Shown here: positions 1-64,000 of the stretch, in pieces | Position numbering within the stretch: position 1 is the stretch's first letter | Layout: the number at the start of each line of letters is the position of its first letter | Source: Akkermansia sp. | GTDB taxonomy: Bacteria > Verrucomicrobiota > Verrucomicrobiia > Verrucomicrobiales > Akkermansiaceae | Reading direction: 5' to 3' | DNA: 64,000 nt | Assembly: GCA_022787425.1 (NCBI GenBank) | Contig: JALFWB010000006.1 | Span: 23,528 to 87,527, forward strand | Made by a program: the position numbers and the translations under genes | Notes under the pieces: generated by a model | Told to the model about the DNA's origin: nothing | The model's input: only the letters and a program-made list of their open reading frames with translations | The model's database searches: none

Positions 1-129
1 TTCTGTTGGCTGTCTACCGGTTATTCCGGCTTTACCTGTGTGCAGGTGCTGATGTGGGTCAGCCTCGTGCTCACCCTCTGGAGCGGAGCCAACTACTGCA
101 TCCGCAATCGGCATCTCTTTAACGATTAG
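1..129 (+). CDS. C-terminal fragment of a CDP-alcohol phosphatidyltransferase-like membrane protein (5' end outside window)
   Basis: Frame +1 is open from base 1 to TAG at 127-129. The translation FCWLSTGYSGFTCVQVLMWVSLVLTLWSGANYCIRNRHLFND is a hydrophobic terminal helix with an LWSG.NY tail reminiscent of PgsA-type enzymes. Only 42 codons are visible. Confidence 0.35.
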   Translation, partial: FCWLSTGYSGFTCVQVLMWVSLVLTLWSGANYCIRNRHLFND

Positions 130-889
130 CATCATTCCCCGGCTTAGGGGCTTGCCAAGAGCCCTGCAGGAGTTGCCGCAGCAGGTTGCGGACGGTGAAG
201 GGGGGCTTGATGCTTTCGCCCGGCTCGGCGACCGGCTGAGCTGTTCTCTCGGCGCACTTTGCTGCTCTTACGGGAGACTTTGCAAGACCGGAGGGCCCCA
301 TAACGGCGGGCTCGGCGGTATTCGATTTCCGGCAAACGGCCACACCGTGAACAGCAGGCTCAGACGCCCAGTGCCGCGCTATCCCTGCCGCCTCTGCTGC
401 CGGGGTGGCCACCAACCTTGCGACCGCGACTTGCGGCACAGCAGGCCGGACGATGGGTTCGGGTTCTGCTGTGTTTTGAACAATAACTGCTTCGTCACAC
501 TCCGCCTCGTAAGCCGCCTCTTTGGCGGTTTCTGAGACCGCAACAGGTTGCACGGCCGGACCGGTCTGAACCGCCTGCGACGACCCCCCCTCCACTTGTG
601 CAAGGGAGGGCAGGGGAGAAGGCAGGGAGGTGCTATCGTCCTCCCATACGGCGTACATGGTTCCACCCACGCAGACCATCAGGATGGCGGCTGCCTTCAG
701 CCACCGGCGGGTGTAGACCGAGGACACCCCCGCAGCTGCAGCGGCATCCAAGCTGTGCTTCAGCCTGTCGGTTGCCTCGTCAGTCATGCGTATCTCGGCA
801 TGGTCGCGGGCTGCCAGTTCGCGTAACTCCTTTTCCGTTTGCAGCAAATCGGCCTCAAGAGCCTCGAGCTCCTCGTCCTCTGTCTTCAT
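119..889 (-). CDS. putative anti-sigma factor (single-pass membrane protein)
   Basis: ORF 119-1021 trimmed to ATG 889, which overlaps the upstream sigma-factor stop as ATGA (886-889, checked in sequence). Acidic coiled N-terminus, one TM helix WLKAAAILMVCVGGTMYAVW, and a Pro/Ala/Val-rich C-terminal part. No zinc-finger anti-sigma motif, so the call rests mainly on position. Confidence 0.55.
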   Translation of the reverse strand: MKTEDEELEALEADLLQTEKELRELAARDHAEIRMTDEATDRLKHSLDAAAAAGVSSVYTRRWLKAAAILMVCVGGTMYAVWEDDSTSLPSPLPSLAQVEGGSSQAVQTGPAVQPVAVSETAKEAAYEAECDEAVIVQNTAEPEPIVRPAVPQVAVARLVATPAAEAAGIARHWASEPAVHGVAVCRKSNTAEPAVMGPSGLAKSPVRAAKCAERTAQPVAEPGESIKPPFTVRNLLRQLLQGSWQAPKPGNDANR

Positions 890-1437
890 AACTCTGTCTT
901 CACGGTCAGTGGGTTCATCATACGTTTTACCGCGAGCAAGGCGGCCCGGTAACGACTGCGCACCGTCGACTCCGGCTGGGAGAGACTGCGCGCGATGGAA
1001 GCGAAGGTTTGCTCCTCCCATATACGCAGCAGCAGAACCTCCGCTTGCTCCGGTGGCAATGCTTTCACTGCCCGGCGCAGGTGGTAGTGGCGGTCATCTT
1101 CATCCGCCTCGCTGTTCTGCGATGAGAGAACTGTTTCGTTGTAATACATTCGTTCTGCTTTTGCCTGGCGCCGGGAATGCTGCAGAGCATGCACGGCCTC
1201 CCGACACAGAGCCCGCATGGTGTAGGGCAGCAAATCCTCCTCCCGTGCCGGCACTCGTTCCTCCGCCACCGCTCGCACCACCTTGGTTGCGACACGGCTC
1301 AGGAGAAGCTCCTCATCCACCTCGTTACCCACGCGGCGGCGCACACAGGCCAGCAGACGATGGCGCGCTGCAAGAAACCATTCCTTGCACTTCTCCACGC
1401 CTTCCCGGCTCGATGCCTTCACTGAAAGAAAACTCAC
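886..1437 (-). CDS. ECF-type sigma-70 family RNA polymerase sigma factor
   Basis: 183-aa ORF with a GTG start at 1437 (alternative GTG at 1422). The C-terminal HTH LPPEQAEVLLLRIWEEQTFASIARSLSQPESTVRSRYRAALLAVK is typical of ECF region 4, and the size is typical. Confidence 0.85.
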   Translation of the reverse strand: MSFLSVKASSREGVEKCKEWFLAARHRLLACVRRRVGNEVDEELLLSRVATKVVRAVAEERVPAREEDLLPYTMRALCREAVHALQHSRRQAKAERMYYNETVLSSQNSEADEDDRHYHLRRAVKALPPEQAEVLLLRIWEEQTFASIARSLSQPESTVRSRYRAALLAVKRMMNPLTVKTEL

Positions 1438-1511
1438 TTTACTACAGATAAGGGGATTCCACCGACTATCCGCGAATATTTTTACGTCGTCGGCTCATTT
1501 TTTCGGGAAAA

Positions 1512-1880
1512 CTACTCCGGAGGCTCCGGTTTGCCGTGGGAAATGCGGAGGGAACGAGCAGACAGAGAGCGCCCCCGCCGGGCGGCTCGCTCTGCCTCTG
1601 CCTGCCGGGCGGACGGGGCACCGGTGCGCAAGTGCTCCAGCTCATCGCACAGCGCGCGTCGAGCTAGGAAGCGGTTGACCTCCCGCTCCCGCTCGCGGTG
1701 GCAGCGCACCACCAAGCCGCTCGGCAAGTGGGTGAGGCAGACGCAGTTATTCGTCTTGTTTACCTTCTGACCGCCCTTGCCGCCGCCGCGTGTGAACTTC
1801 TCCTCCAAATCAGCCGGGCGTATACCGAGAGCCTTCATGCGCTCGGCCAACTCTGCTGTTTTTTCCGGAGAAACGGGCAT
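1512..1880 (-). CDS. stand-alone GGQ-domain protein (class I release factor domain 3 only; ArfB/peptidyl-tRNA hydrolase-like)
   Basis: 122 aa. GGKGGQKVNKTNNCVCLTHLPSGLVVRCHREREREVNRFLA matches the GGQ loop and following strands of RF domain 3. Arg-rich C-tail. Far too short for RF1/RF2. Confidence 0.8.
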   Translation of the reverse strand: MPVSPEKTAELAERMKALGIRPADLEEKFTRGGGKGGQKVNKTNNCVCLTHLPSGLVVRCHREREREVNRFLARRALCDELEHLRTGAPSARQAEAERAARRGRSLSARSLRISHGKPEPPE

Positions 1881-1886
1881 TCCTCG

Positions 1887-3221
1887 TCAACCGATTTCTA
1901 CCTCACCCTGCAGGGGTTCACCGGGTGTGAAACGATGCGGACCGCGCACGACCAGTCGATGGCAGTGCTTCAGACCGGGTACGCCCAAGGACTCCAGAGA
2001 ATCCACCTGTTTGTAGAGTTTGGTATCCAGCAATACCACGGGGGCTACCCCGCCGCACTCCGGGGCCAGCTGCATGCAGCCGCTCTCATCGATTTCCACG
2101 GCATCCGAGCGAAGGAGCAGGAGGTCCGAGCAGGTCTTGACAGGGAAGAAACGCGAACGCGGTACGCATACCGCCCGTGCCCCCGGGAAGCATTGGATGG
2201 CGGCACCCATGGCCGTTTCCAGCTGGTAGACACGCGGGGAGCTCGCATCGCGCGGGTCCACCGTTTTCTCATTGCGGATCACGGGCAGCGGCATTACTCC
2301 ACCGTGTTCATCGAGATAATCCTTCAGCGCATCCAGTCGCAGCCACAGGTTATTCGTGTTAAAATAGCGGTGTTTTTCGATGTCACGGAACGCCTCGGCA
2401 TCCTCCGGCAGGCACTGGGCTGTCTCTCTCAACAGTAGCTGACCATCCGTCCGCCTCGTTGCCAAGTGCCCGCCCTTGCGGTCTGCCTCCGTGCGGCGGG
2501 TCACCTCCATGACAAAGGGAGCCCCGCTCTCCGCAAAGCAGCGCAGGAAGCGCGTATCCGGCTGTGCGCCCAAGTTGTCGGAATTGGAGATAAAGGCGTA
2601 CTTGACCCCCGCCGCCAGCAGCTCCTCCAAACGACCGGAGCCCACCAGCGCGGCGTACAAATCCCCGTGTCCGGGCGGGCACCACTCCAACTCCGGAGCC
2701 GCCGGCCACTCCGCCGGGGCCAGAGTATCCGCCAAGAGTTTAGGCACGCGGTTCTGCATCATCTCAACCTGCTCTGCCTTGCCGAATCCCTCGTCCGCAT
2801 AGCGTTGCAGGTGGGCCAGCGTATCTGCGGAGGTGGAGAAACTGTTCATTAACAACAGGCGCACCGGGCAAGCTGCCGCTTGGCGCAGGCTGCGGACCTG
2901 TCGTATAATGGTGTCCAGAAAGGTGATGCCGGGCTTGATCTGCAGAAGGCTCTTGGCCTTCTGCAGGCCCATGCTCGTGCCGAGTCCGCCGTTGAGCTTG
3001 ATGACTACCATCTGTCGCAGCAAGTCCGCATCTGCCGGGGCTGTGCCGCTCACCGCCTCCTCCCAGTCCATCACGCCCTCTGCCGGTTGAATTTCGGACT
3101 CGGGTATCATCATTTGCGCGCCGGATTGCAGTACCTGCACGCTGTGTCGAAATGCATCAATAGCCGCCCCGGCGATCCCGGCGCGGCGCATCTTCTGTTC
3201 AATGATGTCAAAACTGCTCAT
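1887..3221 (-). CDS. UTP--glucose-1-phosphate uridylyltransferase, UDPGP (eukaryote-type) family
   Basis: KLNGGLGTSMG loop, ISNSDNLGA and about 445 aa match the UGP/UDPGP family rather than GalU. Start set at ATG 3221 because a TTGCCA-17-TATACT promoter (3233-3261) lies inside the longer track ORF. Confidence 0.85.
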   Translation of the reverse strand: MSSFDIIEQKMRRAGIAGAAIDAFRHSVQVLQSGAQMMIPESEIQPAEGVMDWEEAVSGTAPADADLLRQMVVIKLNGGLGTSMGLQKAKSLLQIKPGITFLDTIIRQVRSLRQAAACPVRLLLMNSFSTSADTLAHLQRYADEGFGKAEQVEMMQNRVPKLLADTLAPAEWPAAPELEWCPPGHGDLYAALVGSGRLEELLAAGVKYAFISNSDNLGAQPDTRFLRCFAESGAPFVMEVTRRTEADRKGGHLATRRTDGQLLLRETAQCLPEDAEAFRDIEKHRYFNTNNLWLRLDALKDYLDEHGGVMPLPVIRNEKTVDPRDASSPRVYQLETAMGAAIQCFPGARAVCVPRSRFFPVKTCSDLLLLRSDAVEIDESGCMQLAPECGGVAPVVLLDTKLYKQVDSLESLGVPGLKHCHRLVVRGPHRFTPGEPLQGEVEIG

Positions 3222-3232
3222 ACTCACTCGTG

Positions 3233-3261
3233 AGTATAGCGCACTTCGCCCCGCTTGGCAA
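3233..3261 (-). promoter_or_regulatory. sigma70-type promoter of the UGPase gene: TTGCCA-17-TATACT, ATG 11 nt downstream
   Basis: Read on the minus strand: -35 at 3261-3256, -10 at 3238-3233, ATG at 3221. Confidence 0.6.
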
Positions 3262-3303
3262 CTCAAAAAATGCCGCAGCGGGCCATTTTCCGCAAAGCAA
3301 GAA

Positions 3304-3328
3304 CCCCTCGGCCGATCGGACCGAGGGG
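3304..3328 (-). terminator. possible terminator hairpin after prc
   Basis: CCCCTCGG (3304-3311) / CCGAGGGG (3321-3328), 8-bp stem and 9-nt loop. The downstream minus-strand tail TTCTTGCTTTG is only moderately T-rich. Confidence 0.4.
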
Positions 3329-3356
3329 TGGCAAGGAAGTTGCTGTCTCTGCAGGA

Positions 3357-5570
3357 TCAATAAGAGGAGACCATGTCGGAGACAATGTTCAGACTCTCGC
3401 GCAACAGCGGGTCGAGCCCGGAGGGGTAGTCCGGGGAGTCGGCCAGCTCATCATCGGGATCCTTCACCTCGTCCATGAAGCTCTTCTTATCCTCCGAGGG
3501 GTTGTAGAGGGGCAGCTTGCTCTTGGCAACATCCTCGAGGTAGAGGCGGTAGATAACCATGTCGCGGGCATCCGACTCGGCGAGTTGTGCGTAGCGGGCG
3601 GCGCGCTCGGCATCGATGCTCTTCTTGCGCTCGAGCAACTTGGCGTTCTCGTCCTCGCGGGCCTTCTTGTTCAGGGAGAGGCGGTTCTCCTCCTGCTGCT
3701 TGAGGGAGCGGTCGGCATCCTCACGCAGGTAGCACATATCGAGGTCTTGGTTCACGCGCTTCTCACTGGCTTGGCGCAGGGACGGGATCAGGGCATCGAG
3801 TCGGGTGTCGCGCACGTAGTTGGGGGCCTTCGGCAGCTCATGGAAGGGCAGGGCGTTGTCCAAGTCGCACTCGCCGTACTTGATACCCGTAGTGATGGAA
3901 GGCAGAACGATATCGCTGGCCACACCCTTCATCTGAGTGCTGGCACCGCAGACGCGGTAGAACTGCTGGATGGTGTACTTAATCATGCCGGCCCCCTCGC
4001 GGTTGGAGACCAAGGGCAGGAAGTCCGCCAGGGAGCGCGGTACCTGCACCGTGCCCTTGCCGAAGGTGCGCTCATCGCCCACAATCAGCGCGCGACCGTA
4101 GTCTGCCATGGCACCGGCGAAAATCTCGGAGGCGGAGGCGGAGAACTTGTTGCAGAGCACCACCAATTTGCCGTCGAAAATGGGGTTGCCGCTCACCTGC
4201 AGTCGGTCGATCTGGTGGCGGTGATTCATCACCTGCACCACGGGACCGGAGCCGATGAAGTAGCCCACCATCTTGCGGACTTCATCCAGCGAACCGCCGC
4301 CGTTGAAGCGAAGGTCGATAACAATACCCTGCACGCCCTCCTTCACCATGCGGCGCAGAATACGCTTGACGTCCGCCGCACAGTGCGCGCCGTTGCCGTC
4401 CAGATCCACATAGAAGGCCGGCAGCGTCAGAATGCCGAGGCGGTAGGTTGTGTCCCCGCGCTTCATGTCGATGATACGTGCGCTGGCAAGCTCCTCGGAC
4501 ATGGGTACTTCGTCGCGGCGGATCATCACCTCTTTCTCCTCGCTGCTGTTTTCGCTGATGATGCGCAGCTTCACGGTGCTGCCCATCTTACCGCGGATCA
4601 GGTCCACCACCTTGTCGATGCTCATGTACATGATGTCCGTCCACTGACCATCGCCGTTGCGATCCACGGCGATGATGTGGTCACCCAAGGCGATCTGGCC
4701 GCATTTGGCAGCGGGACCACCCTTCACGATGCCCTCCACGGTGGTGGAGCCATCGTCATCCGCCTTCAGACGGGCACCGATACCGACGATGGAAGCACCC
4801 ATCATGTCCTTGAAACGCTGCTCCGCGCGCGCACCCATGTAGTCGCTGTGCGGGTCATAGGAGGCGGCCACGGCGTTGAGCACGTCCGTCACCATGTCCT
4901 CCAAGTCTGCCTCCTGCACCTCGGAACGGCGGCGCTTGATGCGAGAGCGCACTTTCTCGATGACGGAAACATCCTTGGCGGAGGGATCGCTCTTGCCCTT
5001 CTCCGCAGCCAGCTTGGCCAAGTTATCACGGCGAATCTGCTCGGAGAGCAGCATGTTCTCCACCTGGTCATGCCACACCTGCTCGAGGGCAGCCTCATCG
5101 GCGGCGCGATCCACCTTGCGGCGGCTGCGCTCCACGCTGCGGTCGCTGTCAAAGGAAGGCAGCTTGCCGTTGTAGGAATTCAGCAGCTTCTCGGCGTAGT
5201 CCAAATAGTGCGTGGCTCGCTCGGTGTACATGGCGTTCAGCTCGCGGGCCAGCGTGACCGTCTGGTTGGCAATCAGGAAATCGCCGAACTCTACCCCATA
5301 TTTGTTCATGAGGGCATCGACGTCCTGCTGCGTGAAGAATAGGCGCTGCGGATCCTGCATCTGCAGGTACTGCTCCAGAAACTTTTTGTATAAAGCCGAT
5401 GAGAATCGGGTCTGGGAGAAGTGCGCATTCTGCATGATGAGCGAGAATTGGCGGCCGATGCTGTTGTAATCCGGCTCCGCCTTGGCCGGGGTAACGCAGG
5501 ACACAAGAGCCACGGCCGCAGCCGCACACATGCCCGCATGTTTCAATCCTTTGATCAGTGTCTGGTACAT
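3357..5570 (-). CDS. prc: tail-specific (C-terminal processing) protease, S41 family
   Basis: 737 aa with a signal-peptide-like N-terminus. PDZ segment GIGARLKADDDGSTTVEGIVKGGPAAKCGQIALGDHIIAV. S41 core LVVLCNKFSASASEIFAGAMADYGRALIVGDERTFGKGTVQ. Long C-terminal extension as in Prc. Confidence 0.9.
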   Translation of the reverse strand: MYQTLIKGLKHAGMCAAAAVALVSCVTPAKAEPDYNSIGRQFSLIMQNAHFSQTRFSSALYKKFLEQYLQMQDPQRLFFTQQDVDALMNKYGVEFGDFLIANQTVTLARELNAMYTERATHYLDYAEKLLNSYNGKLPSFDSDRSVERSRRKVDRAADEAALEQVWHDQVENMLLSEQIRRDNLAKLAAEKGKSDPSAKDVSVIEKVRSRIKRRRSEVQEADLEDMVTDVLNAVAASYDPHSDYMGARAEQRFKDMMGASIVGIGARLKADDDGSTTVEGIVKGGPAAKCGQIALGDHIIAVDRNGDGQWTDIMYMSIDKVVDLIRGKMGSTVKLRIISENSSEEKEVMIRRDEVPMSEELASARIIDMKRGDTTYRLGILTLPAFYVDLDGNGAHCAADVKRILRRMVKEGVQGIVIDLRFNGGGSLDEVRKMVGYFIGSGPVVQVMNHRHQIDRLQVSGNPIFDGKLVVLCNKFSASASEIFAGAMADYGRALIVGDERTFGKGTVQVPRSLADFLPLVSNREGAGMIKYTIQQFYRVCGASTQMKGVASDIVLPSITTGIKYGECDLDNALPFHELPKAPNYVRDTRLDALIPSLRQASEKRVNQDLDMCYLREDADRSLKQQEENRLSLNKKAREDENAKLLERKKSIDAERAARYAQLAESDARDMVIYRLYLEDVAKSKLPLYNPSEDKKSFMDEVKDPDDELADSPDYPSGLDPLLRESLNIVSDMVSSY

Positions 5571-5849
5571 AAAAAAACTGAATTTTCCCCCGCCCCGCGC
5601 GCGGAACGAGCAGTACTTGCCCAGTCATACGCACAAGACTGCCGGCTTTTATCACACTTTCAGCGTCACACACACATTTTTACGAAACCCTCCTCCCCGC
5701 CGGGCTCGCGCGCGGCCTATTTCTCCTCCCGGCCGTGCAGGGGGGAGAAAAAACAGTGCTCCGTCAGTTTATGGTGAATCCGCCTTTTCGTATGCTTCTC
5801 AGGACGGATATCCCCTCCGGCCGCAAATGAGCGCACAAATGGGATTTGC

Positions 5850-7934
5850 TTAGGCGAAGAGGGAGGCTAGTTGGTAGATGAGGACGGCGGCGAGGAAGCC
5901 GATGAGGTTGAGGAAGAGGAATTGGAGGATGGTGAAGCGCCAGCTGCCTGTTTCCTTGCGTACAACGGCGACAGTACCGAGGCAGGGGAGGGCGAGCAGG
6001 GCAAAGGTCATGATGCCGAGGGCCTGCGGAATGTTGTAGTGGGAACGGATGGCTTGGCGTTTGATGCCCTCCTCGTACTCTTGCTTCTGCGCGGGCGTCA
6101 TCCCTGCTTCTGCGGTGGGGGAGGGCTCCGCTTTGAAGAGGATGCAGAGTTGGGTCACCAGCAGCTCCTTGGCCGAGAAGGCTCCGATCATGGCGGAATT
6201 AGCCTGCCAATCCATGCCGGCGTAGCGAGAGAGTGGCTCGAACACGCGCCCGACGCGGGCTGAGTAGCAGGCCGGGTGTGCGACCTCGGTCTCCCCCTGT
6301 TCGTTATATTGCAAGGGGAACGTGTTGAACACCCAGAGGAGGATGCTGCCGAAGAGGATGAATGTGGCTGCCTTCTTCAGATAACCGCTCGCCTTGTCCC
6401 ACACGCTGAGCAGGTAACTGCGCCAGCGCGGAAGCCGGTAAGAGGGGAGCTCCATGATAAACAGCTCATCCTCGCCGCGAAAGATCGTACTCTTGAGTAG
6501 GCGTGCAACGAGCACGGCCGTGAGAACCCCCAGAAGGTACAGTCCCCACAGGGTCACCGTGCGCCACGCAGGCGGAACAAGTGCCTGAATGATCAGTGTG
6601 AAGACCACCAGACGCGCCGAGCAATTCATGAGCGGCAGAACAAAAATGGTTGCCAAACGATCCCTCCGGCTCTCGATGCTGCGTGTTGCCAGCACTGCCG
6701 GCACATTGCAACTGAAACCGAGCAGCATCGGGATGAAACTCTTGCCGTGCAGCCCCATCTTGTGCATGAACCGGTCCATGAGAAAGGCCGCCCGCGCCAT
6801 GTAGCCCGTTGCCTCCAACAGAGACAGGCAGGCAAAGAGAATTACGATGGTCGGCACAAAGCTGACTACCCCGCCTGCACCGCCGATTACCCCGCGCGTG
6901 ATGAGAGATTGCAGGAGCGGATGCCCCGCCAACAGCGGGCCAATCAGCCCGGAAAGCCAATCGAAGCCCGCCTGCACCGCCTCCACCATGGGGTTGCCTA
7001 GGGTGAATGAGATGTAGAAGATCAGGAACATGATGCCCACAAAAAACAGCATGCCGAAATAGCGGTGTGTCAGCAGGCGGTCCAGAGCAAGCGTCATCAT
7101 CCTCGCATCCGGGCCGGAGGATCGTCCGTTCAGCACTTCTCCCACCAAGCCGTGAATGACGCCGTATCGTTTATCTGTCAGTAACTCGGCGGGTGTTGTG
7201 CCGAACTCCCGCTCGAGCGTATCGCGGCAATCGTTCACAATTTGCAGGAAACGCTGCCCCTTCTCTCCGTGATGGGTAAAATGCGCGATCATCTTACTGT
7301 TTCCCTCCAGCAGGCGGGATGCGATGTAAGATACCGGCTCATCGTGCGGGGGAAATCCCTCCGCCTCATAAGCATGCGTCAGCAGGTGGAAAATGCGGTC
7401 TACAGCCTCGCCGTACTCCGGGCGGCGGATAGTTCCCGTCTTCAGCTCGCCGTAACAAGTGGCACCGATCACCGAACGCAATCTGCGTATACCCTGTCCG
7501 TGGAAAGCATCCGTCCGCACCACCATGACCCCCGTGAGCTCTTCCAAACGCCGGGTATTGATGGTAAGGCCTGCATGCAGAGCCACATCCGACATATTGA
7601 GCACGAGGAGCACCTGCCACCCGAAATGCCAGAGCTGCAGGGTGAGGTAGAGCTGAACATCGAGGTTCGTGCTGTCGACAACGCTGATCACGAGCTTGGG
7701 CTGATGCCGCGTAAGGCAGTGCATGGTGAGCGCCTCCTCCGGTGAATTCTCACCGAGCCGGTAGACCCCGGGAAGGTCGATGAGGTCCACATCGCCCCGG
7801 TCGGTGTGCAGCACCTCATGTACCTCCTCCACTGTCATGCCTACAGCGCGGTTCGTGTTCGTCAGGCAGTTGAAAAGGGCTGTTTTGCCGCTGTGCGGCG
7901 TGCCTAACAGAATAGCTTGGGGAAGTTCACTCAT
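5850..7934 (-). CDS. feoB: ferrous iron transporter FeoB
   Basis: G-domain motifs GTPHSGKT (G1), DLPG (G3) and NMSD (G4), followed by a polytopic membrane domain. Start set at ATG 7934 (MSELPQAILLG). The 108-codon upstream extension in the track overlaps feoA in another frame. Confidence 0.9.
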   Translation of the reverse strand: MSELPQAILLGTPHSGKTALFNCLTNTNRAVGMTVEEVHEVLHTDRGDVDLIDLPGVYRLGENSPEEALTMHCLTRHQPKLVISVVDSTNLDVQLYLTLQLWHFGWQVLLVLNMSDVALHAGLTINTRRLEELTGVMVVRTDAFHGQGIRRLRSVIGATCYGELKTGTIRRPEYGEAVDRIFHLLTHAYEAEGFPPHDEPVSYIASRLLEGNSKMIAHFTHHGEKGQRFLQIVNDCRDTLEREFGTTPAELLTDKRYGVIHGLVGEVLNGRSSGPDARMMTLALDRLLTHRYFGMLFFVGIMFLIFYISFTLGNPMVEAVQAGFDWLSGLIGPLLAGHPLLQSLITRGVIGGAGGVVSFVPTIVILFACLSLLEATGYMARAAFLMDRFMHKMGLHGKSFIPMLLGFSCNVPAVLATRSIESRRDRLATIFVLPLMNCSARLVVFTLIIQALVPPAWRTVTLWGLYLLGVLTAVLVARLLKSTIFRGEDELFIMELPSYRLPRWRSYLLSVWDKASGYLKKAATFILFGSILLWVFNTFPLQYNEQGETEVAHPACYSARVGRVFEPLSRYAGMDWQANSAMIGAFSAKELLVTQLCILFKAEPSPTAEAGMTPAQKQEYEEGIKRQAIRSHYNIPQALGIMTFALLALPCLGTVAVVRKETGSWRFTILQFLFLNLIGFLAAVLIYQLASLFA

Positions 7935-8307
7935 GACAGGAAGAGGGAATGGAGCAGACACGGATGAGCGCGGCCTCGCTGCGGCGTAGGACGACCATGG
8001 AACCCTGCACGGAAAGCAGCATGGGCCCACCGAAAAGAGCCTGCTCGTGCACGGTAACAACGATTCCGCGCACCAGCCCATAGTCCGCAAAGCGATTGAT
8101 GAGATCCTGGTCCCCGGACGCAACGGAAATGACACGCCCACTCTGACCCACGCTGAGCTCCGCCAGCGATACCTCCCGCCCCGGGGGCAGGGAACCGGAG
8201 CAGCCTTTGCAGCCCGGCGAACAGCAGGCACCGCATCCCCGCGTGAACCGCCTAACAAGGGAATCCAACAAACGCGACCAACGTCCTCGCCTGCACCTGC
8301 ACTTCAT
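7927..8307 (-). CDS. feoA: FeoA-domain protein with Cys-rich N-terminal extension
   Basis: C-terminal 75 aa (VSLAELSVGQSGRVISV...GPMLLSVQGSMVVLRRSEAALIRV) fit the FeoA SH3-like domain. 8-nt overlap with the feoB start. ATG 8307 lies 6 nt after a TATACT -10 box (8314-8319). The TTG at 8325 lies inside that promoter. Confidence 0.75.
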   Translation of the reverse strand: MKCRCRRGRWSRLLDSLVRRFTRGCGACCSPGCKGCSGSLPPGREVSLAELSVGQSGRVISVASGDQDLINRFADYGLVRGIVVTVHEQALFGGPMLLSVQGSMVVLRRSEAALIRVCSIPSSCHE

Positions 8308-8313
8308 GCGCCC

Positions 8314-8341
8314 AGTATAGCACAAAACCCCTTGCCCGCAA
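8314..8341 (-). promoter_or_regulatory. promoter of feoAB: TTGCGG-16-TATACT (TGc extended -10), ATG 6 nt downstream
   Basis: -35 at 8341-8336, -10 at 8319-8314, ATG at 8307. Confidence 0.55.
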
Positions 8342-8404
8342 GAAAAAATCGTCCTCCGGTGCTACAAAGAAGGCGCATGCTGACACAGATGCAGCGGAAA
8401 AGGC

Positions 8405-8434
8405 TTGCACCCGAACCCTGAGCCGTGATACGAT
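8405..8434 (+). promoter_or_regulatory. promoter of the hydrolase gene: TTGCAC-18-TACGAT (TGa extended -10), GTG 7 nt downstream
   Basis: -35 at 8405-8410, -10 at 8429-8434, in-frame GTG at 8442. The -10 overlaps the ATG at 8433. Confidence 0.5.
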
Positions 8435-8441
8435 GCGCTGC

Positions 8442-9371
8442 GTGAAAACCCCATGCAATATCCTGCGCCGGGGGGGACGCTTCTTTCCGCGAGCCCTGCG
8501 CCTCCTGCTGCTCCGCCGTTACATGGCCCGCCACTGCTACCCCTGTGCGGATGCCTGGGCCCCGGGGGAGTCGGAGGAATTCTGCTTTACCAATGCGAGC
8601 GAGCAGAGCCCCCTGCGCCTGCGCGGCTGGGTACATCGACCGGAGGGGAAGGCGGTGGGTACCGTGTTTCTGCTGCATGGCTTTCTGAGCTGTGCTGCCG
8701 CTAAAATCAAGGAAGCACGCTTGTTTTCCTGCGAATGCGGTCTGGCCTGCGTGGCTTGGGACGCCCGCGCCCACGGACGCAGCGATGCCGCCGTGCCCAC
8801 CTTCGGCCCGCAGGAGGTGGGCGATGTGAGTGCCGCTCTGGAGAAGGCTGAGGCCATGGGCCTGCCACGCCCCTTCATCCTTTACGGTACATCCATGGGC
8901 GGCATGGTGGCACGCTGTGCAGCTCGTTGTCTGCCACGAATAGCAGGCGTGATCACCTCCCATGCCCCCGGGAGCCTGCGTGACCTGCTGGAGCTGACAC
9001 CCATGACGCCGATGGAGCGTGTGCTGCTGCGGGATGTGTTTCTCTACGGCGAATACGGATGCGAAATCGAGGACTGCGGCGACCCCGCCAACATGCCCGT
9101 GCAGCGCGGTTGCAACCCCTTTGTGCTGGCTATTTCCGGGGAGAAAGATTGCTACTGTGAGGAGCGTATGCGCGCAGGATTCCTCACTTGGCCGGGGGAA
9201 AAGGCCTACAATGTCTTCCCGAGTGAAACGAAAGCCCGCTGCATCCGTTATGTGTTTCCCCATACCGGGCATCCCGGAGGACCGGACCCCATCAGCTACG
9301 ATCAACCTGAGTATCCACGTCTGCTGAAGGAGGCTGCAGCGCGCATCCTTGCCGAACACACGAAGCCTTAA
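8442..9371 (+). CDS. alpha/beta hydrolase fold protein
   Basis: VFLLHGF oxyanion-type HG motif and GTSMGG nucleophile elbow (GxSxG). Start uncertain: the ATG at 8433 overlaps a TTGCAC-18-TACGAT promoter, the in-frame GTG 8442 lies 7 nt after the -10, and ATG 8523 is another option. Confidence 0.7.
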   Translation: MKTPCNILRRGGRFFPRALRLLLLRRYMARHCYPCADAWAPGESEEFCFTNASEQSPLRLRGWVHRPEGKAVGTVFLLHGFLSCAAAKIKEARLFSCECGLACVAWDARAHGRSDAAVPTFGPQEVGDVSAALEKAEAMGLPRPFILYGTSMGGMVARCAARCLPRIAGVITSHAPGSLRDLLELTPMTPMERVLLRDVFLYGEYGCEIEDCGDPANMPVQRGCNPFVLAISGEKDCYCEERMRAGFLTWPGEKAYNVFPSETKARCIRYVFPHTGHPGGPDPISYDQPEYPRLLKEAAARILAEHTKP

Positions 9372-10141
9372 TCGTTCTCTTCTAAGGCCTTACAAATGGG
9401 TAGAAGGCCGTTCCAAGCCGTCACCGCACCGCTGATGCCGTCCGGCGCGCTCGGAGTGTACAGGAAGCGACCGCCGGCGGACTCCAAGATGAGACGAGCC
9501 GCCGCAAAATCCCACAAATTGATGCGGTTCTCCACATAGGCATCCATGCGACCTGCCGCGATATAGCAAAGCGAGAGTGCTGCCGAGCCGAGGATGCGGA
9601 TCTTGCGCACACGGCGGGAAATGCGCGCGAACCTGCGTATCCCGGCCTCGCCGGATCCGTCATGCGTGCCGTGCCCGATGAAGACCACGGCCTGTGACAA
9701 GTCGGCCCGCTCAGAGACCCGGATGGGGCTGCCGTTCAATGTTGCGGCTTGCCCCGCAAGGGCGCAGAAGCACTCGCGCTGCATGGGGTCATACACGCAG
9801 CCCAGAAGCGGTTTGCCATCTTCGTACAGGGCAATACTGACGCAGAATATCGGTAGGCCGTAGAAATAGTTGACCGTGCCATCCAGCGGGTCGATGATCC
9901 ACACCCGTCCGCCGGACCGGATATCCCCCACTGTTCCTTCCTCTCCCAACACGGAGTCGTGCGGAAAATGCCGGAGCAGGTGGCGGACGATGAGGCTCTG
10001 CGTCTCCCGATCCAACTGCAGTTTGATGTCGTGCGCCGACTCTGCTTCAATCTGCTTGAGCGATGCGAAACGCGCCGCAAGAAATACACCTGCCTCTTGG
10101 GCAGCTTCTCTTGCTATCCGGAGTTGGTCGAACGTGTTCAT
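9368..10141 (-). CDS. inositol monophosphatase family protein
   Basis: 257 aa. GEEG and WIIDPLDGTVNY motifs of the IMPase/SuhB family. ATGA overlap with the upstream PBP-like gene. Confidence 0.85.
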   Translation of the reverse strand: MNTFDQLRIAREAAQEAGVFLAARFASLKQIEAESAHDIKLQLDRETQSLIVRHLLRHFPHDSVLGEEGTVGDIRSGGRVWIIDPLDGTVNYFYGLPIFCVSIALYEDGKPLLGCVYDPMQRECFCALAGQAATLNGSPIRVSERADLSQAVVFIGHGTHDGSGEAGIRRFARISRRVRKIRILGSAALSLCYIAAGRMDAYVENRINLWDFAAARLILESAGGRFLYTPSAPDGISGAVTAWNGLLPICKALEEND

Positions 10142-12009
10142 TGTTCCTTCTTCATGAGCTCCCTTGTCTTGGCCAACACGTCCTGAGCCATGAAGTCTGA
10201 GGCGCGTATGGCAAGGTTACGCAGGGATCTGTCCTCCAGCAGGGAATTGTTATCATCAAAGCCCATCCACACGAACACCGCTGCCGCTTTATCCCGGAAG
10301 ATCATCGTCCAGATGCCGCTGTTTTCCTCAAGCGTTACGGACATTTTGACCGGCTTGCCTTCCTCGGAGATAAAGGGAGCCATGTCCGCCACGGAAGAGG
10401 CACTTTCCCGGCGGATGTACTCGGGGGCCTTTTCCTGCGGCGCGGCGTACACCATGCTGCCGCGCCTGTTCCAGATGCTGCGGAGGAACGAGAGTCGGTA
10501 GCCACGACCACGATTCTGGATATCAAATAAGAGACGCGCCAGATCCACTGCCTTCACAGAGAATTTTCCGTTGTACAGGTCGTTCTCCCGCTCCGCCGGC
10601 GGCAGCTCGGCATCCAAGCCCAGGGACTCGTAGAACGCCTTTACGACACTGTAACCGACGTGGGTGCCGGTTTGCACGGGGTCATCCACCACGATGTAGT
10701 TGGAAGAACCGGGTTGGCTGGCGGCACAGAAGAGCAGGGGGGAGGCCGCCCGACCGGGAACGAAGCGTCTCTGCCAGCGGTCCACGCCATCCTGCGCGCT
10801 GCGGCCTCCCACCACGGCTAACACATTACCCCGCGAACCGTTGCGTGCATCCACCACCAACACGCAGCACTGGAGCAGCCCCTTCAAATCATTGCTTTCG
10901 TTGCGGGCCTTCAGACCGGCAGGGCGCCGCGCCGCAAGGAAAAACTTGCGCTGTACTTCTGCCACCTCTTTTTCCTTACTCAGGAAAGGCTCCCACTCCT
11001 CCGGCAGCCGACACTTCATCTCCACGGCAGCAGCAGCCGTCTCTGCCGCTGTCTCTACATATTGCTGAAGAGGCAGTAGAATGTTAGAAACAACAGAGAC
11101 ACCTGCACTTCCGTCCTCCAGTTCCCCCTGCAGAGCCTCCAGCTCACGGTGCGCCCACATGGTGGCGTAGGAGCACTCCATGGCGGCACTTCCACCCTTG
11201 CCCTCAGCACGCAGGGTGATGGGTGTCTCCCGCGCCGCTGCTGCCTCTTTTTCCCCCAGCATTCCGTTCTCCGTCATCCGGGTCAGCACTTCATTCTTCA
11301 CGGTCTCGGCCCGCTTTTTGTCCACCACCGGGTTGTATATGGACGGCCCGCGCACGATTCCTGCCAAGACGGCAGACTCTACCAAATCCAGCTGTTGAAC
11401 CGGCTTACCGAAGTAGTAATGCGCTGCCGCCGAGATACCGTAACAGTTGCAGCCGAAATAGATGCGGTTGAGGTACTCGGTGAAAATCGTTTGCTTGTCG
11501 AAATTGCGTTCGATGCGCTGGGCCAGCAGGGCCTCCAGCATCTTGCGATCCATGTTTTTCCCCTGCAGGTTGAACACGTTACGCGTAAGCTGCATGGTGA
11601 TGGTGGATGCTCCCTGTTCATACTTGAGCGCGGTGGCATTGCGCCAGATCGAGCGCAGCACGGAGCTCCAGACAATGCCGCCGTGGGTGAAGAAGTTTTC
11701 GTCCTCCCGCGCAACGAAGGCATTGATCAGATGCCGGGGCAACTGCTCCCAAGTTACCGGCATGGCTGCATCATCATGCAGTGCGGCAACGGGCCGGTTT
11801 CCTGCATCATATAACAAACTCTCCGTGCGGTGAATCCGCAGCTCGTTCAAGTCATACTCCATCGCACGATAGGAATAAATACCCAATACCGTGAGCACGA
11901 AGATACCCAGAACTCCGGCCAACACAGCAAGCAAGGCCAGTTTGTTCCTGCCGAGAGTCAGCAGGCTGTACCAGTGCTTGCGTCTATTGCCGGAGTTGAA
12001 ATTGAACAT
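10138..12009 (-). CDS. class A PBP-like peptidoglycan glycosyltransferase (GT51) with degenerate transpeptidase module
   Basis: N-terminal TM anchor. GT51 motifs REDENFFTHGG, GASTITMQL and RKMLEALLAQRIE. The C-terminal half is homologous to a PBP transpeptidase domain but lacks the SxxK/KTG motifs at the expected positions (see findings). Confidence 0.85.
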   Translation of the reverse strand: MFNFNSGNRRKHWYSLLTLGRNKLALLAVLAGVLGIFVLTVLGIYSYRAMEYDLNELRIHRTESLLYDAGNRPVAALHDDAAMPVTWEQLPRHLINAFVAREDENFFTHGGIVWSSVLRSIWRNATALKYEQGASTITMQLTRNVFNLQGKNMDRKMLEALLAQRIERNFDKQTIFTEYLNRIYFGCNCYGISAAAHYYFGKPVQQLDLVESAVLAGIVRGPSIYNPVVDKKRAETVKNEVLTRMTENGMLGEKEAAAARETPITLRAEGKGGSAAMECSYATMWAHRELEALQGELEDGSAGVSVVSNILLPLQQYVETAAETAAAAVEMKCRLPEEWEPFLSKEKEVAEVQRKFFLAARRPAGLKARNESNDLKGLLQCCVLVVDARNGSRGNVLAVVGGRSAQDGVDRWQRRFVPGRAASPLLFCAASQPGSSNYIVVDDPVQTGTHVGYSVVKAFYESLGLDAELPPAERENDLYNGKFSVKAVDLARLLFDIQNRGRGYRLSFLRSIWNRRGSMVYAAPQEKAPEYIRRESASSVADMAPFISEEGKPVKMSVTLEENSGIWTMIFRDKAAAVFVWMGFDDNNSLLEDRSLRNLAIRASDFMAQDVLAKTRELMKKEQ

Positions 12010-12023
12010 GGCTGCGGTTCAGG

Positions 12024-14468
12024 TCACTCCTTGCGCTCCTCCATGAAACGCGTGACGGCAGGGGGCGGATTCCAGCCGGGGAAGCGCGTCTTGAGCGTCT
12101 CCTCGTAACCGGCAGCCTCACCGGGTTTGCCGCCTTTCTTCAGGGCACAGGTAATTTTATACAGGGAAAGAGGCTGCAGATCCTTGTCGCTCACCACGTT
12201 GGCAACGCGCCCGTATGTCTTCGCGGCATCGTCATACTGCTTCATCACATAGTGCGCATCGCCCAAGGTGATGAAGACCGCAGACTTGACGGGACCGTCG
12301 ATGCCCAAGGCAATGGCGGCTTCGCAGACCTTTTGGGCCTCCTCTGCACGGCCCAGCCCGATGAGCAGCTGCGCGCGGTCGCGCATGCCTTCCGCCTTGC
12401 GATAGGGTTGCTGTTCCATATCGAGGTAATGGCCGGAGGCCTCCAGCCCCTGTTCGTAGAGATGCAGCTCCAAGCGGGCCTTGGCCAAGGTTTTCCACAC
12501 CAGGGGTTCCACCTTCGGGCGTGTTTGCTCCTTGCCCTCAGCATCCGTGTACTTCTCCCGACCCTCGCGGGCCAAGGAGTCGCTCATATACTTGTTAGCC
12601 GAGATGTAATCGCGGGCCTGGAAACAGCTCCACCCGGCCCAGCGCAGAATCGCCGGCGGCAGGGCCTTGTAGGAGGCCTCGTTTGTCTTCTCCAGCTCGC
12701 GCAGAGACTCCGTGAGCTTGGGGGCGTTCTGCAGTTTGAAATAACACTGCACCAAACGGAGCCCGACCACGTTGGCGTACTGGCCCGGCTCTTGCGTGCG
12801 AGCCTCTTCGAAGGAGACAACGGCCTTGGCGGGGTCGGTCTCATACAGGGCACAGGCTATATTATAATGAGCCTCTGCCAGCGCGATGGGTTTGACGCGT
12901 CCGCCGCATTTGATGAGCCCGGTGTAGTACTTAACCATTTCCGCATTCTTCTGCACGCGAGAGCAGGCTTGGGCCGCGCTCTGCCAACAAACCGGAGCTG
13001 CGGAGGAATCCGGGAATTCCTTAATGACTCGGTCAAAATCCTTGAGAGCCTGCGGAACCTTGTTATCCTTCACCAGACAACGGCCGCGCAGAGCCAGTGC
13101 ATCGGCCAGCCGCTTGTCCGTCGGGTAGGTCGCAATAAAGTGATCCAGCGTGCCGATGGGGTCTCCCAGCTCGGCCTGAGCAGTCGTCCAAGCCTTCTTA
13201 TAGGTAGCATCGGCCCGCACACTATCCGGAAGGCGGTCGGGGTTCAGAACATCGAATTGTCGGGCGGAGTTCTTCACATCCGCCAGCATCAGGCGGTCCG
13301 CATACATGTAGCGCACCAAGTGTACGCAGGGCAGGTCGGCGGTCACGGCTCCTTCCTTGGCGTAGGTGCTGAGGTAATGCTGCGCAACGGTTACGAAGCG
13401 CGGGCTGCGCATCTGCTGCACACACACCACGCGCCGGTAGCCTGCATCCGCTGCCATCTCAGTCCGGGGCTTGGCCTCCTCCGCCACGGCAAACCATTCC
13501 GCAGCTCGCTCGTAATCCTTCAGCTCCATGTAGCTTTGCCCCACGATGAGGGCTCGGACGGCCTCTTTGTTCTTGTCATCCAAGCTTGTATGCTTCTGCT
13601 GGATGTTGCTGACGACCTCCGCGTATTTCTGCGCTTTGTAGAGCTGAGTGATAGTCTCAATCTGCGCCTCGGCAGCGTACTTCTCCATACCGGGGATTAA
13701 CGTGAGCCTGTTGTACAGGTTTTGAGACTCGGTGGATTTCCCGAGGCGGGAGGCCAAACGCGCCGCCTGAAGTGTAGCCTTGCCGCGGATGGAGTCATCC
13801 GGCCGGTGGCGGTTGAGGAGGTTCAGGAAGAGCCCGTAGGCTTCCTCGTCCTTGCCGTCCTCTACCTTCATTTGCGCCAAGGCAAAGATGGAGGCCTGCA
13901 TGATGTCCGGGGCCACGCCCGGCATCACCATGATGCTGCGGAATCGCGACTCTGCTTCGGTGCGGTTGTTGAAGGCCAGCTCCACGATGCCGAGGCGGTA
14001 TATAGCCGCATGCTTCATGTTGTCTCGCTTGGTCTCCCTTAACACGATGAGGAAGTAGCCCCGGGCTGTATCATTCAGGTTGCGGGCAGCTGCCTGAGTG
14101 GCCAATTTATAGGCAGCGGCGGCGGCGTATTCGCCGTGAGTTTCATTGGCCAGTTTAGCCAGACTCTTGTTGGCAGCAGCGTCCTCGCCGGCCTCTGATT
14201 GGCAGACAGCGCACTGGTAGAGAGCCTTTTGATAACGAGATGACTTGGGAAAGCGCTTCAGGAAATCCGCGAACAGCTCTCCTGCGCGCTTCATGGCGGA
14301 TCGACGGGAGACGGAGTCCAGCTCCGGGCTGCGTGCCTGGGTGTACAGTTGCTCGGCAATGGCATAGGTATCCGCCTCCTCATTCGTTACCAACGGGCGG
14401 GAATCCGCGTTCTGCGCCCAAGCCGACGCACTCGCCAACAATAAAGCCGGTATCAATACTTGTTTCAT
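12024..14468 (-). CDS. large secreted tetratricopeptide-repeat protein
   Basis: 814 aa. Signal peptide MKQVLIPALLLASASAWAQ. Repeated A..Y..A...G.....A TPR-like 34-aa periodicity throughout. ATGA overlap with the upstream ExbD-like gene. Confidence 0.8.
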   Translation of the reverse strand: MKQVLIPALLLASASAWAQNADSRPLVTNEEADTYAIAEQLYTQARSPELDSVSRRSAMKRAGELFADFLKRFPKSSRYQKALYQCAVCQSEAGEDAAANKSLAKLANETHGEYAAAAAYKLATQAAARNLNDTARGYFLIVLRETKRDNMKHAAIYRLGIVELAFNNRTEAESRFRSIMVMPGVAPDIMQASIFALAQMKVEDGKDEEAYGLFLNLLNRHRPDDSIRGKATLQAARLASRLGKSTESQNLYNRLTLIPGMEKYAAEAQIETITQLYKAQKYAEVVSNIQQKHTSLDDKNKEAVRALIVGQSYMELKDYERAAEWFAVAEEAKPRTEMAADAGYRRVVCVQQMRSPRFVTVAQHYLSTYAKEGAVTADLPCVHLVRYMYADRLMLADVKNSARQFDVLNPDRLPDSVRADATYKKAWTTAQAELGDPIGTLDHFIATYPTDKRLADALALRGRCLVKDNKVPQALKDFDRVIKEFPDSSAAPVCWQSAAQACSRVQKNAEMVKYYTGLIKCGGRVKPIALAEAHYNIACALYETDPAKAVVSFEEARTQEPGQYANVVGLRLVQCYFKLQNAPKLTESLRELEKTNEASYKALPPAILRWAGWSCFQARDYISANKYMSDSLAREGREKYTDAEGKEQTRPKVEPLVWKTLAKARLELHLYEQGLEASGHYLDMEQQPYRKAEGMRDRAQLLIGLGRAEEAQKVCEAAIALGIDGPVKSAVFITLGDAHYVMKQYDDAAKTYGRVANVVSDKDLQPLSLYKITCALKKGGKPGEAAGYEETLKTRFPGWNPPPAVTRFMEERKE

Positions 14469-14839
14469 TGTTCTTGCAGATTAAAGTTTGCGCTGAAAAT
14501 CAGATTGGTGAATCCCGCTTCGATACAAATGCTGATAAGCTTCATCCGCTCGTGCGGCATCTCTCCCACCCCACGAATGCGCACACAGCGGTCGGGATTC
14601 TGCTGAGCCAAAGGCTTCAGCAGCATGGGTAACTCCTCAAGTGTACACTCCCGGCCGTCTACCCGGATACCGATGCGGTCACCTTCCTTTCTGACATCAA
14701 GAACGAGCTCATTCTCGATAAGCTCAGGAGCTTCGGCCTTCGGCATCACCGGAGGCTCCCCCTCCACAGGCAGTAGAGAGAACGAGAACAGAGCCAAGGG
14801 CGAAATCAGCAACATCGTCAGCGAAAAAGGGCACAGCAT
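14465..14839 (-). CDS. ExbD/TolR-like protein (second copy, divergent)
   Basis: 124 aa with an N-terminal TM helix. The C-terminal part VRIRGVGEMPHERMKLISICIEAGFTNLIFS parallels the ExbD periplasmic domain of the adjacent gene. Confidence 0.6.
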   Translation of the reverse strand: MLCPFSLTMLLISPLALFSFSLLPVEGEPPVMPKAEAPELIENELVLDVRKEGDRIGIRVDGRECTLEELPMLLKPLAQQNPDRCVRIRGVGEMPHERMKLISICIEAGFTNLIFSANFNLQEQ

Positions 14840-14852
14840 AACACGGCAAAGA

Positions 14853-15284
14853 CTACTGCCCTTCTTTGGGCATTTGTTTGGAGAAACTTACTTGGCTGAT
14901 ACCGGCTTTGGTGCAGGTTGTAATAACGTCGGCCATCATCTGCCAAGTCATCTGAGCATCCCCGCGGATGCGCACGGGCTGGTCGGGATTCAGGCGCACC
15001 ATGCGCTCCAGCATCGCGCCCAGCTTCTCGCGGGTGAACTCCTCGCGGTCCACCGTAATAATCAACTCGCCGTTATCTTCCCGTGCATTGATGATAATTT
15101 CATCAATTGCGCGGGATGTCTCCTCCGTGGTTTTGGGAGCCGTGGGCACCTTTACCTTCAGGTCCTGCTCGTTGAGAATAAACTTGGTGGTTACCACAAA
15201 GAAAATGAGCAGCAGGAAGACGATATCCAGCATCGGGGCGAGCTGGAACCCCACGGACTCCGGGGTTTTTACGATCAATTTCAT
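14853..15284 (-). CDS. ExbD/TolR family biopolymer transport protein
   Basis: 143 aa. LAPMLDIVFLLLIFFVV TM segment and VRIRGDAQMTWQMMADVITTCTKAGISQVSF, both typical of ExbD/TolR. Confidence 0.85.
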   Translation of the reverse strand: MKLIVKTPESVGFQLAPMLDIVFLLLIFFVVTTKFILNEQDLKVKVPTAPKTTEETSRAIDEIIINAREDNGELIITVDREEFTREKLGAMLERMVRLNPDQPVRIRGDAQMTWQMMADVITTCTKAGISQVSFSKQMPKEGQ

Positions 15285-15290
15285 GCGGAC

Positions 15291-16040
15291 TTAATCGCGG
15301 TAAATCTCTGAAGTGCTGTTGTCCACGCGCTCGATGCCGAGGCGTTCCTCACGGTCCATCTGAACGGAGATAACAGTCAGGATATGGGTGATGGCAACCT
15401 CCATATCCGTAATGCTCTTCTGAATGCGGCTGCGGAAGAAGAAGTAGGAAGCCATGCAGGGAATGGCCAGCACCAAGCCGCCGGCGGTGGTCACCATAGC
15501 CTCGTAAATACCATTGGCCATCTGCATCTGCTTTACGCCCTCGAAGTTACCATTAGCCATCTCGTAAAAGGTCTTCATCATACCCAGCACCGTACCGAGC
15601 AGACCGAGCATGGGGGCGATGGTGCCGATGTCGGACAGCCAGCTGATCTGCCGGGTAAGCTGGTTGGCTTGGCGGGAACCCTCGGCGGAGGCTATCTCCC
15701 GTACTTCCTCTGTGGTTGCGCGGGGATTGCGGCGCAGGAACATGATGATGACCTGCACGGTGAGGGCAAAACAGGAGTTGTCACGCTCGCACATCTCCAG
15801 CAGGGCCGAATAATCCTTGCGCCGAATGCCGCTCTCTACCTGCGTCACCATGCGGCTGGGTAAGATGGCAGAGGCGCGTGTAGTCCACAGGCAGATGAAG
15901 AAAATCATGGCTGCAATCACAGAAAGACCGCAAAGCGGGTACATCAGATTGCCGCCCTTATCGAAGAGATCCGCAACATTACCCATGCTGCCGGCATCGG
16001 CAAGAAGCATATGGCTCGACTCAAAGAACAGATTTTGCAT
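15291..16040 (-). CDS. MotA/TolQ/ExbB proton-channel protein
   Basis: Three TM helices and the conserved C-terminal block IAPMLGLLGTVLGMMKTF...AMVTTAGGLVLAIP. Start set at ATG 16040, 10 nt after TACAAT of a TTGAAT-17-TACAAT promoter (16051-16079). The track start at 16079 is a TTG inside the -35 box. Confidence 0.85.
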   Translation of the reverse strand: MQNLFFESSHMLLADAGSMGNVADLFDKGGNLMYPLCGLSVIAAMIFFICLWTTRASAILPSRMVTQVESGIRRKDYSALLEMCERDNSCFALTVQVIIMFLRRNPRATTEEVREIASAEGSRQANQLTRQISWLSDIGTIAPMLGLLGTVLGMMKTFYEMANGNFEGVKQMQMANGIYEAMVTTAGGLVLAIPCMASYFFFRSRIQKSITDMEVAITHILTVISVQMDREERLGIERVDNSTSEIYRD

Positions 16041-16050
16041 AGACGGGCGC

Positions 16051-16079
16051 ATTGTATCGCATTTCCGTCGTTCATTCAA
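16051..16079 (-). promoter_or_regulatory. promoter of the Tol-like/TPR/PBP operon: TTGAAT-17-TACAAT, ATG 10 nt downstream
   Basis: -35 at 16079-16074, -10 at 16056-16051, ATG at 16040. Confidence 0.6.
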
Positions 16080-16114
16080 GCCCTTTGGCTGTCTGTACCC
16101 TTTTTTTTGTGACT

Positions 16115-16840
16115 TCAGCTCTCGTCTCGGCTGTCGCGTATGGGAAAATCGTAGCTGTACAGGGGTGCGTCCGACTCAAAGTAATAGTGCCACCATTCCT
16201 TGGAATAATTGACGAACCCGACGCGGTGCAGCGCTGCGCGGAGTTTCCGGCGATTCGCCTGCTGAGTCGGAGAGATTCCGGGGTAGTCGGTCGCGGAGCT
16301 CTCATCCAGCAGGTCGTGGTGCCCTCCCATGTCCAAGGGGAATCCGGTTTTCAAATCACAGAGGGTAATGTCTACCGCTATGCACCAGCTGTGCTCGGAT
16401 ATGTCTCGAATATATTTCCCCTCATAGATGCCTTTCTTGGTGATGTTGGGATAGTATTTGCTCCGCATCCGGGCGTCCGGTGTCTTGGACCACTCGTAAA
16501 AATCGCGCATGGCTCGGGCGGGGCGGTAGGCATCATACACCAGCAGCCCCAGGCCTTCTTTGGCCAATTCCCTCGCTGCTTTGGCCAGAGCCCGCGCCGC
16601 ATCCAGACGCAGGATTGCCCGGTGTCCCTCATATCCCGCCAAGGGACGCCCTACGAAGTTATCATATCCCGCATAGCGCAGATCCGTTCTCAAGCCCGGA
16701 ACGATTGCGTCTGCGTAACAGAGCTTCTGCTTGACACCGGCGCAGAACACGGTCCCCGGCTTCTCCGTCGCGCATCCCATCGTCAGCATCGCGAGTGCCG
16801 CACAGGCCATAACATTCTGCATCCTCCTCATGCGCGCCAT
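16115..16840 (-). CDS. ddpX: D-alanyl-D-alanine dipeptidase (VanX/DdpX, peptidase M15D), predicted lipoprotein
   Basis: YDAYRP, YYPNI, SEHSWCIAVDITL (His/Asp zinc ligands) and EWWHY motifs parallel VanX. N-terminus MARMRRMQNVMACAALAMLTMGC has a lipobox. The alternative upstream ATG 16873 would add 11 aa. Confidence 0.8.
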   Translation of the reverse strand: MARMRRMQNVMACAALAMLTMGCATEKPGTVFCAGVKQKLCYADAIVPGLRTDLRYAGYDNFVGRPLAGYEGHRAILRLDAARALAKAARELAKEGLGLLVYDAYRPARAMRDFYEWSKTPDARMRSKYYPNITKKGIYEGKYIRDISEHSWCIAVDITLCDLKTGFPLDMGGHHDLLDESSATDYPGISPTQQANRRKLRAALHRVGFVNYSKEWWHYYFESDAPLYSYDFPIRDSRDES

Positions 16841-16877
16841 TATATCGCCACCCTCCGCAGAAATCAAGCCCATACTC

Positions 16878-17816
16878 TCAGTCCTTGGCGGATTTGGGGT
16901 CGATGGCGTCGCGGAGGCCGTCGCCGAGGAAGTTGAGGGCGAGGAGGGTGAGGCAGAAGAAGAGGGCGGGGAAGATGAGGAGCTGGGGGGTGAGTTCCAT
17001 GCGGTCGGCGCCTTCCTTGATGAGGGTTCCCCAGGAGGAGTTGGGGGAGCGGACGCCGAGGCCGATGAAGGAGAGGGTCGATTCCGTCAGCATGATACCC
17101 GGAACGGCCAACGTCGTGTAGACAACAACAGTGCCGAGGAGATTGGGGGCGATGTGGCGGAAAAGGATGGAGCAATGGCTGAGGCCGAGGGAGCGGGCGG
17201 CGAGGACAAACTCGCGGGATTTCAGCTCCATAGTCTGGGTGCGGACCATGCGGGCGAGAGTCAGCCAGCCGAGGGCACCGATGGCAAAGAAGAGCGGGAC
17301 CAAGCTGAGGAAAGGCGCAACGGATTCACGCGCCAAGCCGGTCGTCTCTACCACTGTGGCGGTCAATTCCTTGCAGGGTTCCTCAATGCTGAGGGAGAAC
17401 ACGATTACCAGCACGATAAAAGGCAGCGCAAAGAGGACATCCACCGCTCGCATCATCAGGGCATCCACTCGCCCCCCGGCGTAGCCGGAAATCAGCCCGT
17501 ACACCAGCCCGAGCACCAGCGATACCGCCGTGGCTACCAAGCCCACCAGCAGGGAGATGCGCCCCCCGCAGAGCACGCGCGCCAGCAGGTCGCGCCCCAG
17601 TTGATCCGTGCCGCAGGGGTGCGACAGGGAACATCCCGCCGCAATGTGCTGCAGGTCCGTCGCATTCGGGTCGGCGATGAAGGGGCAAAGGGGCAGCAGG
17701 AAGCAGGCAACGGTCATGAGCAGCAGGAAAATCAGCGAGCCGACAGCCGCCTTGTTGCGCAGGAGCCGCTGCCGTGCGTCCTGCCACAGAGAAGTGCCTT
17801 GTGCGTAAGTGGTCAT
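16878..17816 (-). CDS. peptide ABC transporter permease (OppC/DppC type)
   Basis: 312 aa, 6 TM, with the EAA-type loop ARSLGLSHCSILFRHIAPN typical of binding-protein-dependent permeases. Confidence 0.9.
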   Translation of the reverse strand: MTTYAQGTSLWQDARQRLLRNKAAVGSLIFLLLMTVACFLLPLCPFIADPNATDLQHIAAGCSLSHPCGTDQLGRDLLARVLCGGRISLLVGLVATAVSLVLGLVYGLISGYAGGRVDALMMRAVDVLFALPFIVLVIVFSLSIEEPCKELTATVVETTGLARESVAPFLSLVPLFFAIGALGWLTLARMVRTQTMELKSREFVLAARSLGLSHCSILFRHIAPNLLGTVVVYTTLAVPGIMLTESTLSFIGLGVRSPNSSWGTLIKEGADRMELTPQLLIFPALFFCLTLLALNFLGDGLRDAIDPKSAKD

Positions 17817-17831
17817 GAAGCAATCGTAGGG

Positions 17832-18761
17832 TTAGGCCGCACCGGAGGAACGCAGCCGGGGATTAAGCACGACGAGGGCCATATCCACCGCCAGATTGGC
17901 CAGTACAATGAGAATGCCGTAGAAAAGAACGAGCCCTTGGATGAGGAAATAATCGCGGTCCGTGGTAGCATTCACGAAATGCAGTCCCATGCCGGGTACC
18001 TGGAAGCAGGTCTCCACCACAAAGGAGCCGGTGATCAGGGCCGCAAAGGCCGGGCCCAGGTAGGTGACAGCCGGGAGTAGGCCACTGCGCAGCGCATGCA
18101 CAAAAAGCAGGCGCAGGGGGCGCACACCTTTCGCCCGCGCCGTGCGGATGAAATCCTGCCCGAGGACTTCTACCATGCCCCCTCGCGTGAGGCGTGCCAA
18201 GTAGGCTGCATTGATGAGGCCCAGAGTGAGGGCCGGCAGGGCCGCGCAGAGCGGGGAATCCCATCCCGCCACGGAAAGCCCCGGCACATGCATCCCGAGG
18301 GTCAGCCCCAGAACGGGAGCCACCACGAAGGCGGGGATGCAGATGCCTGCCATGGCCGGCAGCATCACGATTGTATCCGGCCAGCGGTTGCGGTAATACG
18401 CCGCCAGCATGCCGGCGGGAATCCCCAGCACAATTGCCAACAGCATCGCCAGCACACCGATGCCCAGCGAAACGGGGAAGGCTTGGGCGATAATGCTGCT
18501 GACCTGCACCCCCTCGTGCACCAAGGAGGGCCCGAAGTCGCCGTGCAGCAGAATATTCTGCCAGTAGTGCCAATACTGCACCCAAGCCCCCTGGTCCAGT
18601 CCGTAGAGGCTGTTGAGTTGCTCCATGATGTGATCCGGCAGCTTGCGATCCCCCATGAAAGGGTTGCCCGGCAAAACGCGGATGAGGAAGAAGGTGATCG
18701 TCTCCAGCACCACGAGCACGATGGCCCCTTGGAACAGTCGCTTGAGGAAGGTTTTAATCAT
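17832..18761 (-). CDS. peptide ABC transporter permease (OppB/DppB type)
   Basis: Starts MIKTFLKRLFQGAIVLVVL (typical OppB N-terminus). Loop TARAKGVRPLRLLFVHALRSGLLP. ATG 18761 lies 2 nt after the oppA-like stop. Confidence 0.9.
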   Translation of the reverse strand: MIKTFLKRLFQGAIVLVVLETITFFLIRVLPGNPFMGDRKLPDHIMEQLNSLYGLDQGAWVQYWHYWQNILLHGDFGPSLVHEGVQVSSIIAQAFPVSLGIGVLAMLLAIVLGIPAGMLAAYYRNRWPDTIVMLPAMAGICIPAFVVAPVLGLTLGMHVPGLSVAGWDSPLCAALPALTLGLINAAYLARLTRGGMVEVLGQDFIRTARAKGVRPLRLLFVHALRSGLLPAVTYLGPAFAALITGSFVVETCFQVPGMGLHFVNATTDRDYFLIQGLVLFYGILIVLANLAVDMALVVLNPRLRSSGAA

Positions 18762-20394
18762 GGCGCGGCGAGCGGATGCCGATGGCATCGAAGGGGTGAT
18801 TATCGAGCATAAGGGGGAACCAGCCGGAGACGTCGCGGTGCTTCAGGTAGGTACGGCGGCTGTGGTACAGGGGAATGACAGGCTGCGCCTCAGTCATCAC
18901 GGATTCGGCGCGGCGAAGGTGCTGCAGGCGCTCAACCGGGTCGGCACAGGCTGCGGCGGCGGAGAGGGCCGCATCGCAGTCCGCATCTCCCCATGCGGTG
19001 CAGTTGTTGCCGCCCCCTGTGCGCCACAGCTCCACAAAGGTGGCAGGATCCGGGTAATCTCCGCTCCAGTTGGAGGCCGATATATCATATTGCCCGCTGC
19101 GTTGCGCTGCCTTGTAGGCTGTCCATTCGTTCGCGCGGATATCAACGTTGATGCCGAGATTCTGCTTCCACATGGCCTGCACGCACTCGGCCAGAATGCG
19201 CTGCACATCGCGGGAGGTCGTCATGAGCTCCAGCACCGGGAAGCCGCGTCCGTCGGGGAAACCGGCCTCCGCCAGCAGGCGGCGCGCCTCGGCCAAGTGC
19301 TGCTCCTGCGTGCCGTGCGACCACCCCGGTACCACGGGTGCATACCCGGACACCGGCGGCGTGAAGGCAAAGGACGGCGACCCCACACCGCGCACCACAT
19401 CCCGTACCAAGGCCTCGCGGTCCAGTGCCAAGGAAAGAGCGCGCCGCACACGCGGGTCGTTCAGGGGCGGACGGGCGGTGTTCAGACGGTAAAACACGGT
19501 GCTGTAGTACGCATCGTTGCAGAACTCGGTCGGTGCCTTCTGCGCGGCCCAAGCGGCCATCTCCGGCGGCACGTTGTTGGTGATATGCAGCTTACCGTCG
19601 AAGAACATCCGTGTCTCCGTGTACCCATTCACGGTGGGCAGGAAGCGCACGCCTTTGTTGCGCACTTGAGCAGCACGGTGGTAGAGGGGATTCGCCCGCA
19701 CCTCCAAAAAGTTATTATACTCATGCTGAGCGAGCACATAGGCGCCGTTGCCTACCCAGTTTTCCGGTTTCGTCCACAGGCTGCGGCGGTCGAGCATCCC
19801 GCCCATGGCCTCGACATGATGCGCCGGCAGGGGACACCAGGTGAAGTGCAGAAGCAGAGGGAGGAGGTGCGGCATGGGGCCGCCCATCGTGAGCACCAAG
19901 GTGTGCGCATCCGGGGTCTGCACGCCTACGTCCTCCCAAGGGCATTCACCTTTGTTAAAACGCTCCGCATTCTTCAGCGGGTAAAGCATCTCCGCGTACT
20001 TGCCGCCGAAGCTCGGGTGCAGCATGCGGCGGAAGGCATAGGCGAAATCCTGCGCCGTCACGGGACGACCATCGCTCCAGCGGGCCTCGCACAGGCGGAA
20101 AGTCCAGACGGTGGCGTCTTCGTTCCGCTCCCAGCTCTCGGCCATGCCGGGGAGCACGCCGGTGTCGTCCTTGGGGTCGGGGCGCACCAGCCCCTCCAGC
20201 AGGGCGGTGATGATCTTTCCATCCGCCACAGCCGTCGCCTTGTGGGGGTCCAAGCTGACGGGTTCCTGTCCGTTGCCGACAATGAGGATGCCCTGCTCTG
20301 TGGCACGCTCCACGCTGCTGCGACTGTCCCCGCACCCCCCGACAACCAAGCCGAGGGCAAGGGAGAAGCACCACGCTGCCAACCTGCTCAACAT
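18754..20394 (-). CDS. peptide/nickel ABC transporter substrate-binding lipoprotein (family 5, OppA/DdpA type)
   Basis: Lipoprotein signal MLSRLAAWCFSLALGLVVGGC, with family-5 SBP length and pattern. ATG 20394 lies 7 nt after TACAAT of a TTGAGC-17-TACAAT promoter. Confidence 0.9.
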   Translation of the reverse strand: MLSRLAAWCFSLALGLVVGGCGDSRSSVERATEQGILIVGNGQEPVSLDPHKATAVADGKIITALLEGLVRPDPKDDTGVLPGMAESWERNEDATVWTFRLCEARWSDGRPVTAQDFAYAFRRMLHPSFGGKYAEMLYPLKNAERFNKGECPWEDVGVQTPDAHTLVLTMGGPMPHLLPLLLHFTWCPLPAHHVEAMGGMLDRRSLWTKPENWVGNGAYVLAQHEYNNFLEVRANPLYHRAAQVRNKGVRFLPTVNGYTETRMFFDGKLHITNNVPPEMAAWAAQKAPTEFCNDAYYSTVFYRLNTARPPLNDPRVRRALSLALDREALVRDVVRGVGSPSFAFTPPVSGYAPVVPGWSHGTQEQHLAEARRLLAEAGFPDGRGFPVLELMTTSRDVQRILAECVQAMWKQNLGINVDIRANEWTAYKAAQRSGQYDISASNWSGDYPDPATFVELWRTGGGNNCTAWGDADCDAALSAAAACADPVERLQHLRRAESVMTEAQPVIPLYHSRRTYLKHRDVSGWFPLMLDNHPFDAIGIRSPRHD

Positions 20395-20401
20395 GCGCGG
20401 T

Positions 20402-20430
20402 ATTGTAGCACAGATGAGCCGCCGGCTCAA
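20402..20430 (-). promoter_or_regulatory. promoter of the opp/ddp-like operon: TTGAGC-17-TACAAT (TGc), ATG 7 nt downstream
   Basis: -35 at 20430-20425, -10 at 20407-20402, ATG at 20394. Confidence 0.65.
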
Positions 20431-20444
20431 GTCTCGATTCTGTC

Positions 20445-21731
20445 TCACCGCCTCATCGATGCCGCAACAAACATGTGGAGCACGATAGCTATAGCCAGGA
20501 CAAACGATATAACGTCATTCGGTTCCTGTGAGGAACTGCCGAAAAGGCATACCGGAATGAGTACCGCTGCAAACACCATCGTGATGGCAAACACCGGCAG
20601 CCGCTTGCCGGACGAGGAGGAGCAGCTCAGAGTGGTCACGGCATCGGCAACGTAGTACATGGTTCCGAAGAACAACAGAAGGCTCACCATCGATTCTGCC
20701 CCGAACTCGGGCATCATTGATTTGATACCGGCTGCGCCCAAACCGATATACAAGAGCATCCACACCCCGCGCGCCATGGCCCCCGGCCGTTGCAGGAAGG
20801 CGGGGAAGCCGGGAAGAGGGGCACGCACGGCACAGGGCCGCGCCACCGGCAGTACGGCTTCCATCATAAGAGGCCCCACTGCCGATGTGAAATAAAGACC
20901 TACAAATACAATATCTATCCCGCCTGCAAATAAGCCCCGGGGTTCAGGCATCAAAAACGAACTCAGGAGACTCACTAATCCGCCCAGGCGAGTCCATAGC
21001 ACCAGGTTTTCCGTCGGGCCTGCATACGCATTGCGGGCTTGGGTCATCACGGACAGGAAGAGTACGGTCGGTGGCACAAGAAGCAGCAGAAAATAAATAG
21101 AAAATTCCGCAGGCATCCTGAAGTCATGCAGCAGAGATGCTGCACCGATGTAGTCATCAAACAGCATCCCCCCGGGTGCCAGTACATAAAACCATCCGAA
21201 GGCGAGCATCGATAACCCGGCTACCCCCGCTGCCGTCATCAGGAAGGCTAAGCCGCTGAAACTCATCGCCAGCATCCACAGCGCAATCAACCCGCAGGAG
21301 AACGCAAGCAGCAGAATCGAAAAGTACATGATGTAGCCTATCGGAAAATCCATGAAATACATGGACACGGCATACACCCCCGCCAAGATAAACGCCTGCG
21401 CTGCGAAGCTCAGCCAAATGCCCCACACCATGCGTACGGAGCTGACGGGTGCCAACCGCATGAAGTTGTTTTTACCTACATCCCCGCGCACCACCAAGCC
21501 TGCCGTTAACGGCACCAGCCCGCACACGAGCATCAGCATGGTGCCGACGGGAATACCGCGCAGTTTATCGGCAGCTAAGGCAGTATCGGCCTCGGGGAAC
21601 TCCCAGTTAAGAAAGCTGAGTGCCAACAGGGCGGCTACCGCTAGCAAATAGAGCGGTGAGCGGCGGCACTGCATCCAGCTGCGCACCATCGCTACCGGGA
21701 GGAGATCGCTGAAATAGGGTTGGGTATTCAT
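20445..21731 (-). CDS. polytopic membrane protein, putative ABC-2-like permease (paralog B)
   Basis: 428 aa, about 10-12 TM. Shares LPVAMVRS, NNFMRL.P....R.VWGIWLS and (T/P)ENLV blocks with the adjacent gene. Downstream of an ABC ATPase. Confidence 0.6.
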   Translation of the reverse strand: MNTQPYFSDLLPVAMVRSWMQCRRSPLYLLAVAALLALSFLNWEFPEADTALAADKLRGIPVGTMLMLVCGLVPLTAGLVVRGDVGKNNFMRLAPVSSVRMVWGIWLSFAAQAFILAGVYAVSMYFMDFPIGYIMYFSILLLAFSCGLIALWMLAMSFSGLAFLMTAAGVAGLSMLAFGWFYVLAPGGMLFDDYIGAASLLHDFRMPAEFSIYFLLLLVPPTVLFLSVMTQARNAYAGPTENLVLWTRLGGLVSLLSSFLMPEPRGLFAGGIDIVFVGLYFTSAVGPLMMEAVLPVARPCAVRAPLPGFPAFLQRPGAMARGVWMLLYIGLGAAGIKSMMPEFGAESMVSLLLFFGTMYYVADAVTTLSCSSSSGKRLPVFAITMVFAAVLIPVCLFGSSSQEPNDVISFVLAIAIVLHMFVAASMRR

Positions 21732-21732
21732 C

Positions 21733-22965
21733 TTATTTCTTGTTGCGGAAGGTTACAATGAAGTAGAATACGAAGGAGACTGAAAACAGGATTACATAAC
21801 TTGATCCTCCATCGACGGAATTGCCTCGAATCAAGGACAGAAGATCGATCAGACGGTCCTTCAGCACAAACAGCACAATCAGAATGAAGACGAAGGTGCT
21901 CGCGCGTTTGGTGCCGGAACGGGCACAGAAAAGATCCATGAAGGCAACCGCAAGCAATACCGCAACGACCGGCTCTGCCACGAGTTTAACGATATAGAAA
22001 AGCTGTCCATCCCGGATCATCCACGGGTGTGTATATGCAACCCATAATCCGGGAAGGGTACACAGCAATAAAGTCCACCCGGCAGGCCACATGCCGGGCA
22101 CGGTGAGCAGTCGCGGCAATACCGGGCAGGCAGAGCGTACCTTCCATGCTTCCGGCATGGGTAACGCCGTCTCCAAAATGAACACCACCTCCGGCAGCAA
22201 CATGGCCATCTGCCATATACTCTCGTTAGGAGCCGCATACACCCCCAAGCAAATCAGGCCTGCTACCCCGATGACGGCAATCACGCGGGGTAGTGCCACC
22301 AAGTTCTCCGTGGCGGAGGCGTACACACGTCGCACATGCGTCATGAAAACGAGGAAAAGGGCTGTTCCCATCAGCAGTTGGGCGGATAACACCACCGGAG
22401 CCTCGACTTCCCACACGAATAAGGAGCCGGTTCTGAGGGGAAGACATATCGCGTCGCCTATATTCAGGGCACAGATGCCGACCAATACCGCCGCCGCTTT
22501 GCCGACAATGCCGCGCAGGGAGAACGCCATCATCCACAGGGAGGTGAAGAAGCCACCGAGCAGCACTGCTACTCCCGCCAGTTTCCAAGCGTTTACACTG
22601 TCCACGGCCCACAACAGAATGGGCACAAATATCAGGACAAAGAACACACACTGTACGAGGCCGGAAAGCCAGATACCCCAAACCAGCCGACGGGAGCCGA
22701 TGGGGACCAAGCGCATGAAGTTGTTCTCGTTATTATCACCCGCTATCTGCATGCCGATCATGGCAGGCACAATTCCGCAGACTCCCGCCATCAGCCACCA
22801 AGTGACGGTGCCCGGCTTCGGGAGCTCTCCCTCGCCCGAGGTCACAACAATCCAGGCCAGCAGGATGTAGCACAGAACGGCCAAGGGATACAGCGGTGCG
22901 CATCTGCATTGGCGCAGGCTGCGCACCATCGCCACGGGCAGGCGATCGGATAAGTCGGTGCTCAT
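21733..22965 (-). CDS. polytopic membrane protein, putative ABC-2-like permease (paralog A)
   Basis: Start set at ATG 22965 (MSTDLSDRLPVAMVRS), overlapping the ATPase stop as ATGA. Paralogous to 20445-21731. Confidence 0.6.
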   Translation of the reverse strand: MSTDLSDRLPVAMVRSLRQCRCAPLYPLAVLCYILLAWIVVTSGEGELPKPGTVTWWLMAGVCGIVPAMIGMQIAGDNNENNFMRLVPIGSRRLVWGIWLSGLVQCVFFVLIFVPILLWAVDSVNAWKLAGVAVLLGGFFTSLWMMAFSLRGIVGKAAAVLVGICALNIGDAICLPLRTGSLFVWEVEAPVVLSAQLLMGTALFLVFMTHVRRVYASATENLVALPRVIAVIGVAGLICLGVYAAPNESIWQMAMLLPEVVFILETALPMPEAWKVRSACPVLPRLLTVPGMWPAGWTLLLCTLPGLWVAYTHPWMIRDGQLFYIVKLVAEPVVAVLLAVAFMDLFCARSGTKRASTFVFILIVLFVLKDRLIDLLSLIRGNSVDGGSSYVILFSVSFVFYFIVTFRNKK

Positions 22966-23924
22966 GATGCGCTCGGGGCTGTGCGGTCGTTCGCCGCATG
23001 ATTCAGGATGTCGATGAAGGTGTCTTCCAGCGCGCGGGTGCAGTGGGCAAACTCGCAGATGGGGAAGGCGGCGCACAGCTCGCGCAGTTCATCGGCCAGT
23101 TTTTGCGGGTCATCGGACAGGAAGAGGGCCGTGACGGATTGGGGGGTAACCTGCTGCACCTTCCAACGCTCGCTTTCCTGCAGGTGCAGGGTCAGCCCCG
23201 CATTGTCTCCCACCACCGCCAGACGGATGCAGGTGCCTTCCTGCTCGCCGCGAGCCAGCTCTTCGCGATTGCCCTGGCGAATAATCTTGCCGTCGTTCAT
23301 GAAGATCATGGTGTCACACATTTCTGACAACTCGGACAGAATGTGGGAGCTGATGAGCAGGGTTTTACCCTCCTTCAACAGCGTTTGCACCAGTTGCTTG
23401 AACTCCACGCGAGCCTTGGGATCCAAGCCGGCGGCGGGTTCGTCCAGTATCAGCAGACGGGGGTTGCCGATGAGGGTGCGGGCCAAGCTCAGGCGTTGCT
23501 CCTGCCCCTTGGAGAGTTTGGTCACCTTGCGATTCTGCAGGTCGGTGATATGGCAGAACTCTAACACACGGGACACCTCGCTCACGCGGTGATCGCCCAC
23601 CAGTCCGTAGGCGCGGGCAAAGAAGTCGATGTAGTCGCGGACCGTGGTCATGGGCGGCAGGCTGATGGCATCCGGCATCCATCCGATTAGAGTGCGTACT
23701 TTCTCGGGGGATTTCAGGGCATCGATGCCGTCGATGATAATCTCACCGCTGTCGGGTACGTCCAGGGTGGTGAGCATGCGCATGGCGGTGGTCTTGCCGG
23801 CGCCGTTGGCACCGATGAGGCCGACGGATTGGCCGGGGAAGAGTTCGAAGGAAATATCATCCACCGCGCGAACGGGGCCGAAGTGGCGCACCAGTTGACG
23901 GACTTGCAGTATGGGCGAGTTCAT
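22962..23924 (-). CDS. ABC transporter ATP-binding protein (ABC-2/DrrA-like) with C-terminal extra domain
   Basis: Walker A GANGAGKTT, signature LSKGQEQR, Walker B LLILDEP and H-loop SSHIL. About 90 extra C-terminal residues. Confidence 0.9.
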   Translation of the reverse strand: MNSPILQVRQLVRHFGPVRAVDDISFELFPGQSVGLIGANGAGKTTAMRMLTTLDVPDSGEIIIDGIDALKSPEKVRTLIGWMPDAISLPPMTTVRDYIDFFARAYGLVGDHRVSEVSRVLEFCHITDLQNRKVTKLSKGQEQRLSLARTLIGNPRLLILDEPAAGLDPKARVEFKQLVQTLLKEGKTLLISSHILSELSEMCDTMIFMNDGKIIRQGNREELARGEQEGTCIRLAVVGDNAGLTLHLQESERWKVQQVTPQSVTALFLSDDPQKLADELRELCAAFPICEFAHCTRALEDTFIDILNHAANDRTAPSAS

Positions 23925-23990
23925 GGTTAAAAGTGCTTTTGGGCTAGAATAGAGGGTTGAAGCCTCTGTTTCAAGGCAAAAATGTGTCAG

Positions 23991-24671
23991 CTATTCCAAA
24001 TCCAGATCGATGCCGAAGGTTGCGGATAGCTTGCCTGCATCGAAGTCCTCGGCAGCGGTGGAGGGCTCGGCAATGAGGGTTTCCGGCTGCACCTGCCGCA
24101 GGGTGAACAGCAGGGAGGGGTCGGCATCGATGAGGCAGCCGACTGCATACACGGCGGCGGCGGCGTGGGGGCAGGGTTCCGCCCAGTCCGGGCAGGTGCA
24201 GCTCATGTGCCAGTCGGCGGGCTCCGGCAGCAGCCCGGTGTTGGGGTCGCAGAGTTGCTCCAGCAGGGCGGCGTCCGTGGTGCCATCTAACAGGGACAGC
24301 AGGGAGGCGATGCGTCCGCTGCACATCGTGCGCAGGGTTTCCTGCCGTTCCTCATCGAGGGGGGCGATGCCGATCTCAATCTCGTACAGGCGCTCGGCGG
24401 AGACCAGGGCACGGATGCTCCCCGGGGTCACGCGCACATCCAGCACGCAGCCGCGGCGCAACAGGCTGCGGCCCGGGGCTAGGCACAGGCCGCCGGACTC
24501 GCAGCGGGCCAGATGCTTCATCCACGCACTGCCCCAGAAATGCGCGGCCAACTTGCGGCTGCGACTCACCACGGGGTGCAGCGTCTCGCCTCGGTCTTGC
24601 AGCTCTTTCAAGCGCTCGGCGGCTAGGCGTTCCAAATCAGCAGCCCGCAGGCGGGGCTCTTCATCACACAT
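23991..24671 (-). CDS. SWIM zinc-finger domain protein
   Basis: CTCPDWAEPCPH fits the SWIM CxCxnCxH signature near the C-terminus. 226 aa. Function unknown. Confidence 0.75.
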   Translation of the reverse strand: MCDEEPRLRAADLERLAAERLKELQDRGETLHPVVSRSRKLAAHFWGSAWMKHLARCESGGLCLAPGRSLLRRGCVLDVRVTPGSIRALVSAERLYEIEIGIAPLDEERQETLRTMCSGRIASLLSLLDGTTDAALLEQLCDPNTGLLPEPADWHMSCTCPDWAEPCPHAAAAVYAVGCLIDADPSLLFTLRQVQPETLIAEPSTAAEDFDAGKLSATFGIDLDLE

Positions 24672-25025
24672 GCGGCGGGTCTCCCTTCATCGGGAGTGAG
24701 TATAGCACATTTTGCTTACTCGGGAAAGGAAAAAGACACTCCGTCAGCTCCGGAGCCCTCAATCGAGCCCTAAGGTGTGTACCTTTCTCTGACACATCCA
24801 CCCGGACTCATTCCGGATTGCGTGCAAGGGAGGTTATCGAATATTCGAATAGGCTTGTCAATACTTTTTCGCAATTTCGGAGAGGAAACGAGCGTTCCGA
24901 GCTTTGCGAGGACCTGGGAGCGCAGAGGAAGCCACAACAGGGCCTACATATCTCCGGAGGAGCTCGAAATCATAGCTAGGGTGTCTAAGGGAGCTGCACT
25001 TTTAACGGGGATCCGGGAAAAAAAC

Positions 25026-25054
25026 TTGTCTTTTCCTCAACCATACGCTAGAAT
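25026..25054 (+). promoter_or_regulatory. promoter of acyltransferase 1: TTGTCT-17-TAGAAT, ATG 7 nt downstream
   Basis: -35 at 25026-25031, -10 at 25049-25054, ATG at 25062. Confidence 0.65.
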
Positions 25055-25061
25055 ATCGGCC

Positions 25062-26222
25062 ATGACGACACCTCAGCGCACCAAACGGATTGGTAGCATC
25101 GACGGCCTCAAGGGGCTGGCCGCTGTCTTTATTCTTGTGTTTCACTACCTGCTCGCCTTTGCACCGTACGGCCACATAGGCTTCGGCAGCGGGGTAGCAA
25201 AGCAAAATGCGGAAGCGGTGTACATGGCTTCCTTCCCCTACTCCATTTTGGTCAGCACGCCTTTTGCTCTCTATATTTTCTTCGCGCTCATCGCCTTCAT
25301 CCCCGCTCTGCGCTACATGAAGACGGGGGATGCCGGCTTCCTGTATAAACAAGCGACCGTTCGCTATGTACGCCTCATGCCGCCCACGTTGGTGGCCGCT
25401 CTGTTGGGCTACATCGGTTATGCCTGCTTCGCCGGTCAGCACACAGCCTTGGTGGAGGCCATGCGCCCCTTGACCGGAGGTGGCTGGTTAAATGCCTTGG
25501 TGTATTCGGACCTCAGCCTCGGGGATGCCCTGCAGGCCGGACTCTGGAAGTCCCTCTGCCTAGGAGATGCTCGCTATAACAGCCCGCTGTGGTGCATGAG
25601 CATCGTCCTCTTCGGTTCCTATGCGGTCTATGCCGTGTTGCTGACCTTCGGCAAACTGCAACGCCGTTGGATCATCTACCTCATCCTCGCCTTCGTCTGC
25701 GTTGCTGCGGGGGCTTCTCGCTACCTCTCCTTCTTGGCCGGTATTGCGGCGGCGGACTTCTCCCGCCAAGCGGAGCCCGGTAAGCACAGCGAGGCCTGTG
25801 CCCTGGCCTGCGTTGCCTTGGCCATCCTGATAGCCATCTTCCCGGCAGTCCTCCTCCCCTCCTTCCTGGATGCGTACACCATGCAGGGCATCGCCTGTTT
25901 CTTCTTCCTCTTCGGCATGGTACGCTCCGCCATTCTGGAGAAGATGCTGGGCCGTTCCCGCACGCTCAAGCACCTCGGCAAACTCTCCTTCGGCATCCTG
26001 CTGGTGCAATTCCCCGTCCTGCTCTACTTCTCCGCCTGGGTTTACACCTCCCTCGTCGGCTGCGACTGGAGCTACCCCGGTGCCGCTACCGTCTCCTTCC
26101 TCATCTCACTTCCCCTCGTCTACGTCCTCAGCCTCGCCTTCTACTATGCCGTAGAAGTCCCCTGCGGCAAACTCTGCAACCTCATCTACGCCCCCTTCGC
26201 TCCGGCAAAACAGCCCAGCTGA
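25062..26222 (+). CDS. acyltransferase family 3 (OafA/NolL-like) membrane protein
   Basis: MTTPQRTKRIGSIDGLKGLAAVFILVFHY N-terminus typical of acyltransferase_3, about 10 TM. ATG 25062 lies 7 nt after TAGAAT of a TTGTCT-17-TAGAAT promoter. The 95-codon upstream extension in the track is rejected. Confidence 0.85.
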   Translation: MTTPQRTKRIGSIDGLKGLAAVFILVFHYLLAFAPYGHIGFGSGVAKQNAEAVYMASFPYSILVSTPFALYIFFALIAFIPALRYMKTGDAGFLYKQATVRYVRLMPPTLVAALLGYIGYACFAGQHTALVEAMRPLTGGGWLNALVYSDLSLGDALQAGLWKSLCLGDARYNSPLWCMSIVLFGSYAVYAVLLTFGKLQRRWIIYLILAFVCVAAGASRYLSFLAGIAAADFSRQAEPGKHSEACALACVALAILIAIFPAVLLPSFLDAYTMQGIACFFFLFGMVRSAILEKMLGRSRTLKHLGKLSFGILLVQFPVLLYFSAWVYTSLVGCDWSYPGAATVSFLISLPLVYVLSLAFYYAVEVPCGKLCNLIYAPFAPAKQPS

Positions 26223-26252
26223 TTTCCCCGCCGGACTTATCCTAAACCCAAA

Positions 26253-26290
26253 ATAAGCCCTTCGCGCTCATCCCCGAAGGGCTTATTTTA
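26253..26290 (+). terminator. rho-independent terminator after acyltransferase 1 (usable in both directions)
   Basis: Perfect 12-bp stem ATAAGCCCTTCG (26253-26264) / CGAAGGGCTTAT (26275-26286), 10-nt loop, then TTTTA. An A-run on the left gives a T-rich tail on the other strand. Confidence 0.8.
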
Positions 26291-26305
26291 TCCCATCTGT
26301 TTTGA

Positions 26306-26473
26306 CTACAACATGCGCAATGCTGTAGTCAAGTGCAATTTCGTTTTCCTTTGTATCAACAAAGGATTTTTATTCTTGATACTCTTCTGAAATTCCCCGA
26401 CATGAAGAGTTATATTTCTCAAAGTCGTTGATTATCAACGTTCATAATAGGGGGTGCATTGCGCATGCTGTAT
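26306..26473. promoter_or_regulatory. candidate invertible promoter cassette (inverton) upstream of acyltransferase 2
   Basis: 18-nt inverted repeats at 26306-26323 and 26456-26473 (16/18 complementary) flank a 132-bp AT-rich segment. That segment carries TTGATA-18-TATAAC on the minus strand (-35 at 26438-26433, -10 at 26414-26409). Confidence 0.45.
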
Positions 26474-27565
26474 GCTTTGCGCATGGCAGGTGAATGCAGA
26501 GTAGGGGGCTTCAGCCGTCAGGGAACAGCGATGATCAAGGGTGTGGCAATTCTGACGATGCTCTTTCACCATTTCTTCGGTGCGTATCATGTGGATTCCG
26601 GTATTACGCAGGCGGTGTTTGCGAATCTGGATTTCTGTGCTTTGTCTGCCTGGGCATGGGAGGCTAAGGTTTGCGTGGCTCTTTTCGCATTTGTGACAGG
26701 GTATGGTTATTATGTGACGGCGGGAAGGGATACAGGGTGTGCATGGGGATCCGGTTTTCGTCGTCTGCGCAGATTCTATCCTCTTTTCATCGCTTTCTGT
26801 TTATTACATATTTTGCTTTGCTATTGTTGCCCCTTTCAGGATGCCTTGAATGACCAGCAAGTTCCGCATTATCTGCTGACAATGGTCGGTTTGCTGTCTG
26901 CCGCTCCGGATTACTGGTACATATGTGTGGTCATACTGGGTGCCCTATTATTTTACCCTGTTCTGTTGGCGGCACGGAGATGCTGCGGGTCTATCTATCT
27001 TGTTGCCTTTATCGGGCTCTCTTTGTTGAGCATTACGTGGATCAGAGACGAGGTGTTCGTACTGATACTGAGTTGTTTTACCGCACAAGCTGAGGAGGTT
27101 TACCGCTATGTCCTTTCGCGTTCTCTTTACCTCGTTTCATTGCCTTGGATGATTTATTTTCTGGTTGGTTGGGCTGTGGCTGCGGTGAGTCTTCGTCTGT
27201 GTGTTACATCCGTTCTTCTCCTGACGGTGTCTAGTGCCGTTCTCCTTGTCAATGTGCCTCAATTTCCGTTTTGGGTGGGTAGTTTTCCCTGCATCCTCCT
27301 GACTGTGTGGGTGTTGCAGCGGGTGGATGGTCATTGGGTGGGGTGGCTGGTGTTATTGGGAAAATACTCAGCGTGCATGTGGCTGAACCATCGGTTGATA
27401 TTCGGGTATTGGTTTGCGGATTTCTTTTACGGCTTGCCCACACCGCTGAATTATCTTTTGTTGGTCGGGGTTTCTTTGGGCGTTTCCGTGGTCGTTATGT
27501 GGGTGTGGGAGGAATGGGTGATGGGTGGACGAAAAAAGCGGCGGCATGATGATGCCGCCGCGTAA
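26465..27565 (+). CDS. acyltransferase family 3 membrane protein (lower-GC copy)
   Basis: AMIKGVAILTMLFHHFFG motif and a polytopic profile. Start ambiguous (TTG 26459, ATG 26465, ATG 26483 or ATG 26531). G+C is visibly lower than in the flanks. Confidence 0.75.
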   Translation: MLYALRMAGECRVGGFSRQGTAMIKGVAILTMLFHHFFGAYHVDSGITQAVFANLDFCALSAWAWEAKVCVALFAFVTGYGYYVTAGRDTGCAWGSGFRRLRRFYPLFIAFCLLHILLCYCCPFQDALNDQQVPHYLLTMVGLLSAAPDYWYICVVILGALLFYPVLLAARRCCGSIYLVAFIGLSLLSITWIRDEVFVLILSCFTAQAEEVYRYVLSRSLYLVSLPWMIYFLVGWAVAAVSLRLCVTSVLLLTVSSAVLLVNVPQFPFWVGSFPCILLTVWVLQRVDGHWVGWLVLLGKYSACMWLNHRLIFGYWFADFFYGLPTPLNYLLLVGVSLGVSVVVMWVWEEWVMGGRKKRRHDDAAA

Positions 27566-27585
27566 GAGTTGAGGGAGAAGGGTGG

Positions 27586-28275
27586 TTACCTCTTCTTGGG
27601 GTTGAGGGGGACGCGTTTGGCGCGGAGCTCCTGGGCGAGATAGTCGTAGCAGTTCGCGCTGATGATGGTGCGGGCGAGCTCAACGGAGTGGGCATCCTTC
27701 TTCTCTGCGAATTCGAGGAGGTAAGAGTTGGCCGCCATTTGCTTCTTTTCGAGCTGCTTGTAGTAGGAATCAAAGCTCGTTTTGTTGAAGGACGCGACCA
27801 TGGCGCGGGCACCGGCGCGGGAGCAGAAGGCCATGGCCGGGCATTTGGCGGCGGCAGCGGCAAAGAAGGCTTCCTCATCGCTGATGGCCTGTTGGTACTT
27901 GGGGAGTTCCTCTTCCTTCAGGTCGGAAAGGCCGCGGTTCCAGAGCTCCTCCTCAGCCTTGAGCTTACTCTCGTTCTCCTCAAAAAAGGCGAGCATCTCC
28001 TGGCGGGCCTGCTTGAGGGCATCGGAGGTGCCATCCAAGGGGATGGACTTGAGAGCCTTGGAGTAGGTGGTCATCATCTGCTCCACGGTATAGGAGTGGT
28101 GATTTTTGAGGGCATCGGAGGCTTGCTCCATCCGAATGGCAGCGGCCTGGATGGCAAAGTTGAAGTCACCGTTGCTGAGAGTCTTCCCGGCAACTGTCAT
28201 TTCCGCCTGGCAGAACATCCCCATCATGGGGGCCAGGCAAAGGCATGCTTTTGTCAAAGAGCTGAACTGGTACAT
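27586..28275 (-). CDS. hypothetical secreted alpha-helical protein
   Basis: 229 aa with a signal-peptide-like N-terminus (LTKACLCLAPMMGMFCQAE). No recognisable motif. A TTGACA-18-TACAAT promoter lies 62 nt upstream. Confidence 0.5.
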   Translation of the reverse strand: MYQFSSLTKACLCLAPMMGMFCQAEMTVAGKTLSNGDFNFAIQAAAIRMEQASDALKNHHSYTVEQMMTTYSKALKSIPLDGTSDALKQARQEMLAFFEENESKLKAEEELWNRGLSDLKEEELPKYQQAISDEEAFFAAAAAKCPAMAFCSRAGARAMVASFNKTSFDSYYKQLEKKQMAANSYLLEFAEKKDAHSVELARTIISANCYDYLAQELRAKRVPLNPKKR

Positions 28276-28337
28276 GGTCGGTCTTGTGCTTTTGGTGCTG
28301 CGGCAGTGTGCGAACGCCGCCGTGCTTCACTGTGCGT

Positions 28338-28367
28338 ATTGTACCCTGTTCGGCCCCGCTCTGTCAA
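28338..28367 (-). promoter_or_regulatory. promoter of hypothetical gene 27586-28275: TTGACA-18-TACAAT, 62-nt leader
   Basis: -35 at 28367-28362, -10 at 28343-28338. Confidence 0.5.
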
Positions 28368-28442
28368 TTGAAAAATGGCATTTCCCCGCATTTTTTTACG
28401 GAAAGAGTAGGGGGAGCATATGCGTCAGCGGTGAGATTAGAC

Positions 28443-28471
28443 TTGCCAAGGGTAGGGGGGTGCGGTACAAT
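28443..28471 (+). promoter_or_regulatory. promoter of the sufT-like gene: TTGCCA-17-TACAAT, ATG 20 nt downstream
   Basis: -35 at 28443-28448, -10 at 28466-28471, ATG at 28492. Confidence 0.6.
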
Positions 28472-28491
28472 GAGCGCAGAAAAGACAGACT

Positions 28492-29031
28492 ATGCTGAAC
28501 CAAGAGGTAATTACAACGGCCGAGGCCGCAGCCATTCAGATACCGGCCGGGAATGCGGTGATACTGCCTGCGGGCTCACGAGTGTATGTGACGCAGAAGC
28601 TGGGCAACTCGGTTACGGCGGCATCGGACTTGGGCTTGGTGCGCATTACCCGCGAGGAGGCGGCTCGCGCCGGGATTGTGCCGGAAGAAGAAGCGTCGGT
28701 AGAGAACGATGAACATTTGAGTTTGGAAGAGCGTGTGTGGAAGGTGTTGGGGGGTATCTATGATCCGGAGATACCGGTAGACATCGTGAATTTAGGCTTG
28801 GTCTACAGCGTAGAGGTGGTGCCGCAGGCGAACGGCGAGAACGTGGTGAACGTGCAGATGACGCTGACGGCACCGGGATGCGGCATGGGCCCCCATCTGA
28901 TGGCGGAGGCAGAGGCGAATATCGCTGCTCTGCCCGGAGTGGAGGAAGTGAACGTGGAGTTTGTGTGGGATCCGCCGTGGCGGCAGGAGATGATGACGGA
29001 GGAAGCGCGGATGCAACTGGGGCTGATTTGA
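28492..29031 (+). CDS. sufT: SufT-like Fe-S assembly protein (DUF59/MIP18 domain)
   Basis: 179 aa. C-terminal VWKVLGGIYDPEIPVDIVNLGLVY...MTLTAPGCGMG is the DUF59 signature, and the N-terminal beta domain is as in SufT. Promoter TTGCCA-17-TACAAT at 28443-28471. Confidence 0.8.
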   Translation: MLNQEVITTAEAAAIQIPAGNAVILPAGSRVYVTQKLGNSVTAASDLGLVRITREEAARAGIVPEEEASVENDEHLSLEERVWKVLGGIYDPEIPVDIVNLGLVYSVEVVPQANGENVVNVQMTLTAPGCGMGPHLMAEAEANIAALPGVEEVNVEFVWDPPWRQEMMTEEARMQLGLI

Positions 29032-29032
29032 G

Positions 29033-29509
29033 ATGAGCAGGTACACTTTTTCGCTGGACGAGGAGGAGATGCGCGACCTAGCGGAGATGGGTGCGATGGT
29101 ACTCTCTGCGCTGGGGCGGGCCATGCCGGATTTGCGGAATCCGCGGGCTGTTGCATGGCAGCAGCTCTGCGTACGCCTGATGGAGAAGGCGCGTAGTGTG
29201 CCCACTCTGCAACGCGATATGGAGATGAATCCGGACTGCGGCCACTGGTTCTTCAAGCGCGCGTATTTGGAAGAGTCATTTTGCGCGGAGCTACTGGACG
29301 AGCTGAGCGATCACTCTTTTTGGGAAGAACTGGTGACTCGCATGGCCGAGCAGAGCCTGCGCGATCATGTGGGCGAGACCGGGCCGGAGCAGATGGACGC
29401 CGAGGAGCGAGAGAGGCTGCTCTCCTCCATGGAAACGGCTCTGTGGAATGAGGTCCGCAAGCGCGGAATTGATCGCCTGGCCTTTCTGCTGCCGCCGGAA
29501 GAGTGCTGA
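29033..29509 (+). CDS. hypothetical acidic cytoplasmic protein
   Basis: 158 aa. The ATG is 1 nt after the sufT-like stop. No recognisable motif. Confidence 0.5.
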   Translation: MSRYTFSLDEEEMRDLAEMGAMVLSALGRAMPDLRNPRAVAWQQLCVRLMEKARSVPTLQRDMEMNPDCGHWFFKRAYLEESFCAELLDELSDHSFWEELVTRMAEQSLRDHVGETGPEQMDAEERERLLSSMETALWNEVRKRGIDRLAFLLPPEEC

Positions 29510-29521
29510 GCAGCGAGCCCG

Positions 29522-30571
29522 TCAGGCTCGGGGGCAGGGCTGCTGCTGAGTGATGCAGTGGATGGCTCCGCCCTCTAACACCAAGCGGCGGGCATCCAGC
29601 CCGATGACTTTCTTGCCGGGGAAGCACTCCCGGATGATGCCTAGCGCACGGTCATCCTCGCGGGGCTGCATGAAAACAGGCACAATGACTGCCCCATTGC
29701 AGATGAGAAAATTCGCATAGCTGGCGGGCAACTGCTCCAGCCGCCAATCTTTTGCCACGAGCGGCTGAGGCATGGGCAGGGGGATGACCTCCACGCGGTG
29801 CCCATCCGCAGTGCGCAGGTCCTGCAAACGCTCGTTATTTTCCGCCAAATTGCGATAATGCGGGGAGTGCGGGTCCGGCTCCGTGATAGAGAGGACGGCA
29901 TCTTCTGCCACAAAGCGCACCATATCATCGATGTGTCCGTCTGTGTCATCGCCCTCAATGCCCTTACCGAGCCAGAAGACGGAACTTGTGCCGAGCATGC
30001 GGTGCAGCTCAGCTTCCAGCTCCTGCTTGGTGGTACCCGGGTTGCGGTTGGGATTGAGCAGCACCGCCTCCGTGGTGAGGAGTAGTCCTGCGCCGTTGCC
30101 CTCAATAGCCCCGCCCTCCAGAAAATAGGAGCTGCTGAGGCGCGGCAGCTCCAGGGAAGCCGCGATGTGCTCCGGCACAGCGTTATCCTTGTCCCACGGC
30201 TCGAATTTGCCCCCCCAAGCGTTGAACTCCCAGTCCGCCACCTGCATGCCGCCGTTGCGGCGTTGCACAAAGATCGGTCCGTGATCCCGGCACCAAACAT
30301 CGTCCGTCGGGTGGTCAAACAGGCGGAAACGTCGCACCCCGCCGCGGCGCAGGAGTGCCTCGATCCCCGGATGCAGCGTCGAGGCTGCATTGATGCGCAC
30401 CTCCGCCTGTTCCGCGATCGCGGCACAGAGGGCTGTGTAACGCTCCGTAAGCTCGCTCAGCCCCCCCTGCCACAGATCCTCCCGGTGTGGCCAGGAAATC
30501 CAAACTGCCTCCTGCGGCTCCCATTCGGCGGGCCAGCGCAGGTCATTTCCGCTGAGTGGTGTAGGTGTCAT
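29522..30571 (-). CDS. aguA: agmatine deiminase
   Basis: WPAEWEPQEAVWISWPH N-terminal motif and C-terminal catalytic GGAIHCITQQQP. 349 aa. Confidence 0.9.
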   Translation of the reverse strand: MTPTPLSGNDLRWPAEWEPQEAVWISWPHREDLWQGGLSELTERYTALCAAIAEQAEVRINAASTLHPGIEALLRRGGVRRFRLFDHPTDDVWCRDHGPIFVQRRNGGMQVADWEFNAWGGKFEPWDKDNAVPEHIAASLELPRLSSSYFLEGGAIEGNGAGLLLTTEAVLLNPNRNPGTTKQELEAELHRMLGTSSVFWLGKGIEGDDTDGHIDDMVRFVAEDAVLSITEPDPHSPHYRNLAENNERLQDLRTADGHRVEVIPLPMPQPLVAKDWRLEQLPASYANFLICNGAVIVPVFMQPREDDRALGIIRECFPGKKVIGLDARRLVLEGGAIHCITQQQPCPRA

Positions 30572-30579
30572 GTTTACTT

Positions 30580-30963
30580 TTATTTAAGTCTGTCCAGAAA
30601 GAGCTTCGTGAGGATCGTGTGTACATCCCCCAGATCCTCAAAGTCGCTCTTAGCATCATCCCTTCGGCTGCCGAAGAGTCCCATGTCGATGAGATTGTAG
30701 ACCATCTCTCCCACATTTCGGGAGGAGAAAATGCCCCAGCGGTTCAAGACCTCCTCCGACAGGGGACCGAATTGATAATTGGCATAGGCGCAGACGCCGA
30801 GGAAGAGCTGACCGGCGGTCAGGTTGTCATCGTCCTTCTCATCCTTCAGATTTTTAAGAGTGTGGTCGAAGGCATCACGCAGGAAGAAGTAAGCATCCTG
30901 ACTGTATCGGTCCGGGTGGCGCTTGCAGAGCTCCTCCACGGCTTCCTCAAAAGAACGCTGCAT
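30580..30963 (-). CDS. small conserved hypothetical protein (possibly Minf_1886/TIGR04138-like, PVC-restricted)
   Basis: 127 aa. YSQDAYFFLRDAFDHT...GQLFLGVCAYANYQFG resembles, from memory, the Planctomycetes/Verrucomicrobia-restricted family. Not verifiable here. Confidence 0.5.
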   Translation of the reverse strand: MQRSFEEAVEELCKRHPDRYSQDAYFFLRDAFDHTLKNLKDEKDDDNLTAGQLFLGVCAYANYQFGPLSEEVLNRWGIFSSRNVGEMVYNLIDMGLFGSRRDDAKSDFEDLGDVHTILTKLFLDRLK

Positions 30964-30965
30964 GG

Positions 30966-32342
30966 TTATTCAGCTTTGAGGATGACAGAACACTCCTCGC
31001 CTCGGGCGTTATCCTGAACAGCGGTGGTGATGATTTTGCGGAGCTTCTCGTTCTTCTCCGCCCCCGGGAAGAGGGGGTACATCTCCGCCAAGCGCTCCTC
31101 CTCCGTCAGGGCTGCGTAGTCTGCTGCCGTGCGCCCGGTGGCGTCCTTAGCTGACTTGTCCGCCCCCAGCGAGAGGAGCAGACGGCACATCCCGGGGTCT
31201 GCGGCCAAGGCTGCAATGATCAGGGGTGTGCGTCCCTTGGCATTGGCGCGGTTCACATCGGCTCCGGCCTTCACGAGCAAGGAAACGGCCTCCTCGGCAT
31301 TGATGAGTGCGGGCACGCGGCCGTTGGCCGAGCGGGAAGCCATGGCATCGTCCAGATCGGTCGTGATATTGGTACCCACGGCCGCGTTGGTGAGCGGTGT
31401 GTCCCCGCCGTCATCCGTGGCGTTGGCATCCGCACCCGCCTTGAGGAGCAGGTCGATGACCGCCGGGCAGGCCACACTGGCCGCACCCTGCAGCGGTGTG
31501 CCGCCGTAGAGCTGCTTCTTGTTCACATCTGCCCCCGCTTTGATGAGTTTCTCCACTGTGGCGGCATCCCGCACCTGGGCAGCACGCATGAGGGGGGAGA
31601 TGGGATCCCCCAAGTCCGGGTTTGCCCCATTGGCCAAGAGCATGTCCACGGCCTCCGCATTATTCTTGGAAATGGCAACCAAGAGGGGCGTGACGAGGAA
31701 AGGCCCGTTCTTAGCGGAAGCGTTGGGGTCCGCCTTGTGCTCCAGGAGCATCTGCATAGCAGCGTTGGCCGCATTGCGATCCGGCAGGGAAAGGGTAACC
31801 ATGATGGGGCGCATGCCGTTCTTATCCTCCACATTGGGATCCACCTTCATGGCCAGCAGCATCTGCATGGCATCCAGGTTGCCGCGCACGGTAGCCACCA
31901 TCAGCGGGGGATAGCCCAGCTTGTCCTGTGCATTCAGGTTGACCCCCTGCTCCTGCAGCAGCATCAGGAGATCCGGCTGATTGGCTGCTGCGGCCAATCC
32001 GGCCAGGGACTGCCCGTTAGGCATCACACAGGTCAGATCCGCCTTGCGTTCAATGAGCAGATTCGCCGCCTCCACGTTGGCCGTAAAGAAGGCTGCCTGA
32101 ATCAGGCGAATACCATCGCCGAGTACGGTGTTCACATCCAACCCGTCATCCAGGAGCTTGCGCAGGGCATCAACGTTTCCCTCATTAAGAGCCTCCAAGG
32201 CCTTTTGCTCCGGCGATGTTGCTGCCGGGGCCTGCTGTTCGGTCGGGGCCGCAGCCGGCTTTGCCTCGGGCGCGGACTCTGCGGCGCAAAGAGATAAACT
32301 GAGGGCCAATGCAGGAACGGAGGATGCGATAAAGTGCTTCAT
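30966..32342 (-). CDS. secreted ankyrin-repeat protein
   Basis: Signal peptide MKHFIASSVPALALSLSLCAAES. More than 10 repeats of the G.TPL..A......VV.LLL..GADVN type. ATG 32342 lies 6 nt after TAAAGT of a TTGCAT-17-TAAAGT promoter. Confidence 0.85.
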   Translation of the reverse strand: MKHFIASSVPALALSLSLCAAESAPEAKPAAAPTEQQAPAATSPEQKALEALNEGNVDALRKLLDDGLDVNTVLGDGIRLIQAAFFTANVEAANLLIERKADLTCVMPNGQSLAGLAAAANQPDLLMLLQEQGVNLNAQDKLGYPPLMVATVRGNLDAMQMLLAMKVDPNVEDKNGMRPIMVTLSLPDRNAANAAMQMLLEHKADPNASAKNGPFLVTPLLVAISKNNAEAVDMLLANGANPDLGDPISPLMRAAQVRDAATVEKLIKAGADVNKKQLYGGTPLQGAASVACPAVIDLLLKAGADANATDDGGDTPLTNAAVGTNITTDLDDAMASRSANGRVPALINAEEAVSLLVKAGADVNRANAKGRTPLIIAALAADPGMCRLLLSLGADKSAKDATGRTAADYAALTEEERLAEMYPLFPGAEKNEKLRKIITTAVQDNARGEECSVILKAE

Positions 32343-32348
32343 GCCCGC

Positions 32349-32377
32349 ACTTTAGCACCTGCGCCGCAGGAATGCAA
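32349..32377 (-). promoter_or_regulatory. promoter of the ankyrin/Minf_1886-like/aguA operon: TTGCAT-17-TAAAGT (TGc), ATG 6 nt downstream
   Basis: -35 at 32377-32372, -10 at 32354-32349, ATG at 32342. Confidence 0.6.
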
Positions 32378-32392
32378 CCCCAAAACGTGACA

Positions 32393-33112
32393 TCATGCCC
32401 AGAGCACCGTCACCTCTGCCCGGGTGACGCCGCCGGAGGAAATGATGTGGCTTGTGGCCTGCCCCGCGATATGGTGGGCGATGCTGACCTGCTCCCCGAG
32501 CATCGTCTCCTTGCGGAAACGCAGGGAGACCCGTGTGGGGATGCCGCTCGGCCGCAGGGATTCCGGCAGGGTATCCAGCACCCAGATGAGGTACGAGGCG
32601 TTGTTGACATGACCGTTGAAGTCAATTTCGCGCTGCGTTACGGACAACGAAGCCGTCGCCGCCGGCGCACTCGGGAACTCCGGCAACTCCGCCGGGGCCA
32701 CATAGGGGGTGCGCATCTCCGCTATGGAGGCGATAAGACGCCGGGGCGGCACCAAACGCCGCGTTTTGAGATCCGCCAGCACCCACTGCAGGTCCGCCTT
32801 GGCCAGCACTTCTCCCTGCTCATTCGTCATCTCCACGAAACGCCGTGCTGCCACCGAGCCGGACATGCCGGTGTTGGTGCGCAGCGTCACGACCTCCTTC
32901 CACCTAGGCAGGCGGATGAACTCCATCTCGGCGCGGGTTTCTGCCCAAAAGACATGGTTCTCCATGGCCCACTCGTAGCCGAAATTGTGTTGAGAAGCAT
33001 GCTGCTCCGCAATTTCCTGGCAGAGCAGGGGCAGGGTTTCCGGCTTCATCAGCGAGTTCGCCCCGCATTCGTAGCTCGTGATGGTGTGTGTGACGGTAAG
33101 ATCTTCAATCAT
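32393..33112 (-). CDS. acyl-ACP thioesterase
   Basis: 239 aa double hot-dog pattern. VTHTITSYECGANSLMKP...FWAETRAEMEF and REIDFNGHVNNASYLIWVLD match the FatA/FatB-type family. Confidence 0.85.
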   Translation of the reverse strand: MIEDLTVTHTITSYECGANSLMKPETLPLLCQEIAEQHASQHNFGYEWAMENHVFWAETRAEMEFIRLPRWKEVVTLRTNTGMSGSVAARRFVEMTNEQGEVLAKADLQWVLADLKTRRLVPPRRLIASIAEMRTPYVAPAELPEFPSAPAATASLSVTQREIDFNGHVNNASYLIWVLDTLPESLRPSGIPTRVSLRFRKETMLGEQVSIAHHIAGQATSHIISSGGVTRAEVTVLWA

Positions 33113-33127
33113 GGTGCTTGCTTCCCC

Positions 33128-33156
33128 AGTTTAGCACAGGGCGGTGGCGGTGTCAA
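33128..33156 (-). promoter_or_regulatory. promoter of the thioesterase gene: TTGACA-17-TAAACT (TGc), ATG 15 nt downstream
   Basis: -35 at 33156-33151, -10 at 33133-33128, ATG at 33112. Confidence 0.6.
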
Positions 33157-33157
33157 G

Positions 33158-33850
33158 CTACTGATCCGCATCCCGGTTGGGGTAGGGGGCATCATTCAGC
33201 TGCGTGTACTGCCAACCCGGGAGCAGGTGCTTCCAGTGTTCGGCGTGGGGGCTATCGGCCTCGGCCTTCATGCGCGCAGGGGTCATGCGGAAAGGGTAGA
33301 CCTGCACGGGAACGGCAGGTTGCCCGGCCTTCAGGGCGGCCTCAACCATGCCGTAGATTTCCGCGATTCCCTCGTCCGTCATGGCAAAACAACCGATGGA
33401 GACATCGCTGCCGTGCACCATGATATAGCTACCCGTGCGCTGCAGGCTGCGGTCGTAAGCATTCGGGTAGCCGATGTTGAAGGAAAGGTAATAGTTGCTG
33501 TTGGGATTCAGCCCCTTCAGTCGAACGGCGTAAAAACCCTCCGGAGCCTGGCAGTCGCCCTCCCTCGTTTTGGGGCCTAGTGTACCGCTCATGGCCGCGA
33601 TGGGGTATTCCTTGAGGAGTCGCCAGGTGCCCCCCATTTGCCCCCACAGCTCCATCAGCTCATCCTCCTTGATGATGCGCAGGAAGACAGGCTTGCCGTA
33701 GTATTCACCGAAAGTGTCGCTGGCGGCTTGACGGGCGCCTTGCTGCTTTTGCGCCGGGGTGGGTGGAATCCCTCCGACACTAGTGTGTACACCGGTCATG
33801 AGAATGAAGGCGAGAATGAAGGCGAGAAGGAGGGAGAGAAGGCGAAGCAT
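33158..33850 (-). CDS. L,D-transpeptidase family protein (YafK-like)
   Basis: N-terminal TM/signal segment. Catalytic block IMVHGSDVSIGCFAM (His...Cys of the YkuD fold). GPKTREGDCQAPEGFY is typical of YafK-type proteins. ATG 33850 overlaps the upstream stop (TGATG); the track start at 33853 is a TTG. Confidence 0.8.
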   Translation of the reverse strand: MLRLLSLLLAFILAFILMTGVHTSVGGIPPTPAQKQQGARQAASDTFGEYYGKPVFLRIIKEDELMELWGQMGGTWRLLKEYPIAAMSGTLGPKTREGDCQAPEGFYAVRLKGLNPNSNYYLSFNIGYPNAYDRSLQRTGSYIMVHGSDVSIGCFAMTDEGIAEIYGMVEAALKAGQPAVPVQVYPFRMTPARMKAEADSPHAEHWKHLLPGWQYTQLNDAPYPNRDADQ

Positions 33851-34911
33851 CAAAGAGCAGGAGGTTCGTTTTTCTTATCGGACTCGGCGGCAGACTCTGC
33901 CGGGATTTCTGCCGCCACCTCAGTCTCCTCTGTCGGTGTTTCAGCGGGGGCCTCCTCCACCGGAGTTTCTACGGGAGACTCTTCCGCCGGAGTTTCAACG
34001 GGGGCGGGAGCAGGTGTCTCGCTTGCTTCCTCTGCCGGTTCCTCCGCAGGGGCGGCAGCTGCGGCAGTGGCCGCCGGGACGGTGGGCTTGAGCTTCAGCT
34101 TACGCGCCGGGGCGAGCGTGGGTTTGAGCCCCGCCGGTTTGGCTGCGGCAGGCTTGGCAGCCGGTGTCGCGGCTGCGGTGGCGACCGGAGTCTCCATCGG
34201 GGGTGTCGTAGTTGCCTGCGGGGCATCGGTCTCATCCGCAGCACGCACCTCGCGTCGCTTGGAGGCCGGCATGGCTGCCTCGTAGAAGGACATCAGCTCG
34301 CAGAACAGCAGCAGCGTACAGCCCGGCAGCAGGGCGCAGAGCCAGGGGCAAGCCTGCACGGTGTTCATGGCCGCAGCCAAAGGCGGCTCCGGCATACCGG
34401 CCCACTGCGCTGCCAGCCACTCGCAGCCCCACACGGCGGGAATCCACAGTGCTATGGATATTAGCGTGCAGATGAGCAGACGCGTGCTCCGCCGTGCAAA
34501 GAGATAAGCCATCACTGTGAACAGCGGAAGGTAACACAGCCCGAGTACGCTCCACCCGCGCACGGACGCCGACAGGGCCTTCGCCGTATCTGCAATGGAA
34601 TTCGGCAGGTAATCCTGCCAATTCGGCAAGAATGCCGCCCCCATGGCTATCGTGCCTACAATCAACACCGGCAGCACAAAGTTCCAAGCCGCGTGCACCA
34701 GTCGATCCGCTGCCAAGACAAGCCCGACACCGATAATCACCCAAGCCCAGATGTGGGCATTGAGCAGATGCAGCAGGCGGATAGGCTCCTCTGCATAGGA
34801 GAGTAGATCCTGCGGCGTGCAGCAGAAGCGGTGCTGCACCAAGGCGGTACCCACAATGATGAGCAGGGAGAATAACAGCCAAATGAGGAGTTGAATAATT
34901 CTGTTGTTCAT
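33850..34911 (-). CDS. polytopic membrane protein with Pro/Ala/Glu/Thr-rich C-terminal tail
   Basis: 353 aa, about 6-7 TM helices, then about 120 aa of low complexity (PAEEPAEEASETPAPAPVETPAEESPVETPVEEAPAETPTEE). ATGA overlap with the upstream gene. Confidence 0.6.
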   Translation of the reverse strand: MNNRIIQLLIWLLFSLLIIVGTALVQHRFCCTPQDLLSYAEEPIRLLHLLNAHIWAWVIIGVGLVLAADRLVHAAWNFVLPVLIVGTIAMGAAFLPNWQDYLPNSIADTAKALSASVRGWSVLGLCYLPLFTVMAYLFARRSTRLLICTLISIALWIPAVWGCEWLAAQWAGMPEPPLAAAMNTVQACPWLCALLPGCTLLLFCELMSFYEAAMPASKRREVRAADETDAPQATTTPPMETPVATAAATPAAKPAAAKPAGLKPTLAPARKLKLKPTVPAATAAAAAPAEEPAEEASETPAPAPVETPAEESPVETPVEEAPAETPTEETEVAAEIPAESAAESDKKNEPPAL

Positions 34912-36743
34912 GGAATGAGTGATTTGATGGAGTTTTTGATGAGGTGAAGTTTTTCCATAAGCTGCTCGCGGGGAGAGAGCTCGGGTTTAGCCGGGGCTTC
35001 TGAGGCAGGCGGGGTTGTCTTTTCCCTGCGCTGAGAAAGCAGGCGACGCAGCTCTTGCCGCAGAATTTGACTGCCCGATGGTACAAAGGCCTCTTTCATC
35101 AGTTTTTTGGGCAAAGGTTTCTTGTTTTCAAAGGCCGTTACGACCTTACGGGCATCCTCCTGAGAAATGGGAGCGACACTCTCCGGCACCTTGCTTCCCG
35201 CCCGCTCTGCAGACGGCTTGAGCCTGCTCATATGCGGGCGCAGGTGGCGCAGGAGCAGCCGCACCACATACGCCTGTTTCCCGGAACCCCGCTTGGCGGA
35301 GGGCTCGGCTGCCGCCTTCTCCGGGGGTGCGGCAGGCACTTCCGGGGCTTGGTAGGCTCGTACTCTGTAACAACGGCGCAGGAGCAACACCCGGTCAGAC
35401 GGATGACTGCTCGGTACAAACCATACCTCTGCCTCCACGCTGAAACTCTTGGTCGAATTGCCTTCTGCAATCACAAACAAAGGAACCCCCTTCGGGAAAT
35501 CTTTCGGCAGCCTGTTGAGGTCCCATTCCTTCGGTGTTATCGTGGGCAGGGCATCTCCCGGTATATCATGTCGGAAGAGCTCCTCGCGGTTCTCGGAGAA
35601 TAGCGCCGGCAACGTCATCTGTTTGTCAATGCCCAAGCTCCTGTCCCTCGAAAAGATTCGCAGGAATAAATTACCCTTCTCTCCGGGGTTGACATAAATT
35701 TCCGCTTGGTAGGCACCGAACTGTCCCGGCGGCTCACAAAGGCTGAAACCGGGCTTGTTGCCGATGATATTCCGCTTGCCCTCCGCGAGCCGATGAATGG
35801 CATCCGCCCCCGGATTATCCGCCGCATCACGCATGCGCTGGTCAAAAGCTGCAATGGCCGCATTCAGTCCCTTGGCTGCATGATCTTTGGCCGATTCACC
35901 GCGCCAAGCAAGCAACAAATAGTAGTTTTCGCCCAGCTCCAGTGCAATATCCGTGCTCACCTGCTTTTCATCCCGCACCTCGCTGAACGGCTCGCCGGGC
36001 TTGGTGCTCAGGAAGCCCTTGGGCAGGTGTTGCCCCGGTGTCAGGCGGCAGAAAGCGGCGTGCACCATATCCGGCCGCTCCGTGCCGGACTGCGGAGCCG
36101 TGAGAACCGGATGCCCCGGTTTGGCGTAGAAAGAGTTATCCTTGGTTGTCACCAGACGGGGAGTAGCCTCAATGATGCTCGTCAGCATGCCGGGAGCCTG
36201 ACTCAGCAAGCGGCGGATATTCGGTATATCCTGCACGCGTTCGCCGGAGAACTGATCCGGCTGAATCTCAATGACCATGGAGGCAGGCCCGTGCAGTTTA
36301 TCAGTCGGTGGGTGGATGACGTCATCCTCCTGAATGGGCGTATCCGGAGCCGGTAGGGTTTCCGGCTTTAAATCGGCCATGATGCAGAGCAGGCAGAACA
36401 CACCGCAGCCGAGGCCCCACAGCACACCCCAGCGCAGTACGCGCCAAATGGCACGCAGGTTGCTCAGCCGACAGAGTAGAATGAGAAACTCCGCTGCAAC
36501 CAGAAAGCAGGAGACGCCGAAGCAGCCCAACAGAACCTGACCGCCGATCTGTGTCGGTGCGTCCCGCCATTCCTCGCCCAGCGAATCCTGCCACAAAATA
36601 GGCACGGTTGCCAGCACTGCCCCGGCAATGCAGACCACATGACTGCCCGTGCCGTAGGACAACAGCTGCTCCCATCGGGAGATCGGCGGCCGCTCCTGTT
36701 GCACTTCCTCCTCTTCCGGGTCGTTTTCTTGGATGGGGGTCAT
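34908..36743 (-). CDS. hypothetical membrane protein (3-4 N-terminal TM helices plus about 450-aa domain, basic tail)
   Basis: Start set at ATG 36743 (MTPIQENDPEEEE), overlapping the upstream stop as ATGA. No recognisable motif. Confidence 0.6.
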   Translation of the reverse strand: MTPIQENDPEEEEVQQERPPISRWEQLLSYGTGSHVVCIAGAVLATVPILWQDSLGEEWRDAPTQIGGQVLLGCFGVSCFLVAAEFLILLCRLSNLRAIWRVLRWGVLWGLGCGVFCLLCIMADLKPETLPAPDTPIQEDDVIHPPTDKLHGPASMVIEIQPDQFSGERVQDIPNIRRLLSQAPGMLTSIIEATPRLVTTKDNSFYAKPGHPVLTAPQSGTERPDMVHAAFCRLTPGQHLPKGFLSTKPGEPFSEVRDEKQVSTDIALELGENYYLLLAWRGESAKDHAAKGLNAAIAAFDQRMRDAADNPGADAIHRLAEGKRNIIGNKPGFSLCEPPGQFGAYQAEIYVNPGEKGNLFLRIFSRDRSLGIDKQMTLPALFSENREELFRHDIPGDALPTITPKEWDLNRLPKDFPKGVPLFVIAEGNSTKSFSVEAEVWFVPSSHPSDRVLLLRRCYRVRAYQAPEVPAAPPEKAAAEPSAKRGSGKQAYVVRLLLRHLRPHMSRLKPSAERAGSKVPESVAPISQEDARKVVTAFENKKPLPKKLMKEAFVPSGSQILRQELRRLLSQRREKTTPPASEAPAKPELSPREQLMEKLHLIKNSIKSLIP

Positions 36744-38194
36744 GGGCGGCGGAACGTATCGGGATGCCGGAGAATGTAGCGGCACATGGCAACAATCGGC
36801 GAGGTGCCGGGCAGCTCCGGATAGGTGGTGAAGGCCGCCGGGTGCGGTGTCTGCTCTGTCTCAGCCTGCCCGGGATCCATGTATTGCTCAACGGCTCGGG
36901 CGTGGCGGGGTAGTTTCAGCAGGCGCAGCGTCTCCGCCGCGCGGGTCAGCTGCTCTGCCGTGGGCTCCGCATCGCTTTGCCGCGCGTCTTCCCGCATGCT
37001 CAGGTAGGCATCTACCCGGAAGAGGTTGGCAAAATTGCCTGCCAAGCCGCTCGGCTCAGGCGTTTCATCCGCCAGCTGACGGGGAGTGGGTAGGCCTTTG
37101 TCTTCCAACAAATGCATCAGAGCCGCCGCCGCCAGGGCCGGGTCATACACCTTGGTGTAGCGGGTCGCGCGCTGCAAGGCCTTGCTGTGGGAGATCGATG
37201 AGTTGAAGAACTCCAGGTCCAACAACAGTGCCATGATGCTGCCTGCTGTGCAGTCGATCATGTCCAGCTCGTTCTCCGGTAGCATTTTCTCCAGCTTGTT
37301 GAGAGCGGCGGAGAGATTGGCGGGCGAAACCTGCCAATGCAGCCCGTGCAGGCAGTGCAGAAGAAGCAGGGGTGTCTCCTCCAGAAAATGCTCACTGTTC
37401 TTCCAGAGCGGCATTTTGTCCACATAGGCCTCCGCCTTGCGGGCATTGGCATTGCGCATGAAATTCAGCGTGGTCAGCATGGCCCACTCCGCCGCATTAC
37501 CCGCAACAGTGTTGAGCCCCAGCAGACGGATGCACTCGCGGTTGTCATCCTCTGTCAGGCGACCGAGCAGTTCCTCGGCCCGCTCGTAGGCGGGCTGCAT
37601 GTAGAGCCGCGTGAAGTAGGGGAGGGAGATCCCGCTCTCCTGCGTGATGCGGCAGCAGCGGGTCATGTAGTCAAAAAAAGCCTTGGAGGTGGGCGGCACC
37701 CGCACCGCCAGCTCTTCCGCATGCAGCAGGCGGCATTTGGTAAGGGACTCAACCAGCTCGGGCAGGGACTGCAGGTACATCATGGCATCGCAGCCTCGGT
37801 CGTTCGTCTTGTAGGCATCCGCCCCTCGGCTCAGCAGCAGGGAAATCGCGGGCGCAACAGCACGCGCTGCCACCTCCGGTGAGGGGGATGTAGCTGCCCG
37901 ACGACACAGCAGCAGCAGGGGGGTATTGCCCTCCGCATCCCGGCAGGCGGGGTCGGCACCCTCCTTCAGCAGCTCCTCGACGCGGGCTACCGGGGCAGTG
38001 GTCTGCGGGTCAATCTCCTGCCCGCAGAGCTCCAGCAGGGCCTCGTCCTCCGGGCTTCTCGGTGCTTCCTCCTGCATCTCCACCGCATCAGCACTCTCCC
38101 CGGTCAGGGCCGTTGTGTCCTCGGCTGCGCGGAGCAGAGGAACCAAGCCGAGGGCCGGCAGCAGACGGCTGATGATGGTGAAAGAAGATACCAT
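36740..38194 (-). CDS. secreted protein with N-terminal ankyrin-like repeats and unknown C-terminal domain
   Basis: Start set at ATG 38194 (MVSSFTIISRLLPALGLVPLLRAAED), 12 nt after TATAGT of a TTGACA-17-TATAGT promoter. EGADPACRDAEGNTPLLLLC and LLSRGADAYKTNDRGCDAMMYL are ankyrin-like. Confidence 0.6.
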   Translation of the reverse strand: MVSSFTIISRLLPALGLVPLLRAAEDTTALTGESADAVEMQEEAPRSPEDEALLELCGQEIDPQTTAPVARVEELLKEGADPACRDAEGNTPLLLLCRRAATSPSPEVAARAVAPAISLLLSRGADAYKTNDRGCDAMMYLQSLPELVESLTKCRLLHAEELAVRVPPTSKAFFDYMTRCCRITQESGISLPYFTRLYMQPAYERAEELLGRLTEDDNRECIRLLGLNTVAGNAAEWAMLTTLNFMRNANARKAEAYVDKMPLWKNSEHFLEETPLLLLHCLHGLHWQVSPANLSAALNKLEKMLPENELDMIDCTAGSIMALLLDLEFFNSSISHSKALQRATRYTKVYDPALAAAALMHLLEDKGLPTPRQLADETPEPSGLAGNFANLFRVDAYLSMREDARQSDAEPTAEQLTRAAETLRLLKLPRHARAVEQYMDPGQAETEQTPHPAAFTTYPELPGTSPIVAMCRYILRHPDTFRRP

Positions 38195-38206
38195 GGTTTC
38201 CCCTCC

Positions 38207-38235
38207 ACTATACAGGATTTTCCGCAGTATGTCAA
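38207..38235 (-). promoter_or_regulatory. promoter of the four-gene envelope operon: TTGACA-17-TATAGT, ATG 12 nt downstream
   Basis: -35 at 38235-38230, -10 at 38212-38207, ATG at 38194. Confidence 0.65.
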
Positions 38236-38275
38236 CCTGCAAAGTGTGCAAAACTGCGGCAGACGCAAATTATCC

Positions 38276-38304
38276 TTGCAAGCCCCGGGCCGGGGGCGTA
38301 AAAT
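38276..38304 (+). promoter_or_regulatory. promoter of adh: TTGCAA-17-TAAAAT, ATG 7 nt downstream
   Basis: -35 at 38276-38281, -10 at 38299-38304, ATG at 38312. Confidence 0.65.
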
Positions 38305-38311
38305 ACGCAGC

Positions 38312-39496
38312 ATGAACCGCACCCCCGTTCCCTTTACCTTTGATGTTCCCACCCGCACGCTTTTCGGCAGCGGCTGTCTGAATTCCCTGCACAAGGAGTC
38401 TCTGCCCGGGCATAAGGCCTTGGTCGTTATTTCCAACGGCACGTCCACCCGCAAACACGGCTACTTGGATCGCACCTTGGCAGAGCTGACTGAGGCGGGA
38501 GTGGAGGCCGCCGTCTTCGACCGCGTGGAGCCCAATCCGCTGAAGGATACGGTGATGGCAGGCGCGGCTGCTGCCCGCGAGCATGCCTGTGACTTCATCG
38601 TGGCCTTGGGTGGCGGCAGCTGCATGGATGCCGCAAAAGCCATCGCGCTGATGTCCACCAATGAGGGCGACCTGTGGGATTATGTGCTCTTCGGCACCGG
38701 CAAGCGCATGACGCCCGCAAACGCCCCGCTGCCCTTGGTAGCCATCACCACCACGGCCGGTACAGGCTCCGAGACGGATGCCGGCGGCGTAATCACCAAC
38801 CCCGAGACGCACGAGAAGACCGCCGTGTTCGGCTATGGTCTTTTCCCCAAGCTGGCGGTGGTGGACCCGGAGTTGATGTGCTCCGTGCCGCCGAAGTTCA
38901 CGGCTTTCCAGGGCTTCGATGCCCTCTTCCACAGCACGGAGGGCTACATTGCCTCCACGCGCAATTTGGTGAGCGAGATGTTCAGCATTACGGCCATTGA
39001 GAACGTTGGCCTCAGTCTGGCTGCCACGGTGCGGGACGGGGCCGACCTGCCGAGCCGCGAGCGCATGGCATTCGCCAACTGGCTCTCCGGCGTGCAGATG
39101 GTAGTGGGGTGCTGCACGAGCGAGCACTCCCTGGAGCATGCGCTCTCTGCCTTCCACCAGGAGCTGCCGCACGGCGCGGGTCTCATCATGATCAGCTTGG
39201 CCTACTACTCCCACTTCATTCGGCGGGGGTGCTGCCCGGAGCGCTTCGTGCGTATGGCTCAGGCCTTGGGGAAGACGGATGCCGCGCAGCCCATGGACTT
39301 CATCACGGCTCTGCATGACCTGCAACAGGCCTGCGGCGTGGCGGATCTCCGCATGAGCGACTACGGCATCACGCCCGATGAATTCCCGGCGATGGCGCAG
39401 AATGCCATGGATGCCATGGGCTTCCTCTTTGTCAATGACCCCGCTCCGCTCACCTTGGAGGACTGCGTGCAGATTTACCGCGAATCCTACAGATAA
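38312..39496 (+). CDS. iron-containing alcohol dehydrogenase
   Basis: GGGSCMDAAKAIA, TTAGTGSE and the His-rich metal site (HSLEHALSAFHQELPHGAG) of Fe-ADH. ATG 38312 lies 7 nt after TAAAAT of a TTGCAA-17-TAAAAT promoter. Confidence 0.9.
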   Translation: MNRTPVPFTFDVPTRTLFGSGCLNSLHKESLPGHKALVVISNGTSTRKHGYLDRTLAELTEAGVEAAVFDRVEPNPLKDTVMAGAAAAREHACDFIVALGGGSCMDAAKAIALMSTNEGDLWDYVLFGTGKRMTPANAPLPLVAITTTAGTGSETDAGGVITNPETHEKTAVFGYGLFPKLAVVDPELMCSVPPKFTAFQGFDALFHSTEGYIASTRNLVSEMFSITAIENVGLSLAATVRDGADLPSRERMAFANWLSGVQMVVGCCTSEHSLEHALSAFHQELPHGAGLIMISLAYYSHFIRRGCCPERFVRMAQALGKTDAAQPMDFITALHDLQQACGVADLRMSDYGITPDEFPAMAQNAMDAMGFLFVNDPAPLTLEDCVQIYRESYR

Positions 39497-39502
39497 ATCG
39501 GC

Positions 39503-40486
39503 ATGAAGACGACATGGATGTGCTTGTGCCTGCTGTCGGCAACGGCAGCAGGCGGGGCTGAGGAGCGGGTGCAGCTGCAACTGCGGGAGGGCGCACAACT
39601 GACCTTGGTGGCGGAGACCTGTGAGCAAACGCAGGAGCCCGCCCCTGCGGAGGGTCTGTGTACCTATAGGGGAACTCTCTGCTTCGGTACCCGCACAGAC
39701 CCGCCTGCGCGCGTGCTCACCAAGGCTACGCTGGTGGTGGATGGTGTCAGCGTGCCGCTGGATGTGGCGGGTCTGGCCAATCCTTGGAATGACCCGAAGG
39801 AGATGACAGCCCGTGCCTGCCGACTTCAGGAGGCAGAGCTCGGGGACGGCTCCCGCAGCTATGAGCTGAGCCTCGGCTTCTTTAAGGGGGAGCCGGAGGA
39901 TTACTTGGTGGTGTGGCGAGTGCTCGGCGACCATTCTCTGCGCACGGGTGTGAATTATGTGGGTGACCACTACCCCGTGTGGTACAGTGGGGAAGATGAT
40001 ACCGAGGCTGAGTGTCCCGACCCCATGCGCATGAGCCTGCGCTATCGCAAGGGCTGGCAGTTCCGCGTGACCTTCACGAACCAAACGAAGCAGCCGCTGC
40101 GCCTGATGCCGCCGCTGCAAGGTGCTGCTTCCTGCGGGGTGCTCGGTCTGTACGCAATGGACCCGACCGGGGCGGAGCTGCGCTTTGTGTACAAAGGAAA
40201 GGCGGACGCAGCGTCCACGCCGGAGCCCCGCACCCTGGCCCCCGGTAAGTCGGTTTCCTTTGACGTGAACCTAGCGGATGGTAACTGGATTTGGCCGAGT
40301 GCTCTCCCCCTGTACAAGCCTTACGAGGTTTATGCCGAGTACAACTGCCCATCGACGGACCCCGACCGCCACTGGGGCGGCACACTGCGTTCCTTCCCGG
40401 CTCTGGTGGCGCCTAAGGAGGGTGAAATCCCGCAGGAGTGCCTTCGCTGGGCTCGTGTGCCCGATGCGGCTGACGGTAAGCCGTGA
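39503..40486 (+). CDS. hypothetical secreted protein
   Basis: 327 aa with signal peptide MKTTWMCLCLLSATAAGGA. Starts 6 nt after the adh stop. No recognisable motif. Confidence 0.55.
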   Translation: MKTTWMCLCLLSATAAGGAEERVQLQLREGAQLTLVAETCEQTQEPAPAEGLCTYRGTLCFGTRTDPPARVLTKATLVVDGVSVPLDVAGLANPWNDPKEMTARACRLQEAELGDGSRSYELSLGFFKGEPEDYLVVWRVLGDHSLRTGVNYVGDHYPVWYSGEDDTEAECPDPMRMSLRYRKGWQFRVTFTNQTKQPLRLMPPLQGAASCGVLGLYAMDPTGAELRFVYKGKADAASTPEPRTLAPGKSVSFDVNLADGNWIWPSALPLYKPYEVYAEYNCPSTDPDRHWGGTLRSFPALVAPKEGEIPQECLRWARVPDAADGKP

Positions 40487-40493
40487 AAAGCGC

Positions 40494-40522
40494 TTGCATT
40501 TGTTGCCTCCCTTTGTTATAAT
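40494..40522 (+). promoter_or_regulatory. promoter of the Sel1 lipoprotein gene: TTGCAT-17-TATAAT (TGt), ATG 7 nt downstream
   Basis: -35 at 40494-40499, -10 at 40517-40522, ATG at 40530. Confidence 0.7.
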
Positions 40523-40529
40523 TCCTGCC

Positions 40530-42224
40530 ATGAAGCTTGAGCTCCCCCTGTTGTTGGCCGGGGCCTTGGTGTTCTCGTCCTGCAAGGATGAGAAACCGGC
40601 TCCCGCCGAGTCCGCTCCCGCAGAAAAGCCGGCGGCTCCCGCTGCGCCCGAGGCTCGTCCGGAGACACCGCCCGCTGCCCCATCTTCCGAAGCTGCCCCC
40701 GAGCCGGAATCGGCTCCGGCCGAGTCTGTCGCCGAGCCTGTCGCAGAACCCGCTTCCGAGCCTGTCGCAGAACCGGCGCCTGCTGAAACCACGGCTCCCG
40801 CCGAGACTCCGGAAGATCCCGCCATCTGCAGTGCATCCGTGCCGTCTCTGGAGAGCTCTCTGCCTGCCGAACCCGCTCCGGCAGCCACCCCCATGCCGGA
40901 TACAGAGCCGGACCTGGCACCGGATCCCGCCGCTCAGACTGCAGCCTTGGCCGCCGAGTTGGACCGCATGCTCCGCGAGAATGACGAGGATTTCTTCAAG
41001 GTGGCCGAGATGCTCACGAAGAACACGGGTAACTGGATCAGCATGGACGGCGTGCTCGCCGCTGCTGCCGAGCGCGGGGAGCCTGTCTCTCAGTACTGGA
41101 CGGCTAAGCGGGAGCTCGATAAGCGGGAGAAGAAGGGGAGTGTCTCCCTACCGGGACCGGATTTTGCAAAGGCACTCAAGTTGTTCCGTGCCTCAGCGGA
41201 GCGTGGGTATTTGCCCGCCTCCATTGCGTGTGCCAACCTCATCGGGGGCGGACTGGGCTGTGAGCCCAATCGTGAGGAGGCCCTCCGCTACCTGCAGGAT
41301 GCCTGCAAGAAGGGCAGTGCCCGTGCCCGCGCTATTTACATGATGATCAGCGGGCGTCTCGAGTCGGGGAAATTCGACACGCCGGAGATGAAATTCGAGC
41401 TGGATCGCGGTAACTACTTTTTGGAGGAGCTGGTGGCGGATTACTATGCCGCGCAGCAGGACAGAGCAAAGCATGTGGAATGGCTGAAGCGTGCTTCGCG
41501 CAACGGAAGTGCCTCGGCAGCTTTCCGCTTGGCCCTCATCTTCTCTGCGGAGAATAGCGATGACTTGTCTGAGGACCCGGCCCCCTATCTGCAGCTGGCA
41601 ACGGAGCGTCACTGGCCGGAGGCTCTCTGCCTGTCCGGTAAAATTGCCGCAGGGCAGGGAGACGCGGCGCGGACTGTGGACTTGCTGGCCGCAGCCGCGC
41701 AGCTCGGCTCCGGGGAGGCTTGTCGCATTCTGGCGGAGATCTGCGGGGAGAACGGTGGCGTGGGCATCACTCCGGAGTTGATCGAGAGCCTGCTGCAGCG
41801 TTCCTTTGAGCTGGGCGATGTGAACGGCATGGCCGACTATGCCTACTGCCGGGTGTTGGCTGCGGCGTCTCCGGAGGAGGCTCAGAAGTGGCTCGATCTT
41901 CTGCAGGAGGCAGCGGACGCCTCGTCCGTCTCTGCCTACAAGGCACTCGCCTCGCTCCATTATAACGGCGCACCCGGGGTGGAGCCTAACCTGCGTCGGG
42001 CGGTGTACTTCCTGGGCGAGGCCCGTTCGTTGGGCTATGTGCAGGCGGATGCGATCATCGCGGCCATCACGGCTCTGGGTTGCAAGGGGGCGGAGCCGGA
42101 TGCCGACCGCGCTGCCTCCTACCTCAAGCTCGCGGTGAAGCAGGTGCCCATGGCGCAACAGTGGTATGACAGCTTGGTGCAGGAAAAGGGCTGGTCTTTC
42201 CTCCGGTATGTCATAAAGAAGTGA
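40530..42224 (+). CDS. Sel1/TPR-like repeat lipoprotein with Pro/Ala/Glu-rich linker
   Basis: MKLELPLLLAGALVFSSC lipobox. About 110 aa of PAE-rich linker, then repeated A..W...AA..G...A Sel1-like units. ATG 40530 lies 7 nt after TATAAT of a TTGCAT-17-TATAAT promoter. Confidence 0.8.
   Translation: MKLELPLLLAGALVFSSCKDEKPAPAESAPAEKPAAPAAPEARPETPPAAPSSEAAPEPESAPAESVAEPVAEPASEPVAEPAPAETTAPAETPEDPAICSASVPSLESSLPAEPAPAATPMPDTEPDLAPDPAAQTAALAAELDRMLRENDEDFFKVAEMLTKNTGNWISMDGVLAAAAERGEPVSQYWTAKRELDKREKKGSVSLPGPDFAKALKLFRASAERGYLPASIACANLIGGGLGCEPNREEALRYLQDACKKGSARARAIYMMISGRLESGKFDTPEMKFELDRGNYFLEELVADYYAAQQDRAKHVEWLKRASRNGSASAAFRLALIFSAENSDDLSEDPAPYLQLATERHWPEALCLSGKIAAGQGDAARTVDLLAAAAQLGSGEACRILAEICGENGGVGITPELIESLLQRSFELGDVNGMADYAYCRVLAAASPEEAQKWLDLLQEAADASSVSAYKALASLHYNGAPGVEPNLRRAVYFLGEARSLGYVQADAIIAAITALGCKGAEPDADRAASYLKLAVKQVPMAQQWYDSLVQEKGWSFLRYVIKK
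40734..40774 (+). repeat. short in-frame tandem repeat in the Pro/Ala/Glu linker of the Sel1 lipoprotein
   Basis: GAGCCTGTCGCAGAACC occurs at 40734-40750 and 40758-40774 (24-nt period), encoding EPVAEP twice. Confidence 0.6.
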
Positions 42225-42232
42225 GTCGATTC

Positions 42233-42261
42233 TTGCTTATCACCTCTTCTTCTGTTATAAT
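42233..42261 (+). promoter_or_regulatory. promoter of dapF-aroK: TTGCTT-17-TATAAT (TGt), ATG 9 nt downstream
   Basis: -35 at 42233-42238, -10 at 42256-42261, ATG at 42271. Confidence 0.7.
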
Positions 42262-42270
42262 TCGCCCGCT

Positions 42271-43110
42271 ATGGAACTGAAATTCATTAAGATGACCGGT
42301 GCCGGCAACGACTTCGTGATGGTCGACAACCGGGATTTGTCGTTCAGCGAGCTCCTGACTCGCGAAAGAATCGCTGCCTTTTGTGACCGCCGCTTCGGTA
42401 TCGGTGCCGATGGCTTGATTGCCGCAGAGCCTGCTCAGGCGGGTGGTGATGTGCGCATGCGCTATTATAACTCTGATGGCGGGGAGGCCGAGATGTGCGG
42501 CAATGGTGCCCGCTGTTTTACGGCCTTCTACAGTCTGCTGTCGGAGAGCGAGGTGTCGGAGGTGACTTTCGAGACGATGGCCGGCTTGGTGAAGGGTGTC
42601 ATCAATGATGACGGTTCTGTTACCATTCAGCTCACCGCTCCCAAGGATATGAAGCTCAACGCCTTGGCTGCTTCCGAGACGGTTCCCGCTCCCGTGCATT
42701 TTATCAACACCGGTGTGCCGCATGCCGTGGCTTTCCTGCCCTCGGTGAAGGATATCGATATCCGCCGCTGTGGGGCTTTCCTGCGCTACCACGAGGCTTT
42801 CGCGCCCGCCGGTACGAATGCTAACTTTGCGACTGTGCTCGCTCCGCAGCATTTGCAGCTGCGCACTTATGAGCGCGGGGTGGAGGATGAGACGCTGGCC
42901 TGCGGTACCGGGATGACGGCAACGGCTCTGTTGCACGCTGCTCTTACCGGCGCGCCTTCGCCCATCAGCCTCGATGTGGCGGGCGGTGATACCCTGTCCG
43001 TGGCGTTCACCCGTACCCCGGATGGTGGCTTTACCGATGTGACCCTCACCGGCCCGGCTGAGGTTGTCTTCCTCGGCAGCATTCTCTGTGGTGACGACGA
43101 GGAGGATTGA
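42271..43110 (+). CDS. dapF: diaminopimelate epimerase
   Basis: FIKMTGAGNDFVMVD, the catalytic Cys motifs MCGNGARCF and ACGTGMTA, and 279 aa. Confidence 0.95.
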   Translation: MELKFIKMTGAGNDFVMVDNRDLSFSELLTRERIAAFCDRRFGIGADGLIAAEPAQAGGDVRMRYYNSDGGEAEMCGNGARCFTAFYSLLSESEVSEVTFETMAGLVKGVINDDGSVTIQLTAPKDMKLNALAASETVPAPVHFINTGVPHAVAFLPSVKDIDIRRCGAFLRYHEAFAPAGTNANFATVLAPQHLQLRTYERGVEDETLACGTGMTATALLHAALTGAPSPISLDVAGGDTLSVAFTRTPDGGFTDVTLTGPAEVVFLGSILCGDDEED

Positions 43111-43114
43111 GCCC

Positions 43115-43678
43115 ATGCGTGACGCTGTTCCGGCTTCTCGCTTCAAGCACCCCATCATCCTCATCGGGTTGATGGGGTGCGGCAAGTCTACCATCGGTCG
43201 TGAGCTCAGTAAGCTGACCGGGCTCCCGCTCTTGGACACGGACTTGGTCATCGAGGAGCAGCTCGGTAAGTCGATACCGGATATTTTCGCCGAATTCGGT
43301 GAGGCTCGTTTCCGTGCGTTGGAGACCGCTCTCCTCCGCTACTTGGCTGACCGCAGTTCCGCTCCGGATAAGCGGAATTGCATCATTTCTACCGGCGGCG
43401 GTATCGTCCTCAAGCCGGAGAATCGCACTATCCTCCGCTCTCTCGGTTTCGTCGTCTGGCTCAATGTCGACGTTCCTGCCCTTCTGGCCCGCACGGCTCG
43501 CGCTAACAATCGACCTCTCCTTCATAACGCCGACCGCGCCGCCACGCTCACTTCCTTACTCCTGCGCCGCCGTCCCCTCTACGAGGCCACGGCTCACATG
43601 CGCCTCAACACGACCGACACGGACATTCCTACAGTGACGCGGGAAATCATCCACGCGGCGAAACTCTTTTACTCCTGA
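43115..43678 (+). CDS. aroK: shikimate kinase
   Basis: Walker A GLMGCGKSTIG, LLDTD, and FRALE...STGGG pattern. Start set at ATG 43115, 4 nt after the dapF stop. Confidence 0.9.
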   Translation: MRDAVPASRFKHPIILIGLMGCGKSTIGRELSKLTGLPLLDTDLVIEEQLGKSIPDIFAEFGEARFRALETALLRYLADRSSAPDKRNCIISTGGGIVLKPENRTILRSLGFVVWLNVDVPALLARTARANNRPLLHNADRAATLTSLLLRRRPLYEATAHMRLNTTDTDIPTVTREIIHAAKLFYS

Positions 43679-43788
43679 GCTTGTTCCATTCCCCGAGCGG
43701 GCAGCCTCTGTTGCAGTGGAGCACCCCCCCGGACTCGGAACCAATAAGACTTCCTGCCGCCGTGGTGATAGGGGGCGTCTTTTGGGGT

Positions 43789-43981
43789 GACGCGGAATTT
43801 TCGGAATTTTTGGAAGCTTAAATTTCATGCTCTTCTTTGGCAAGACTTCAAAGTAAATTCATCCCATAGGTAGCTATAGAAATTTATCAAAAAATCAAGG
43901 AAACTACCATCCCGGCGGCATGCAGCTTGTACCGAGTCAAGCATTCCAATCAGTTTCCGGGAATTCCAAAAATTCCGCGTC
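43789..43981. repeat. imperfect 27-nt inverted repeats enclosing a 139-bp AT-rich segment (MITE-like, structured RNA or degenerate inverton)
   Basis: GACGCGGAATTTTCGGAATTTTTGGAA (43789-43815) versus the reverse complement of 43955-43981, GACGCGGAATTTTTGGAATTCCCGGAA: 23/27 identical. Confidence 0.6.
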
Positions 43982-44020
43982 CTCCCCAACACACCCTCTC
44001 TATTACCCAGGCGGCAGGAC

Positions 44021-44059
44021 TTGAAAAAAGGGCCTGCCGCAGTGCTGTGCGGCAGGCCC
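44021..44059 (-). terminator. rho-independent terminator of the autotransporter gene
   Basis: Perfect 12-bp stem GGGCCTGCCGCA (44030-44041) / TGCGGCAGGCCC (44048-44059), 6-nt loop, followed on the minus strand by TTTTTT (44029-44024). Confidence 0.85.
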
Positions 44060-44084
44060 TGTGAAGTGGACTTGCGTCCGTGTA

Positions 44085-47000
44085 TCAGAAGTTGACGCGG
44101 TAGCCAACGGAGCCGTTCACGCCCACCTCGTCGGCATTGAAGTCGGCGTTCACATCGAAGAAGATGGAGCCTGCATCCTGCGAGATCGGGATGGTGAGGG
44201 TGGCTCCGAGTTCTGCGCCGATGACGCCCTTCTCGTTGCTGCGGGTGGTGACCGTGGCGGTCGGCAGGACGGCAAGGGCGGTGTTCAGCTTGTTGTAGCG
44301 GTCGCCGAAGTCCAGTTTGAGCAGGGCGCGGGCCTCGAAGATGGAGGCGCGGTTGTACTCGTTCTCACCCACGACGCTCTGCAGTCGACCACCGAGGCCG
44401 AGGGAGAATTGGGTGAGGGATGCCGAGTCCGTGGTCAGGCGGGTGTCCGCCGTGCCGCCTTCCGTTGCGCTGTCCAGCGTGGTGTGGCTGAAGCTCATGT
44501 TGAACAAGGGCTGCACACAGGTGGTCGCCTCATCGTTCAGGGCGAAGGTGCGGGCGACCTCATACAGGAAGCCGAACATCATGCCGTTCGTCTTGTAGGT
44601 CGTTTTACCCGTGACACCGGGGATGGTGCGCTCCAGGTCGACATCCGCGCGGCCGAGGGTTCCCACGAAGGTATTGACCCAAGAACCGGTCGAGACGCGG
44701 GCGAAGAGAGAGACGTACTGGGTGTCCAGGTCGCCTGTCAGGGTGTCCGCAGCCTTGCCGGTGTAGTCACCGAAGAGGGCACTGACGGCCACGCCGAGGG
44801 TGAGGTTCGGGTTCACGTCGACATCAACGCCGACCGTGCCGCCCCAGGAGGAGACTTGGTAACCGGCATCCGTGCCGCTCTCGCTGAGCTGGCGGTAGTT
44901 GCCGTCACCGCTGATCCAGCCGTTGACGTAGGGCATGTCCTCGTTCACCACGCACTCATTCACGCCCATGGTGGTCGTGCGGTTGCGGATGGAGCGGAGT
45001 TGACGCTGCACATCGTCAGCCAAGGCCAGCCCCACAGCGGACAGCGAGCTACCCGCCAGCGCCGCACCCAGCTTGTCCATCGCGTCCTTGTTACCGGTAG
45101 CAATGTGGTTATCCAGCATAGTGAGTACCTGAGCCAGCTCGCCGTTGGGTGCCGTTGACCGCGGGTCAAGGTGGAACATCGCCTTACCCGCCAGCGCGAG
45201 ACCCGCCGTGCCGTTCGGCGTCTGACCACCATGCGAGACGTAGTATCCCGTGTTGGCGTCAGCGATGATATCAACGGAGCCCTCCACCGCGCGGAAGTTG
45301 GTGAAGTACTTGGTCATCCAAGTGCATTCGCTCATGTCCACCGTCACGTTGCTCACCGAGCAGCCGTCCCGATCGTTCAGCACAAAGAGCAGGATGTCCT
45401 TCTCCTTGCCGCCCGCATTGAAGTCCAGCCCCGTGTTCTCCACCTCATGCACCTTCAACGTCACGTCCTTCAGGCTCAGGGATGAACCCGTGGTAACAGT
45501 CGGTTTATCATCGTTAGCCTTCAGCTTCTCATTTACCTCCGTGGCGGAAACGATGAAGTCCAGAACGCCATCCTTCATGGTGGAAGCATTGCCCAGCGTC
45601 ACCGTGGTCGCCTTACCATCATCTGTTGTCTTGTTGTTCAGCTTCACCGATGCCCCCGTGGTAGCAATGCCATCGAGCTTGTTGGAATCAGCATAGGCAC
45701 TGTTCAAACCAGTCAACTCCACTGTGCCGAGTGTGCCGACCACCGTCAGCTTCTCATCCGCCGCCAACTCCTGGACAGCACCATCTCTCACAGTGCCAAT
45801 GGAGGTCGCGCTGTTGTAGTTCCCGGTGAAAGTGCCGCTCTCACGTACCAACAACGTACCTTGCACACCCTTTGAGGCAACATTTTTGTCCAGCTTTTCC
45901 AGCTCAATGGTGCCTGTATTCTTGGCAATAATGTCAGCACTGATCTCGCCCGAAACCACCAGCTTGCCATCGCCGCCGACTATACCATCGCCGGAGATAG
46001 ATCCCACTTTCACGGTCGAGCCGCTGCCGATGGTCAGGGTGCCATTGTTGGTCATCTTCTCACTTTCCAAGGAGCCACCTTCTCCTTCTACTGTCAGAGA
46101 GGTGCCGGTGTGGATGGAAGTAAGCTCATTCACCGTCAGATTGTTTTGCACAATCAATTTGCCGTGGGCAATACTGAGCGTCCCCGTTGTCACGTCTTTT
46201 CCGCTGAGGGTGTAGGCATCCCGATCTGCACCCGGGGTGAAGTCTACCGCAATTCCCTTCACGGTTTGATCACTATTCACGATCACCTTACTTGAACCGT
46301 CACCGGCAAAAGAGACATAGCTATCCTTCGTCAGCTGAGCATCTGCGTTTGCGCCGAAGCCAGTCGATGATGTCCATCCATTTGTCTCGTCACCATGCCA
46401 CGTCAACCCAAGCGTCACTTTAGAAAGAGTGACCGAGGTGTCGTTCATTGCAATATAGTAACGCACTTCCGTACCATCTGCAGCGTTCTGCGTAAAGGAT
46501 TCCTTTTCATTTACGGTTGCCTTGTCATACCCCACGATGCCGCCCTCTGCATTCAGCAGTTTGAATTCCGCCCCATCCGGGAGGTCCTGCAGGAAATCGA
46601 GGTTCCCCGATGAGGTCGTAAAATTCAGGGTTCCGCTACCGCTTGCTTCACCCCCAACAGTAATAGCCGTCTTAGTGGCATCCAAAGCTGCGCCATCCAA
46701 CGTGATTGTCGAAGCTCCTGTCAGATCGCCCGTCAAGCTCATGGTCTCGCCCAAGGTCAGCGCGCCCAAAAGCTTCATGGATCCTCCGTTGACCGAGGCA
46801 TTCAACTTCGCACCGTCTGCCAAGGTCAGCAACGAGGTCGACTCACTCGCCGTGTAGCTGCCCGTCCAGTCTTTAATGTCTCCGCCGAGGGAAACATTCC
46901 CCTTGGAATTATTGACGATCGAACCGGTTCCGGACAGCTTACCATTGAGAGCAAGAGTACCGGCGGTTTCCGGCCCGTCAGTGAGCGTCAGCGCAGCAAC

Positions 47001-50000
47001 GTCAGGAGTGCTTTCGTCCGTAGATTGTATGTCCACCAAGACCAAATCAGCAGTCACTTTCGGGCTTGTGCCGTCCGCTCCATCGTATGCGTAGCCGCTC
47101 AAACCGGAGATCTTGATGGTGCTGGTCTGCTGAGTCGTACCGTCCACCGTTCCGGTAGATGCCAGATGATTCAGCTCCGTGATGGAGAACCAGTCGTCAC
47201 CATTCCCTCCCAACTTGGTGTTCGTAACCTCCACCGTACCCGTCCAACCGGGATCGCTGGGGGTAGTATCCGTACCCGCTGTCGGATTGACAACCTGTGT
47301 TGCGCCGGCTTCCAGCCCCATCGCATTGTCCATGACATAGGTTCCCTTGCCGGTCAACTTCAGAGTTGGAGTGAAGTCTCTGGTGGAACCATCCGTTCCT
47401 TCGACTTCCTTCTGCAGGATGGTAGCCTTATTCAGTCGGATTTCCGTTCCATCCGGGTTCGTACCATCGAACTTGATGGTAGCGTCGTTCAATACAATGA
47501 TGCCACTCGTCGCATTCTCATTCAGATTGTTCTTCATCACCAGCGTCAGAGGCTCTGTCTCTAAAGCCGCTTTATCAAGAACAAGCCCGGTTGTGGCGGT
47601 ATTTGCAGCGGAATTTGCCCTTGAACCGCTCTGATACACAACGCAATCCTTCTTATTATCATTATCGGAGTCGGTCTCATTGTACATGATGTAGAAGAGA
47701 TCCTTCTGAGCGTCCGTTCCTGTAATCTTAACGTTGGAGCCATCCGAGGCGATGAAGGAACCCGATTCGGTAGCAGTGCTGGTGAAGGTCTGATTTCCGA
47801 CAGTTACACTGGTAATACCACTTGCAGAAGCCCCGGCACTTCCGGCAACGATAAGGAACGAGCCGTCAACATATCCATTGCCGCTGTCCGGACGTTGAGC
47901 ATCCACATAATCAATATCCTTCTCTGTCAATACATCCTTTGAGGTGAAACTCAGGGAGCCACCGGTGGCGAGAGTAAACGTCCCGGCGTTCTCGATGGTT
48001 GCCCCGAGTGTCACATCGCCGGTTACTGTAAGATTGGCTCCTGTAAGGACGGAGAGTTTACCCTCTCCCACAACAGACTTCCCTATATGATCCCCCGTGG
48101 TGGCATCGCCCAGAGTCTTGGTGCCTGCTATCTCAAGCGTTGTATCTTTCGCCAGAGAAATAGCACCTGTACCGAGTATTGCCTCGTCCTTTAATTGTAC
48201 CGTGCCTCCGGTCACAGTAAGGTCTTTCGTCCAAGTCGAAGTCGTGTTCGTGAAGATCACCCTGCCTTCGCCGGCTTTCACGATATTATTGGTACCATGC
48301 CGGTTATCTACGATCTTCGATGAAACCAACAATTCACCGTCCTTCTCCACAGTCAGATTTAAAACCTCTCTTGCCTGAAGTTCTTCGGCACTAATCTTGT
48401 TATTGGTTCCGGAGACGTTGACAGTTGCACCGAAGGGCATAATTTTAGTTCCGGTCAAGACACTGTTACCGCCCATGTCGACGGACGTGCACCAAGTGAA
48501 GGGATTGCTCCCATCCGTATCATTGAAATCCAATGTCGCAACTTTATCAGTACTCTCGCCGCCCAGAATGATCTTGTTCGGACTCTTGGCGCTCGACCAT
48601 GCGAGCATATCGTGTCCCGTCAGTCTCAGGGTTCCGCCTGTAACCTTAACCTCAGACCCGACACTGATGCAACTTTGGTCACTCAAGGCACCGCAATTGA
48701 TCTCGAGAGTGCCCCCGGAGACAAGCAAGCCTGTTCCGGAGAATGTATTGGCCGCGCCGATAAGCTTAACTGTACCGGCTTCTACGATTAATTTGCCACC
48801 TTGCACCGTGGGCTGACCGTTTGAGTTCTGCAGTATCAGATTGCCACCATCCAGCGTGAATTGATTCTCTATCACCAGGGGGGAGCAGAAGGTCAGTGTG
48901 CCATCTATTGTCAGTGCTGCCGTTGAGCCGGAGGCCTGAAGAGAACCGACAAGTAATTGTCCCGCACCTTCCTTAATCGTCGCGCCCCCACCGATGGACA
49001 GCGAGTGCGCATTGACGACATGGGCGTTGAGATCTAGGGTGCCACCATTCAGAGAGAGAGCAGCAACACTCACATCTTCCTGCGCCGTCACAGTACCGCC
49101 GGTAATTGTAACAGAATCGCCATCTCGGTATGAAGTGGCGACACCATTAACATCTTTGAATAATGTATTAGTCTCTGTGCCGTTGTTTTTCCAAGCAACA
49201 TCGGAGTCTGTGAACAACTCCATGGTAGCGTAGCCCTGCTTCTTGTAGTTAACCAAGACGGAGGTGCCTCCGTCCGAAAGCGTAGCATCCGCAAGGATAT
49301 GACCATCCTGGTCGAAAATGATGCAATCCGAAGAAGCGGTGGAGTAAACATTGCCCCCCTCAGCCATGGTGAGAATTGTCCGCGATACGTTCACTTCACC
49401 ATACGTTCCTCTGTTGGACAGACCGCTGATCTCCTCATCCTTTGTGTTGACAACGATTTCTAAATGGAAGGTTCCTCCATTATTCTTGAGCCTGAAATTC
49501 TTTACGGTGCTGCCCAGATTGATTAGACCGTTCTCCCCGATATGCCAATTTTGGAAAGTATTGCCATCGTTAAGGTCAATGGTATCTCCTCTGCCGACAA
49601 AATTCAGCAGGCCGTCCACATACACGTTTGCAGTGTTGTTTGACTCCGTGTTCTTCAAACTGGTGCCATAACTAACATTCAGGATGGACCCGGTCCCGAC
49701 ATGAATTGCCCCGGCCCACTCACTGAGGTCGCAGGAAACTGCGCTGTGTCCCGTCACCTTAATACCTCCGTAGTCAGAGGTGTTTTTAGTGTTCTTGGCC
49801 GAAACAACACCGACTGAGTCAAAGACGAGCAGGGGGCCTCCTTTTCCTCCACGGTCGGGATTTGCGTCTTCGCCTGCTGCATTCTTAAATCCACCACTGG
49901 CCGTTGAGTAGGTATACACAGGGCCTCCGAACATGGGTTGATTCAGCCATGGGTCATAGCCAATGGTTTGCATGAAATCGAGACTTGTCCACGAAGCGGC

Positions 50001-50588
50001 GTCTGCCCCGATCCTTGCACCCCCGATCAGGGTTGCGTGATTTTTGTTGCCATTAGTCCAATACCAAGAAGTTTCCGAGGACAATGCTAGATTGCTAATC
50101 CCGGTGTCGACGACAGAAGTGCGATAGGAAGAGGATGATGTTAGATCGAGGAGGTATACCTGATGGTTGACCGCATCGTATGCCAAGCGGTAGGTGTTAC
50201 CCACAACAACCGGAATGGCTGCGCTCTTTGCCGTGCCTCCTTCCGCGATGCATATGGTCTTGTTTCCATTGTTGATGTAAGCAGAAAGTCCGATGGCGGT
50301 GCTTTCGTCATGACTCCCCGAGTAGCTAGCTCCGTTATTGGCGATAGCATTGAATTTCAAATCCAGATACCAGCTCTGGGCGGATGTTGTGTTACCTGCA
50401 AAAGCATTGAATGTGATGCGGGTGTTGGTTTGCGTGACATCAGAGCTGGTAACACTGGTATTGCTTCCTGTACCGAAAACAAGCCCCGATATAGCTTCTG
50501 TCGTCAGCGTCTCTGCATAGGTGGGAGACGCAGCCAGTATGCATGCGAGAAGGGCGGTGCGAAGGCCCTTAGGTAAGTGTAATTTCAT
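44085..50588 (-). CDS. giant autotransporter (type Va) outer-membrane protein with beta-helical passenger
   Basis: Signal peptide MKLHLPKGLRTALLACILAASPTYA. About 1850 aa of G/T/N/S-rich beta-strand repeats (GGTL.L.G, autotransporter-associated repeat style). C-terminal about 280 aa has alternating beta-barrel pattern ending ...GSVGYRVNF with terminal Phe. Confidence 0.9.
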   Translation of the reverse strand: MKLHLPKGLRTALLACILAASPTYAETLTTEAISGLVFGTGSNTSVTSSDVTQTNTRITFNAFAGNTTSAQSWYLDLKFNAIANNGASYSGSHDESTAIGLSAYINNGNKTICIAEGGTAKSAAIPVVVGNTYRLAYDAVNHQVYLLDLTSSSSYRTSVVDTGISNLALSSETSWYWTNGNKNHATLIGGARIGADAASWTSLDFMQTIGYDPWLNQPMFGGPVYTYSTASGGFKNAAGEDANPDRGGKGGPLLVFDSVGVVSAKNTKNTSDYGGIKVTGHSAVSCDLSEWAGAIHVGTGSILNVSYGTSLKNTESNNTANVYVDGLLNFVGRGDTIDLNDGNTFQNWHIGENGLINLGSTVKNFRLKNNGGTFHLEIVVNTKDEEISGLSNRGTYGEVNVSRTILTMAEGGNVYSTASSDCIIFDQDGHILADATLSDGGTSVLVNYKKQGYATMELFTDSDVAWKNNGTETNTLFKDVNGVATSYRDGDSVTITGGTVTAQEDVSVAALSLNGGTLDLNAHVVNAHSLSIGGGATIKEGAGQLLVGSLQASGSTAALTIDGTLTFCSPLVIENQFTLDGGNLILQNSNGQPTVQGGKLIVEAGTVKLIGAANTFSGTGLLVSGGTLEINCGALSDQSCISVGSEVKVTGGTLRLTGHDMLAWSSAKSPNKIILGGESTDKVATLDFNDTDGSNPFTWCTSVDMGGNSVLTGTKIMPFGATVNVSGTNNKISAEELQAREVLNLTVEKDGELLVSSKIVDNRHGTNNIVKAGEGRVIFTNTTSTWTKDLTVTGGTVQLKDEAILGTGAISLAKDTTLEIAGTKTLGDATTGDHIGKSVVGEGKLSVLTGANLTVTGDVTLGATIENAGTFTLATGGSLSFTSKDVLTEKDIDYVDAQRPDSGNGYVDGSFLIVAGSAGASASGITSVTVGNQTFTSTATESGSFIASDGSNVKITGTDAQKDLFYIMYNETDSDNDNKKDCVVYQSGSRANSAANTATTGLVLDKAALETEPLTLVMKNNLNENATSGIIVLNDATIKFDGTNPDGTEIRLNKATILQKEVEGTDGSTRDFTPTLKLTGKGTYVMDNAMGLEAGATQVVNPTAGTDTTPSDPGWTGTVEVTNTKLGGNGDDWFSITELNHLASTGTVDGTTQQTSTIKISGLSGYAYDGADGTSPKVTADLVLVDIQSTDESTPDVAALTLTDGPETAGTLALNGKLSGTGSIVNNSKGNVSLGGDIKDWTGSYTASESTSLLTLADGAKLNASVNGGSMKLLGALTLGETMSLTGDLTGASTITLDGAALDATKTAITVGGEASGSGTLNFTTSSGNLDFLQDLPDGAEFKLLNAEGGIVGYDKATVNEKESFTQNAADGTEVRYYIAMNDTSVTLSKVTLGLTWHGDETNGWTSSTGFGANADAQLTKDSYVSFAGDGSSKVIVNSDQTVKGIAVDFTPGADRDAYTLSGKDVTTGTLSIAHGKLIVQNNLTVNELTSIHTGTSLTVEGEGGSLESEKMTNNGTLTIGSGSTVKVGSISGDGIVGGDGKLVVSGEISADIIAKNTGTIELEKLDKNVASKGVQGTLLVRESGTFTGNYNSATSIGTVRDGAVQELAADEKLTVVGTLGTVELTGLNSAYADSNKLDGIATTGASVKLNNKTTDDGKATTVTLGNASTMKDGVLDFIVSATEVNEKLKANDDKPTVTTGSSLSLKDVTLKVHEVENTGLDFNAGGKEKDILLFVLNDRDGCSVSNVTVDMSECTWMTKYFTNFRAVEGSVDIIADANTGYYVSHGGQTPNGTAGLALAGKAMFHLDPRSTAPNGELAQVLTMLDNHIATGNKDAMDKLGAALAGSSLSAVGLALADDVQRQLRSIRNRTTTMGVNECVVNEDMPYVNGWISGDGNYRQLSESGTDAGYQVSSWGGTVGVDVDVNPNLTLGVAVSALFGDYTGKAADTLTGDLDTQYVSLFARVSTGSWVNTFVGTLGRADVDLERTIPGVTGKTTYKTNGMMFGFLYEVARTFALNDEATTCVQPLFNMSFSHTTLDSATEGGTADTRLTTDSASLTQFSLGLGGRLQSVVGENEYNRASIFEARALLKLDFGDRYNKLNTALAVLPTATVTTRSNEKGVIGAELGATLTIPISQDAGSIFFDVNADFNADEVGVNGSVGYRVNF

Positions 50589-50717
50589 GTCCTTGATGTG
50601 AGAAAGTTTGGAGAGATTCGACGCAAGGGGTGTGGGACGCATCGCCACATCGGCTCTTTCTCTCTCTCTCACACCGAGGTGAGCGATACGCCTACATCCC
50701 CTGCGAACGCTCTAATG

Positions 50718-50887
50718 CTACATCATTTCCAAAGCACACCCTATGTCTCATGTTGATACTGAACGACTTATGCAGTATAAACGCTGTGAGCAGCCCCGCA
50801 CAAGCTATGTCCTTAATGTGGAAAATCTATGGCATTGATGGGAAAATTCCCATTTTTCTGCTTGACTCATCATTGGAAATGCTGTAG
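50718..50887. promoter_or_regulatory. candidate invertible promoter cassette (inverton) upstream of the autotransporter gene
   Basis: 15-nt inverted repeats at 50718-50732 and 50873-50887 (14/15 complementary) flank 140 bp. That segment carries TTGATA(50753-50758)-17-TATAAA(50776-50781) on the + strand, facing away from the autotransporter. Confidence 0.5.
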
Positions 50888-50901
50888 GCTTTTCACCGGG
50901 G

Positions 50902-50936
50902 AAAAAAGCCGCGCTCCCTCGGAAGGGGGCGCGGCT
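50902..50936 (-). terminator. rho-independent terminator of the acetyl-CoA synthetase gene
   Basis: Stem AGCCGCGC (50907-50914) / GCGCGGCT (50929-50936) with additional inner C:G pairs, followed on the minus strand by a T-run (complement of A 50902-50907). Confidence 0.7.
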
Positions 50937-50960
50937 GCAGAAATTGCGGGGCAGGGGTGC

Positions 50961-53042
50961 TTACTTGAGCAGCATCTTGAAGTCCACCACCACGGCGCGG
51001 TCGGCGGTGACGAGCACCGGGTTGCCGTCGATGGCCGTAATCTCCGGCACCTCGAGCACGAGCTGCTGCACCTTGCGGAGGGTGTCCGCCAAGGGGCCGA
51101 CGGCCTTGGGAGCCTCGCCGCGCACGCCGTTGAGGATCTTGCCGACCTTGGTCTCCTTGATCATGGCATCGAAGTCATCCGTGGGCAGGATGCGCATCGT
51201 GGTGTCGCGCATCACCTCCGTGTAGATACCGCCGGTACCGAAGACCATGACGCGGCCGAAGTTCTTGTCGCTGTTCACACCGATGATGGTCTCCGTAGCC
51301 TTGGTGATCATCTCCTGGATGAGCACGGAAGCCCCCTTGAGGTTGAACTTGGTGATGGAAGCCCACAGGCCGTCCCAAGCGGTGTTGAAGGAAGCCTCGT
51401 CCGTGATGTTGAGGTAGATACCCTTCATCTCCGTCTTGTGCAGAGCATCCGGGGCGGAGAGCTTGAGCACGACGGCGTTCGGGAACACGGTCTTGCAGAA
51501 CTCCAGGGCCTGCGCCTTGTCCGTAAAGTTGCCACTCTTCGGGAAGTCGATGCCGTAGTGAGCCATGAGCGCGTTGACCGTGGTCTGGGGCAGGGAAGCG
51601 AGACCGGCGGCCTTGGCCTCTGCCACCTGAGCCTTGAGGTCGGCCGGCAGGGTACCGAGCTCCACGGAAGCGAGCTTCTTGCCCTTGTAAGCCATCTGGC
51701 CCTTCAGCAGACCGAGCAGGCGGACGACATCGTTCGGGTACTCATAGACGAGGATGTGGTTGTCTGCCAAGATCTTGCGACCCTCCGCCACGCGGGCACC
51801 GCCGACGAAGCCGCAGAAGATGTTGACATTCTTGAACTGCGGAGCAATCTTGGCGATGGCCTGAGCCGTGCCCGTCGGGTCCGTCACGCGCTGCGGGGTG
51901 AGCAGCACGAGGATGTTCTTGTACTCACCGCTCTCGCAGAGCACGCGCAGGGCGTTCTCATAGCGGTCGGCCAAGGCATCGCCCACCACGTCGATGGGGT
52001 TGCCGAGCGCGGCCTCCGGGGTGAGGACGGCCTTGAGCTTCTCGATGGTGGCATCGGACGGGCGAGCCATGTCCAGCCCCGCCTCCTCGCAGAGGTCGGA
52101 GGTGAGCACGCCGACACCGCCGGCGTTGGTGAGCACGGCCAGCTGGCCGTCGAACTCGTGGTGATTGGCGTACTGCAGGATCTCCAGCAGGCCGAAGAGC
52201 TCGCGGTCATTGTAAGCCTGCACGGCACCGGCACCCTGCAGAGCCATCTCCAGCACGCGGTAGTTCGGCGCGAGCGAACCCGTGTGGGAGAGAGAAGCGG
52301 CCTGGGCCTTGCTGCTCTTGCCGGGCTCCATGATCACGCAGGGCTTGGTGTTGGAGACCTCCTTGAGCACGCGGAGGAACTCCTTGCCGTTCTTGAGGGA
52401 CTCCAGGTAGAACACAAAGGCATTCGTGTTCGGGTCATCCTTCAGCGCGTCCAGCAGCTTGTCCTCGCCCATCACGGCCTTGTTGCCGATGGAGATGAAG
52501 TGAGAGAAACCGATGCCCTTGCCGGCGGCCCAGTCCATGATGGCGGAGCAGTAAGCACCGGACTGGGAGATGAAGGCCACATTGCCCTTGGGCGGGTTGC
52601 CGTCACCGAAAGAGGCATTCAGGTTATTGAAGGTGGAGATGTGGCCGAGGCAGTTCGGACCCAGCAGGTTGATGCCGTTGTCCAGGCACTTCTGCGCGAT
52701 GCGCTTCTCGAGATCCTTCTGACCGACCTCAGCGAAACCGGCGGTGATGATGGAGATATTCTTCGTGCCGTTGGCAATGCACTGGTCCACGGTACCCTCC
52801 GTAAAGCGGGCCGGCACCAGAATGACCACCAGATCCATGGGCTCCGGCAGCTTATCCACGCTGGCGTAGCAGGGGTAGCCGTTCAGCTCTTTGCCGTCCA
52901 GCTTGGGGTTGACGCCGTAGAGCTTGCCGGGGAACTTGGCACCGATGATATTGTTGAATACAACGGCACCCAGCTTGGCGGGATTGTCGGAGACACCGAC
53001 GACCGCCACACTCTTCGGATTAAAGAATGATTCGAGAGACAT
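50961..53042 (-). CDS. ADP-forming acetyl-CoA synthetase / acetate--CoA ligase family protein
   Basis: N-terminal CoA-binding fold FFNPKSVAVVGVSDNPAKLG, a succinyl-CoA-synthetase-like flavodoxin domain and a C-terminal ATP-grasp. Start set at ATG 53042 (MSLESFF). Confidence 0.9.
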   Translation of the reverse strand: MSLESFFNPKSVAVVGVSDNPAKLGAVVFNNIIGAKFPGKLYGVNPKLDGKELNGYPCYASVDKLPEPMDLVVILVPARFTEGTVDQCIANGTKNISIITAGFAEVGQKDLEKRIAQKCLDNGINLLGPNCLGHISTFNNLNASFGDGNPPKGNVAFISQSGAYCSAIMDWAAGKGIGFSHFISIGNKAVMGEDKLLDALKDDPNTNAFVFYLESLKNGKEFLRVLKEVSNTKPCVIMEPGKSSKAQAASLSHTGSLAPNYRVLEMALQGAGAVQAYNDRELFGLLEILQYANHHEFDGQLAVLTNAGGVGVLTSDLCEEAGLDMARPSDATIEKLKAVLTPEAALGNPIDVVGDALADRYENALRVLCESGEYKNILVLLTPQRVTDPTGTAQAIAKIAPQFKNVNIFCGFVGGARVAEGRKILADNHILVYEYPNDVVRLLGLLKGQMAYKGKKLASVELGTLPADLKAQVAEAKAAGLASLPQTTVNALMAHYGIDFPKSGNFTDKAQALEFCKTVFPNAVVLKLSAPDALHKTEMKGIYLNITDEASFNTAWDGLWASITKFNLKGASVLIQEMITKATETIIGVNSDKNFGRVMVFGTGGIYTEVMRDTTMRILPTDDFDAMIKETKVGKILNGVRGEAPKAVGPLADTLRKVQQLVLEVPEITAIDGNPVLVTADRAVVVDFKMLLK

Positions 53043-53204
53043 AATAGTAATAATAGGTGAATTTTGAGGCCGGCATGGCCTTACTGCCACCAGTTTACCA
53101 CTCTCAACCTGCCAACGCAAGCCCCCAGTGCGCAAAATGCCGCATTTTTGCCCGCAGAGGGGCAAAAAAAGGGGACTGCGGCGGCGGGAAGGCACATTTT
53201 CCCC

Positions 53205-53233
53205 TTGCTACAATACGGCGTTTGCGGTAAAAT
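53205..53233 (+). promoter_or_regulatory. promoter of serS: TTGCTA-17-TAAAAT, ATG 9 nt downstream
   Basis: -35 at 53205-53210, -10 at 53228-53233, ATG at 53243. Confidence 0.65.
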
Positions 53234-53242
53234 AGGGCCGCT

Positions 53243-54526
53243 ATGCTAGATATACGTATTGTCAGGGAGAAACCTGAGTATGTGAAAGAACGCGTCCGCC
53301 TGCGCGGGGGCGATCATTGGCTTTTGGTGGATAAGGTGCTGGAGTGTGATGAGAAGCGCCGGAGTGCAGAGACGGAGAAGCAGGAGCTCTCCCGTGAGCG
53401 GAACAGTTCCTCCAAGCTGATCGGGCAGATGATGAAAGAAGGCCGCCGCGAGGAGGCCGAGGCTCTCAAGAAGCGCATGGGTGAGGTGGGTGACCGCATC
53501 AAGGCTCTCGACGAGGTGGCGAGTGCCGCCGCCCAAGAGCAGGAGGATCTGCTGCTGTGCATCCCGAACATGCCGCATGACGGCGCTCCCGTGGGGGCGG
53601 ATGATACGGCCAACCCCGTCCTGCGCTATGTCGGTGAGAAACCCGAGGTGGCCGACCCCAAGGACCATGTGGAAATCGCCACGCGTTTGGGGCTGTTGGA
53701 CTTTGAAGCGGCGGCTCGCATCAGCGGCTCCGGCTTCATCGTGTACCGAGGGCTCGGTGCCCGTCTGGAGCGTGCGCTCATCAATTTTCTGCTGGACACG
53801 CAGACCCTGGAGAACGGCTACGAGGAGACCGGCGTGCCCTTCATGGTCAAGCGTGAGTGCATGTACGGCACGGGCCAGTTGCCCAAGTTTGAGGAAGACA
53901 TGTACGGCTTGGAGCAGAACCGGATGTTCATGGTGCCCACCGCGGAGGTGCCCGTGACCAACCTGTGCCGCGAGCAGATTCTGCGTGAAGCCGACCTGCC
54001 CAAGAAGATGACGGCCTACACCCCCTGCTTCCGCCGCGAGGCCGGTTCCGCCGGGCGCGAGAACAAGGGCATGATCCGTGTGCACCAGTTCGACAAGGTG
54101 GAGCTGGTGGAGATCTGCACTCCGGAGACGGGCTGGGATGAGCTGGAGAAGCTGACGAGCCACGCGGAGAGTATCCTGAAGAAGCTCGGGCTTCACTACC
54201 GCGTCATCGAACTTTGCACCGGCGATGTGGGCTTCTCCTCCGCCAAGACCTACGACATCGAGGTGTGGGCTCCGGGGCAGGGTAAGTACTTGGAGGTGTC
54301 CAGCTGCTCCTGCTTTACGGATTACCAGGCGCGCCGCATGAAGCTGCGCTACAAGGACGCCGACGGCAAGATCCGCACGCCGTACACGTTGAACGGCTCC
54401 GGCACGGCTCTGCCCCGTCTCTATGTGGCCCTGTTGGAGCAATGCCAGCAGCCGGACGGCAGCGTGCGCATCCCCGCCGCGCTGGTGCCTTACTTCGGCG
54501 CGGAGAGTATCACCCCGCGCGGTTGA
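53243..54526 (+). CDS. serS: serine--tRNA ligase
   Basis: MLDIRIVREKPEYVKE N-terminal coiled coil. Class II motifs FRREAGSAG and GSGTALPR. 427 aa. ATG lies 9 nt after TAAAAT of a TTGCTA-17-TAAAAT promoter. Confidence 0.97.
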   Translation: MLDIRIVREKPEYVKERVRLRGGDHWLLVDKVLECDEKRRSAETEKQELSRERNSSSKLIGQMMKEGRREEAEALKKRMGEVGDRIKALDEVASAAAQEQEDLLLCIPNMPHDGAPVGADDTANPVLRYVGEKPEVADPKDHVEIATRLGLLDFEAAARISGSGFIVYRGLGARLERALINFLLDTQTLENGYEETGVPFMVKRECMYGTGQLPKFEEDMYGLEQNRMFMVPTAEVPVTNLCREQILREADLPKKMTAYTPCFRREAGSAGRENKGMIRVHQFDKVELVEICTPETGWDELEKLTSHAESILKKLGLHYRVIELCTGDVGFSSAKTYDIEVWAPGQGKYLEVSSCSCFTDYQARRMKLRYKDADGKIRTPYTLNGSGTALPRLYVALLEQCQQPDGSVRIPAALVPYFGAESITPRG

Positions 54527-54594
54527 GGCCGCTTTTCGGGCTGCTCGGGCCGGTACCGGGCAGCCTGCTCACCACCATCACCACACATTCAATC

Positions 54595-55245
54595 ATGCTT
54601 GATTTCATCGATAAGATGGGGCCGATGTTCTGGCTCATTCTCTTCTTTGTAGCCATGGCCCTGGCTGTGGTGGCAGAGCGTTTGTTCTATTTTCACCGCA
54701 TCAATATCAGCTCCGGGGAGTTCCTGCGGGGCATTTCGGCCCTCCTGCGCTCCGGTCAGTACAACGAGGCTCTGCACGAGGTGCGCCGACTGCCCGGGCC
54801 CATGGCGCGTGTGGTGGAGGCGGTGCTGAACCGCCATACCTTGGGCCGCGGTGAGCTGCGGGACATTGCCATGCAGGCGGCGGAGCTGGAGGTGTACCGC
54901 ATTGAGCGACACATCAGCATGCTGCAGGTTTGCGCTACGGTGATGCCTGTGCTCGGTATCCTCGGCACGATTCTGTCGCTGGTGACTTTCTACGACCAGC
55001 CGGGCGTGCTGGACGGCGCGGCGGCCCCGCCCAAGGTGGCGGAGGCCCTGCAGAGCTGCCTGCTGCTCTCTGCCACCGGCGTGGCTTTTGCCATCCCCAC
55101 CTTCCTGTTCTACACCTACTTGGCCGGCCGGGCGGAGAAGATCATCAACAGCGTAGAGCGCGCCGGCATCGAGTGCGTTTACATCATCAGCGATGCGCGG
55201 GAGGCTGCGGCTTCCGCCCCTTCTGCACCCACCCCTCATTCCTGA
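54595..55245 (+). CDS. MotA/TolQ/ExbB proton-channel protein (second locus)
   Basis: Start set at ATG 54595 (MLDFIDKMGPMFWLILFF). Conserved block VMPVLGILGTILSL...LLLSATGVAFAIP. Confidence 0.85.
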   Translation: MLDFIDKMGPMFWLILFFVAMALAVVAERLFYFHRINISSGEFLRGISALLRSGQYNEALHEVRRLPGPMARVVEAVLNRHTLGRGELRDIAMQAAELEVYRIERHISMLQVCATVMPVLGILGTILSLVTFYDQPGVLDGAAAPPKVAEALQSCLLLSATGVAFAIPTFLFYTYLAGRAEKIINSVERAGIECVYIISDAREAAASAPSAPTPHS

Positions 55246-55249
55246 GCCC

Positions 55250-55678
55250 ATGCAGCACCCGCGTTACAAATTCGTCATCAAGGGCTTGCCGCTCGTCATC
55301 GCTTCTGCCCTTAACCTGCTGCTTTTGCTCTGCATTTTTGCTCTGCTCGGTAATCATCGGCAGCAGCGCTTCGGCTTTACGGTGTCGTCCGCAGCTACGC
55401 ATTTTGTGATGGGGGGGCAGTACCGGGATCGCACGCATTACCTGAGCATCTTCCCGGGGGACACGCCGCGCTTGTTCCTGGAGACGAGTGAGTTGAAGGG
55501 CGGACTGGCGGAGTTGGGCAGCAGGCTGGATGCGCTCAAGGGCGACAAGCCGGGGGAGGTTGTTATCGTGGTGGTGGCGGATGAGGCCGTCCCCGGCGGG
55601 GTGCTGATGCAGGTGATGGATTGTGTAAAAATGCGCGGCTTTGTCTGCAACTTTGCCGGGCGTCCGAGTGTGCACTGA
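55250..55678 (+). CDS. ExbD/TolR-like protein
   Basis: 142 aa with an N-terminal TM helix. C-terminal VVIVVVADEAVPGGVLMQVMDCVKMRGF resembles the ExbD periplasmic domain. Confidence 0.7.
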   Translation: MQHPRYKFVIKGLPLVIASALNLLLLLCIFALLGNHRQQRFGFTVSSAATHFVMGGQYRDRTHYLSIFPGDTPRLFLETSELKGGLAELGSRLDALKGDKPGEVVIVVVADEAVPGGVLMQVMDCVKMRGFVCNFAGRPSVH

Positions 55679-56106
55679 TGAAGAAGCCGGACAGAGAGAG
55701 CCTTCCGACGCTTGTTTTTCTGCGCCTGCGCGACAGTCGCGGTCACTTGCTGCTGTTTCTTATCCCGGCACTGTTGTTTTGCCTGGGTATGGTTTATCTG
55801 GTGCCAGTGGAGCCTGCGGCGCGTGTTACCCCGGCCGGAGTGGGGCGGGTGTACAGCGTGAGCGGGCATGAGCATGACCTAGCCGTGGCGGGGCGCACGC
55901 CTTTCCTCTTTTTATACCGTCGCGCGACGGAAATTGACTGTGTGCAGGACCCGCTGAAGACCGTGGACACCACGCCGGATCCCACGGTGGCACTGCCGCC
56001 GCCTGCTGAGCCCTTCCGGGAGGTCTTGCAGTCCGCCGTATGGACCGAGGAGGAGCTGCTGGCCCTGCCCCCGCAGGAAGCGGATGGAAAGGAGGAGCAA
56101 CCATGA
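55678..56106 (+). CDS. hypothetical single-pass membrane protein with Pro-rich segment (TonB/TolA-position protein without recognisable C-terminal domain)
   Basis: ATG 55678 overlaps the upstream stop (TGATG). TM helix LLLFLIPALLFCLGMVYLV, then PDPTVALPPPAEP. No TonB C-terminal motif seen. Confidence 0.5.
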   Translation: MKKPDRESLPTLVFLRLRDSRGHLLLFLIPALLFCLGMVYLVPVEPAARVTPAGVGRVYSVSGHEHDLAVAGRTPFLFLYRRATEIDCVQDPLKTVDTTPDPTVALPPPAEPFREVLQSAVWTEEELLALPPQEADGKEEQP

Positions 56107-56318
56107 TGGGTGCCCTGCTTCCCGGTGAGTTTTTGCTGTGGGTGGTCGTTGGGGGGATGCTGCTGGTGCTGGCGGTTTTTCTGCCCGTGCAGTTGGCATC
56201 CAAGCTGCGGCGGATGCGCTCTGCGCGTGTTAAACTGGCCTGTCGTATCTGCGGGTATCATTTTCGGCGTCGGGATGCGGCGGCTATTTGCCCGCATTGC
56301 GGCTCCCGCAACCGCTGA
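56103..56318 (+). CDS. small membrane-anchored zinc-ribbon protein
   Basis: 71 aa. TM helix FLLWVVVGGMLLVLAVFL followed by CRICG...CPHCG (CxxC-x13-CxxC). The start overlaps the upstream stop (ATGATG). Confidence 0.5.
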   Translation: MMGALLPGEFLLWVVVGGMLLVLAVFLPVQLASKLRRMRSARVKLACRICGYHFRRRDAAAICPHCGSRNR

Positions 56319-57370
56319 TGCCCATGTGCCGTGCCCTTGTTGTGAACGGTGAGCGCGTGACGCCCGAAAACTTGGCGGCGTGGCGCAGCGGTCGGCGGGG
56401 TATCGAGTCTGATTTGGCGGACTTTTTGGCAGAGTGGTGGAGCCCCGGGGAAACGGTGCGGCTGCACAGCTCCGGGTCCACGGGCAAGCCGAAGGAGTTT
56501 GCGGGGCGCAAAGAGTACATGCGGGCAAGCGCGGTGGACACGCTGAGCGCTTTCGGTCTGTGGCCCTGCTCGGCGGATGCGGATTTTCTGCTGTGCCTGC
56601 CGTTGCGCTACATTGCAGGCAAGATGATGGTGGTGCGGGCCTTGGAGGCGGGGTGTCGTCTGCGGGTGGTGGAGCCTTCCTCTGCGCCTATTCCACTGGG
56701 GGAGTCTTTCGATTTTGCCGCGATGGTGCCCATGCAGGCGGTGGTTACCCTGTCTCGGGAAGGCGGAGCGGCGGCGTTGTCTGCCGTGCGCACGCTGCTG
56801 CTGGGCGGGGGCTTTGTGGATGCCGAGACGGAGGCAGCCTTGCAGGGGGTTGACTCTGCGGTTTATGTCTCTTACGGCATGACGGAGACCTACTCGCACA
56901 TCGCCCTTCGGCGGCTCAACGGGCCGCAGGCGCAGGGGGCGTATCATCCGCTGCCGGGGGTGAGCCTTGCCCTAAGCCCGCAGGGAACCTTGGTCATCAA
57001 TGCGCCGCATATCGGGGTGCAGGGAATGGAGACCAACGATGTGGCGGAGTTGCTGCCCGATTCTTCTTTCCGTATCCTGGGGCGGCGAGATGCTGTGATT
57101 AACAGCGGCGGTATTAAAATTCAGGCGGAGCAGGTGGAGGCGGAGGTGCGGCGTCTCACCGGGCTGACGGTGTTGGCTCTGCCGCATCCGCACCCCGTTC
57201 TGGGGCAGTGCATCGAGCTGCTGTGGGAGGGCCCGGCGGAGTCAGCGGATAAGCTGTCGGAGGCCTTGGAGCGGCTGCCTAAATATCAGCGGCCCGCTGT
57301 GGTGCGCCGTGTGGATGCCCTTCCGCGCACGGCTACGGGTAAGCTCTGCCGCGTCCCGGGGGCACGTTGA
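56318..57370 (+). CDS. short AMP-dependent synthetase/ligase (O-succinylbenzoate-CoA ligase-like)
   Basis: SSGSTGKPK, YGMTET, GDVAEL...GRRDAVINSGGIKIQAEQVE and LPRTATGKLCR adenylate-forming motifs. About 350 aa, as in short MenE-like enzymes. ATG 56318 overlaps the upstream stop (TGATG). Confidence 0.8.
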   Translation: MPMCRALVVNGERVTPENLAAWRSGRRGIESDLADFLAEWWSPGETVRLHSSGSTGKPKEFAGRKEYMRASAVDTLSAFGLWPCSADADFLLCLPLRYIAGKMMVVRALEAGCRLRVVEPSSAPIPLGESFDFAAMVPMQAVVTLSREGGAAALSAVRTLLLGGGFVDAETEAALQGVDSAVYVSYGMTETYSHIALRRLNGPQAQGAYHPLPGVSLALSPQGTLVINAPHIGVQGMETNDVAELLPDSSFRILGRRDAVINSGGIKIQAEQVEAEVRRLTGLTVLALPHPHPVLGQCIELLWEGPAESADKLSEALERLPKYQRPAVVRRVDALPRTATGKLCRVPGAR

Positions 57371-57379
57371 GACGTTGCG

Positions 57380-58753
57380 TCACGGGGTCCAACTGCCGAG
57401 CTGGGAGGGGAAGAGGCAGTCCGCACAGATGTGGCGGGAGCAGAAATCGTTGTCTATTTGTAACAGTGCCTGCTGCGCATAGCAGCGGCGGAGCAGGGGG
57501 AGTACATCCTCTCTGTCCCCGAACAGGTGCTGCGCTGTCTGCTGCACGGCACTCGGCAGCTCCGGTGCGGGCAGGGAGAGGTAGGTTTGCCACGCGGGCT
57601 CGGACTCGTCAACCGCGTAGACGTGGTTGATCAGGAAATCCCGGATGCGGGAGCTGCCCACTAGCGCGGACTTGCGGGCCAACGGCTCAGAGGGCAGGGT
57701 GCAGTGGTAGCTCCAGTAGGGGTGTTCCAGTGCGGTAAGTTGTTTAGTGAGGGCCTTGGCGGCTGATGCGTTAAAGTTCGGCTCTAGCTCCTGCCAGCGG
57801 AGGGCCGAGACGGCCAAGGCCGCCACGCGGCGGTGCGGGTGGTTCAGGGGACGTATGGGGGCCAGCACCCAAGGCAGCGTGTGCATGCCGCTCAGCTCGT
57901 GCTGCTCGCGCAGGGGCCACCAAGCATCCCACAGGCTGCGGTGGTAGGCCCGCGCTTGGTCGGTAGCGCGCTCGGGCAGCACGGGTATCAGAAATCCCGC
58001 CGTGCCGAACAGGATGGCCTCGGCCTCCCGTCCCAGTTCCTTGAGCGGGGCGCGGCGGGCGAGTATCTGCATGGCCTGCTTGTTCAGGCGGTAGCCTAGG
58101 GTCTCCGCCCAAGCCTCGAACCAGGCTTGGTGCAGGCCCAAGTTTTCCGCCTTGCGCCGGAAGAGTTTGCGCTTGAGCTGCATGCGGTAGGCAGCCGCCG
58201 ACTGCAACATGCCGGCCACCTTCTCGATGGGCATGGCGGCCAGGGGCTCGCGGCACAGTTCGGTGCATGCCGTGGTGATGGGTGCCGGTTTACCCAAGGC
58301 GCTGCGCACGGCCTCCGCCGGGATGGTGAGGACGGGTATTTCCCGGTGTGAGGAGTTGCGGGTATACCAGCCGGCGGGGGGCTTGGTCAGCACGATGTGC
58401 AGGATGACGTTGTCAAAGTTCGGATTGGCTCCGTGTCCGTGGTGCTCCCAGTCCTGCGCCGTAGGGTCCAGCTCGATGTCCCCGCGCAGGCGGCGTCCGT
58501 TCAGTTCGATTTCGGCGCGCAGAAAATCCGGCCCCACGCTGCGGTTCCAAGTGCCGAAGTCGATGATGTGCACATGGCCGTGCCGCTCCGTGACGCCGCC
58601 GTTGCCCAACAAGCCGGCGGCCCAGAGCCCCTGCACCTCCTGCTCCGGCGGCAGCGGGAAATCCACCGGTTCCGCCGCCGTGGTGTCCTCACCGCGCACG
58701 CGGCGTCGGAGCTCGCGGTAGCGGTCGGCTGCTTGCCGGCGCCCCTCGTTCAT
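57380..58753 (-). CDS. DUF2851 family protein
   Basis: GPDFLRAEIELNGRRLRGDIELDPTAQDWEHHGHGANPNFDNVILHIV matches, from memory, the conserved GPDF...E.H...DW..HGH...NVILHVV core of DUF2851. 457 aa. Confidence 0.7.
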   Translation of the reverse strand: MNEGRRQAADRYRELRRRVRGEDTTAAEPVDFPLPPEQEVQGLWAAGLLGNGGVTERHGHVHIIDFGTWNRSVGPDFLRAEIELNGRRLRGDIELDPTAQDWEHHGHGANPNFDNVILHIVLTKPPAGWYTRNSSHREIPVLTIPAEAVRSALGKPAPITTACTELCREPLAAMPIEKVAGMLQSAAAYRMQLKRKLFRRKAENLGLHQAWFEAWAETLGYRLNKQAMQILARRAPLKELGREAEAILFGTAGFLIPVLPERATDQARAYHRSLWDAWWPLREQHELSGMHTLPWVLAPIRPLNHPHRRVAALAVSALRWQELEPNFNASAAKALTKQLTALEHPYWSYHCTLPSEPLARKSALVGSSRIRDFLINHVYAVDESEPAWQTYLSLPAPELPSAVQQTAQHLFGDREDVLPLLRRCYAQQALLQIDNDFCSRHICADCLFPSQLGSWTP

Positions 58754-59295
58754 TTCTCGTCTTCCTCTCCCTCGTGGCGCATCAGGTCTTCCTCCAGGGT
58801 TTCGCAGACGTAGCCGAAGGTTGCATCGTTGCGCGTGTTCATGGCGCGGAGGGTGTTGTGGGCCTCCAGCACATGGCGCGTGCGGGCCAGTTCGCTCATG
58901 TCGTGCTCGGGGCTGTCGGCGCTTCCTGCGTCAGCCAACCGTGCGCGGCGCTCTGCTGCGTCCGACCGCCAGAAAGCGTTCTCGGGGTCGATGTCAATGA
59001 GCATATCCAAGCCCAAGCTCTCCATGGCAGAGCGCGTGCGCGAGGTGGGGGATGCCACCTGCAGGCAGCCGCCCTTGGACATGGCTCGCTGCGCCAAGCC
59101 TGCTAAGGTTCCCATAAAGGTGGAATCCACCCCGGGGCATACCTCCAGATCAACGATAATCGTATTGCCGCCGCCGGCCAGGTATTTATCCGCCAGCGAT
59201 TTGAGGGCAGGGCTGTTCACAAAGCTGCCGCGCGTGGCACAGCGCACCCACAGGCAGTCATCGAACACATAGTGGGAAAGGGACGTATCGCTCAT
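58750..59295 (-). CDS. STAS-domain (anti-sigma-factor-antagonist-like) protein with C-terminal helical extension
   Basis: LKSLADKYLAGGGNTIIVDLEVCPGVDSTFMGTLAGLAQRAMSKGGCLQV fits the STAS fold pattern. The stop overlaps the DUF2851 start as ATGA (58750-58753). Confidence 0.65.
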   Translation of the reverse strand: MSDTSLSHYVFDDCLWVRCATRGSFVNSPALKSLADKYLAGGGNTIIVDLEVCPGVDSTFMGTLAGLAQRAMSKGGCLQVASPTSRTRSAMESLGLDMLIDIDPENAFWRSDAAERRARLADAGSADSPEHDMSELARTRHVLEAHNTLRAMNTRNDATFGYVCETLEEDLMRHEGEEDEK

Positions 59296-59313
59296 GGTAA
59301 AAACTTCTCCACC

Positions 59314-59342
59314 ACTCTAGCGCATTTTCATGTTGAAGGCAA
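59314..59342 (-). promoter_or_regulatory. promoter of the STAS-DUF2851 operon: TTGCCT-17-TAGAGT, ATG 18 nt downstream
   Basis: -35 at 59342-59337, -10 at 59319-59314, ATG at 59295. Confidence 0.55.
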
Positions 59343-59498
59343 GCATAAAATACGCTCAGAAGCTATCTTCTTATCGTGGATTCTGACGGTATGACTGCCA
59401 ATGCTCTAACAAATGTTACGCTTTTTTTTCTCGGAAAGTTATTGAACTGATGGGGCTTTGGCGGTTTCTCACCCTGTGGATTCAACCATCATTCGGCT

Positions 59499-59789
59499 AT
59501 GAACAACAAGAACATCACGAGATACACCTACGAGAGTACGGATTTTCAGGGCTGGCGCGTGAGCATTCAGCGCTGCGGACGCATCATCACGCGCTATTTT
59601 TCGGACCTGCAGTACGGGTCGGCGAAGGAGTCGCTGCGCCTGGCGTTAGAATACCGCGACCGCGTTTTTGCAGAGATGCGGCAGCACCGGAGCAACTTGG
59701 CGGAATACATGGACCGGGAGCTGGAGAAGTTGCAGGATCTGCTGCGCGGGCGGGCTCATGCGGCCTTGCGCGTGCGCGTCAGGGGTTGA
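59499..59789 (+). CDS. small AP2-like DNA-binding domain protein
   Basis: 96 aa. FQGWRVSIQRCGRIITRYFSDLQYGSAKESLRLALEYRDRVF resembles the three-strand-plus-helix AP2/integrase DNA-binding domain pattern (GW.V.I...G......F....G....A...A...RD). Confidence 0.45.
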   Translation: MNNKNITRYTYESTDFQGWRVSIQRCGRIITRYFSDLQYGSAKESLRLALEYRDRVFAEMRQHRSNLAEYMDRELEKLQDLLRGRAHAALRVRVRG

Positions 59790-60171
59790 CGACGGGCGGC
59801 AGCATCTGCGGTGCCAGCAGATCGCGCAGGCTCGGTGTGGCGTAAAAGTCGGCCTTGTCCAGTCGGGTAAACTCGATGGCGATTTGTTGGAGCAGGACGA
59901 TGAAGGGTCGTTTAGCACCGGCTGTATTTTCCAGATAAATGAGCAGGGCAGCCTCATCCACGGTGGATCGGCTGCTCTGCATTTGTTGTATCGTGCTCTT
60001 CAGGGGCTCGATGGCGCGGGAGGCGGAGTCGGTGTCCTGCACGCTTTGCAGGGTCTCCAGCATGTGGCGCAGGGAGGCCTCCAGTTGAGCGGCATCATCG
60101 GCGGGTGCGGCGATTGCCGGGCAGGCGGAGAGTGCGGCTGCGGCGAGGAGTGCGGGGAAGGAGGTGGTCAT
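59779..60171 (-). CDS. hypothetical secreted protein
   Basis: 130 aa with signal peptide MTTSFPALLAAAALSACPAIAAP. Starts 6 nt after the amidase stop. Its 3' end overlaps the convergent AP2-like gene by 11 nt. Confidence 0.45.
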   Translation of the reverse strand: MTTSFPALLAAAALSACPAIAAPADDAAQLEASLRHMLETLQSVQDTDSASRAIEPLKSTIQQMQSSRSTVDEAALLIYLENTAGAKRPFIVLLQQIAIEFTRLDKADFYATPSLRDLLAPQMLPPVVNP

Positions 60172-60177
60172 GGTTGT

Positions 60178-61107
60178 TCAGAGAAGGTGTTTGGCACCCG
60201 GTACATTCAGGCGGCGGGATTCGGCCGCATACCCGAAGGAGCCTTCATCGGGGGCATTCGGGTTGCTTCGCTTGTGTCGCGGGTAGCTGCTGCGGTGCTT
60301 CATGAAGTCGATGATGCCGAGGGCAACGGTGTGGGCCAAGTGGCGTGCTCCGGCCTCCGTGGTGAGGTAGCGCGCATGGTCTCGGTTGTTCACGAAGGCG
60401 ACCTCCGTGACGGCGGCGGGAATGCCGGCGTCATCGCAGGCATTCATCCACGCAGCGGAGCGGTCGGCATCCACATAGCGCACCTGTACGGAGCAGGTGC
60501 GGCCGCCGTTCGGCATGGCACTGTTGAGGAGGTGGCGGTTGAAGGCGCGGCAGAGGGCCTCGCCCAGCGGGCGGCCGTTGTAGCGGTTGCAGATAACAAG
60601 CCCGTTCGAGCCCCCGGAGGTCGCGCCGCCGCTGCTGTTCAGGTGCAGGAACACGGCGCAGTCTGCTTTCATGCGGATGGCGGCATCGGCGCTGATGACG
60701 CCGCTGCCCACGCGGTCGGCAAAGTAGCGGGAGGGGTAGCGCGCGGCATTTTTGTCCGGGTGGTTCAGGTGCACCACGCGGGCGCGTTTGGCGTAATCCG
60801 CCAAGGGTGAGGAGGTGGGGGCATTGCCTCGGTTGGTCACCACGCAGCGGTAGCCTGCGGCTTCAAGCTCTTTTTTAACAAAATAGCTGTATTGGTACCA
60901 GAAGGCGCATTCCCGCAGGACCTTGCCGTTCATGGAGAAGGGGGAGCAGGCGCCTTCTCCGCCGACAAAGTGGCCGATGTCCAGCATCACGAGTCCTTTG
61001 CCGCGGGAGCCGGATGCACCGGGTACCTGTTGACGCTGTCCGCCGCAGCCTACCAAGAACAGGGCTGCCGCCGTAAGCAGGAATAAAACGGGAAGAAGTT
61101 TCCTCAT
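60178..61107 (-). CDS. N-acetylmuramoyl-L-alanine amidase (Amidase_3), predicted lipoprotein
   Basis: MRKLLPVLFLLTAAALFLVGC lipobox. VMLDIGH, ADCAVFLHLNS and TEVAFVNNRDHARYL correspond to Amidase_3 zinc-site blocks. ATG 61107 lies 7 nt after TACAAT of a TTGACC-17-TACAAT promoter. Confidence 0.8.
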   Translation of the reverse strand: MRKLLPVLFLLTAAALFLVGCGGQRQQVPGASGSRGKGLVMLDIGHFVGGEGACSPFSMNGKVLRECAFWYQYSYFVKKELEAAGYRCVVTNRGNAPTSSPLADYAKRARVVHLNHPDKNAARYPSRYFADRVGSGVISADAAIRMKADCAVFLHLNSSGGATSGGSNGLVICNRYNGRPLGEALCRAFNRHLLNSAMPNGGRTCSVQVRYVDADRSAAWMNACDDAGIPAAVTEVAFVNNRDHARYLTTEAGARHLAHTVALGIIDFMKHRSSYPRHKRSNPNAPDEGSFGYAAESRRLNVPGAKHLL

Positions 61108-61114
61108 GCAACGC

Positions 61115-61143
61115 ATTGTAGCACAGAGCCCCCGCGCGGTCAA
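61115..61143 (-). promoter_or_regulatory. promoter of the amidase operon: TTGACC-17-TACAAT (TGc), ATG 7 nt downstream
   Basis: -35 at 61143-61138, -10 at 61120-61115, ATG at 61107. Confidence 0.7.
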
Positions 61144-61177
61144 GCGGTATGTGCGCACGCGGGGGCGGGTAGGGGAC

Positions 61178-62983
61178 TTAATCCCCGCTCTTCAGCACGT
61201 TGATGAAGGCCTCCTGCGGGATATTTACCTTGCCGATGGCCTTCATGCGCTTCTTGCCTTCCTTTTGCTTCTCAAGCAGCTTGCGCTTGCGTGTCACGTC
61301 GCCGCCGTAACATTTGGCCGTTACGTTCTTGCGCATGGGCGAGATGCTTTCGCGTGCGATGATTTTGCCGCCGATGCAGGCCTGAATGGCCACGGTGAAG
61401 AGCTGGCGTGGTATCACTTCCTTGAGCTTCAGGGCCAACTCGCGCCCCTGCGCCTCCGCGCGGTCGCGGTGAACAATCATCGAGAAGGCGTCCACGGGTT
61501 CACCGGCAATCATCATGTCCATTTTCACCAAGCGTGCGGCTTGGTAGCCGTCGTACTCGTAGTCCATGGAGCCGTAGCCGCGGGTGGTGCTCTTGAGTTT
61601 GTCGTTGAAGTCAACGAGGATTTCTGCCATGGGCAGGCGGCAGGTCAGCATCACGCGTGTATCGTCAATCGTTTCCGTGTGCGTCACTTCGCCGCGTTTT
61701 TCCATGACGATGCGCATGATGTCGCCGATGTATTCGGCGGGGATCATGATAAAGACCTTGACGATGGGCTCGCGTATCTCCTGAATTTCCTGCGGGTCGG
61801 GCAGGATACTCGGGTTGTCTACGGTCAGCTCCGTTCCATCGGTTTTGGTGACCTCATAAATCACGGAGGGGTAGGTGGAGATAACATCCATGTTGAACTC
61901 ACGGCGCAGTCGCTCTTGGATGATTTCCATGTGCAGCAGGCCTAGGAAACCGCAGCGGAAGCCGAAGCCGAGGGCCACGGAGCTCTCCCCCATGTAGGTG
62001 AAGGCCGCATCGTTGATCTGCAGCTTGGCCATGGCGGCTTTCAGGGCCTCGTAGTCAGCGGAATCCACGGGGTAAATGCCGGAGAAGACCATGGGGCGGA
62101 TTTCCTTGAAGCCGGGCAGGGGCTCCGGGCAGGGGGCGGCCAAGTTGGTGTAGGTATCACCTATCTTGACATCTGCGGCGGATTTCATGTTGGCGATGAT
62201 GTAGCCTACATCCCCGTTCTCCAAGGCGTCCACCGCCTGCATCTTGGGGGTGAAAATGCCCACTTCTTTTACCTCGTAGGTCTCGTTGGTAGCAAACAGC
62301 TTTACCCTGTCGCCGCGTTGCACACTGCCGCTCATCAGGCGTACATACGAGACCACGCCGCGGTAGGCGTCGTAGACGGAGTCGAAGACCAGGGCGCGCA
62401 GTTTGTTGTCCTCCGGCTCGGCGGGGGCGGGCACGCGCTGCACGATGGCTTCCAGCACTTCCTCGATGCCGATGCCTGCTTTCGCGGAGCAGAGGATGGC
62501 TTCCTCGTGCGGAATGCACACCACGTCCTCGAGCTGCTTGTAGACCTTCGGCAGGTTGGCGCTCGGCAGGTCGATTTTGTTGACCACGGGGATGATTTCG
62601 AGCTGCTGGTCCAGTGCCAAGTGCATGTTCGCCAGCGTCTGCGCTTCCACGCCTTGGGCCGCGTCCACGATGAGCACCGCGCCGTCGCAGGCCGCCAAGG
62701 AGCGGGAGACCTCGTAGGAGAAGTCAACGTGCCCGGGGGTGTCCAGCAGGTTCAGCTCGTACACTTGCCCGTCTTTAGCCTTGTAGCGCATGGTGACGGG
62801 GTGCGATTTGATCGTGATGCCTTTCTCTCGCTCCAAGTCCATGGCATCCAGCAGCTGATCCTGCTTCTCGCGCTCGCCGATGGTGTGCGTGAACTCCAGC
62901 AGACGGTCCGAGAGCGTCGTCTTGCCGTGGTCGATGTGGGCGATAATCGAAAAATTGCGCTTAAACCTTCTATCCGTAGCCAT
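61178..62983 (-). CDS. lepA: translation elongation factor 4
   Basis: [28 protein letters not shown] and NKID, plus the LepA-specific C-terminal domain. Start set at ATG 62983, 9 nt after TATAGT of a perfect TTGACA-17-TATAGT promoter. The track start at 63037 lies upstream of that promoter. Confidence 0.95.
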
Positions 62984-62992
62984 GCGCGCGCC

Positions 62993-63021
62993 ACTATACA
63001 CCCCGACTGCCGCTTTGTCAA
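62993..63021 (-). promoter_or_regulatory. promoter of lepA: TTGACA-17-TATAGT, ATG 9 nt downstream
   Basis: -35 at 63021-63016, -10 at 62998-62993, ATG at 62983. Confidence 0.7.
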
Positions 63022-63055
63022 GCCGAAAATCAGCCATCCGAGTATAGTGTGCCCA

Positions 63056-64000
63056 TCAGGCCGGGGGAATGGCCGGCCACGATGCATCGACCTTGCGCTT
63101 TATCTCATCGCGCACGGCAAACAGGGGGATGTTTTCCACCCAATCCTGCTCTTGGAACCCGAGCAGGGAGAAGCGTATTCCTCGGCCTACGCCTTTGCCG
63201 CGATACGCCTCAACGAAGGTCTTGAGGGATTGGGATCGAACGTTCACTCCGGCTTTCACTTCCAGTGGCAGAATGTCCTCGCCGATTTGTGTCAAAAAAT
63301 CTATCTCAAGTCGAGAATTTTCCTTGCTGTAATAATATACCGGTACGTCATCCAAGGAGAGAAGCTGCTGTAACACGTAGTTCTCCGTGAATGAGCCGTA
63401 AAAAGTACTGAACACCCCATCGCCGATGAGCATGTTTTTGGCAGGGGTTCCGGACATGGCCCCCAACAAGCCGACATCCAGCAGGTACAGCTTGAATGCT
63501 GCCGGATCCTCATACGCTCGCATGGGTTGCTCGGGGCATTTTATCCTCGGTACACGAAGGAGGAGCCCGGCATCCACAAGCCATTGCAGGGCCGATTCAA
63601 ACTCTCTCGCCCGCGCTCCTTGTTTGATAACACCGTAGATGAATTTCTTGTTTTCCTTGCCCAGTTGCGAGGGCAGGGACTGCCACACCATGTGCACTCG
63701 CAGTGTATCGCGCCCTGCGTGCTTGGCAATGTCGGCTTCGTAGGCATTCAGAATGGATTTTTGGATGCGTCGCACCGCTATGGGATTGCGGTCTCGCACA
63801 AAGGAGACGACCGCTTCAGGCATGCCGCCCACAAAGTAGTACTGCCGCAGCAGTTCCTCGTACTCTGCCCGCAGGGCGTTCAGTGAGTCGCGATCCCCTT
63901 CCTTCAGCAGTTCGTACAACGGGGCTCGCTCCATCGCCAAGAGGAACTCGTCGAAGGTCAGGGGATACATGTGCAGCATATCCACCTTGCCGACGGGGAA
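63056..64000 (-). CDS. AAA-family ATPase with DUF4143-type C-terminal domain (5' end outside window)
   Basis: The frame stays open to the window edge (…FPVGKVDMLHMYPLTFDEF...). L.PLTF.EFL and EIDFL......ILPLEVK blocks are typical of AAA_14/DUF4143 ATPases. The Walker A region is not in the window. Confidence 0.75.
   Translation of the reverse strand, partial: FPVGKVDMLHMYPLTFDEFLLAMERAPLYELLKEGDRDSLNALRAEYEELLRQYYFVGGMPEAVVSFVRDRNPIAVRRIQKSILNAYEADIAKHAGRDTLRVHMVWQSLPSQLGKENKKFIYGVIKQGARAREFESALQWLVDAGLLLRVPRIKCPEQPMRAYEDPAAFKLYLLDVGLLGAMSGTPAKNMLIGDGVFSTFYGSFTENYVLQQLLSLDDVPVYYYSKENSRLEIDFLTQIGEDILPLEVKAGVNVRSQSLKTFVEAYRGKGVGRGIRFSLLGFQEQDWVENIPLFAVRDEIKRKVDASWPAIPPA

Follow-up and report, generated by a model that had tools for sequence, protein, structure and literature searches.

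An invertible DNA segment with a possible split promoter upstream of a membrane acyltransferase gene in an uncultured Akkermansia lineage

The 64 kb stretch of DNA analysed here (the window) belongs to an uncultured gut Akkermansia lineage of ∼60% GC that is not A. muciniphila and is known only from metagenome-assembled genomes (MAGs); the window proteins fall in clusters whose named members are proteins of Akkermansia MAGs. Two genes for Acyl_transf_3 membrane acyltransferases (Pfam) lie before and after a short region that we call cassette 1, and the features of this region and of a second cassette are collected in Table 1. GC content is ∼60% in the flanking gene and neighbourhood, 34% in the interior of the segment and 50% in the downstream acyltransferase gene. 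Gene callers extend acyltransferase 2 to ATG 26465, a codon inside the right recombination site that the first-pass annotation had also taken as the candidate start. It is probably not the true one: the Pfam match leaves out the first 25 residues of this long ORF, the gene call of one contig is 344 aa long and most homologues have 336–358 aa, all of which point to ATG 26531 (MIKGVAIL...). Judged by the protein family, on/off O-acylation of a surface glycan would be a reasonable and plausible output of cassette 1. An Rfam search of 26150–26650 returned nothing near any gathering score.

The earlier description of inverted repeats bracketing a 132 bp AT-rich segment agrees with the sequence. The repeat finder placed the arms, which read TACAACATGCGCAATGC and CTACATCATTTCCAA, at 26307–26323 and 26456–26472; they are 17 nt long with one mismatch (94% complementary) and stand 132 nt apart. 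The half-site pair TACANCAT-N(140–165)-ATGNTGTA is found above chance, with two occurrences in the 64 kb against 0.00 expected from 100 shuffles, and these are exactly the two cassettes that had been named from the sequence. A small hairpin surrounding the left arm was also returned (26302–26314/26320–26332, 13 nt). The 9 bp hairpin that had been described with the left repeat in its loop is thus present, but not as a separate structure: it is the palindrome of a recombination site made of two half-sites. The site design consists of 8 bp inverted half-sites, TACAnCAT and ATGnTGTA, around a 5 bp asymmetric spacer, 21 bp in total, and the best-preserved sites of the family read TACAGCAT-N5-ATGCTGTA. 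The left site of cassette 1 (26307–26327) is complete and matches the site pattern 14/14, and the right-site spacer, TGCGC, is the reverse complement of the left-site spacer, GCGCA.

Table 1. Features of the two cassettes and of the genes beside them (window positions; promoter elements and states are predictions)
Feature	Position	Strand	Remarks
Bidirectional terminator-like hairpin	26250..26289	.	A-run, 15 bp perfect stem, T-run; ends the upstream acyltransferase 1 gene
Left recombination site, TACAACAT-GCGCA-ATGCTGTA	26307..26327	+	Two inverted 8 bp half-sites, 5 bp asymmetric spacer
Invertible segment of cassette 1	26324..26455	.	132 bp, 34% GC; window state predicted OFF
Putative mobile -35 box, TTGACT	26327..26332	-	At the segment end, abuts the site; faces left, away from the gene
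Terminator-like hairpin, TCCTTTGTATCAACAAAGGA + T-run	26347..26376	+	On the opposite strand in contig L004 (predicted ON)
Candidate -10 of the first-pass annotation, TATAAC	26409..26414	-	Unconserved; TACAAC in most contigs
Conserved motif, TTGATAATCAACGACTT	26422..26438	-	Part of the palindrome CGTTGATAATCAACG; contains the IHF-consensus-like AATCAACGACTTT; read earlier as a -35 box
Right recombination site, GGGTGCAT-TGCGC-ATGCTGTA	26452..26472	+	Weak inner half-site, strong outer half-site
Putative fixed -10 box, TATGCT	26471..26476	+	Outside the segment, overlaps the end of the outer half-site
Acyltransferase 2 (Acyl_transf_3, PF01757)	26531..27565	+	Probable true CDS, 344 aa
Cassette 2 target gene	44085..50588	-	2167 aa autotransporter; MKLHLPKGLRTALL signal peptide, C-terminal PF03797 beta-domain
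Cassette 2 gene-proximal site and putative fixed -10	50715..50739	-	GTGTGCTT-TGGAA-ATGATGTA-GCAT; -10 TAGCAT at 50715-50720
Cassette 2 invertible segment	50732..50873	.	Predicted OFF in the window; inverted in L018 and L022
Cassette 2 interior motif, TTGATACTGAACGACTT	50753-50769	+	In the cassette 2 segment
Cassette 2 terminator-like hairpin	50837-50854	+	In the cassette 2 segment
Cassette 2 putative -35 box, TTGACT	50862-50867	+	Faces away from the gene in the window
Cassette 2 gene-distal site, CTCATCAT-TGGAA-ATGCTGTA	50866..50886	+	Site-pattern match, repeat finder

Contigs of the same locus were fetched from other public assemblies by exact-protein look-ups; the orientations compared are those of assembled consensus contigs, one per sample. 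In contig L001, whose acyltransferase is 99% identical, the flanks, repeats included, are collinear with the window, and the intervening 132 bp align as the reverse complement. BLAST of window 26200–26600 against the fetched loci gave plus, minus and plus HSPs, of which the minus HSP covers window 26307–26472 and overlaps each plus-strand flank HSP by exactly the 17 nt arm. This three-piece pattern was obtained with L001, L004, L005, L006, L007, L098 and L101, and in part with L008; eight independent metagenome contigs (L001, L004–L008, L098, L101), their flanks 92–99% identical, thus hold the segment the opposite way round from the window. The window orientation was also found in two contigs, L002 (Logan SRR14369229) and L082 (pig gut, ERR1135416). 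Contig names follow at least three schemes (k141_, scaffold_ and Logan), as would fit assemblies made by different pipelines. In L101 the spacer allele is that of the window, and the interior, 98% identical, lies the other way round. Base n of TACAnCAT, at which the arms mismatch, keeps to the flank in both states, with CATGCKCAATGC (cassette 1) and CATTTCCAA (cassette 2) as the shared core; exchange must therefore occur inside this core, as conservative site-specific recombination produces, and comparison of the two orientations places the crossover inside CATGCGCAATGC. With both orientations present in natural contigs and the breakpoints inside the repeats, the proposal of an invertible element is borne out, and 26307–26472 is a site-specific inverton. 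Four Logan assemblies have contig ends at window ∼26512; these were considered as a mark of the inverton and rejected, the break lying 40 nt past the right repeat, and are better explained by nearby strain SNPs.

The cassette at 50718–50887, which had been linked to cassette 1 by shared architecture and sequence, is indeed its homologous twin and is also invertible. Among ten loci with an acetyl-CoA synthetase identical to that of the window, the autotransporter is present only in L018 and L022, and segment 50732–50873 is inverted in both. The true start of the autotransporter gene lies at 50588, and cassette 2 would likely switch this giant autotransporter on and off in parallel.

Further members of the family were found outside the window, and the family comparison covers eight members, a small sample. 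Two are in L072, which comes from a MAG with an acs protein identical to that of the window: the first precedes a second acyltransferase gene, beside a GtrA-like gene, and the other precedes a 188 aa gene. L075 (alpine marmot gut), L079, L080 and L081 have one member each, upstream of a signal-peptide protein gene, a 66%-identical autotransporter, a 992 aa gene and a 45%-identical acyltransferase respectively. Spacer pairs within one inverton are reverse-complementary (TTGCA/TGCAA, TGCTA/TAGCA, TTTGA/TCAAA, GCGCA/TGCGC, TTCCA/TGGAA) in 5/7 members as scored, a count that rises to 6/7 with a corrected anchor for L072a. It is thus the asymmetry of the spacer that makes the two sites inverted relative to each other. 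A spacer variant, GCTCA/TGAGC, occurs on both arms in four contigs, and the mixed arms of L082 (GCTCA left, TGCGC right) mean that the pairing is not absolute. Centre-to-centre site distances of 145, 147, 155, 145, 156, 146 and 146 bp fall in two classes one helical turn apart. An exact scan of species-representative genomes for TTGATANNNAACGACTT-N(5–8)-TAYAA gave 49 loci, none of them in Akkermansia; this is about the number estimated by chance (roughly 35, a back-of-envelope figure), and indicates that the interior motif is too variable for an exact scan and that the representatives do not contain these exact cassettes. A metagenome scan for TTGACTACANCATNNNNNATGNTGTA returned six matches, of which one is a true member (L075) and the rest lie in coding DNA of unrelated low-GC organisms. 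Viral-contig scans with the A. muciniphila-type and the window-type site gave chance matches and one possible single site in L087, and look-ups of P0068 and of an aroK-like protein returned no record.

How inversion would control transcription is suggested by the ends of the segment. A TTGAC(T/C) hexamer abuts the site in 8/8 family members, with a 17–18 nt spacer to a hexamer beyond the site. In cassette 1, inversion is needed to bring TTGACT to 18 nt from this outer hexamer, TATGCT; in the window, ATAGGG occupies the -35 position before the -10 at 26471–26476. The gene-proximal hexamers are TATGCT (cassette 1), TAGCAT (cassette 2) and, in the others, TATGCT, TAGACT, TATTCT, TAGTAT, TATCCT and TATTCT. 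They fit TAnnnT in 8/8 cases versus 2/6 for the distal flank (Fisher p = 0.015), although these -10 boxes are 4/6 matches only and share the TA of ...TGTA with the conserved half-site, which makes part of their conservation non-independent. A consensus scan of contigs in the inverted, predicted ON orientation reported only TTGACT-18-TATGCT in L004 and only TTGACT-17-TAGCAT in L018, both on the gene strand, and found no promoter match in cassette 2 of the window, the predicted OFF state. The clearest case is an autotransporter homologue of L080 (P0074) that has no inverton: upstream of its gene TTGACT-17-TATTTT is fixed, the spacer is a decayed remnant of the site, and the 5′ UTR that follows shows homology to the 5′ UTRs of L079 and cassette 2.

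From the conserved TTGAC(T/C)/TAnnnT pair, the scans of ON contigs and the L080 homologue we infer a split promoter, a reading that we favour by a modest measure. The -35 box TTGACT would be carried at one end of the segment, against the site, and the -10 box TATGCT would stay fixed outside it on the gene side. In the ON state a full sigma-70-type promoter would result, with the recombination site itself as its 17–18 nt spacer, and would drive transcription of the acyltransferase. In the OFF state, seen in the window, the -35 box would be carried 145 bp away to face the upstream terminator, leaving the -10 box without a -35. The hairpin at 26347–26376 faces incoming transcription (read-through from the upstream gene) only in the orientation of the window. 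That the window captures the OFF state of both cassettes is quite probable; this is predicted both by the split promoter and by the internal promoter discussed below. No precedent for a split-promoter inverton was found in the literature searched.

The first-pass annotation had instead placed a complete minus-strand promoter wholly inside the segment, TTGATA-18-TATAAC (in cassette 2, TTGATA-17-TATAAA), which after inversion would read through ∼100 nt of the segment into the gene. Both hexamer pairs are properly spaced in both window cassettes, the TTGATA block is kept in most family members, and the ON/OFF polarity is the one that the split promoter also predicts. The -10 of this promoter is TACAAC in most cassette 1 contigs, however, and has no counterpart in L072a, L072b, L079, the L080 inverton or L081; the motif of L081 is GTTCAGTATCAACGAGTT, in which TTGATA is missing on the relevant strand. 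In addition, the ON state of cassette 2 would have a terminator-like hairpin between promoter and gene, the homologue of L080 that has no inverton keeps the TTGACT/TATTTT promoter only, and the consensus scan does not report TTGATA-18-TATAAC, which it rejects because the last -10 base is not T. We regard an internal promoter as unlikely. That a promoter element points away from the gene in the window still holds, but with an unconserved -10 the TTGATA-18-TATAAC pair is probably not the operative one. Nor is it the only candidate in the segment, as had been stated, for the scan gives a weak plus-strand CTGAAA-18-TATATT at 26387–26416. This is the sole consensus match in cassette 1 of the window and is aimed at the gene; were it the operative promoter, the window would be ON and the commoner orientation OFF. 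Its -35 is weak, though, its -10 is polymorphic (TGTATT in L082 and in the TACAAC alleles), cassette 2 has no counterpart, the T-run hairpin at 26347–26376 faces the gene side in the window orientation, and the conserved TTGACT/TAnnnT pairing would be left unexplained. Such an opposite polarity is very unlikely.

Whether the two orientations reflect a working switch, and which class of enzyme would flip it, has to be weighed in the same way. Strains might simply differ by a fixed polymorphism, left behind by an ancient inversion or by a switch that was once active, with recombination no longer taking place in cells of today. The comparison covers consensus contigs only, one orientation per sample, and some members look decayed: two mismatches are present in the spacers of L079, and in L072a the outer half-site is degenerate. 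Against this, two independent loci of the same genome are both precisely inverted and bounded by the same kind of site, near-identical alleles exist in both states (the window and L101, at 98% and with the same spacer allele), and spacer-allele lineages do not predict orientation. Experimental switching is moreover known for related Akkermansia invertons (PMC13343947). A frozen polymorphism is hardly credible on these grounds. Turning to the enzyme, no integrase, resolvase or transposase domain was detected by Pfam among the ∼45 ORFs of the 64 kb window, as the first-pass annotation had also concluded for recombinase genes; gene calls of the fetched loci contain no integrase or resolvase domain, and there is no PF00589 match in the window or in neighbouring gene calls. 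With no recombinase nearby, the enzyme would have to act in trans, and an invertase encoded elsewhere would serve all family members. Sites of tyrosine recombinases consist of two inverted half-sites around a 6–8 bp overlap that needs to match between partners. The 21 bp odd-spacer site, the 11–12 bp identical core and the mostly paired spacer variants favour this class, with an implied overlap of roughly 7 bp, and from site geometry we put a trans-acting tyrosine recombinase at an even chance. A trans-acting serine recombinase of the Hin/Gin/Mpi type, with the palindrome GTTGATAnTCAAC as its recombinational enhancer, is the alternative. Bacteroides Mpi serves many dispersed promoter invertons of similar size, and the segment does contain a conserved palindromic element whose distance from the sites is constant. 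The geometry (an argument from sequence and not from biochemistry) does not show the even-length dyad with a central 2 bp crossover of serine-type sites: the 21 bp site has an 8-5-8 layout with an odd, 5 bp spacer, and its dyad axis falls on a base pair and not between two central bases that are cleaved. Spacer variants also tend to change on both arms together and the arms share a core of 11–12 bp, which fits the overlap homology of a tyrosine enzyme. We therefore consider a serine invertase doubtful. The literature searched names no Akkermansia invertase, and no integrase was found beside related-looking repeat elements of Limisphaerales MAGs.

The interior TTGATA motif cluster noted earlier is conserved in both cassettes, but is less likely to act as a -35 than as a protein-binding site at a fixed distance. 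TTGATANNNAACGACTT occurs in the 64 kb only at 26422–26438 (minus strand) and 50753–50769 (plus strand), with 0.11 occurrences expected. The TTGATA/AACGACTT block forms part of the near-palindrome GTTGATAnTCAAC and is followed by GAsTT, giving the conserved form GTTGATAnTCAACGAsTT. Compared with the E. coli IHF consensus WATCAANNNNTTR, it matches 9/9 specified positions in L072a, L072b and L081 and 7–8/9 in the others. In 7/8 members it lies 101–104 nt from the TTGAC box, across unconserved sequence, and its distance to the other site is 26–27 or 35–36 nt. This fixed distance, together with the spacing of the sites, makes the block look like an architectural element that aids synapsis, the part played by IHF and Lrp in fimS: a site for an IHF-like bending protein (candidate sequence GTTGATAATCAACGACTT) would help sites ∼146 or 156 bp apart, that is 14 or 15 helical turns, to synapse. 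We put forward the role of an accessory bend site only tentatively, on the match to the E. coli consensus. Taken as a whole, an inverton of a dispersed family with a split promoter, an accessory site and a trans-acting invertase is in our judgement the probable explanation of the locus.

The closest known systems are the invertons of A. muciniphila, for which Jiang et al. in 2019 reportedly gave a PhaseFinder motif. Akkermansia is rich in intergenic invertons (PMC10028968), and A. muciniphila ATCC BAA-835 has 32 of them in one repeat group (‘group 138’), beside autotransporter and PEP-CTERM genes (PMC11892184). Their repeat is quoted as CGGATT..AATCCG, and experiments have confirmed the capsule inverton cps1 (PMC13343947). 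The likeness extends to the genus, repeats of ∼17 nt, an intergenic segment of ∼130–160 bp, many copies per genome, a position upstream of surface-protein genes including autotransporters, and the lack of a linked invertase; the window agrees in host genus and surface-gene location (Akkermansia clusters; cassette 2 before an autotransporter). The cps1-internal primers end ...TATTGACACCG(G) (PMC13343947 Table S3), so that TTGACA abuts the CGGATT repeat there as TTGACT abuts ACAGCATT in the window family. The repeats themselves differ, CGGATT..AATCCG there and TACAnCAT-N5-ATGnTGTA here, and here the target is an Acyl_transf_3 gene. Neither cassette has a CGGATT/AATCCG pair, the sole such pairs in the window falling within ORF coordinates, and the window family is thus not part of the A. 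muciniphila repeat group.

Other switches share single elements of the proposed design. In E. coli fimS, the tyrosine recombinases FimB and FimE act with IHF and Lrp on a 314 bp element that contains the whole promoter, and the recombinase genes are adjacent. As is proposed here, a short invertible promoter segment with inverted half-sites around a short core turns a surface structure on or off, and a DNA-bending accessory site inside the segment is probably needed. In contrast to fimS, only the -35 appears to move in the window cassettes, on a segment of half the length, and recombinase genes are missing from the vicinity (no PF00589 match in the window or in neighbouring gene calls). The capsule-promoter invertons of Bacteroides fragilis are flipped by the global serine invertase Mpi, and their -33/-7 promoters lie wholly inside the segment. 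Like the window family as we read it, they are small invertons scattered over the genome that share a repeat code, much as in a regulon, and that are flipped in trans and control surface glycans and proteins in a gut commensal, but they differ in repeat and promoter consensus. Hybrid promoters arise at the ends of IS elements when an outward -35 box pairs with a resident -10. There, as proposed here, a -35 at the end of mobile DNA is completed by a flanking -10 with the junction in the spacer; IS promoters arise by transposition and are not reversible, whereas here conservative inversion would form and dissolve the junction. Phase-variable O-acetylation or glucosylation of glycans is known from the repeats of Haemophilus influenzae oafA and from the Dam/OxyR switch of Salmonella gtr. 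For cassette 1 as well, an integral-membrane enzyme of the acyltransferase family is predicted to modify a surface glycan in a random on/off manner, by DNA inversion instead of slipped-strand repeats or methylation patterns.

Promoter invertons are known as a kind; what is new here is a lineage-specific sub-family, possibly with a split-promoter design. All parts can be joined in one reading, in which the site is the promoter spacer, a flipped -35 and accessory site work against a fixed -10, sites stand 14 or 15 turns apart, a trans-acting invertase recognizes a lineage-specific repeat code (TACAGCAT here, CGGATT in A. muciniphila) to control a surface regulon, and the capsule switch and the other published invertons of A. 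muciniphila work alike. We consider this joint reading possible, a little short of probable; if true, the targets of the regulon would be surface acyltransferases, autotransporters and secreted proteins. A split promoter, if confirmed, would change promoter prediction for invertons, as current tools seek a whole promoter inside the segment, and would be a useful minimal part for synthetic switches. The exact 21 bp site definition can be searched genome-wide, and the search for the Akkermansia invertase is narrowed. Akkermansia is a candidate next-generation probiotic, in which variation of the surface has an effect on colonisation and on association with mucus (PMC13343947). For the genus, the finding means that an Akkermansia lineage other than A. 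muciniphila runs an inverton family of its own, which uses a different repeat code and serves acyltransferases and giant autotransporters.

The autotransporter gene and its inverton (window 44085-50960) form an indel when compared with L013-L022, ten loci from other public assemblies that all encode an identical acetyl-CoA synthetase. A hydrolase (S6PP/Hydrolase_3 family matches) together with an OmpA-domain gene occupies the place of the autotransporter and inverton in eight of the ten. Autotransporter homologues were found at two further loci, L079 and L080. The L080 homologue has a fixed promoter, TTGACT-17-TATTTT, whose spacer is a decayed recombination site, and no invertible segment is present there (L080 9800-9900). 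L079 carries an inverton (9720-9890) with spacers that differ at two positions, TCCCA versus TTCGA, and this inverton may be locked ON. The 5′ UTR of the autotransporter holds a GA-rich tract (see table) ∼ 65-85 nt upstream of the ATG at 50588, with similar tracts in the homologous 5′ UTRs of L079 and L080; it may be a translation signal or a slippage-prone tract.

Coordinates of a sigma factor gene in the window and of the repeat elements and motifs discussed in the text
Feature	Sequence	Position	Strand	Location or source
ECF-type sigma factor gene (Sigma70_r4_2)		window 886-1437	-	
Repeat-flanked element, second kind		window 43752-44019		flanked by the aroK-like gene and the stop codon of the autotransporter gene
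GA-rich tract	GAGAGAGAGAGAAAGAG	window 50654-50671	-	autotransporter 5′ UTR
Intergenic element, ∼ 100 nt		L023 347-375; L060 4786-4814; L055 1338-1366; L067 1294-1322		
Single complete site	TACAGCAT-TGCGA-ATGCTGTA	L087 469-489		IMG/VR UViG_3300032167_006011

A repeat-flanked element of a second kind lies just beyond the other end of the autotransporter gene. Its arms of ∼ 67 nt are imperfect (∼ 79%), flank a 133-nt AT-rich segment and contain a perfect core, CGGAATTTTTGGAA / TTCCAAAAATTCCG. L080 has a homologous element, and L079 has two in tandem, again directly 3′ of its autotransporter homologue. There is a loose resemblance between the GCGGAATT...AATTCCGC core and the published A. muciniphila repeat motif. 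The element could be a MITE, or it could represent another class of inverton.

A conserved intergenic element of ∼ 100 nt is present in at least two copies in each of two environmental Verrucomicrobiota MAGs, one of them from Limisphaerales and the other ‘SPRUCE 17’. Within it, five direct CCGCTACA repeats surround GGTTGATAGTCAACGACTTAAC, and it has in common with the Akkermansia invertons a palindrome-plus-GACTT motif and a CTACA-type repeat. No integrase was found near the element in either MAG. L087, a contig of 59% GC that is classed as viral, carries a single complete site ∼ 90 nt upstream of a gene whose product has a signal peptide. No clear partner for this site was found, and it may be a decayed member of the family or belong to host sequence carried by a prophage contig.

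The acyltransferase ORFs, as annotated by gene callers, begin at an ATG that is part of the outer half-site, ATGCTGTA (window 26465; position 146 of the related locus L081). This ATG is upstream of the predicted transcription start, and the annotated start is therefore probably an artefact. Wherever an open ORF behind inverton-family sites is called in this way, the half-site ATG probably adds ∼ 22 spurious codons. The GC content of the acyltransferase 2 gene is 10 points below that of its neighbours. The window and the pig-gut contig L082 share 97-98% identity as far as codon ∼ 17 of this gene and once more beyond position 27331, whereas the intervening ∼ 750 bp (window 26581-27331, L082 2617-3367) are replaced in L082 by sequence too divergent for blastn; the L082 acyltransferase protein, P0003, is 48% identical. 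The predicted phase-variable acyltransferase therefore occurs in mosaic allelic forms behind one and the same switch.

Follow-up and report, generated by a model that had tools for sequence, protein, structure and literature searches.

Cassette C1, a 168-bp element (50719-50886) with inverted repeats at both ends and located 5' of the gene for a giant autotransporter, is probably an invertible promoter switch belonging to a cassette family of Akkermansia, and its sequenced orientation would leave the autotransporter gene OFF. The element lies in a window of 64,000 nucleotides (the whole stretch of DNA that was analysed), which has a G+C content of about 60% and comes from an Akkermansia species, in agreement with the protein names of homologues.

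Genomic context of the cassette

The autotransporter gene (44085-50588, minus strand) is an intact ORF of 2167 aa, with a C-terminal autotransporter beta-domain (PF03797, E = 5.6e-27 in a Pfam scan). Along the minus strand, the acs gene, encoding an ADP-forming acetyl-CoA synthetase (50961-53042), is followed by its terminator hairpin (50907-50936), C1, about 130 nt and the autotransporter gene; acs and the autotransporter gene are both on the minus strand and co-directional, not convergent. The autotransporter leader includes a GA-rich purine tract (50654-50670, minus strand; CT on the plus strand). Neither the Rfam scan nor the tRNA scan of the window gave a match.

The 15-nt repeats reported in the earlier note, CTACATCATTTCCAA (50718-50732) and TTGGAAATGCTGTAG (50873-50887), were confirmed in both position and sequence. 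They are complementary at 14 of 15 positions and 140 nt apart, with the left arm starting 130 nt from the autotransporter ATG (50588). When aligned with the family described below, the arms of C1 are 17 nt long and separated by 134 bp: the gene-side arm, TACATCATTTCCAAAGC (50719-50735, plus strand), has two mismatches with the family consensus TACAGCATTnnnAATGC, and the acs-side arm, TACAGCATTTCCAATGA (50870-50886, minus-strand reading), has one. The central 9 bp, CATTTCCAA, are the same in both arms.

Ten other strains of this species are homologous to the window (95-97% over 12 kb) as far as 50903, a position 16 nt outside the arm of C1; past this point, the ten strains instead carry a 34-aa gene, a HAD hydrolase and an OmpA gene. 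The closest same-species homologue of the autotransporter (L018) is found at a different genomic locus. Because of this break in synteny and the other location of L018, the module formed by C1 and the autotransporter gene appears, at the level of sequence, to move between genomic positions.

Similarity between the two cassettes of the window

Taken alone, the C1 repeat is within chance: pairs of 15-mers matching at 14 or more of 15 positions and 50-300 nt apart were found at 3 loci in the 64-kb window, against a mean of 1.65 in 20 dinucleotide shuffles. The significance of the repeat comes instead from family membership. A second cassette, which the earlier note had placed at about 26306-26473, proved to be real. 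This cassette, C2 (26307-26472, minus strand), has arms at 26307-26323 and 26456-26472, which are 16/17 complementary and 132 nt apart, with a non-consensus centre (TGCGCAA) and one outer mismatch. Its surroundings have the same layout as those of C1, on the plus strand: an Acyl_transf_3 gene (24777-26222, plus strand), a terminator (26250-26289), the cassette and a second acyltransferase gene (26531-27565, plus strand), whose product matches Acyl_transf_3 weakly (29.4 bits versus a cutoff of 31).

Local alignment of C1 with C2 gave z = 8.6 against shuffles; for the interiors alone, z was 4.8 and the score was reached by 1 of 2000 shuffles. C1 (plus strand) aligns with C2 (minus strand), with the motifs TTGATA, AACGACTT and CTTGACT at matching offsets, as previously reported, and an identical block, GTTGATAnTnAACGACTT, stands at an equal offset in the two interiors. 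In the 64-kb window, TACAGCATTNNNAATGC at no more than two mismatches matched the four arms of C1 and C2 only, and the same was true of the consensus TACAGCATTnnnAATGC. Loose-pattern matches at 47680 and 62190 were discarded as sites, with at least three mismatches to the family consensus and numbers within chance expectation. The alignment score and the shared arm consensus support the view that C1 and C2 represent one system, as sequence comparison can indicate it; the earlier note had made this view depend on alignment statistics and further genomic copies, and both were obtained, the latter as the loci described next.

A family of cassettes in Akkermansia

A total of 14 non-redundant family loci was identified in Akkermansia genomes and metagenomes, with the arm consensus TACAGCATTnnnAATGC, interiors of 130-200 bp, and autotransporter, PEP-CTERM and glycan genes as neighbours. 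C1 has the features of this family, namely two inverted arms matching TACAGCATTnnnAATGC at 130-200 bp from each other, and a TTGACn hexamer 2-3 nt inside one arm and 17-18 nt before the terminal TA of that arm. Between loci, the interiors are only about 45-60% identical, and specific motifs are invariant.

A scan of the genome collection with the pattern TACANCATN{22,30}TTGATANNNAACGACTT returned four true matches in two Akkermansia genomes (L013, L014, L016 and L017), together with three chance matches in unrelated low-G+C DNA. Cassettes were also found upstream of the two closest autotransporter homologues, P0002 and P0004 (L018 and L019), in glycan loci of the same species (L003, L004 and L007), and between two autotransporter-like genes (L020). 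In the metagenomes, the family-level scan detected only three true members, all in a marmot co-assembly, the remaining matches being due to chance; these members (one in L026 and two in L029) are beside small PEP-CTERM genes. A GCATT-type scan of viral contigs gave no matches, and GCATT cassettes were not found in A. muciniphila-like contigs, at loci reached through PATR/autotransporter homologues and through the sdhB neighbour of L016.

The gene-side flanks of L013, L014, L016 and L017 have a common leader block, CAGTGGGAGGG...CCCGGACGCGGG, which precedes large proteins that are otherwise unannotated; one of these has a PEP-CTERM end. This block may be a shared 5' regulatory element.

Inversion between fixed flanks

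Ten loci of other strains, retrieved through an FeS-assembly gene located 2 kb from C2, were compared with this cassette. In L044 and L037, both flanks are shared with the window (71-79 of 80 positions identical), and the interior matches that of C2 only when reverse-complemented (130-131 of 132 positions; 71 of 132 when read without reversal); at C2, L036 does not differ from the window. In L037, the outer mismatch in the left arm (TACAA) is still joined to the left flank, which locates the crossover inside the arm. Moreover, L014 and L017 are orthologous loci of two species; their flanks align only after reverse complementation (88/102 and 83/101), and their interiors align on the same strand (131/143). 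Both orientations are found between the same flanks at C2 and at L014/L017: members of the family invert between fixed flanks, which supports the inverton reading proposed at the outset. In the C2 region, L038 and L045 are contigs that start within the cassette, and the contigs L039-L041 start some 40 nt past it; these breaks (L038-L045) are suggestive of the assembly of a segment present in both orientations.

Such same-locus inversions with identical flanks, and an arm mismatch kept on the flank, make it extremely improbable that no recombination switch exists and that the cassettes are fixed regulatory or terminator elements, or miniature transposable elements inserted either way round. That chance can account for one 14/15 repeat so spaced in 64 kb, and that C1 and its autotransporter gene lie at a synteny breakpoint with respect to ten other strains, would fit such an explanation. 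However, neither target-site duplications (the flanks being GCTCTAATGC/GGCTTTTCAC and CTGTTTTGAC/TGCTTTGCGC) nor near-identical copies were found, as would be expected of miniature inverted-repeat transposable elements, and the divergence of interiors around invariant motifs is the reverse of what recent transposition would produce.

For C1, the other orientation was seen at the homologous autotransporter loci L018 and L019, with different outer flanks. The homologues P0002 (66% identity; same species as L003) and P0004 have a family cassette upstream at the same distance as C1, and in both L018 and L019 the CTTGAC end adjoins the autotransporter gene, which is the opposite of the window. The corresponding hexamers, TTGACT-17-TATTCT in L018 and TTGACA-17-TATTCT in L019, both read toward the autotransporter ATG, and the leaders share GCAGGGG and the GA tract, which varies in length, with the window (tract at about 3950-3975 in L018 and about 3935-3957 in L019). 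The reverse placement of the cassette in these homologues agrees with the earlier proposal that the outward promoter currently points away from the autotransporter gene.

No sequence combining the flanks of C1 with an inverted interior (in-silico expectation of the junction: ...GCTCTAATGCTACAKCATTTCCAATGATGAGTCAAGCAG...) was found at protein-homologue loci or by the metagenome scan, and a metagenome scan for the inner junction of C1, CTTGACTCATCATTGGAAATG, gave no matches. Exact-protein look-ups of the autotransporter, the C2 acyltransferase and the 346-aa neighbour returned no records. The autotransporter allele associated with C1 is a singleton in the protein collection, and for this reason the lack of an inverted C1 is uninformative.

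The orientation of C2 is OFF, since its TTGACT (26332-26327, minus strand) faces the upstream terminator. Judged from their sequences, both cassettes of the window are OFF.

The proposed switching promoter

The sequence TTGAC was present in 14 of the 14 non-redundant cassettes, with a spacer to the terminal TA of 17 nt in 12 of them and 18 nt in the other 2. The TTGACn hexamer stands 2-3 nt inside the arm and is preceded by a T-rich tract. In C1, this -35-like hexamer is TTGACT (50862-50867, plus strand), 17 nt before the terminal TA of the arm, and reads toward the acs terminator. Because TTGACn is always 17-18 nt before the terminal TA, the hexamer at the -10 position is made of this TA and four bases of the flank.

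On flanks leading to gene starts, the -10-position hexamer was TATTCT (L018, L019), TATCCT (L014, and the alternative orientation of L017), TATCTT (alternative orientation of L016), TACACT (L003), TATACT and TACACT (L004/L007), TATGCT (L026, L029 twice, and C2 in its ON state, 26471-26476) or TAGCAT (alternative orientation of C1). On flanks leading into gene 3' ends, it was mostly TAGGCn or TAGTCn; L013 is an exception, with a poor gene-side hexamer, TAGGCT. From this pattern we infer a split promoter, the strength of which would be set by the flank. At present, the outward promoter of C1 meets TAGGCT on the OFF side (50885-50890, plus strand), which keeps T1, A2 and T6; after inversion, the would-be -10 on the ON side would be TAGCAT (50715-50720, minus strand), with a predicted start near 50708, about 120 nt before the ATG.

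According to the proposed mechanism, a site-specific recombinase encoded elsewhere would pair the two arms and invert the interior of about 134 bp. This interior would carry the upstream half of a sigma-70-type promoter only, that is, the T-rich tract and TTGACn, and the -10 would be built from the last TA of the arm and four flanking bases, which on the gene side of C1 give TAGCAT. A flip would then create TTGACT-17-TAGCAT and turn the autotransporter gene ON, with a leader of about 120 nt. In the present orientation, the promoter would fire weakly, if at all, into the acs terminator.

The earlier note had assigned the switching role to another pair of hexamers, TTGATA (50753-50758) and TATAAA (50776-50781), and gave the leader of the inverted form as about 230 nt. 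Both hexamers, the 17-nt spacer and AACGACTT are indeed present in C1, and 10 of the 12 bases in the hexamers fit the consensus; C2 and L013-L017 also have TTGATA and AACGACTT at the same offset. TATAAA lacks the T at position 6, and the promoter scan made no call on it. Within the family, no -10 is conserved at this place: the hexamer 17-18 nt after TTGATA is TATAAA or TATAAC in the two window cassettes only, both without T at position 6, ATTTTG or similar in L013-L017, and absent in L018 and L019. TTGATA is one half of a palindrome, GTTGA-tac-TCAAC (GTTGAtacTCAAC; GTTGAnnnTCAAC), which resembles a protein-binding site. The palindromic module of C1, GTTGATACTGAACGACTT (50752-50769, plus strand), starts 16 nt inside the gene-side arm. 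About half of the family has such a module; in 7 of 14 cassettes it is missing or another dyad takes its place, in contrast to the invariant TTGAC at the other end. The module is possibly a binding site for an accessory protein.

In addition, a hairpin followed by a T-tract (50837-50859, plus strand), directly 5' of TTGACT, stands between the TTGATA/TATAAA pair and the exit of the cassette. This structure could be an insulating terminator or a UP-like T-rich tract, and a T-rich tract is found at this position in most family members. Given these features, we consider it improbable that TTGATA-17-TATAAA is the switching promoter; the invariant TTGACn is preferred, and the expected leader is accordingly shorter than first proposed. 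Since both candidates read in the same direction, the earlier statement that the promoter faces away from the gene stands under either.

In L003, the cassette (20161-20325) abuts an epimerase gene, and only 8 nt separate the end of TTGACT-17-TACACT from the ATG; if these hexamers form the promoter, the ON-state transcript would be leaderless or nearly so. In L004 (20673-20838) and L007 (20671-20836), the cassette lies between divergent operons, with an ATP-grasp gene on one side and a glycosyltransferase 2 gene on the other, and both flanks have good -10-like hexamers, TATACT and TACACT. This cassette may toggle between two operons instead of switching ON and OFF.

Arm architecture and recombinase

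Each arm is a dyad, (TA)CAGCATT-nnn-AATGCTG, which can also be read as TACAGCA-TTnnnAA-TGCWG (7-7-5/7), with TACAGCA and TGCWG as half-sites. The symmetry axis falls on a single base, the 7-bp centre being odd, so that the site is always asymmetric. A site symmetric about a 2-bp crossover dinucleotide, as used by serine invertases of the Hin/Gin/Mpi type, is not what GCATT-nnn-AATGC offers. Because the axis falls on one base, a tyrosine-recombinase overlap appears to be a better fit for the arm than a serine-invertase crossover of 2 bp.

The central triplets found by locus were TCT, TCC, CCG, CCC, TTT, TTG, CTG, CCA and GCT, as well as a GCG variant. At three orthologous pairs, the triplet had changed in both arms together (GCG in C2 and GCT in L037; CCC in L004 and TCC in L007; TCT in L014 and CCT in L017), which is expected if the two arm centres must remain identical. 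The arm centres of L018 are not identical (CCC and TCG), and this cassette may, to judge by its arms, be locked ON.

The arms of C1 are the most degenerate in the family, and three of the four half-sites differ at otherwise conserved positions; C1 could for this reason be slow-switching or locked. One may go further and regard C1 as a decayed member that has lost inversion, with the autotransporter locked OFF or expressed only through a weak inward element, TTGTGC-18-TATACT (50803-50774). The deviations themselves (G5>T and T14>A in one arm, an inner G>T in the other) would agree with decay, as would the metagenome scan, in which no inverted C1 was seen, and L018, whose centres show that members can lose arm identity. 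The missing inverted form is of little weight for a singleton allele, however, and CATTTCCAA is still the same in both arms of C1; C2, which also has a non-consensus centre and an outer mismatch, occurs in both orientations. Decay therefore seems unlikely, and C1 is better regarded as a switch that can still invert.

Neither PF00589 nor PF00239 was detected in the window (Pfam scans of 43 ORFs, and gene tables for the rest), in the ORFs scanned beside L013, L014, L016, L017, L026 and L029, or in the gene tables of L001-L010, L018-L021, L030-L031 and L036-L050. As no such protein is encoded in the window or beside the cassettes, the recombinase must, on this sequence-based reasoning, act in trans; the earlier note had likewise placed it outside the window.

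Comparison with known inversion systems

Promoter invertons are already known in Akkermansia, and C1 and C2 add members to them. A. muciniphila ATCC BAA-835 is reported to have 32 invertons of one arm group ('inverton group 138'), enriched near PEP-CTERM genes and with no linked invertase (PMC11892184). One group-138 inverton with 17-nt arms (2092093-2092109/2092267-2092283), located beside two autotransporter-domain genes, drifts in orientation over mouse generations (PMC11892184). For the cps1 capsule inverton, both orientations were demonstrated by long reads, PCR and capsule phenotype in three Akkermansia species (PMC13343947). The latter report quotes the arm motif of Jiang et al. 2019 Science as CGGATT..AATCCG (PMC13343947).

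The cassettes described here resemble the published Akkermansia invertons in genus, short inverted repeats, a distance of about 130-160 bp between these, intergenic position and lack of an adjacent linked invertase. C1 likewise is intergenic, in the kind of position published for these invertons, by surface-protein genes (autotransporter-domain, PEP-CTERM) or polysaccharide genes. The arms are different: (TACA)GCATTnnnAATGC here versus the quoted CGGATT..AATCCG. The motif GGATT(n1-3)AATCC was absent from the window and from L001-L020 (about 280 kb of related loci), and a CGGATT-type scan gave four matches, none recognisably Akkermansia. The qPCR primers published for this cps1 inverton terminate in ...TTGACACCG(G), which indicates the same layout, with a TTGACA hexamer abutting the arm. 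Moreover, L030 contains a cassette (3105-3275) with CAGCGGATTGTCAATCCGCTG arms (CGGATTnnnAATCCG, CGGATT type), in which TTGACA stands one base away from the arm and which precedes the gene for a PATR-repeat surface protein; this CGGATT-type cassette has the architecture of the GCATT family. The GCATT type may be part of published group 138 or a sister class to it.

The polysaccharide promoter invertons of Bacteroides fragilis are driven in trans by the global serine invertase Mpi. They resemble the present family in consisting of many dispersed cassettes of similar size, with one arm motif, associated with surface glycans and proteins and served by a trans-acting invertase. They differ in phylum and arm sequence, and in that the Bacteroides promoter, of the TAnnTTTG type, is wholly inside the cassette; in addition, the odd centre of the Akkermansia site does not fit the 2-bp crossover of a serine invertase. 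The fimS element of E. coli is a single 314-bp element with the entire promoter inside and adjacent genes for the tyrosine recombinases FimB and FimE. Like C1, it is a promoter-bearing invertible element 5' of an adhesin operon, with short inverted repeats and internal sites for accessory proteins; tyrosine-recombinase chemistry is a further likeness, although only proposed for the Akkermansia cassettes. In contrast to fimS, the latter occupy many loci, have no adjacent recombinase and apparently obtain the -10 from the arm end and the flank.

It is conceivable, if doubtful for now, that GCATT cassettes constitute a second inverton specificity class of Akkermansia (versus CGGATT), with their own trans-acting recombinase, probably a tyrosine recombinase, and a split promoter, and with ON strength set by the flank, a toggle at divergent operons and arm pairing restricted by the triplet. 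If this were true, each flank would set its own ON strength, L004/L007 (TATACT versus TACACT) would be a toggle, and the locus-specific central triplet would limit recombination to cognate arms.

The surface of Akkermansia, a candidate next-generation probiotic, is the part of the bacterium that the host encounters. If the switch reading is true, a giant autotransporter and an O-acyltransferase would be phase-variable and silent in the sequenced state, and strain phenotypes predicted from gene content alone would be misleading. The ON or OFF state could be read in any assembly from the flank that the TTGAC end faces, and the family alignment yields a 21-bp site with which to seek the Akkermansia invertase. 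The general phenomenon has already been published, and the gain is incremental.

Other repeated structures

Some other repeats were observed near these loci. Just 3' of the autotransporter stop, an imperfect long inverted repeat (43752-44019) has arms at about 43752-43818 and 43952-44019, which are about 78% complementary, with cores GACGCGGAATTTT.GGAATT, and encloses an AT-rich segment of 133 bp; its arms are unlike those of the GCATT family. On the minus strand, TTGCCA-17-TAAGCT reads outward across the left arm. This repeat could be another switch or merely a structured spacer.

In L021 (A. muciniphila-like, 55% G+C), near-perfect inverted repeats of about 70 nt (about 5496-5567 and 5866-5959) surround about 300 bp between two divergent genes for large surface proteins. 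They could correspond to a different, long-armed invertible region or to the duplicated 5' regions of paralogues. Finally, L046 (3769-4092) and 23 similar A. muciniphila-like contigs break off some 320 nt downstream of sdhB, ahead of a large RHS-like gene, and the intergenic DNA of L047 and L049 diverges from a point about 320 nt past sdhB, which suggests another variable or repeated element 3' of sdhB in A. muciniphila-like assemblies.
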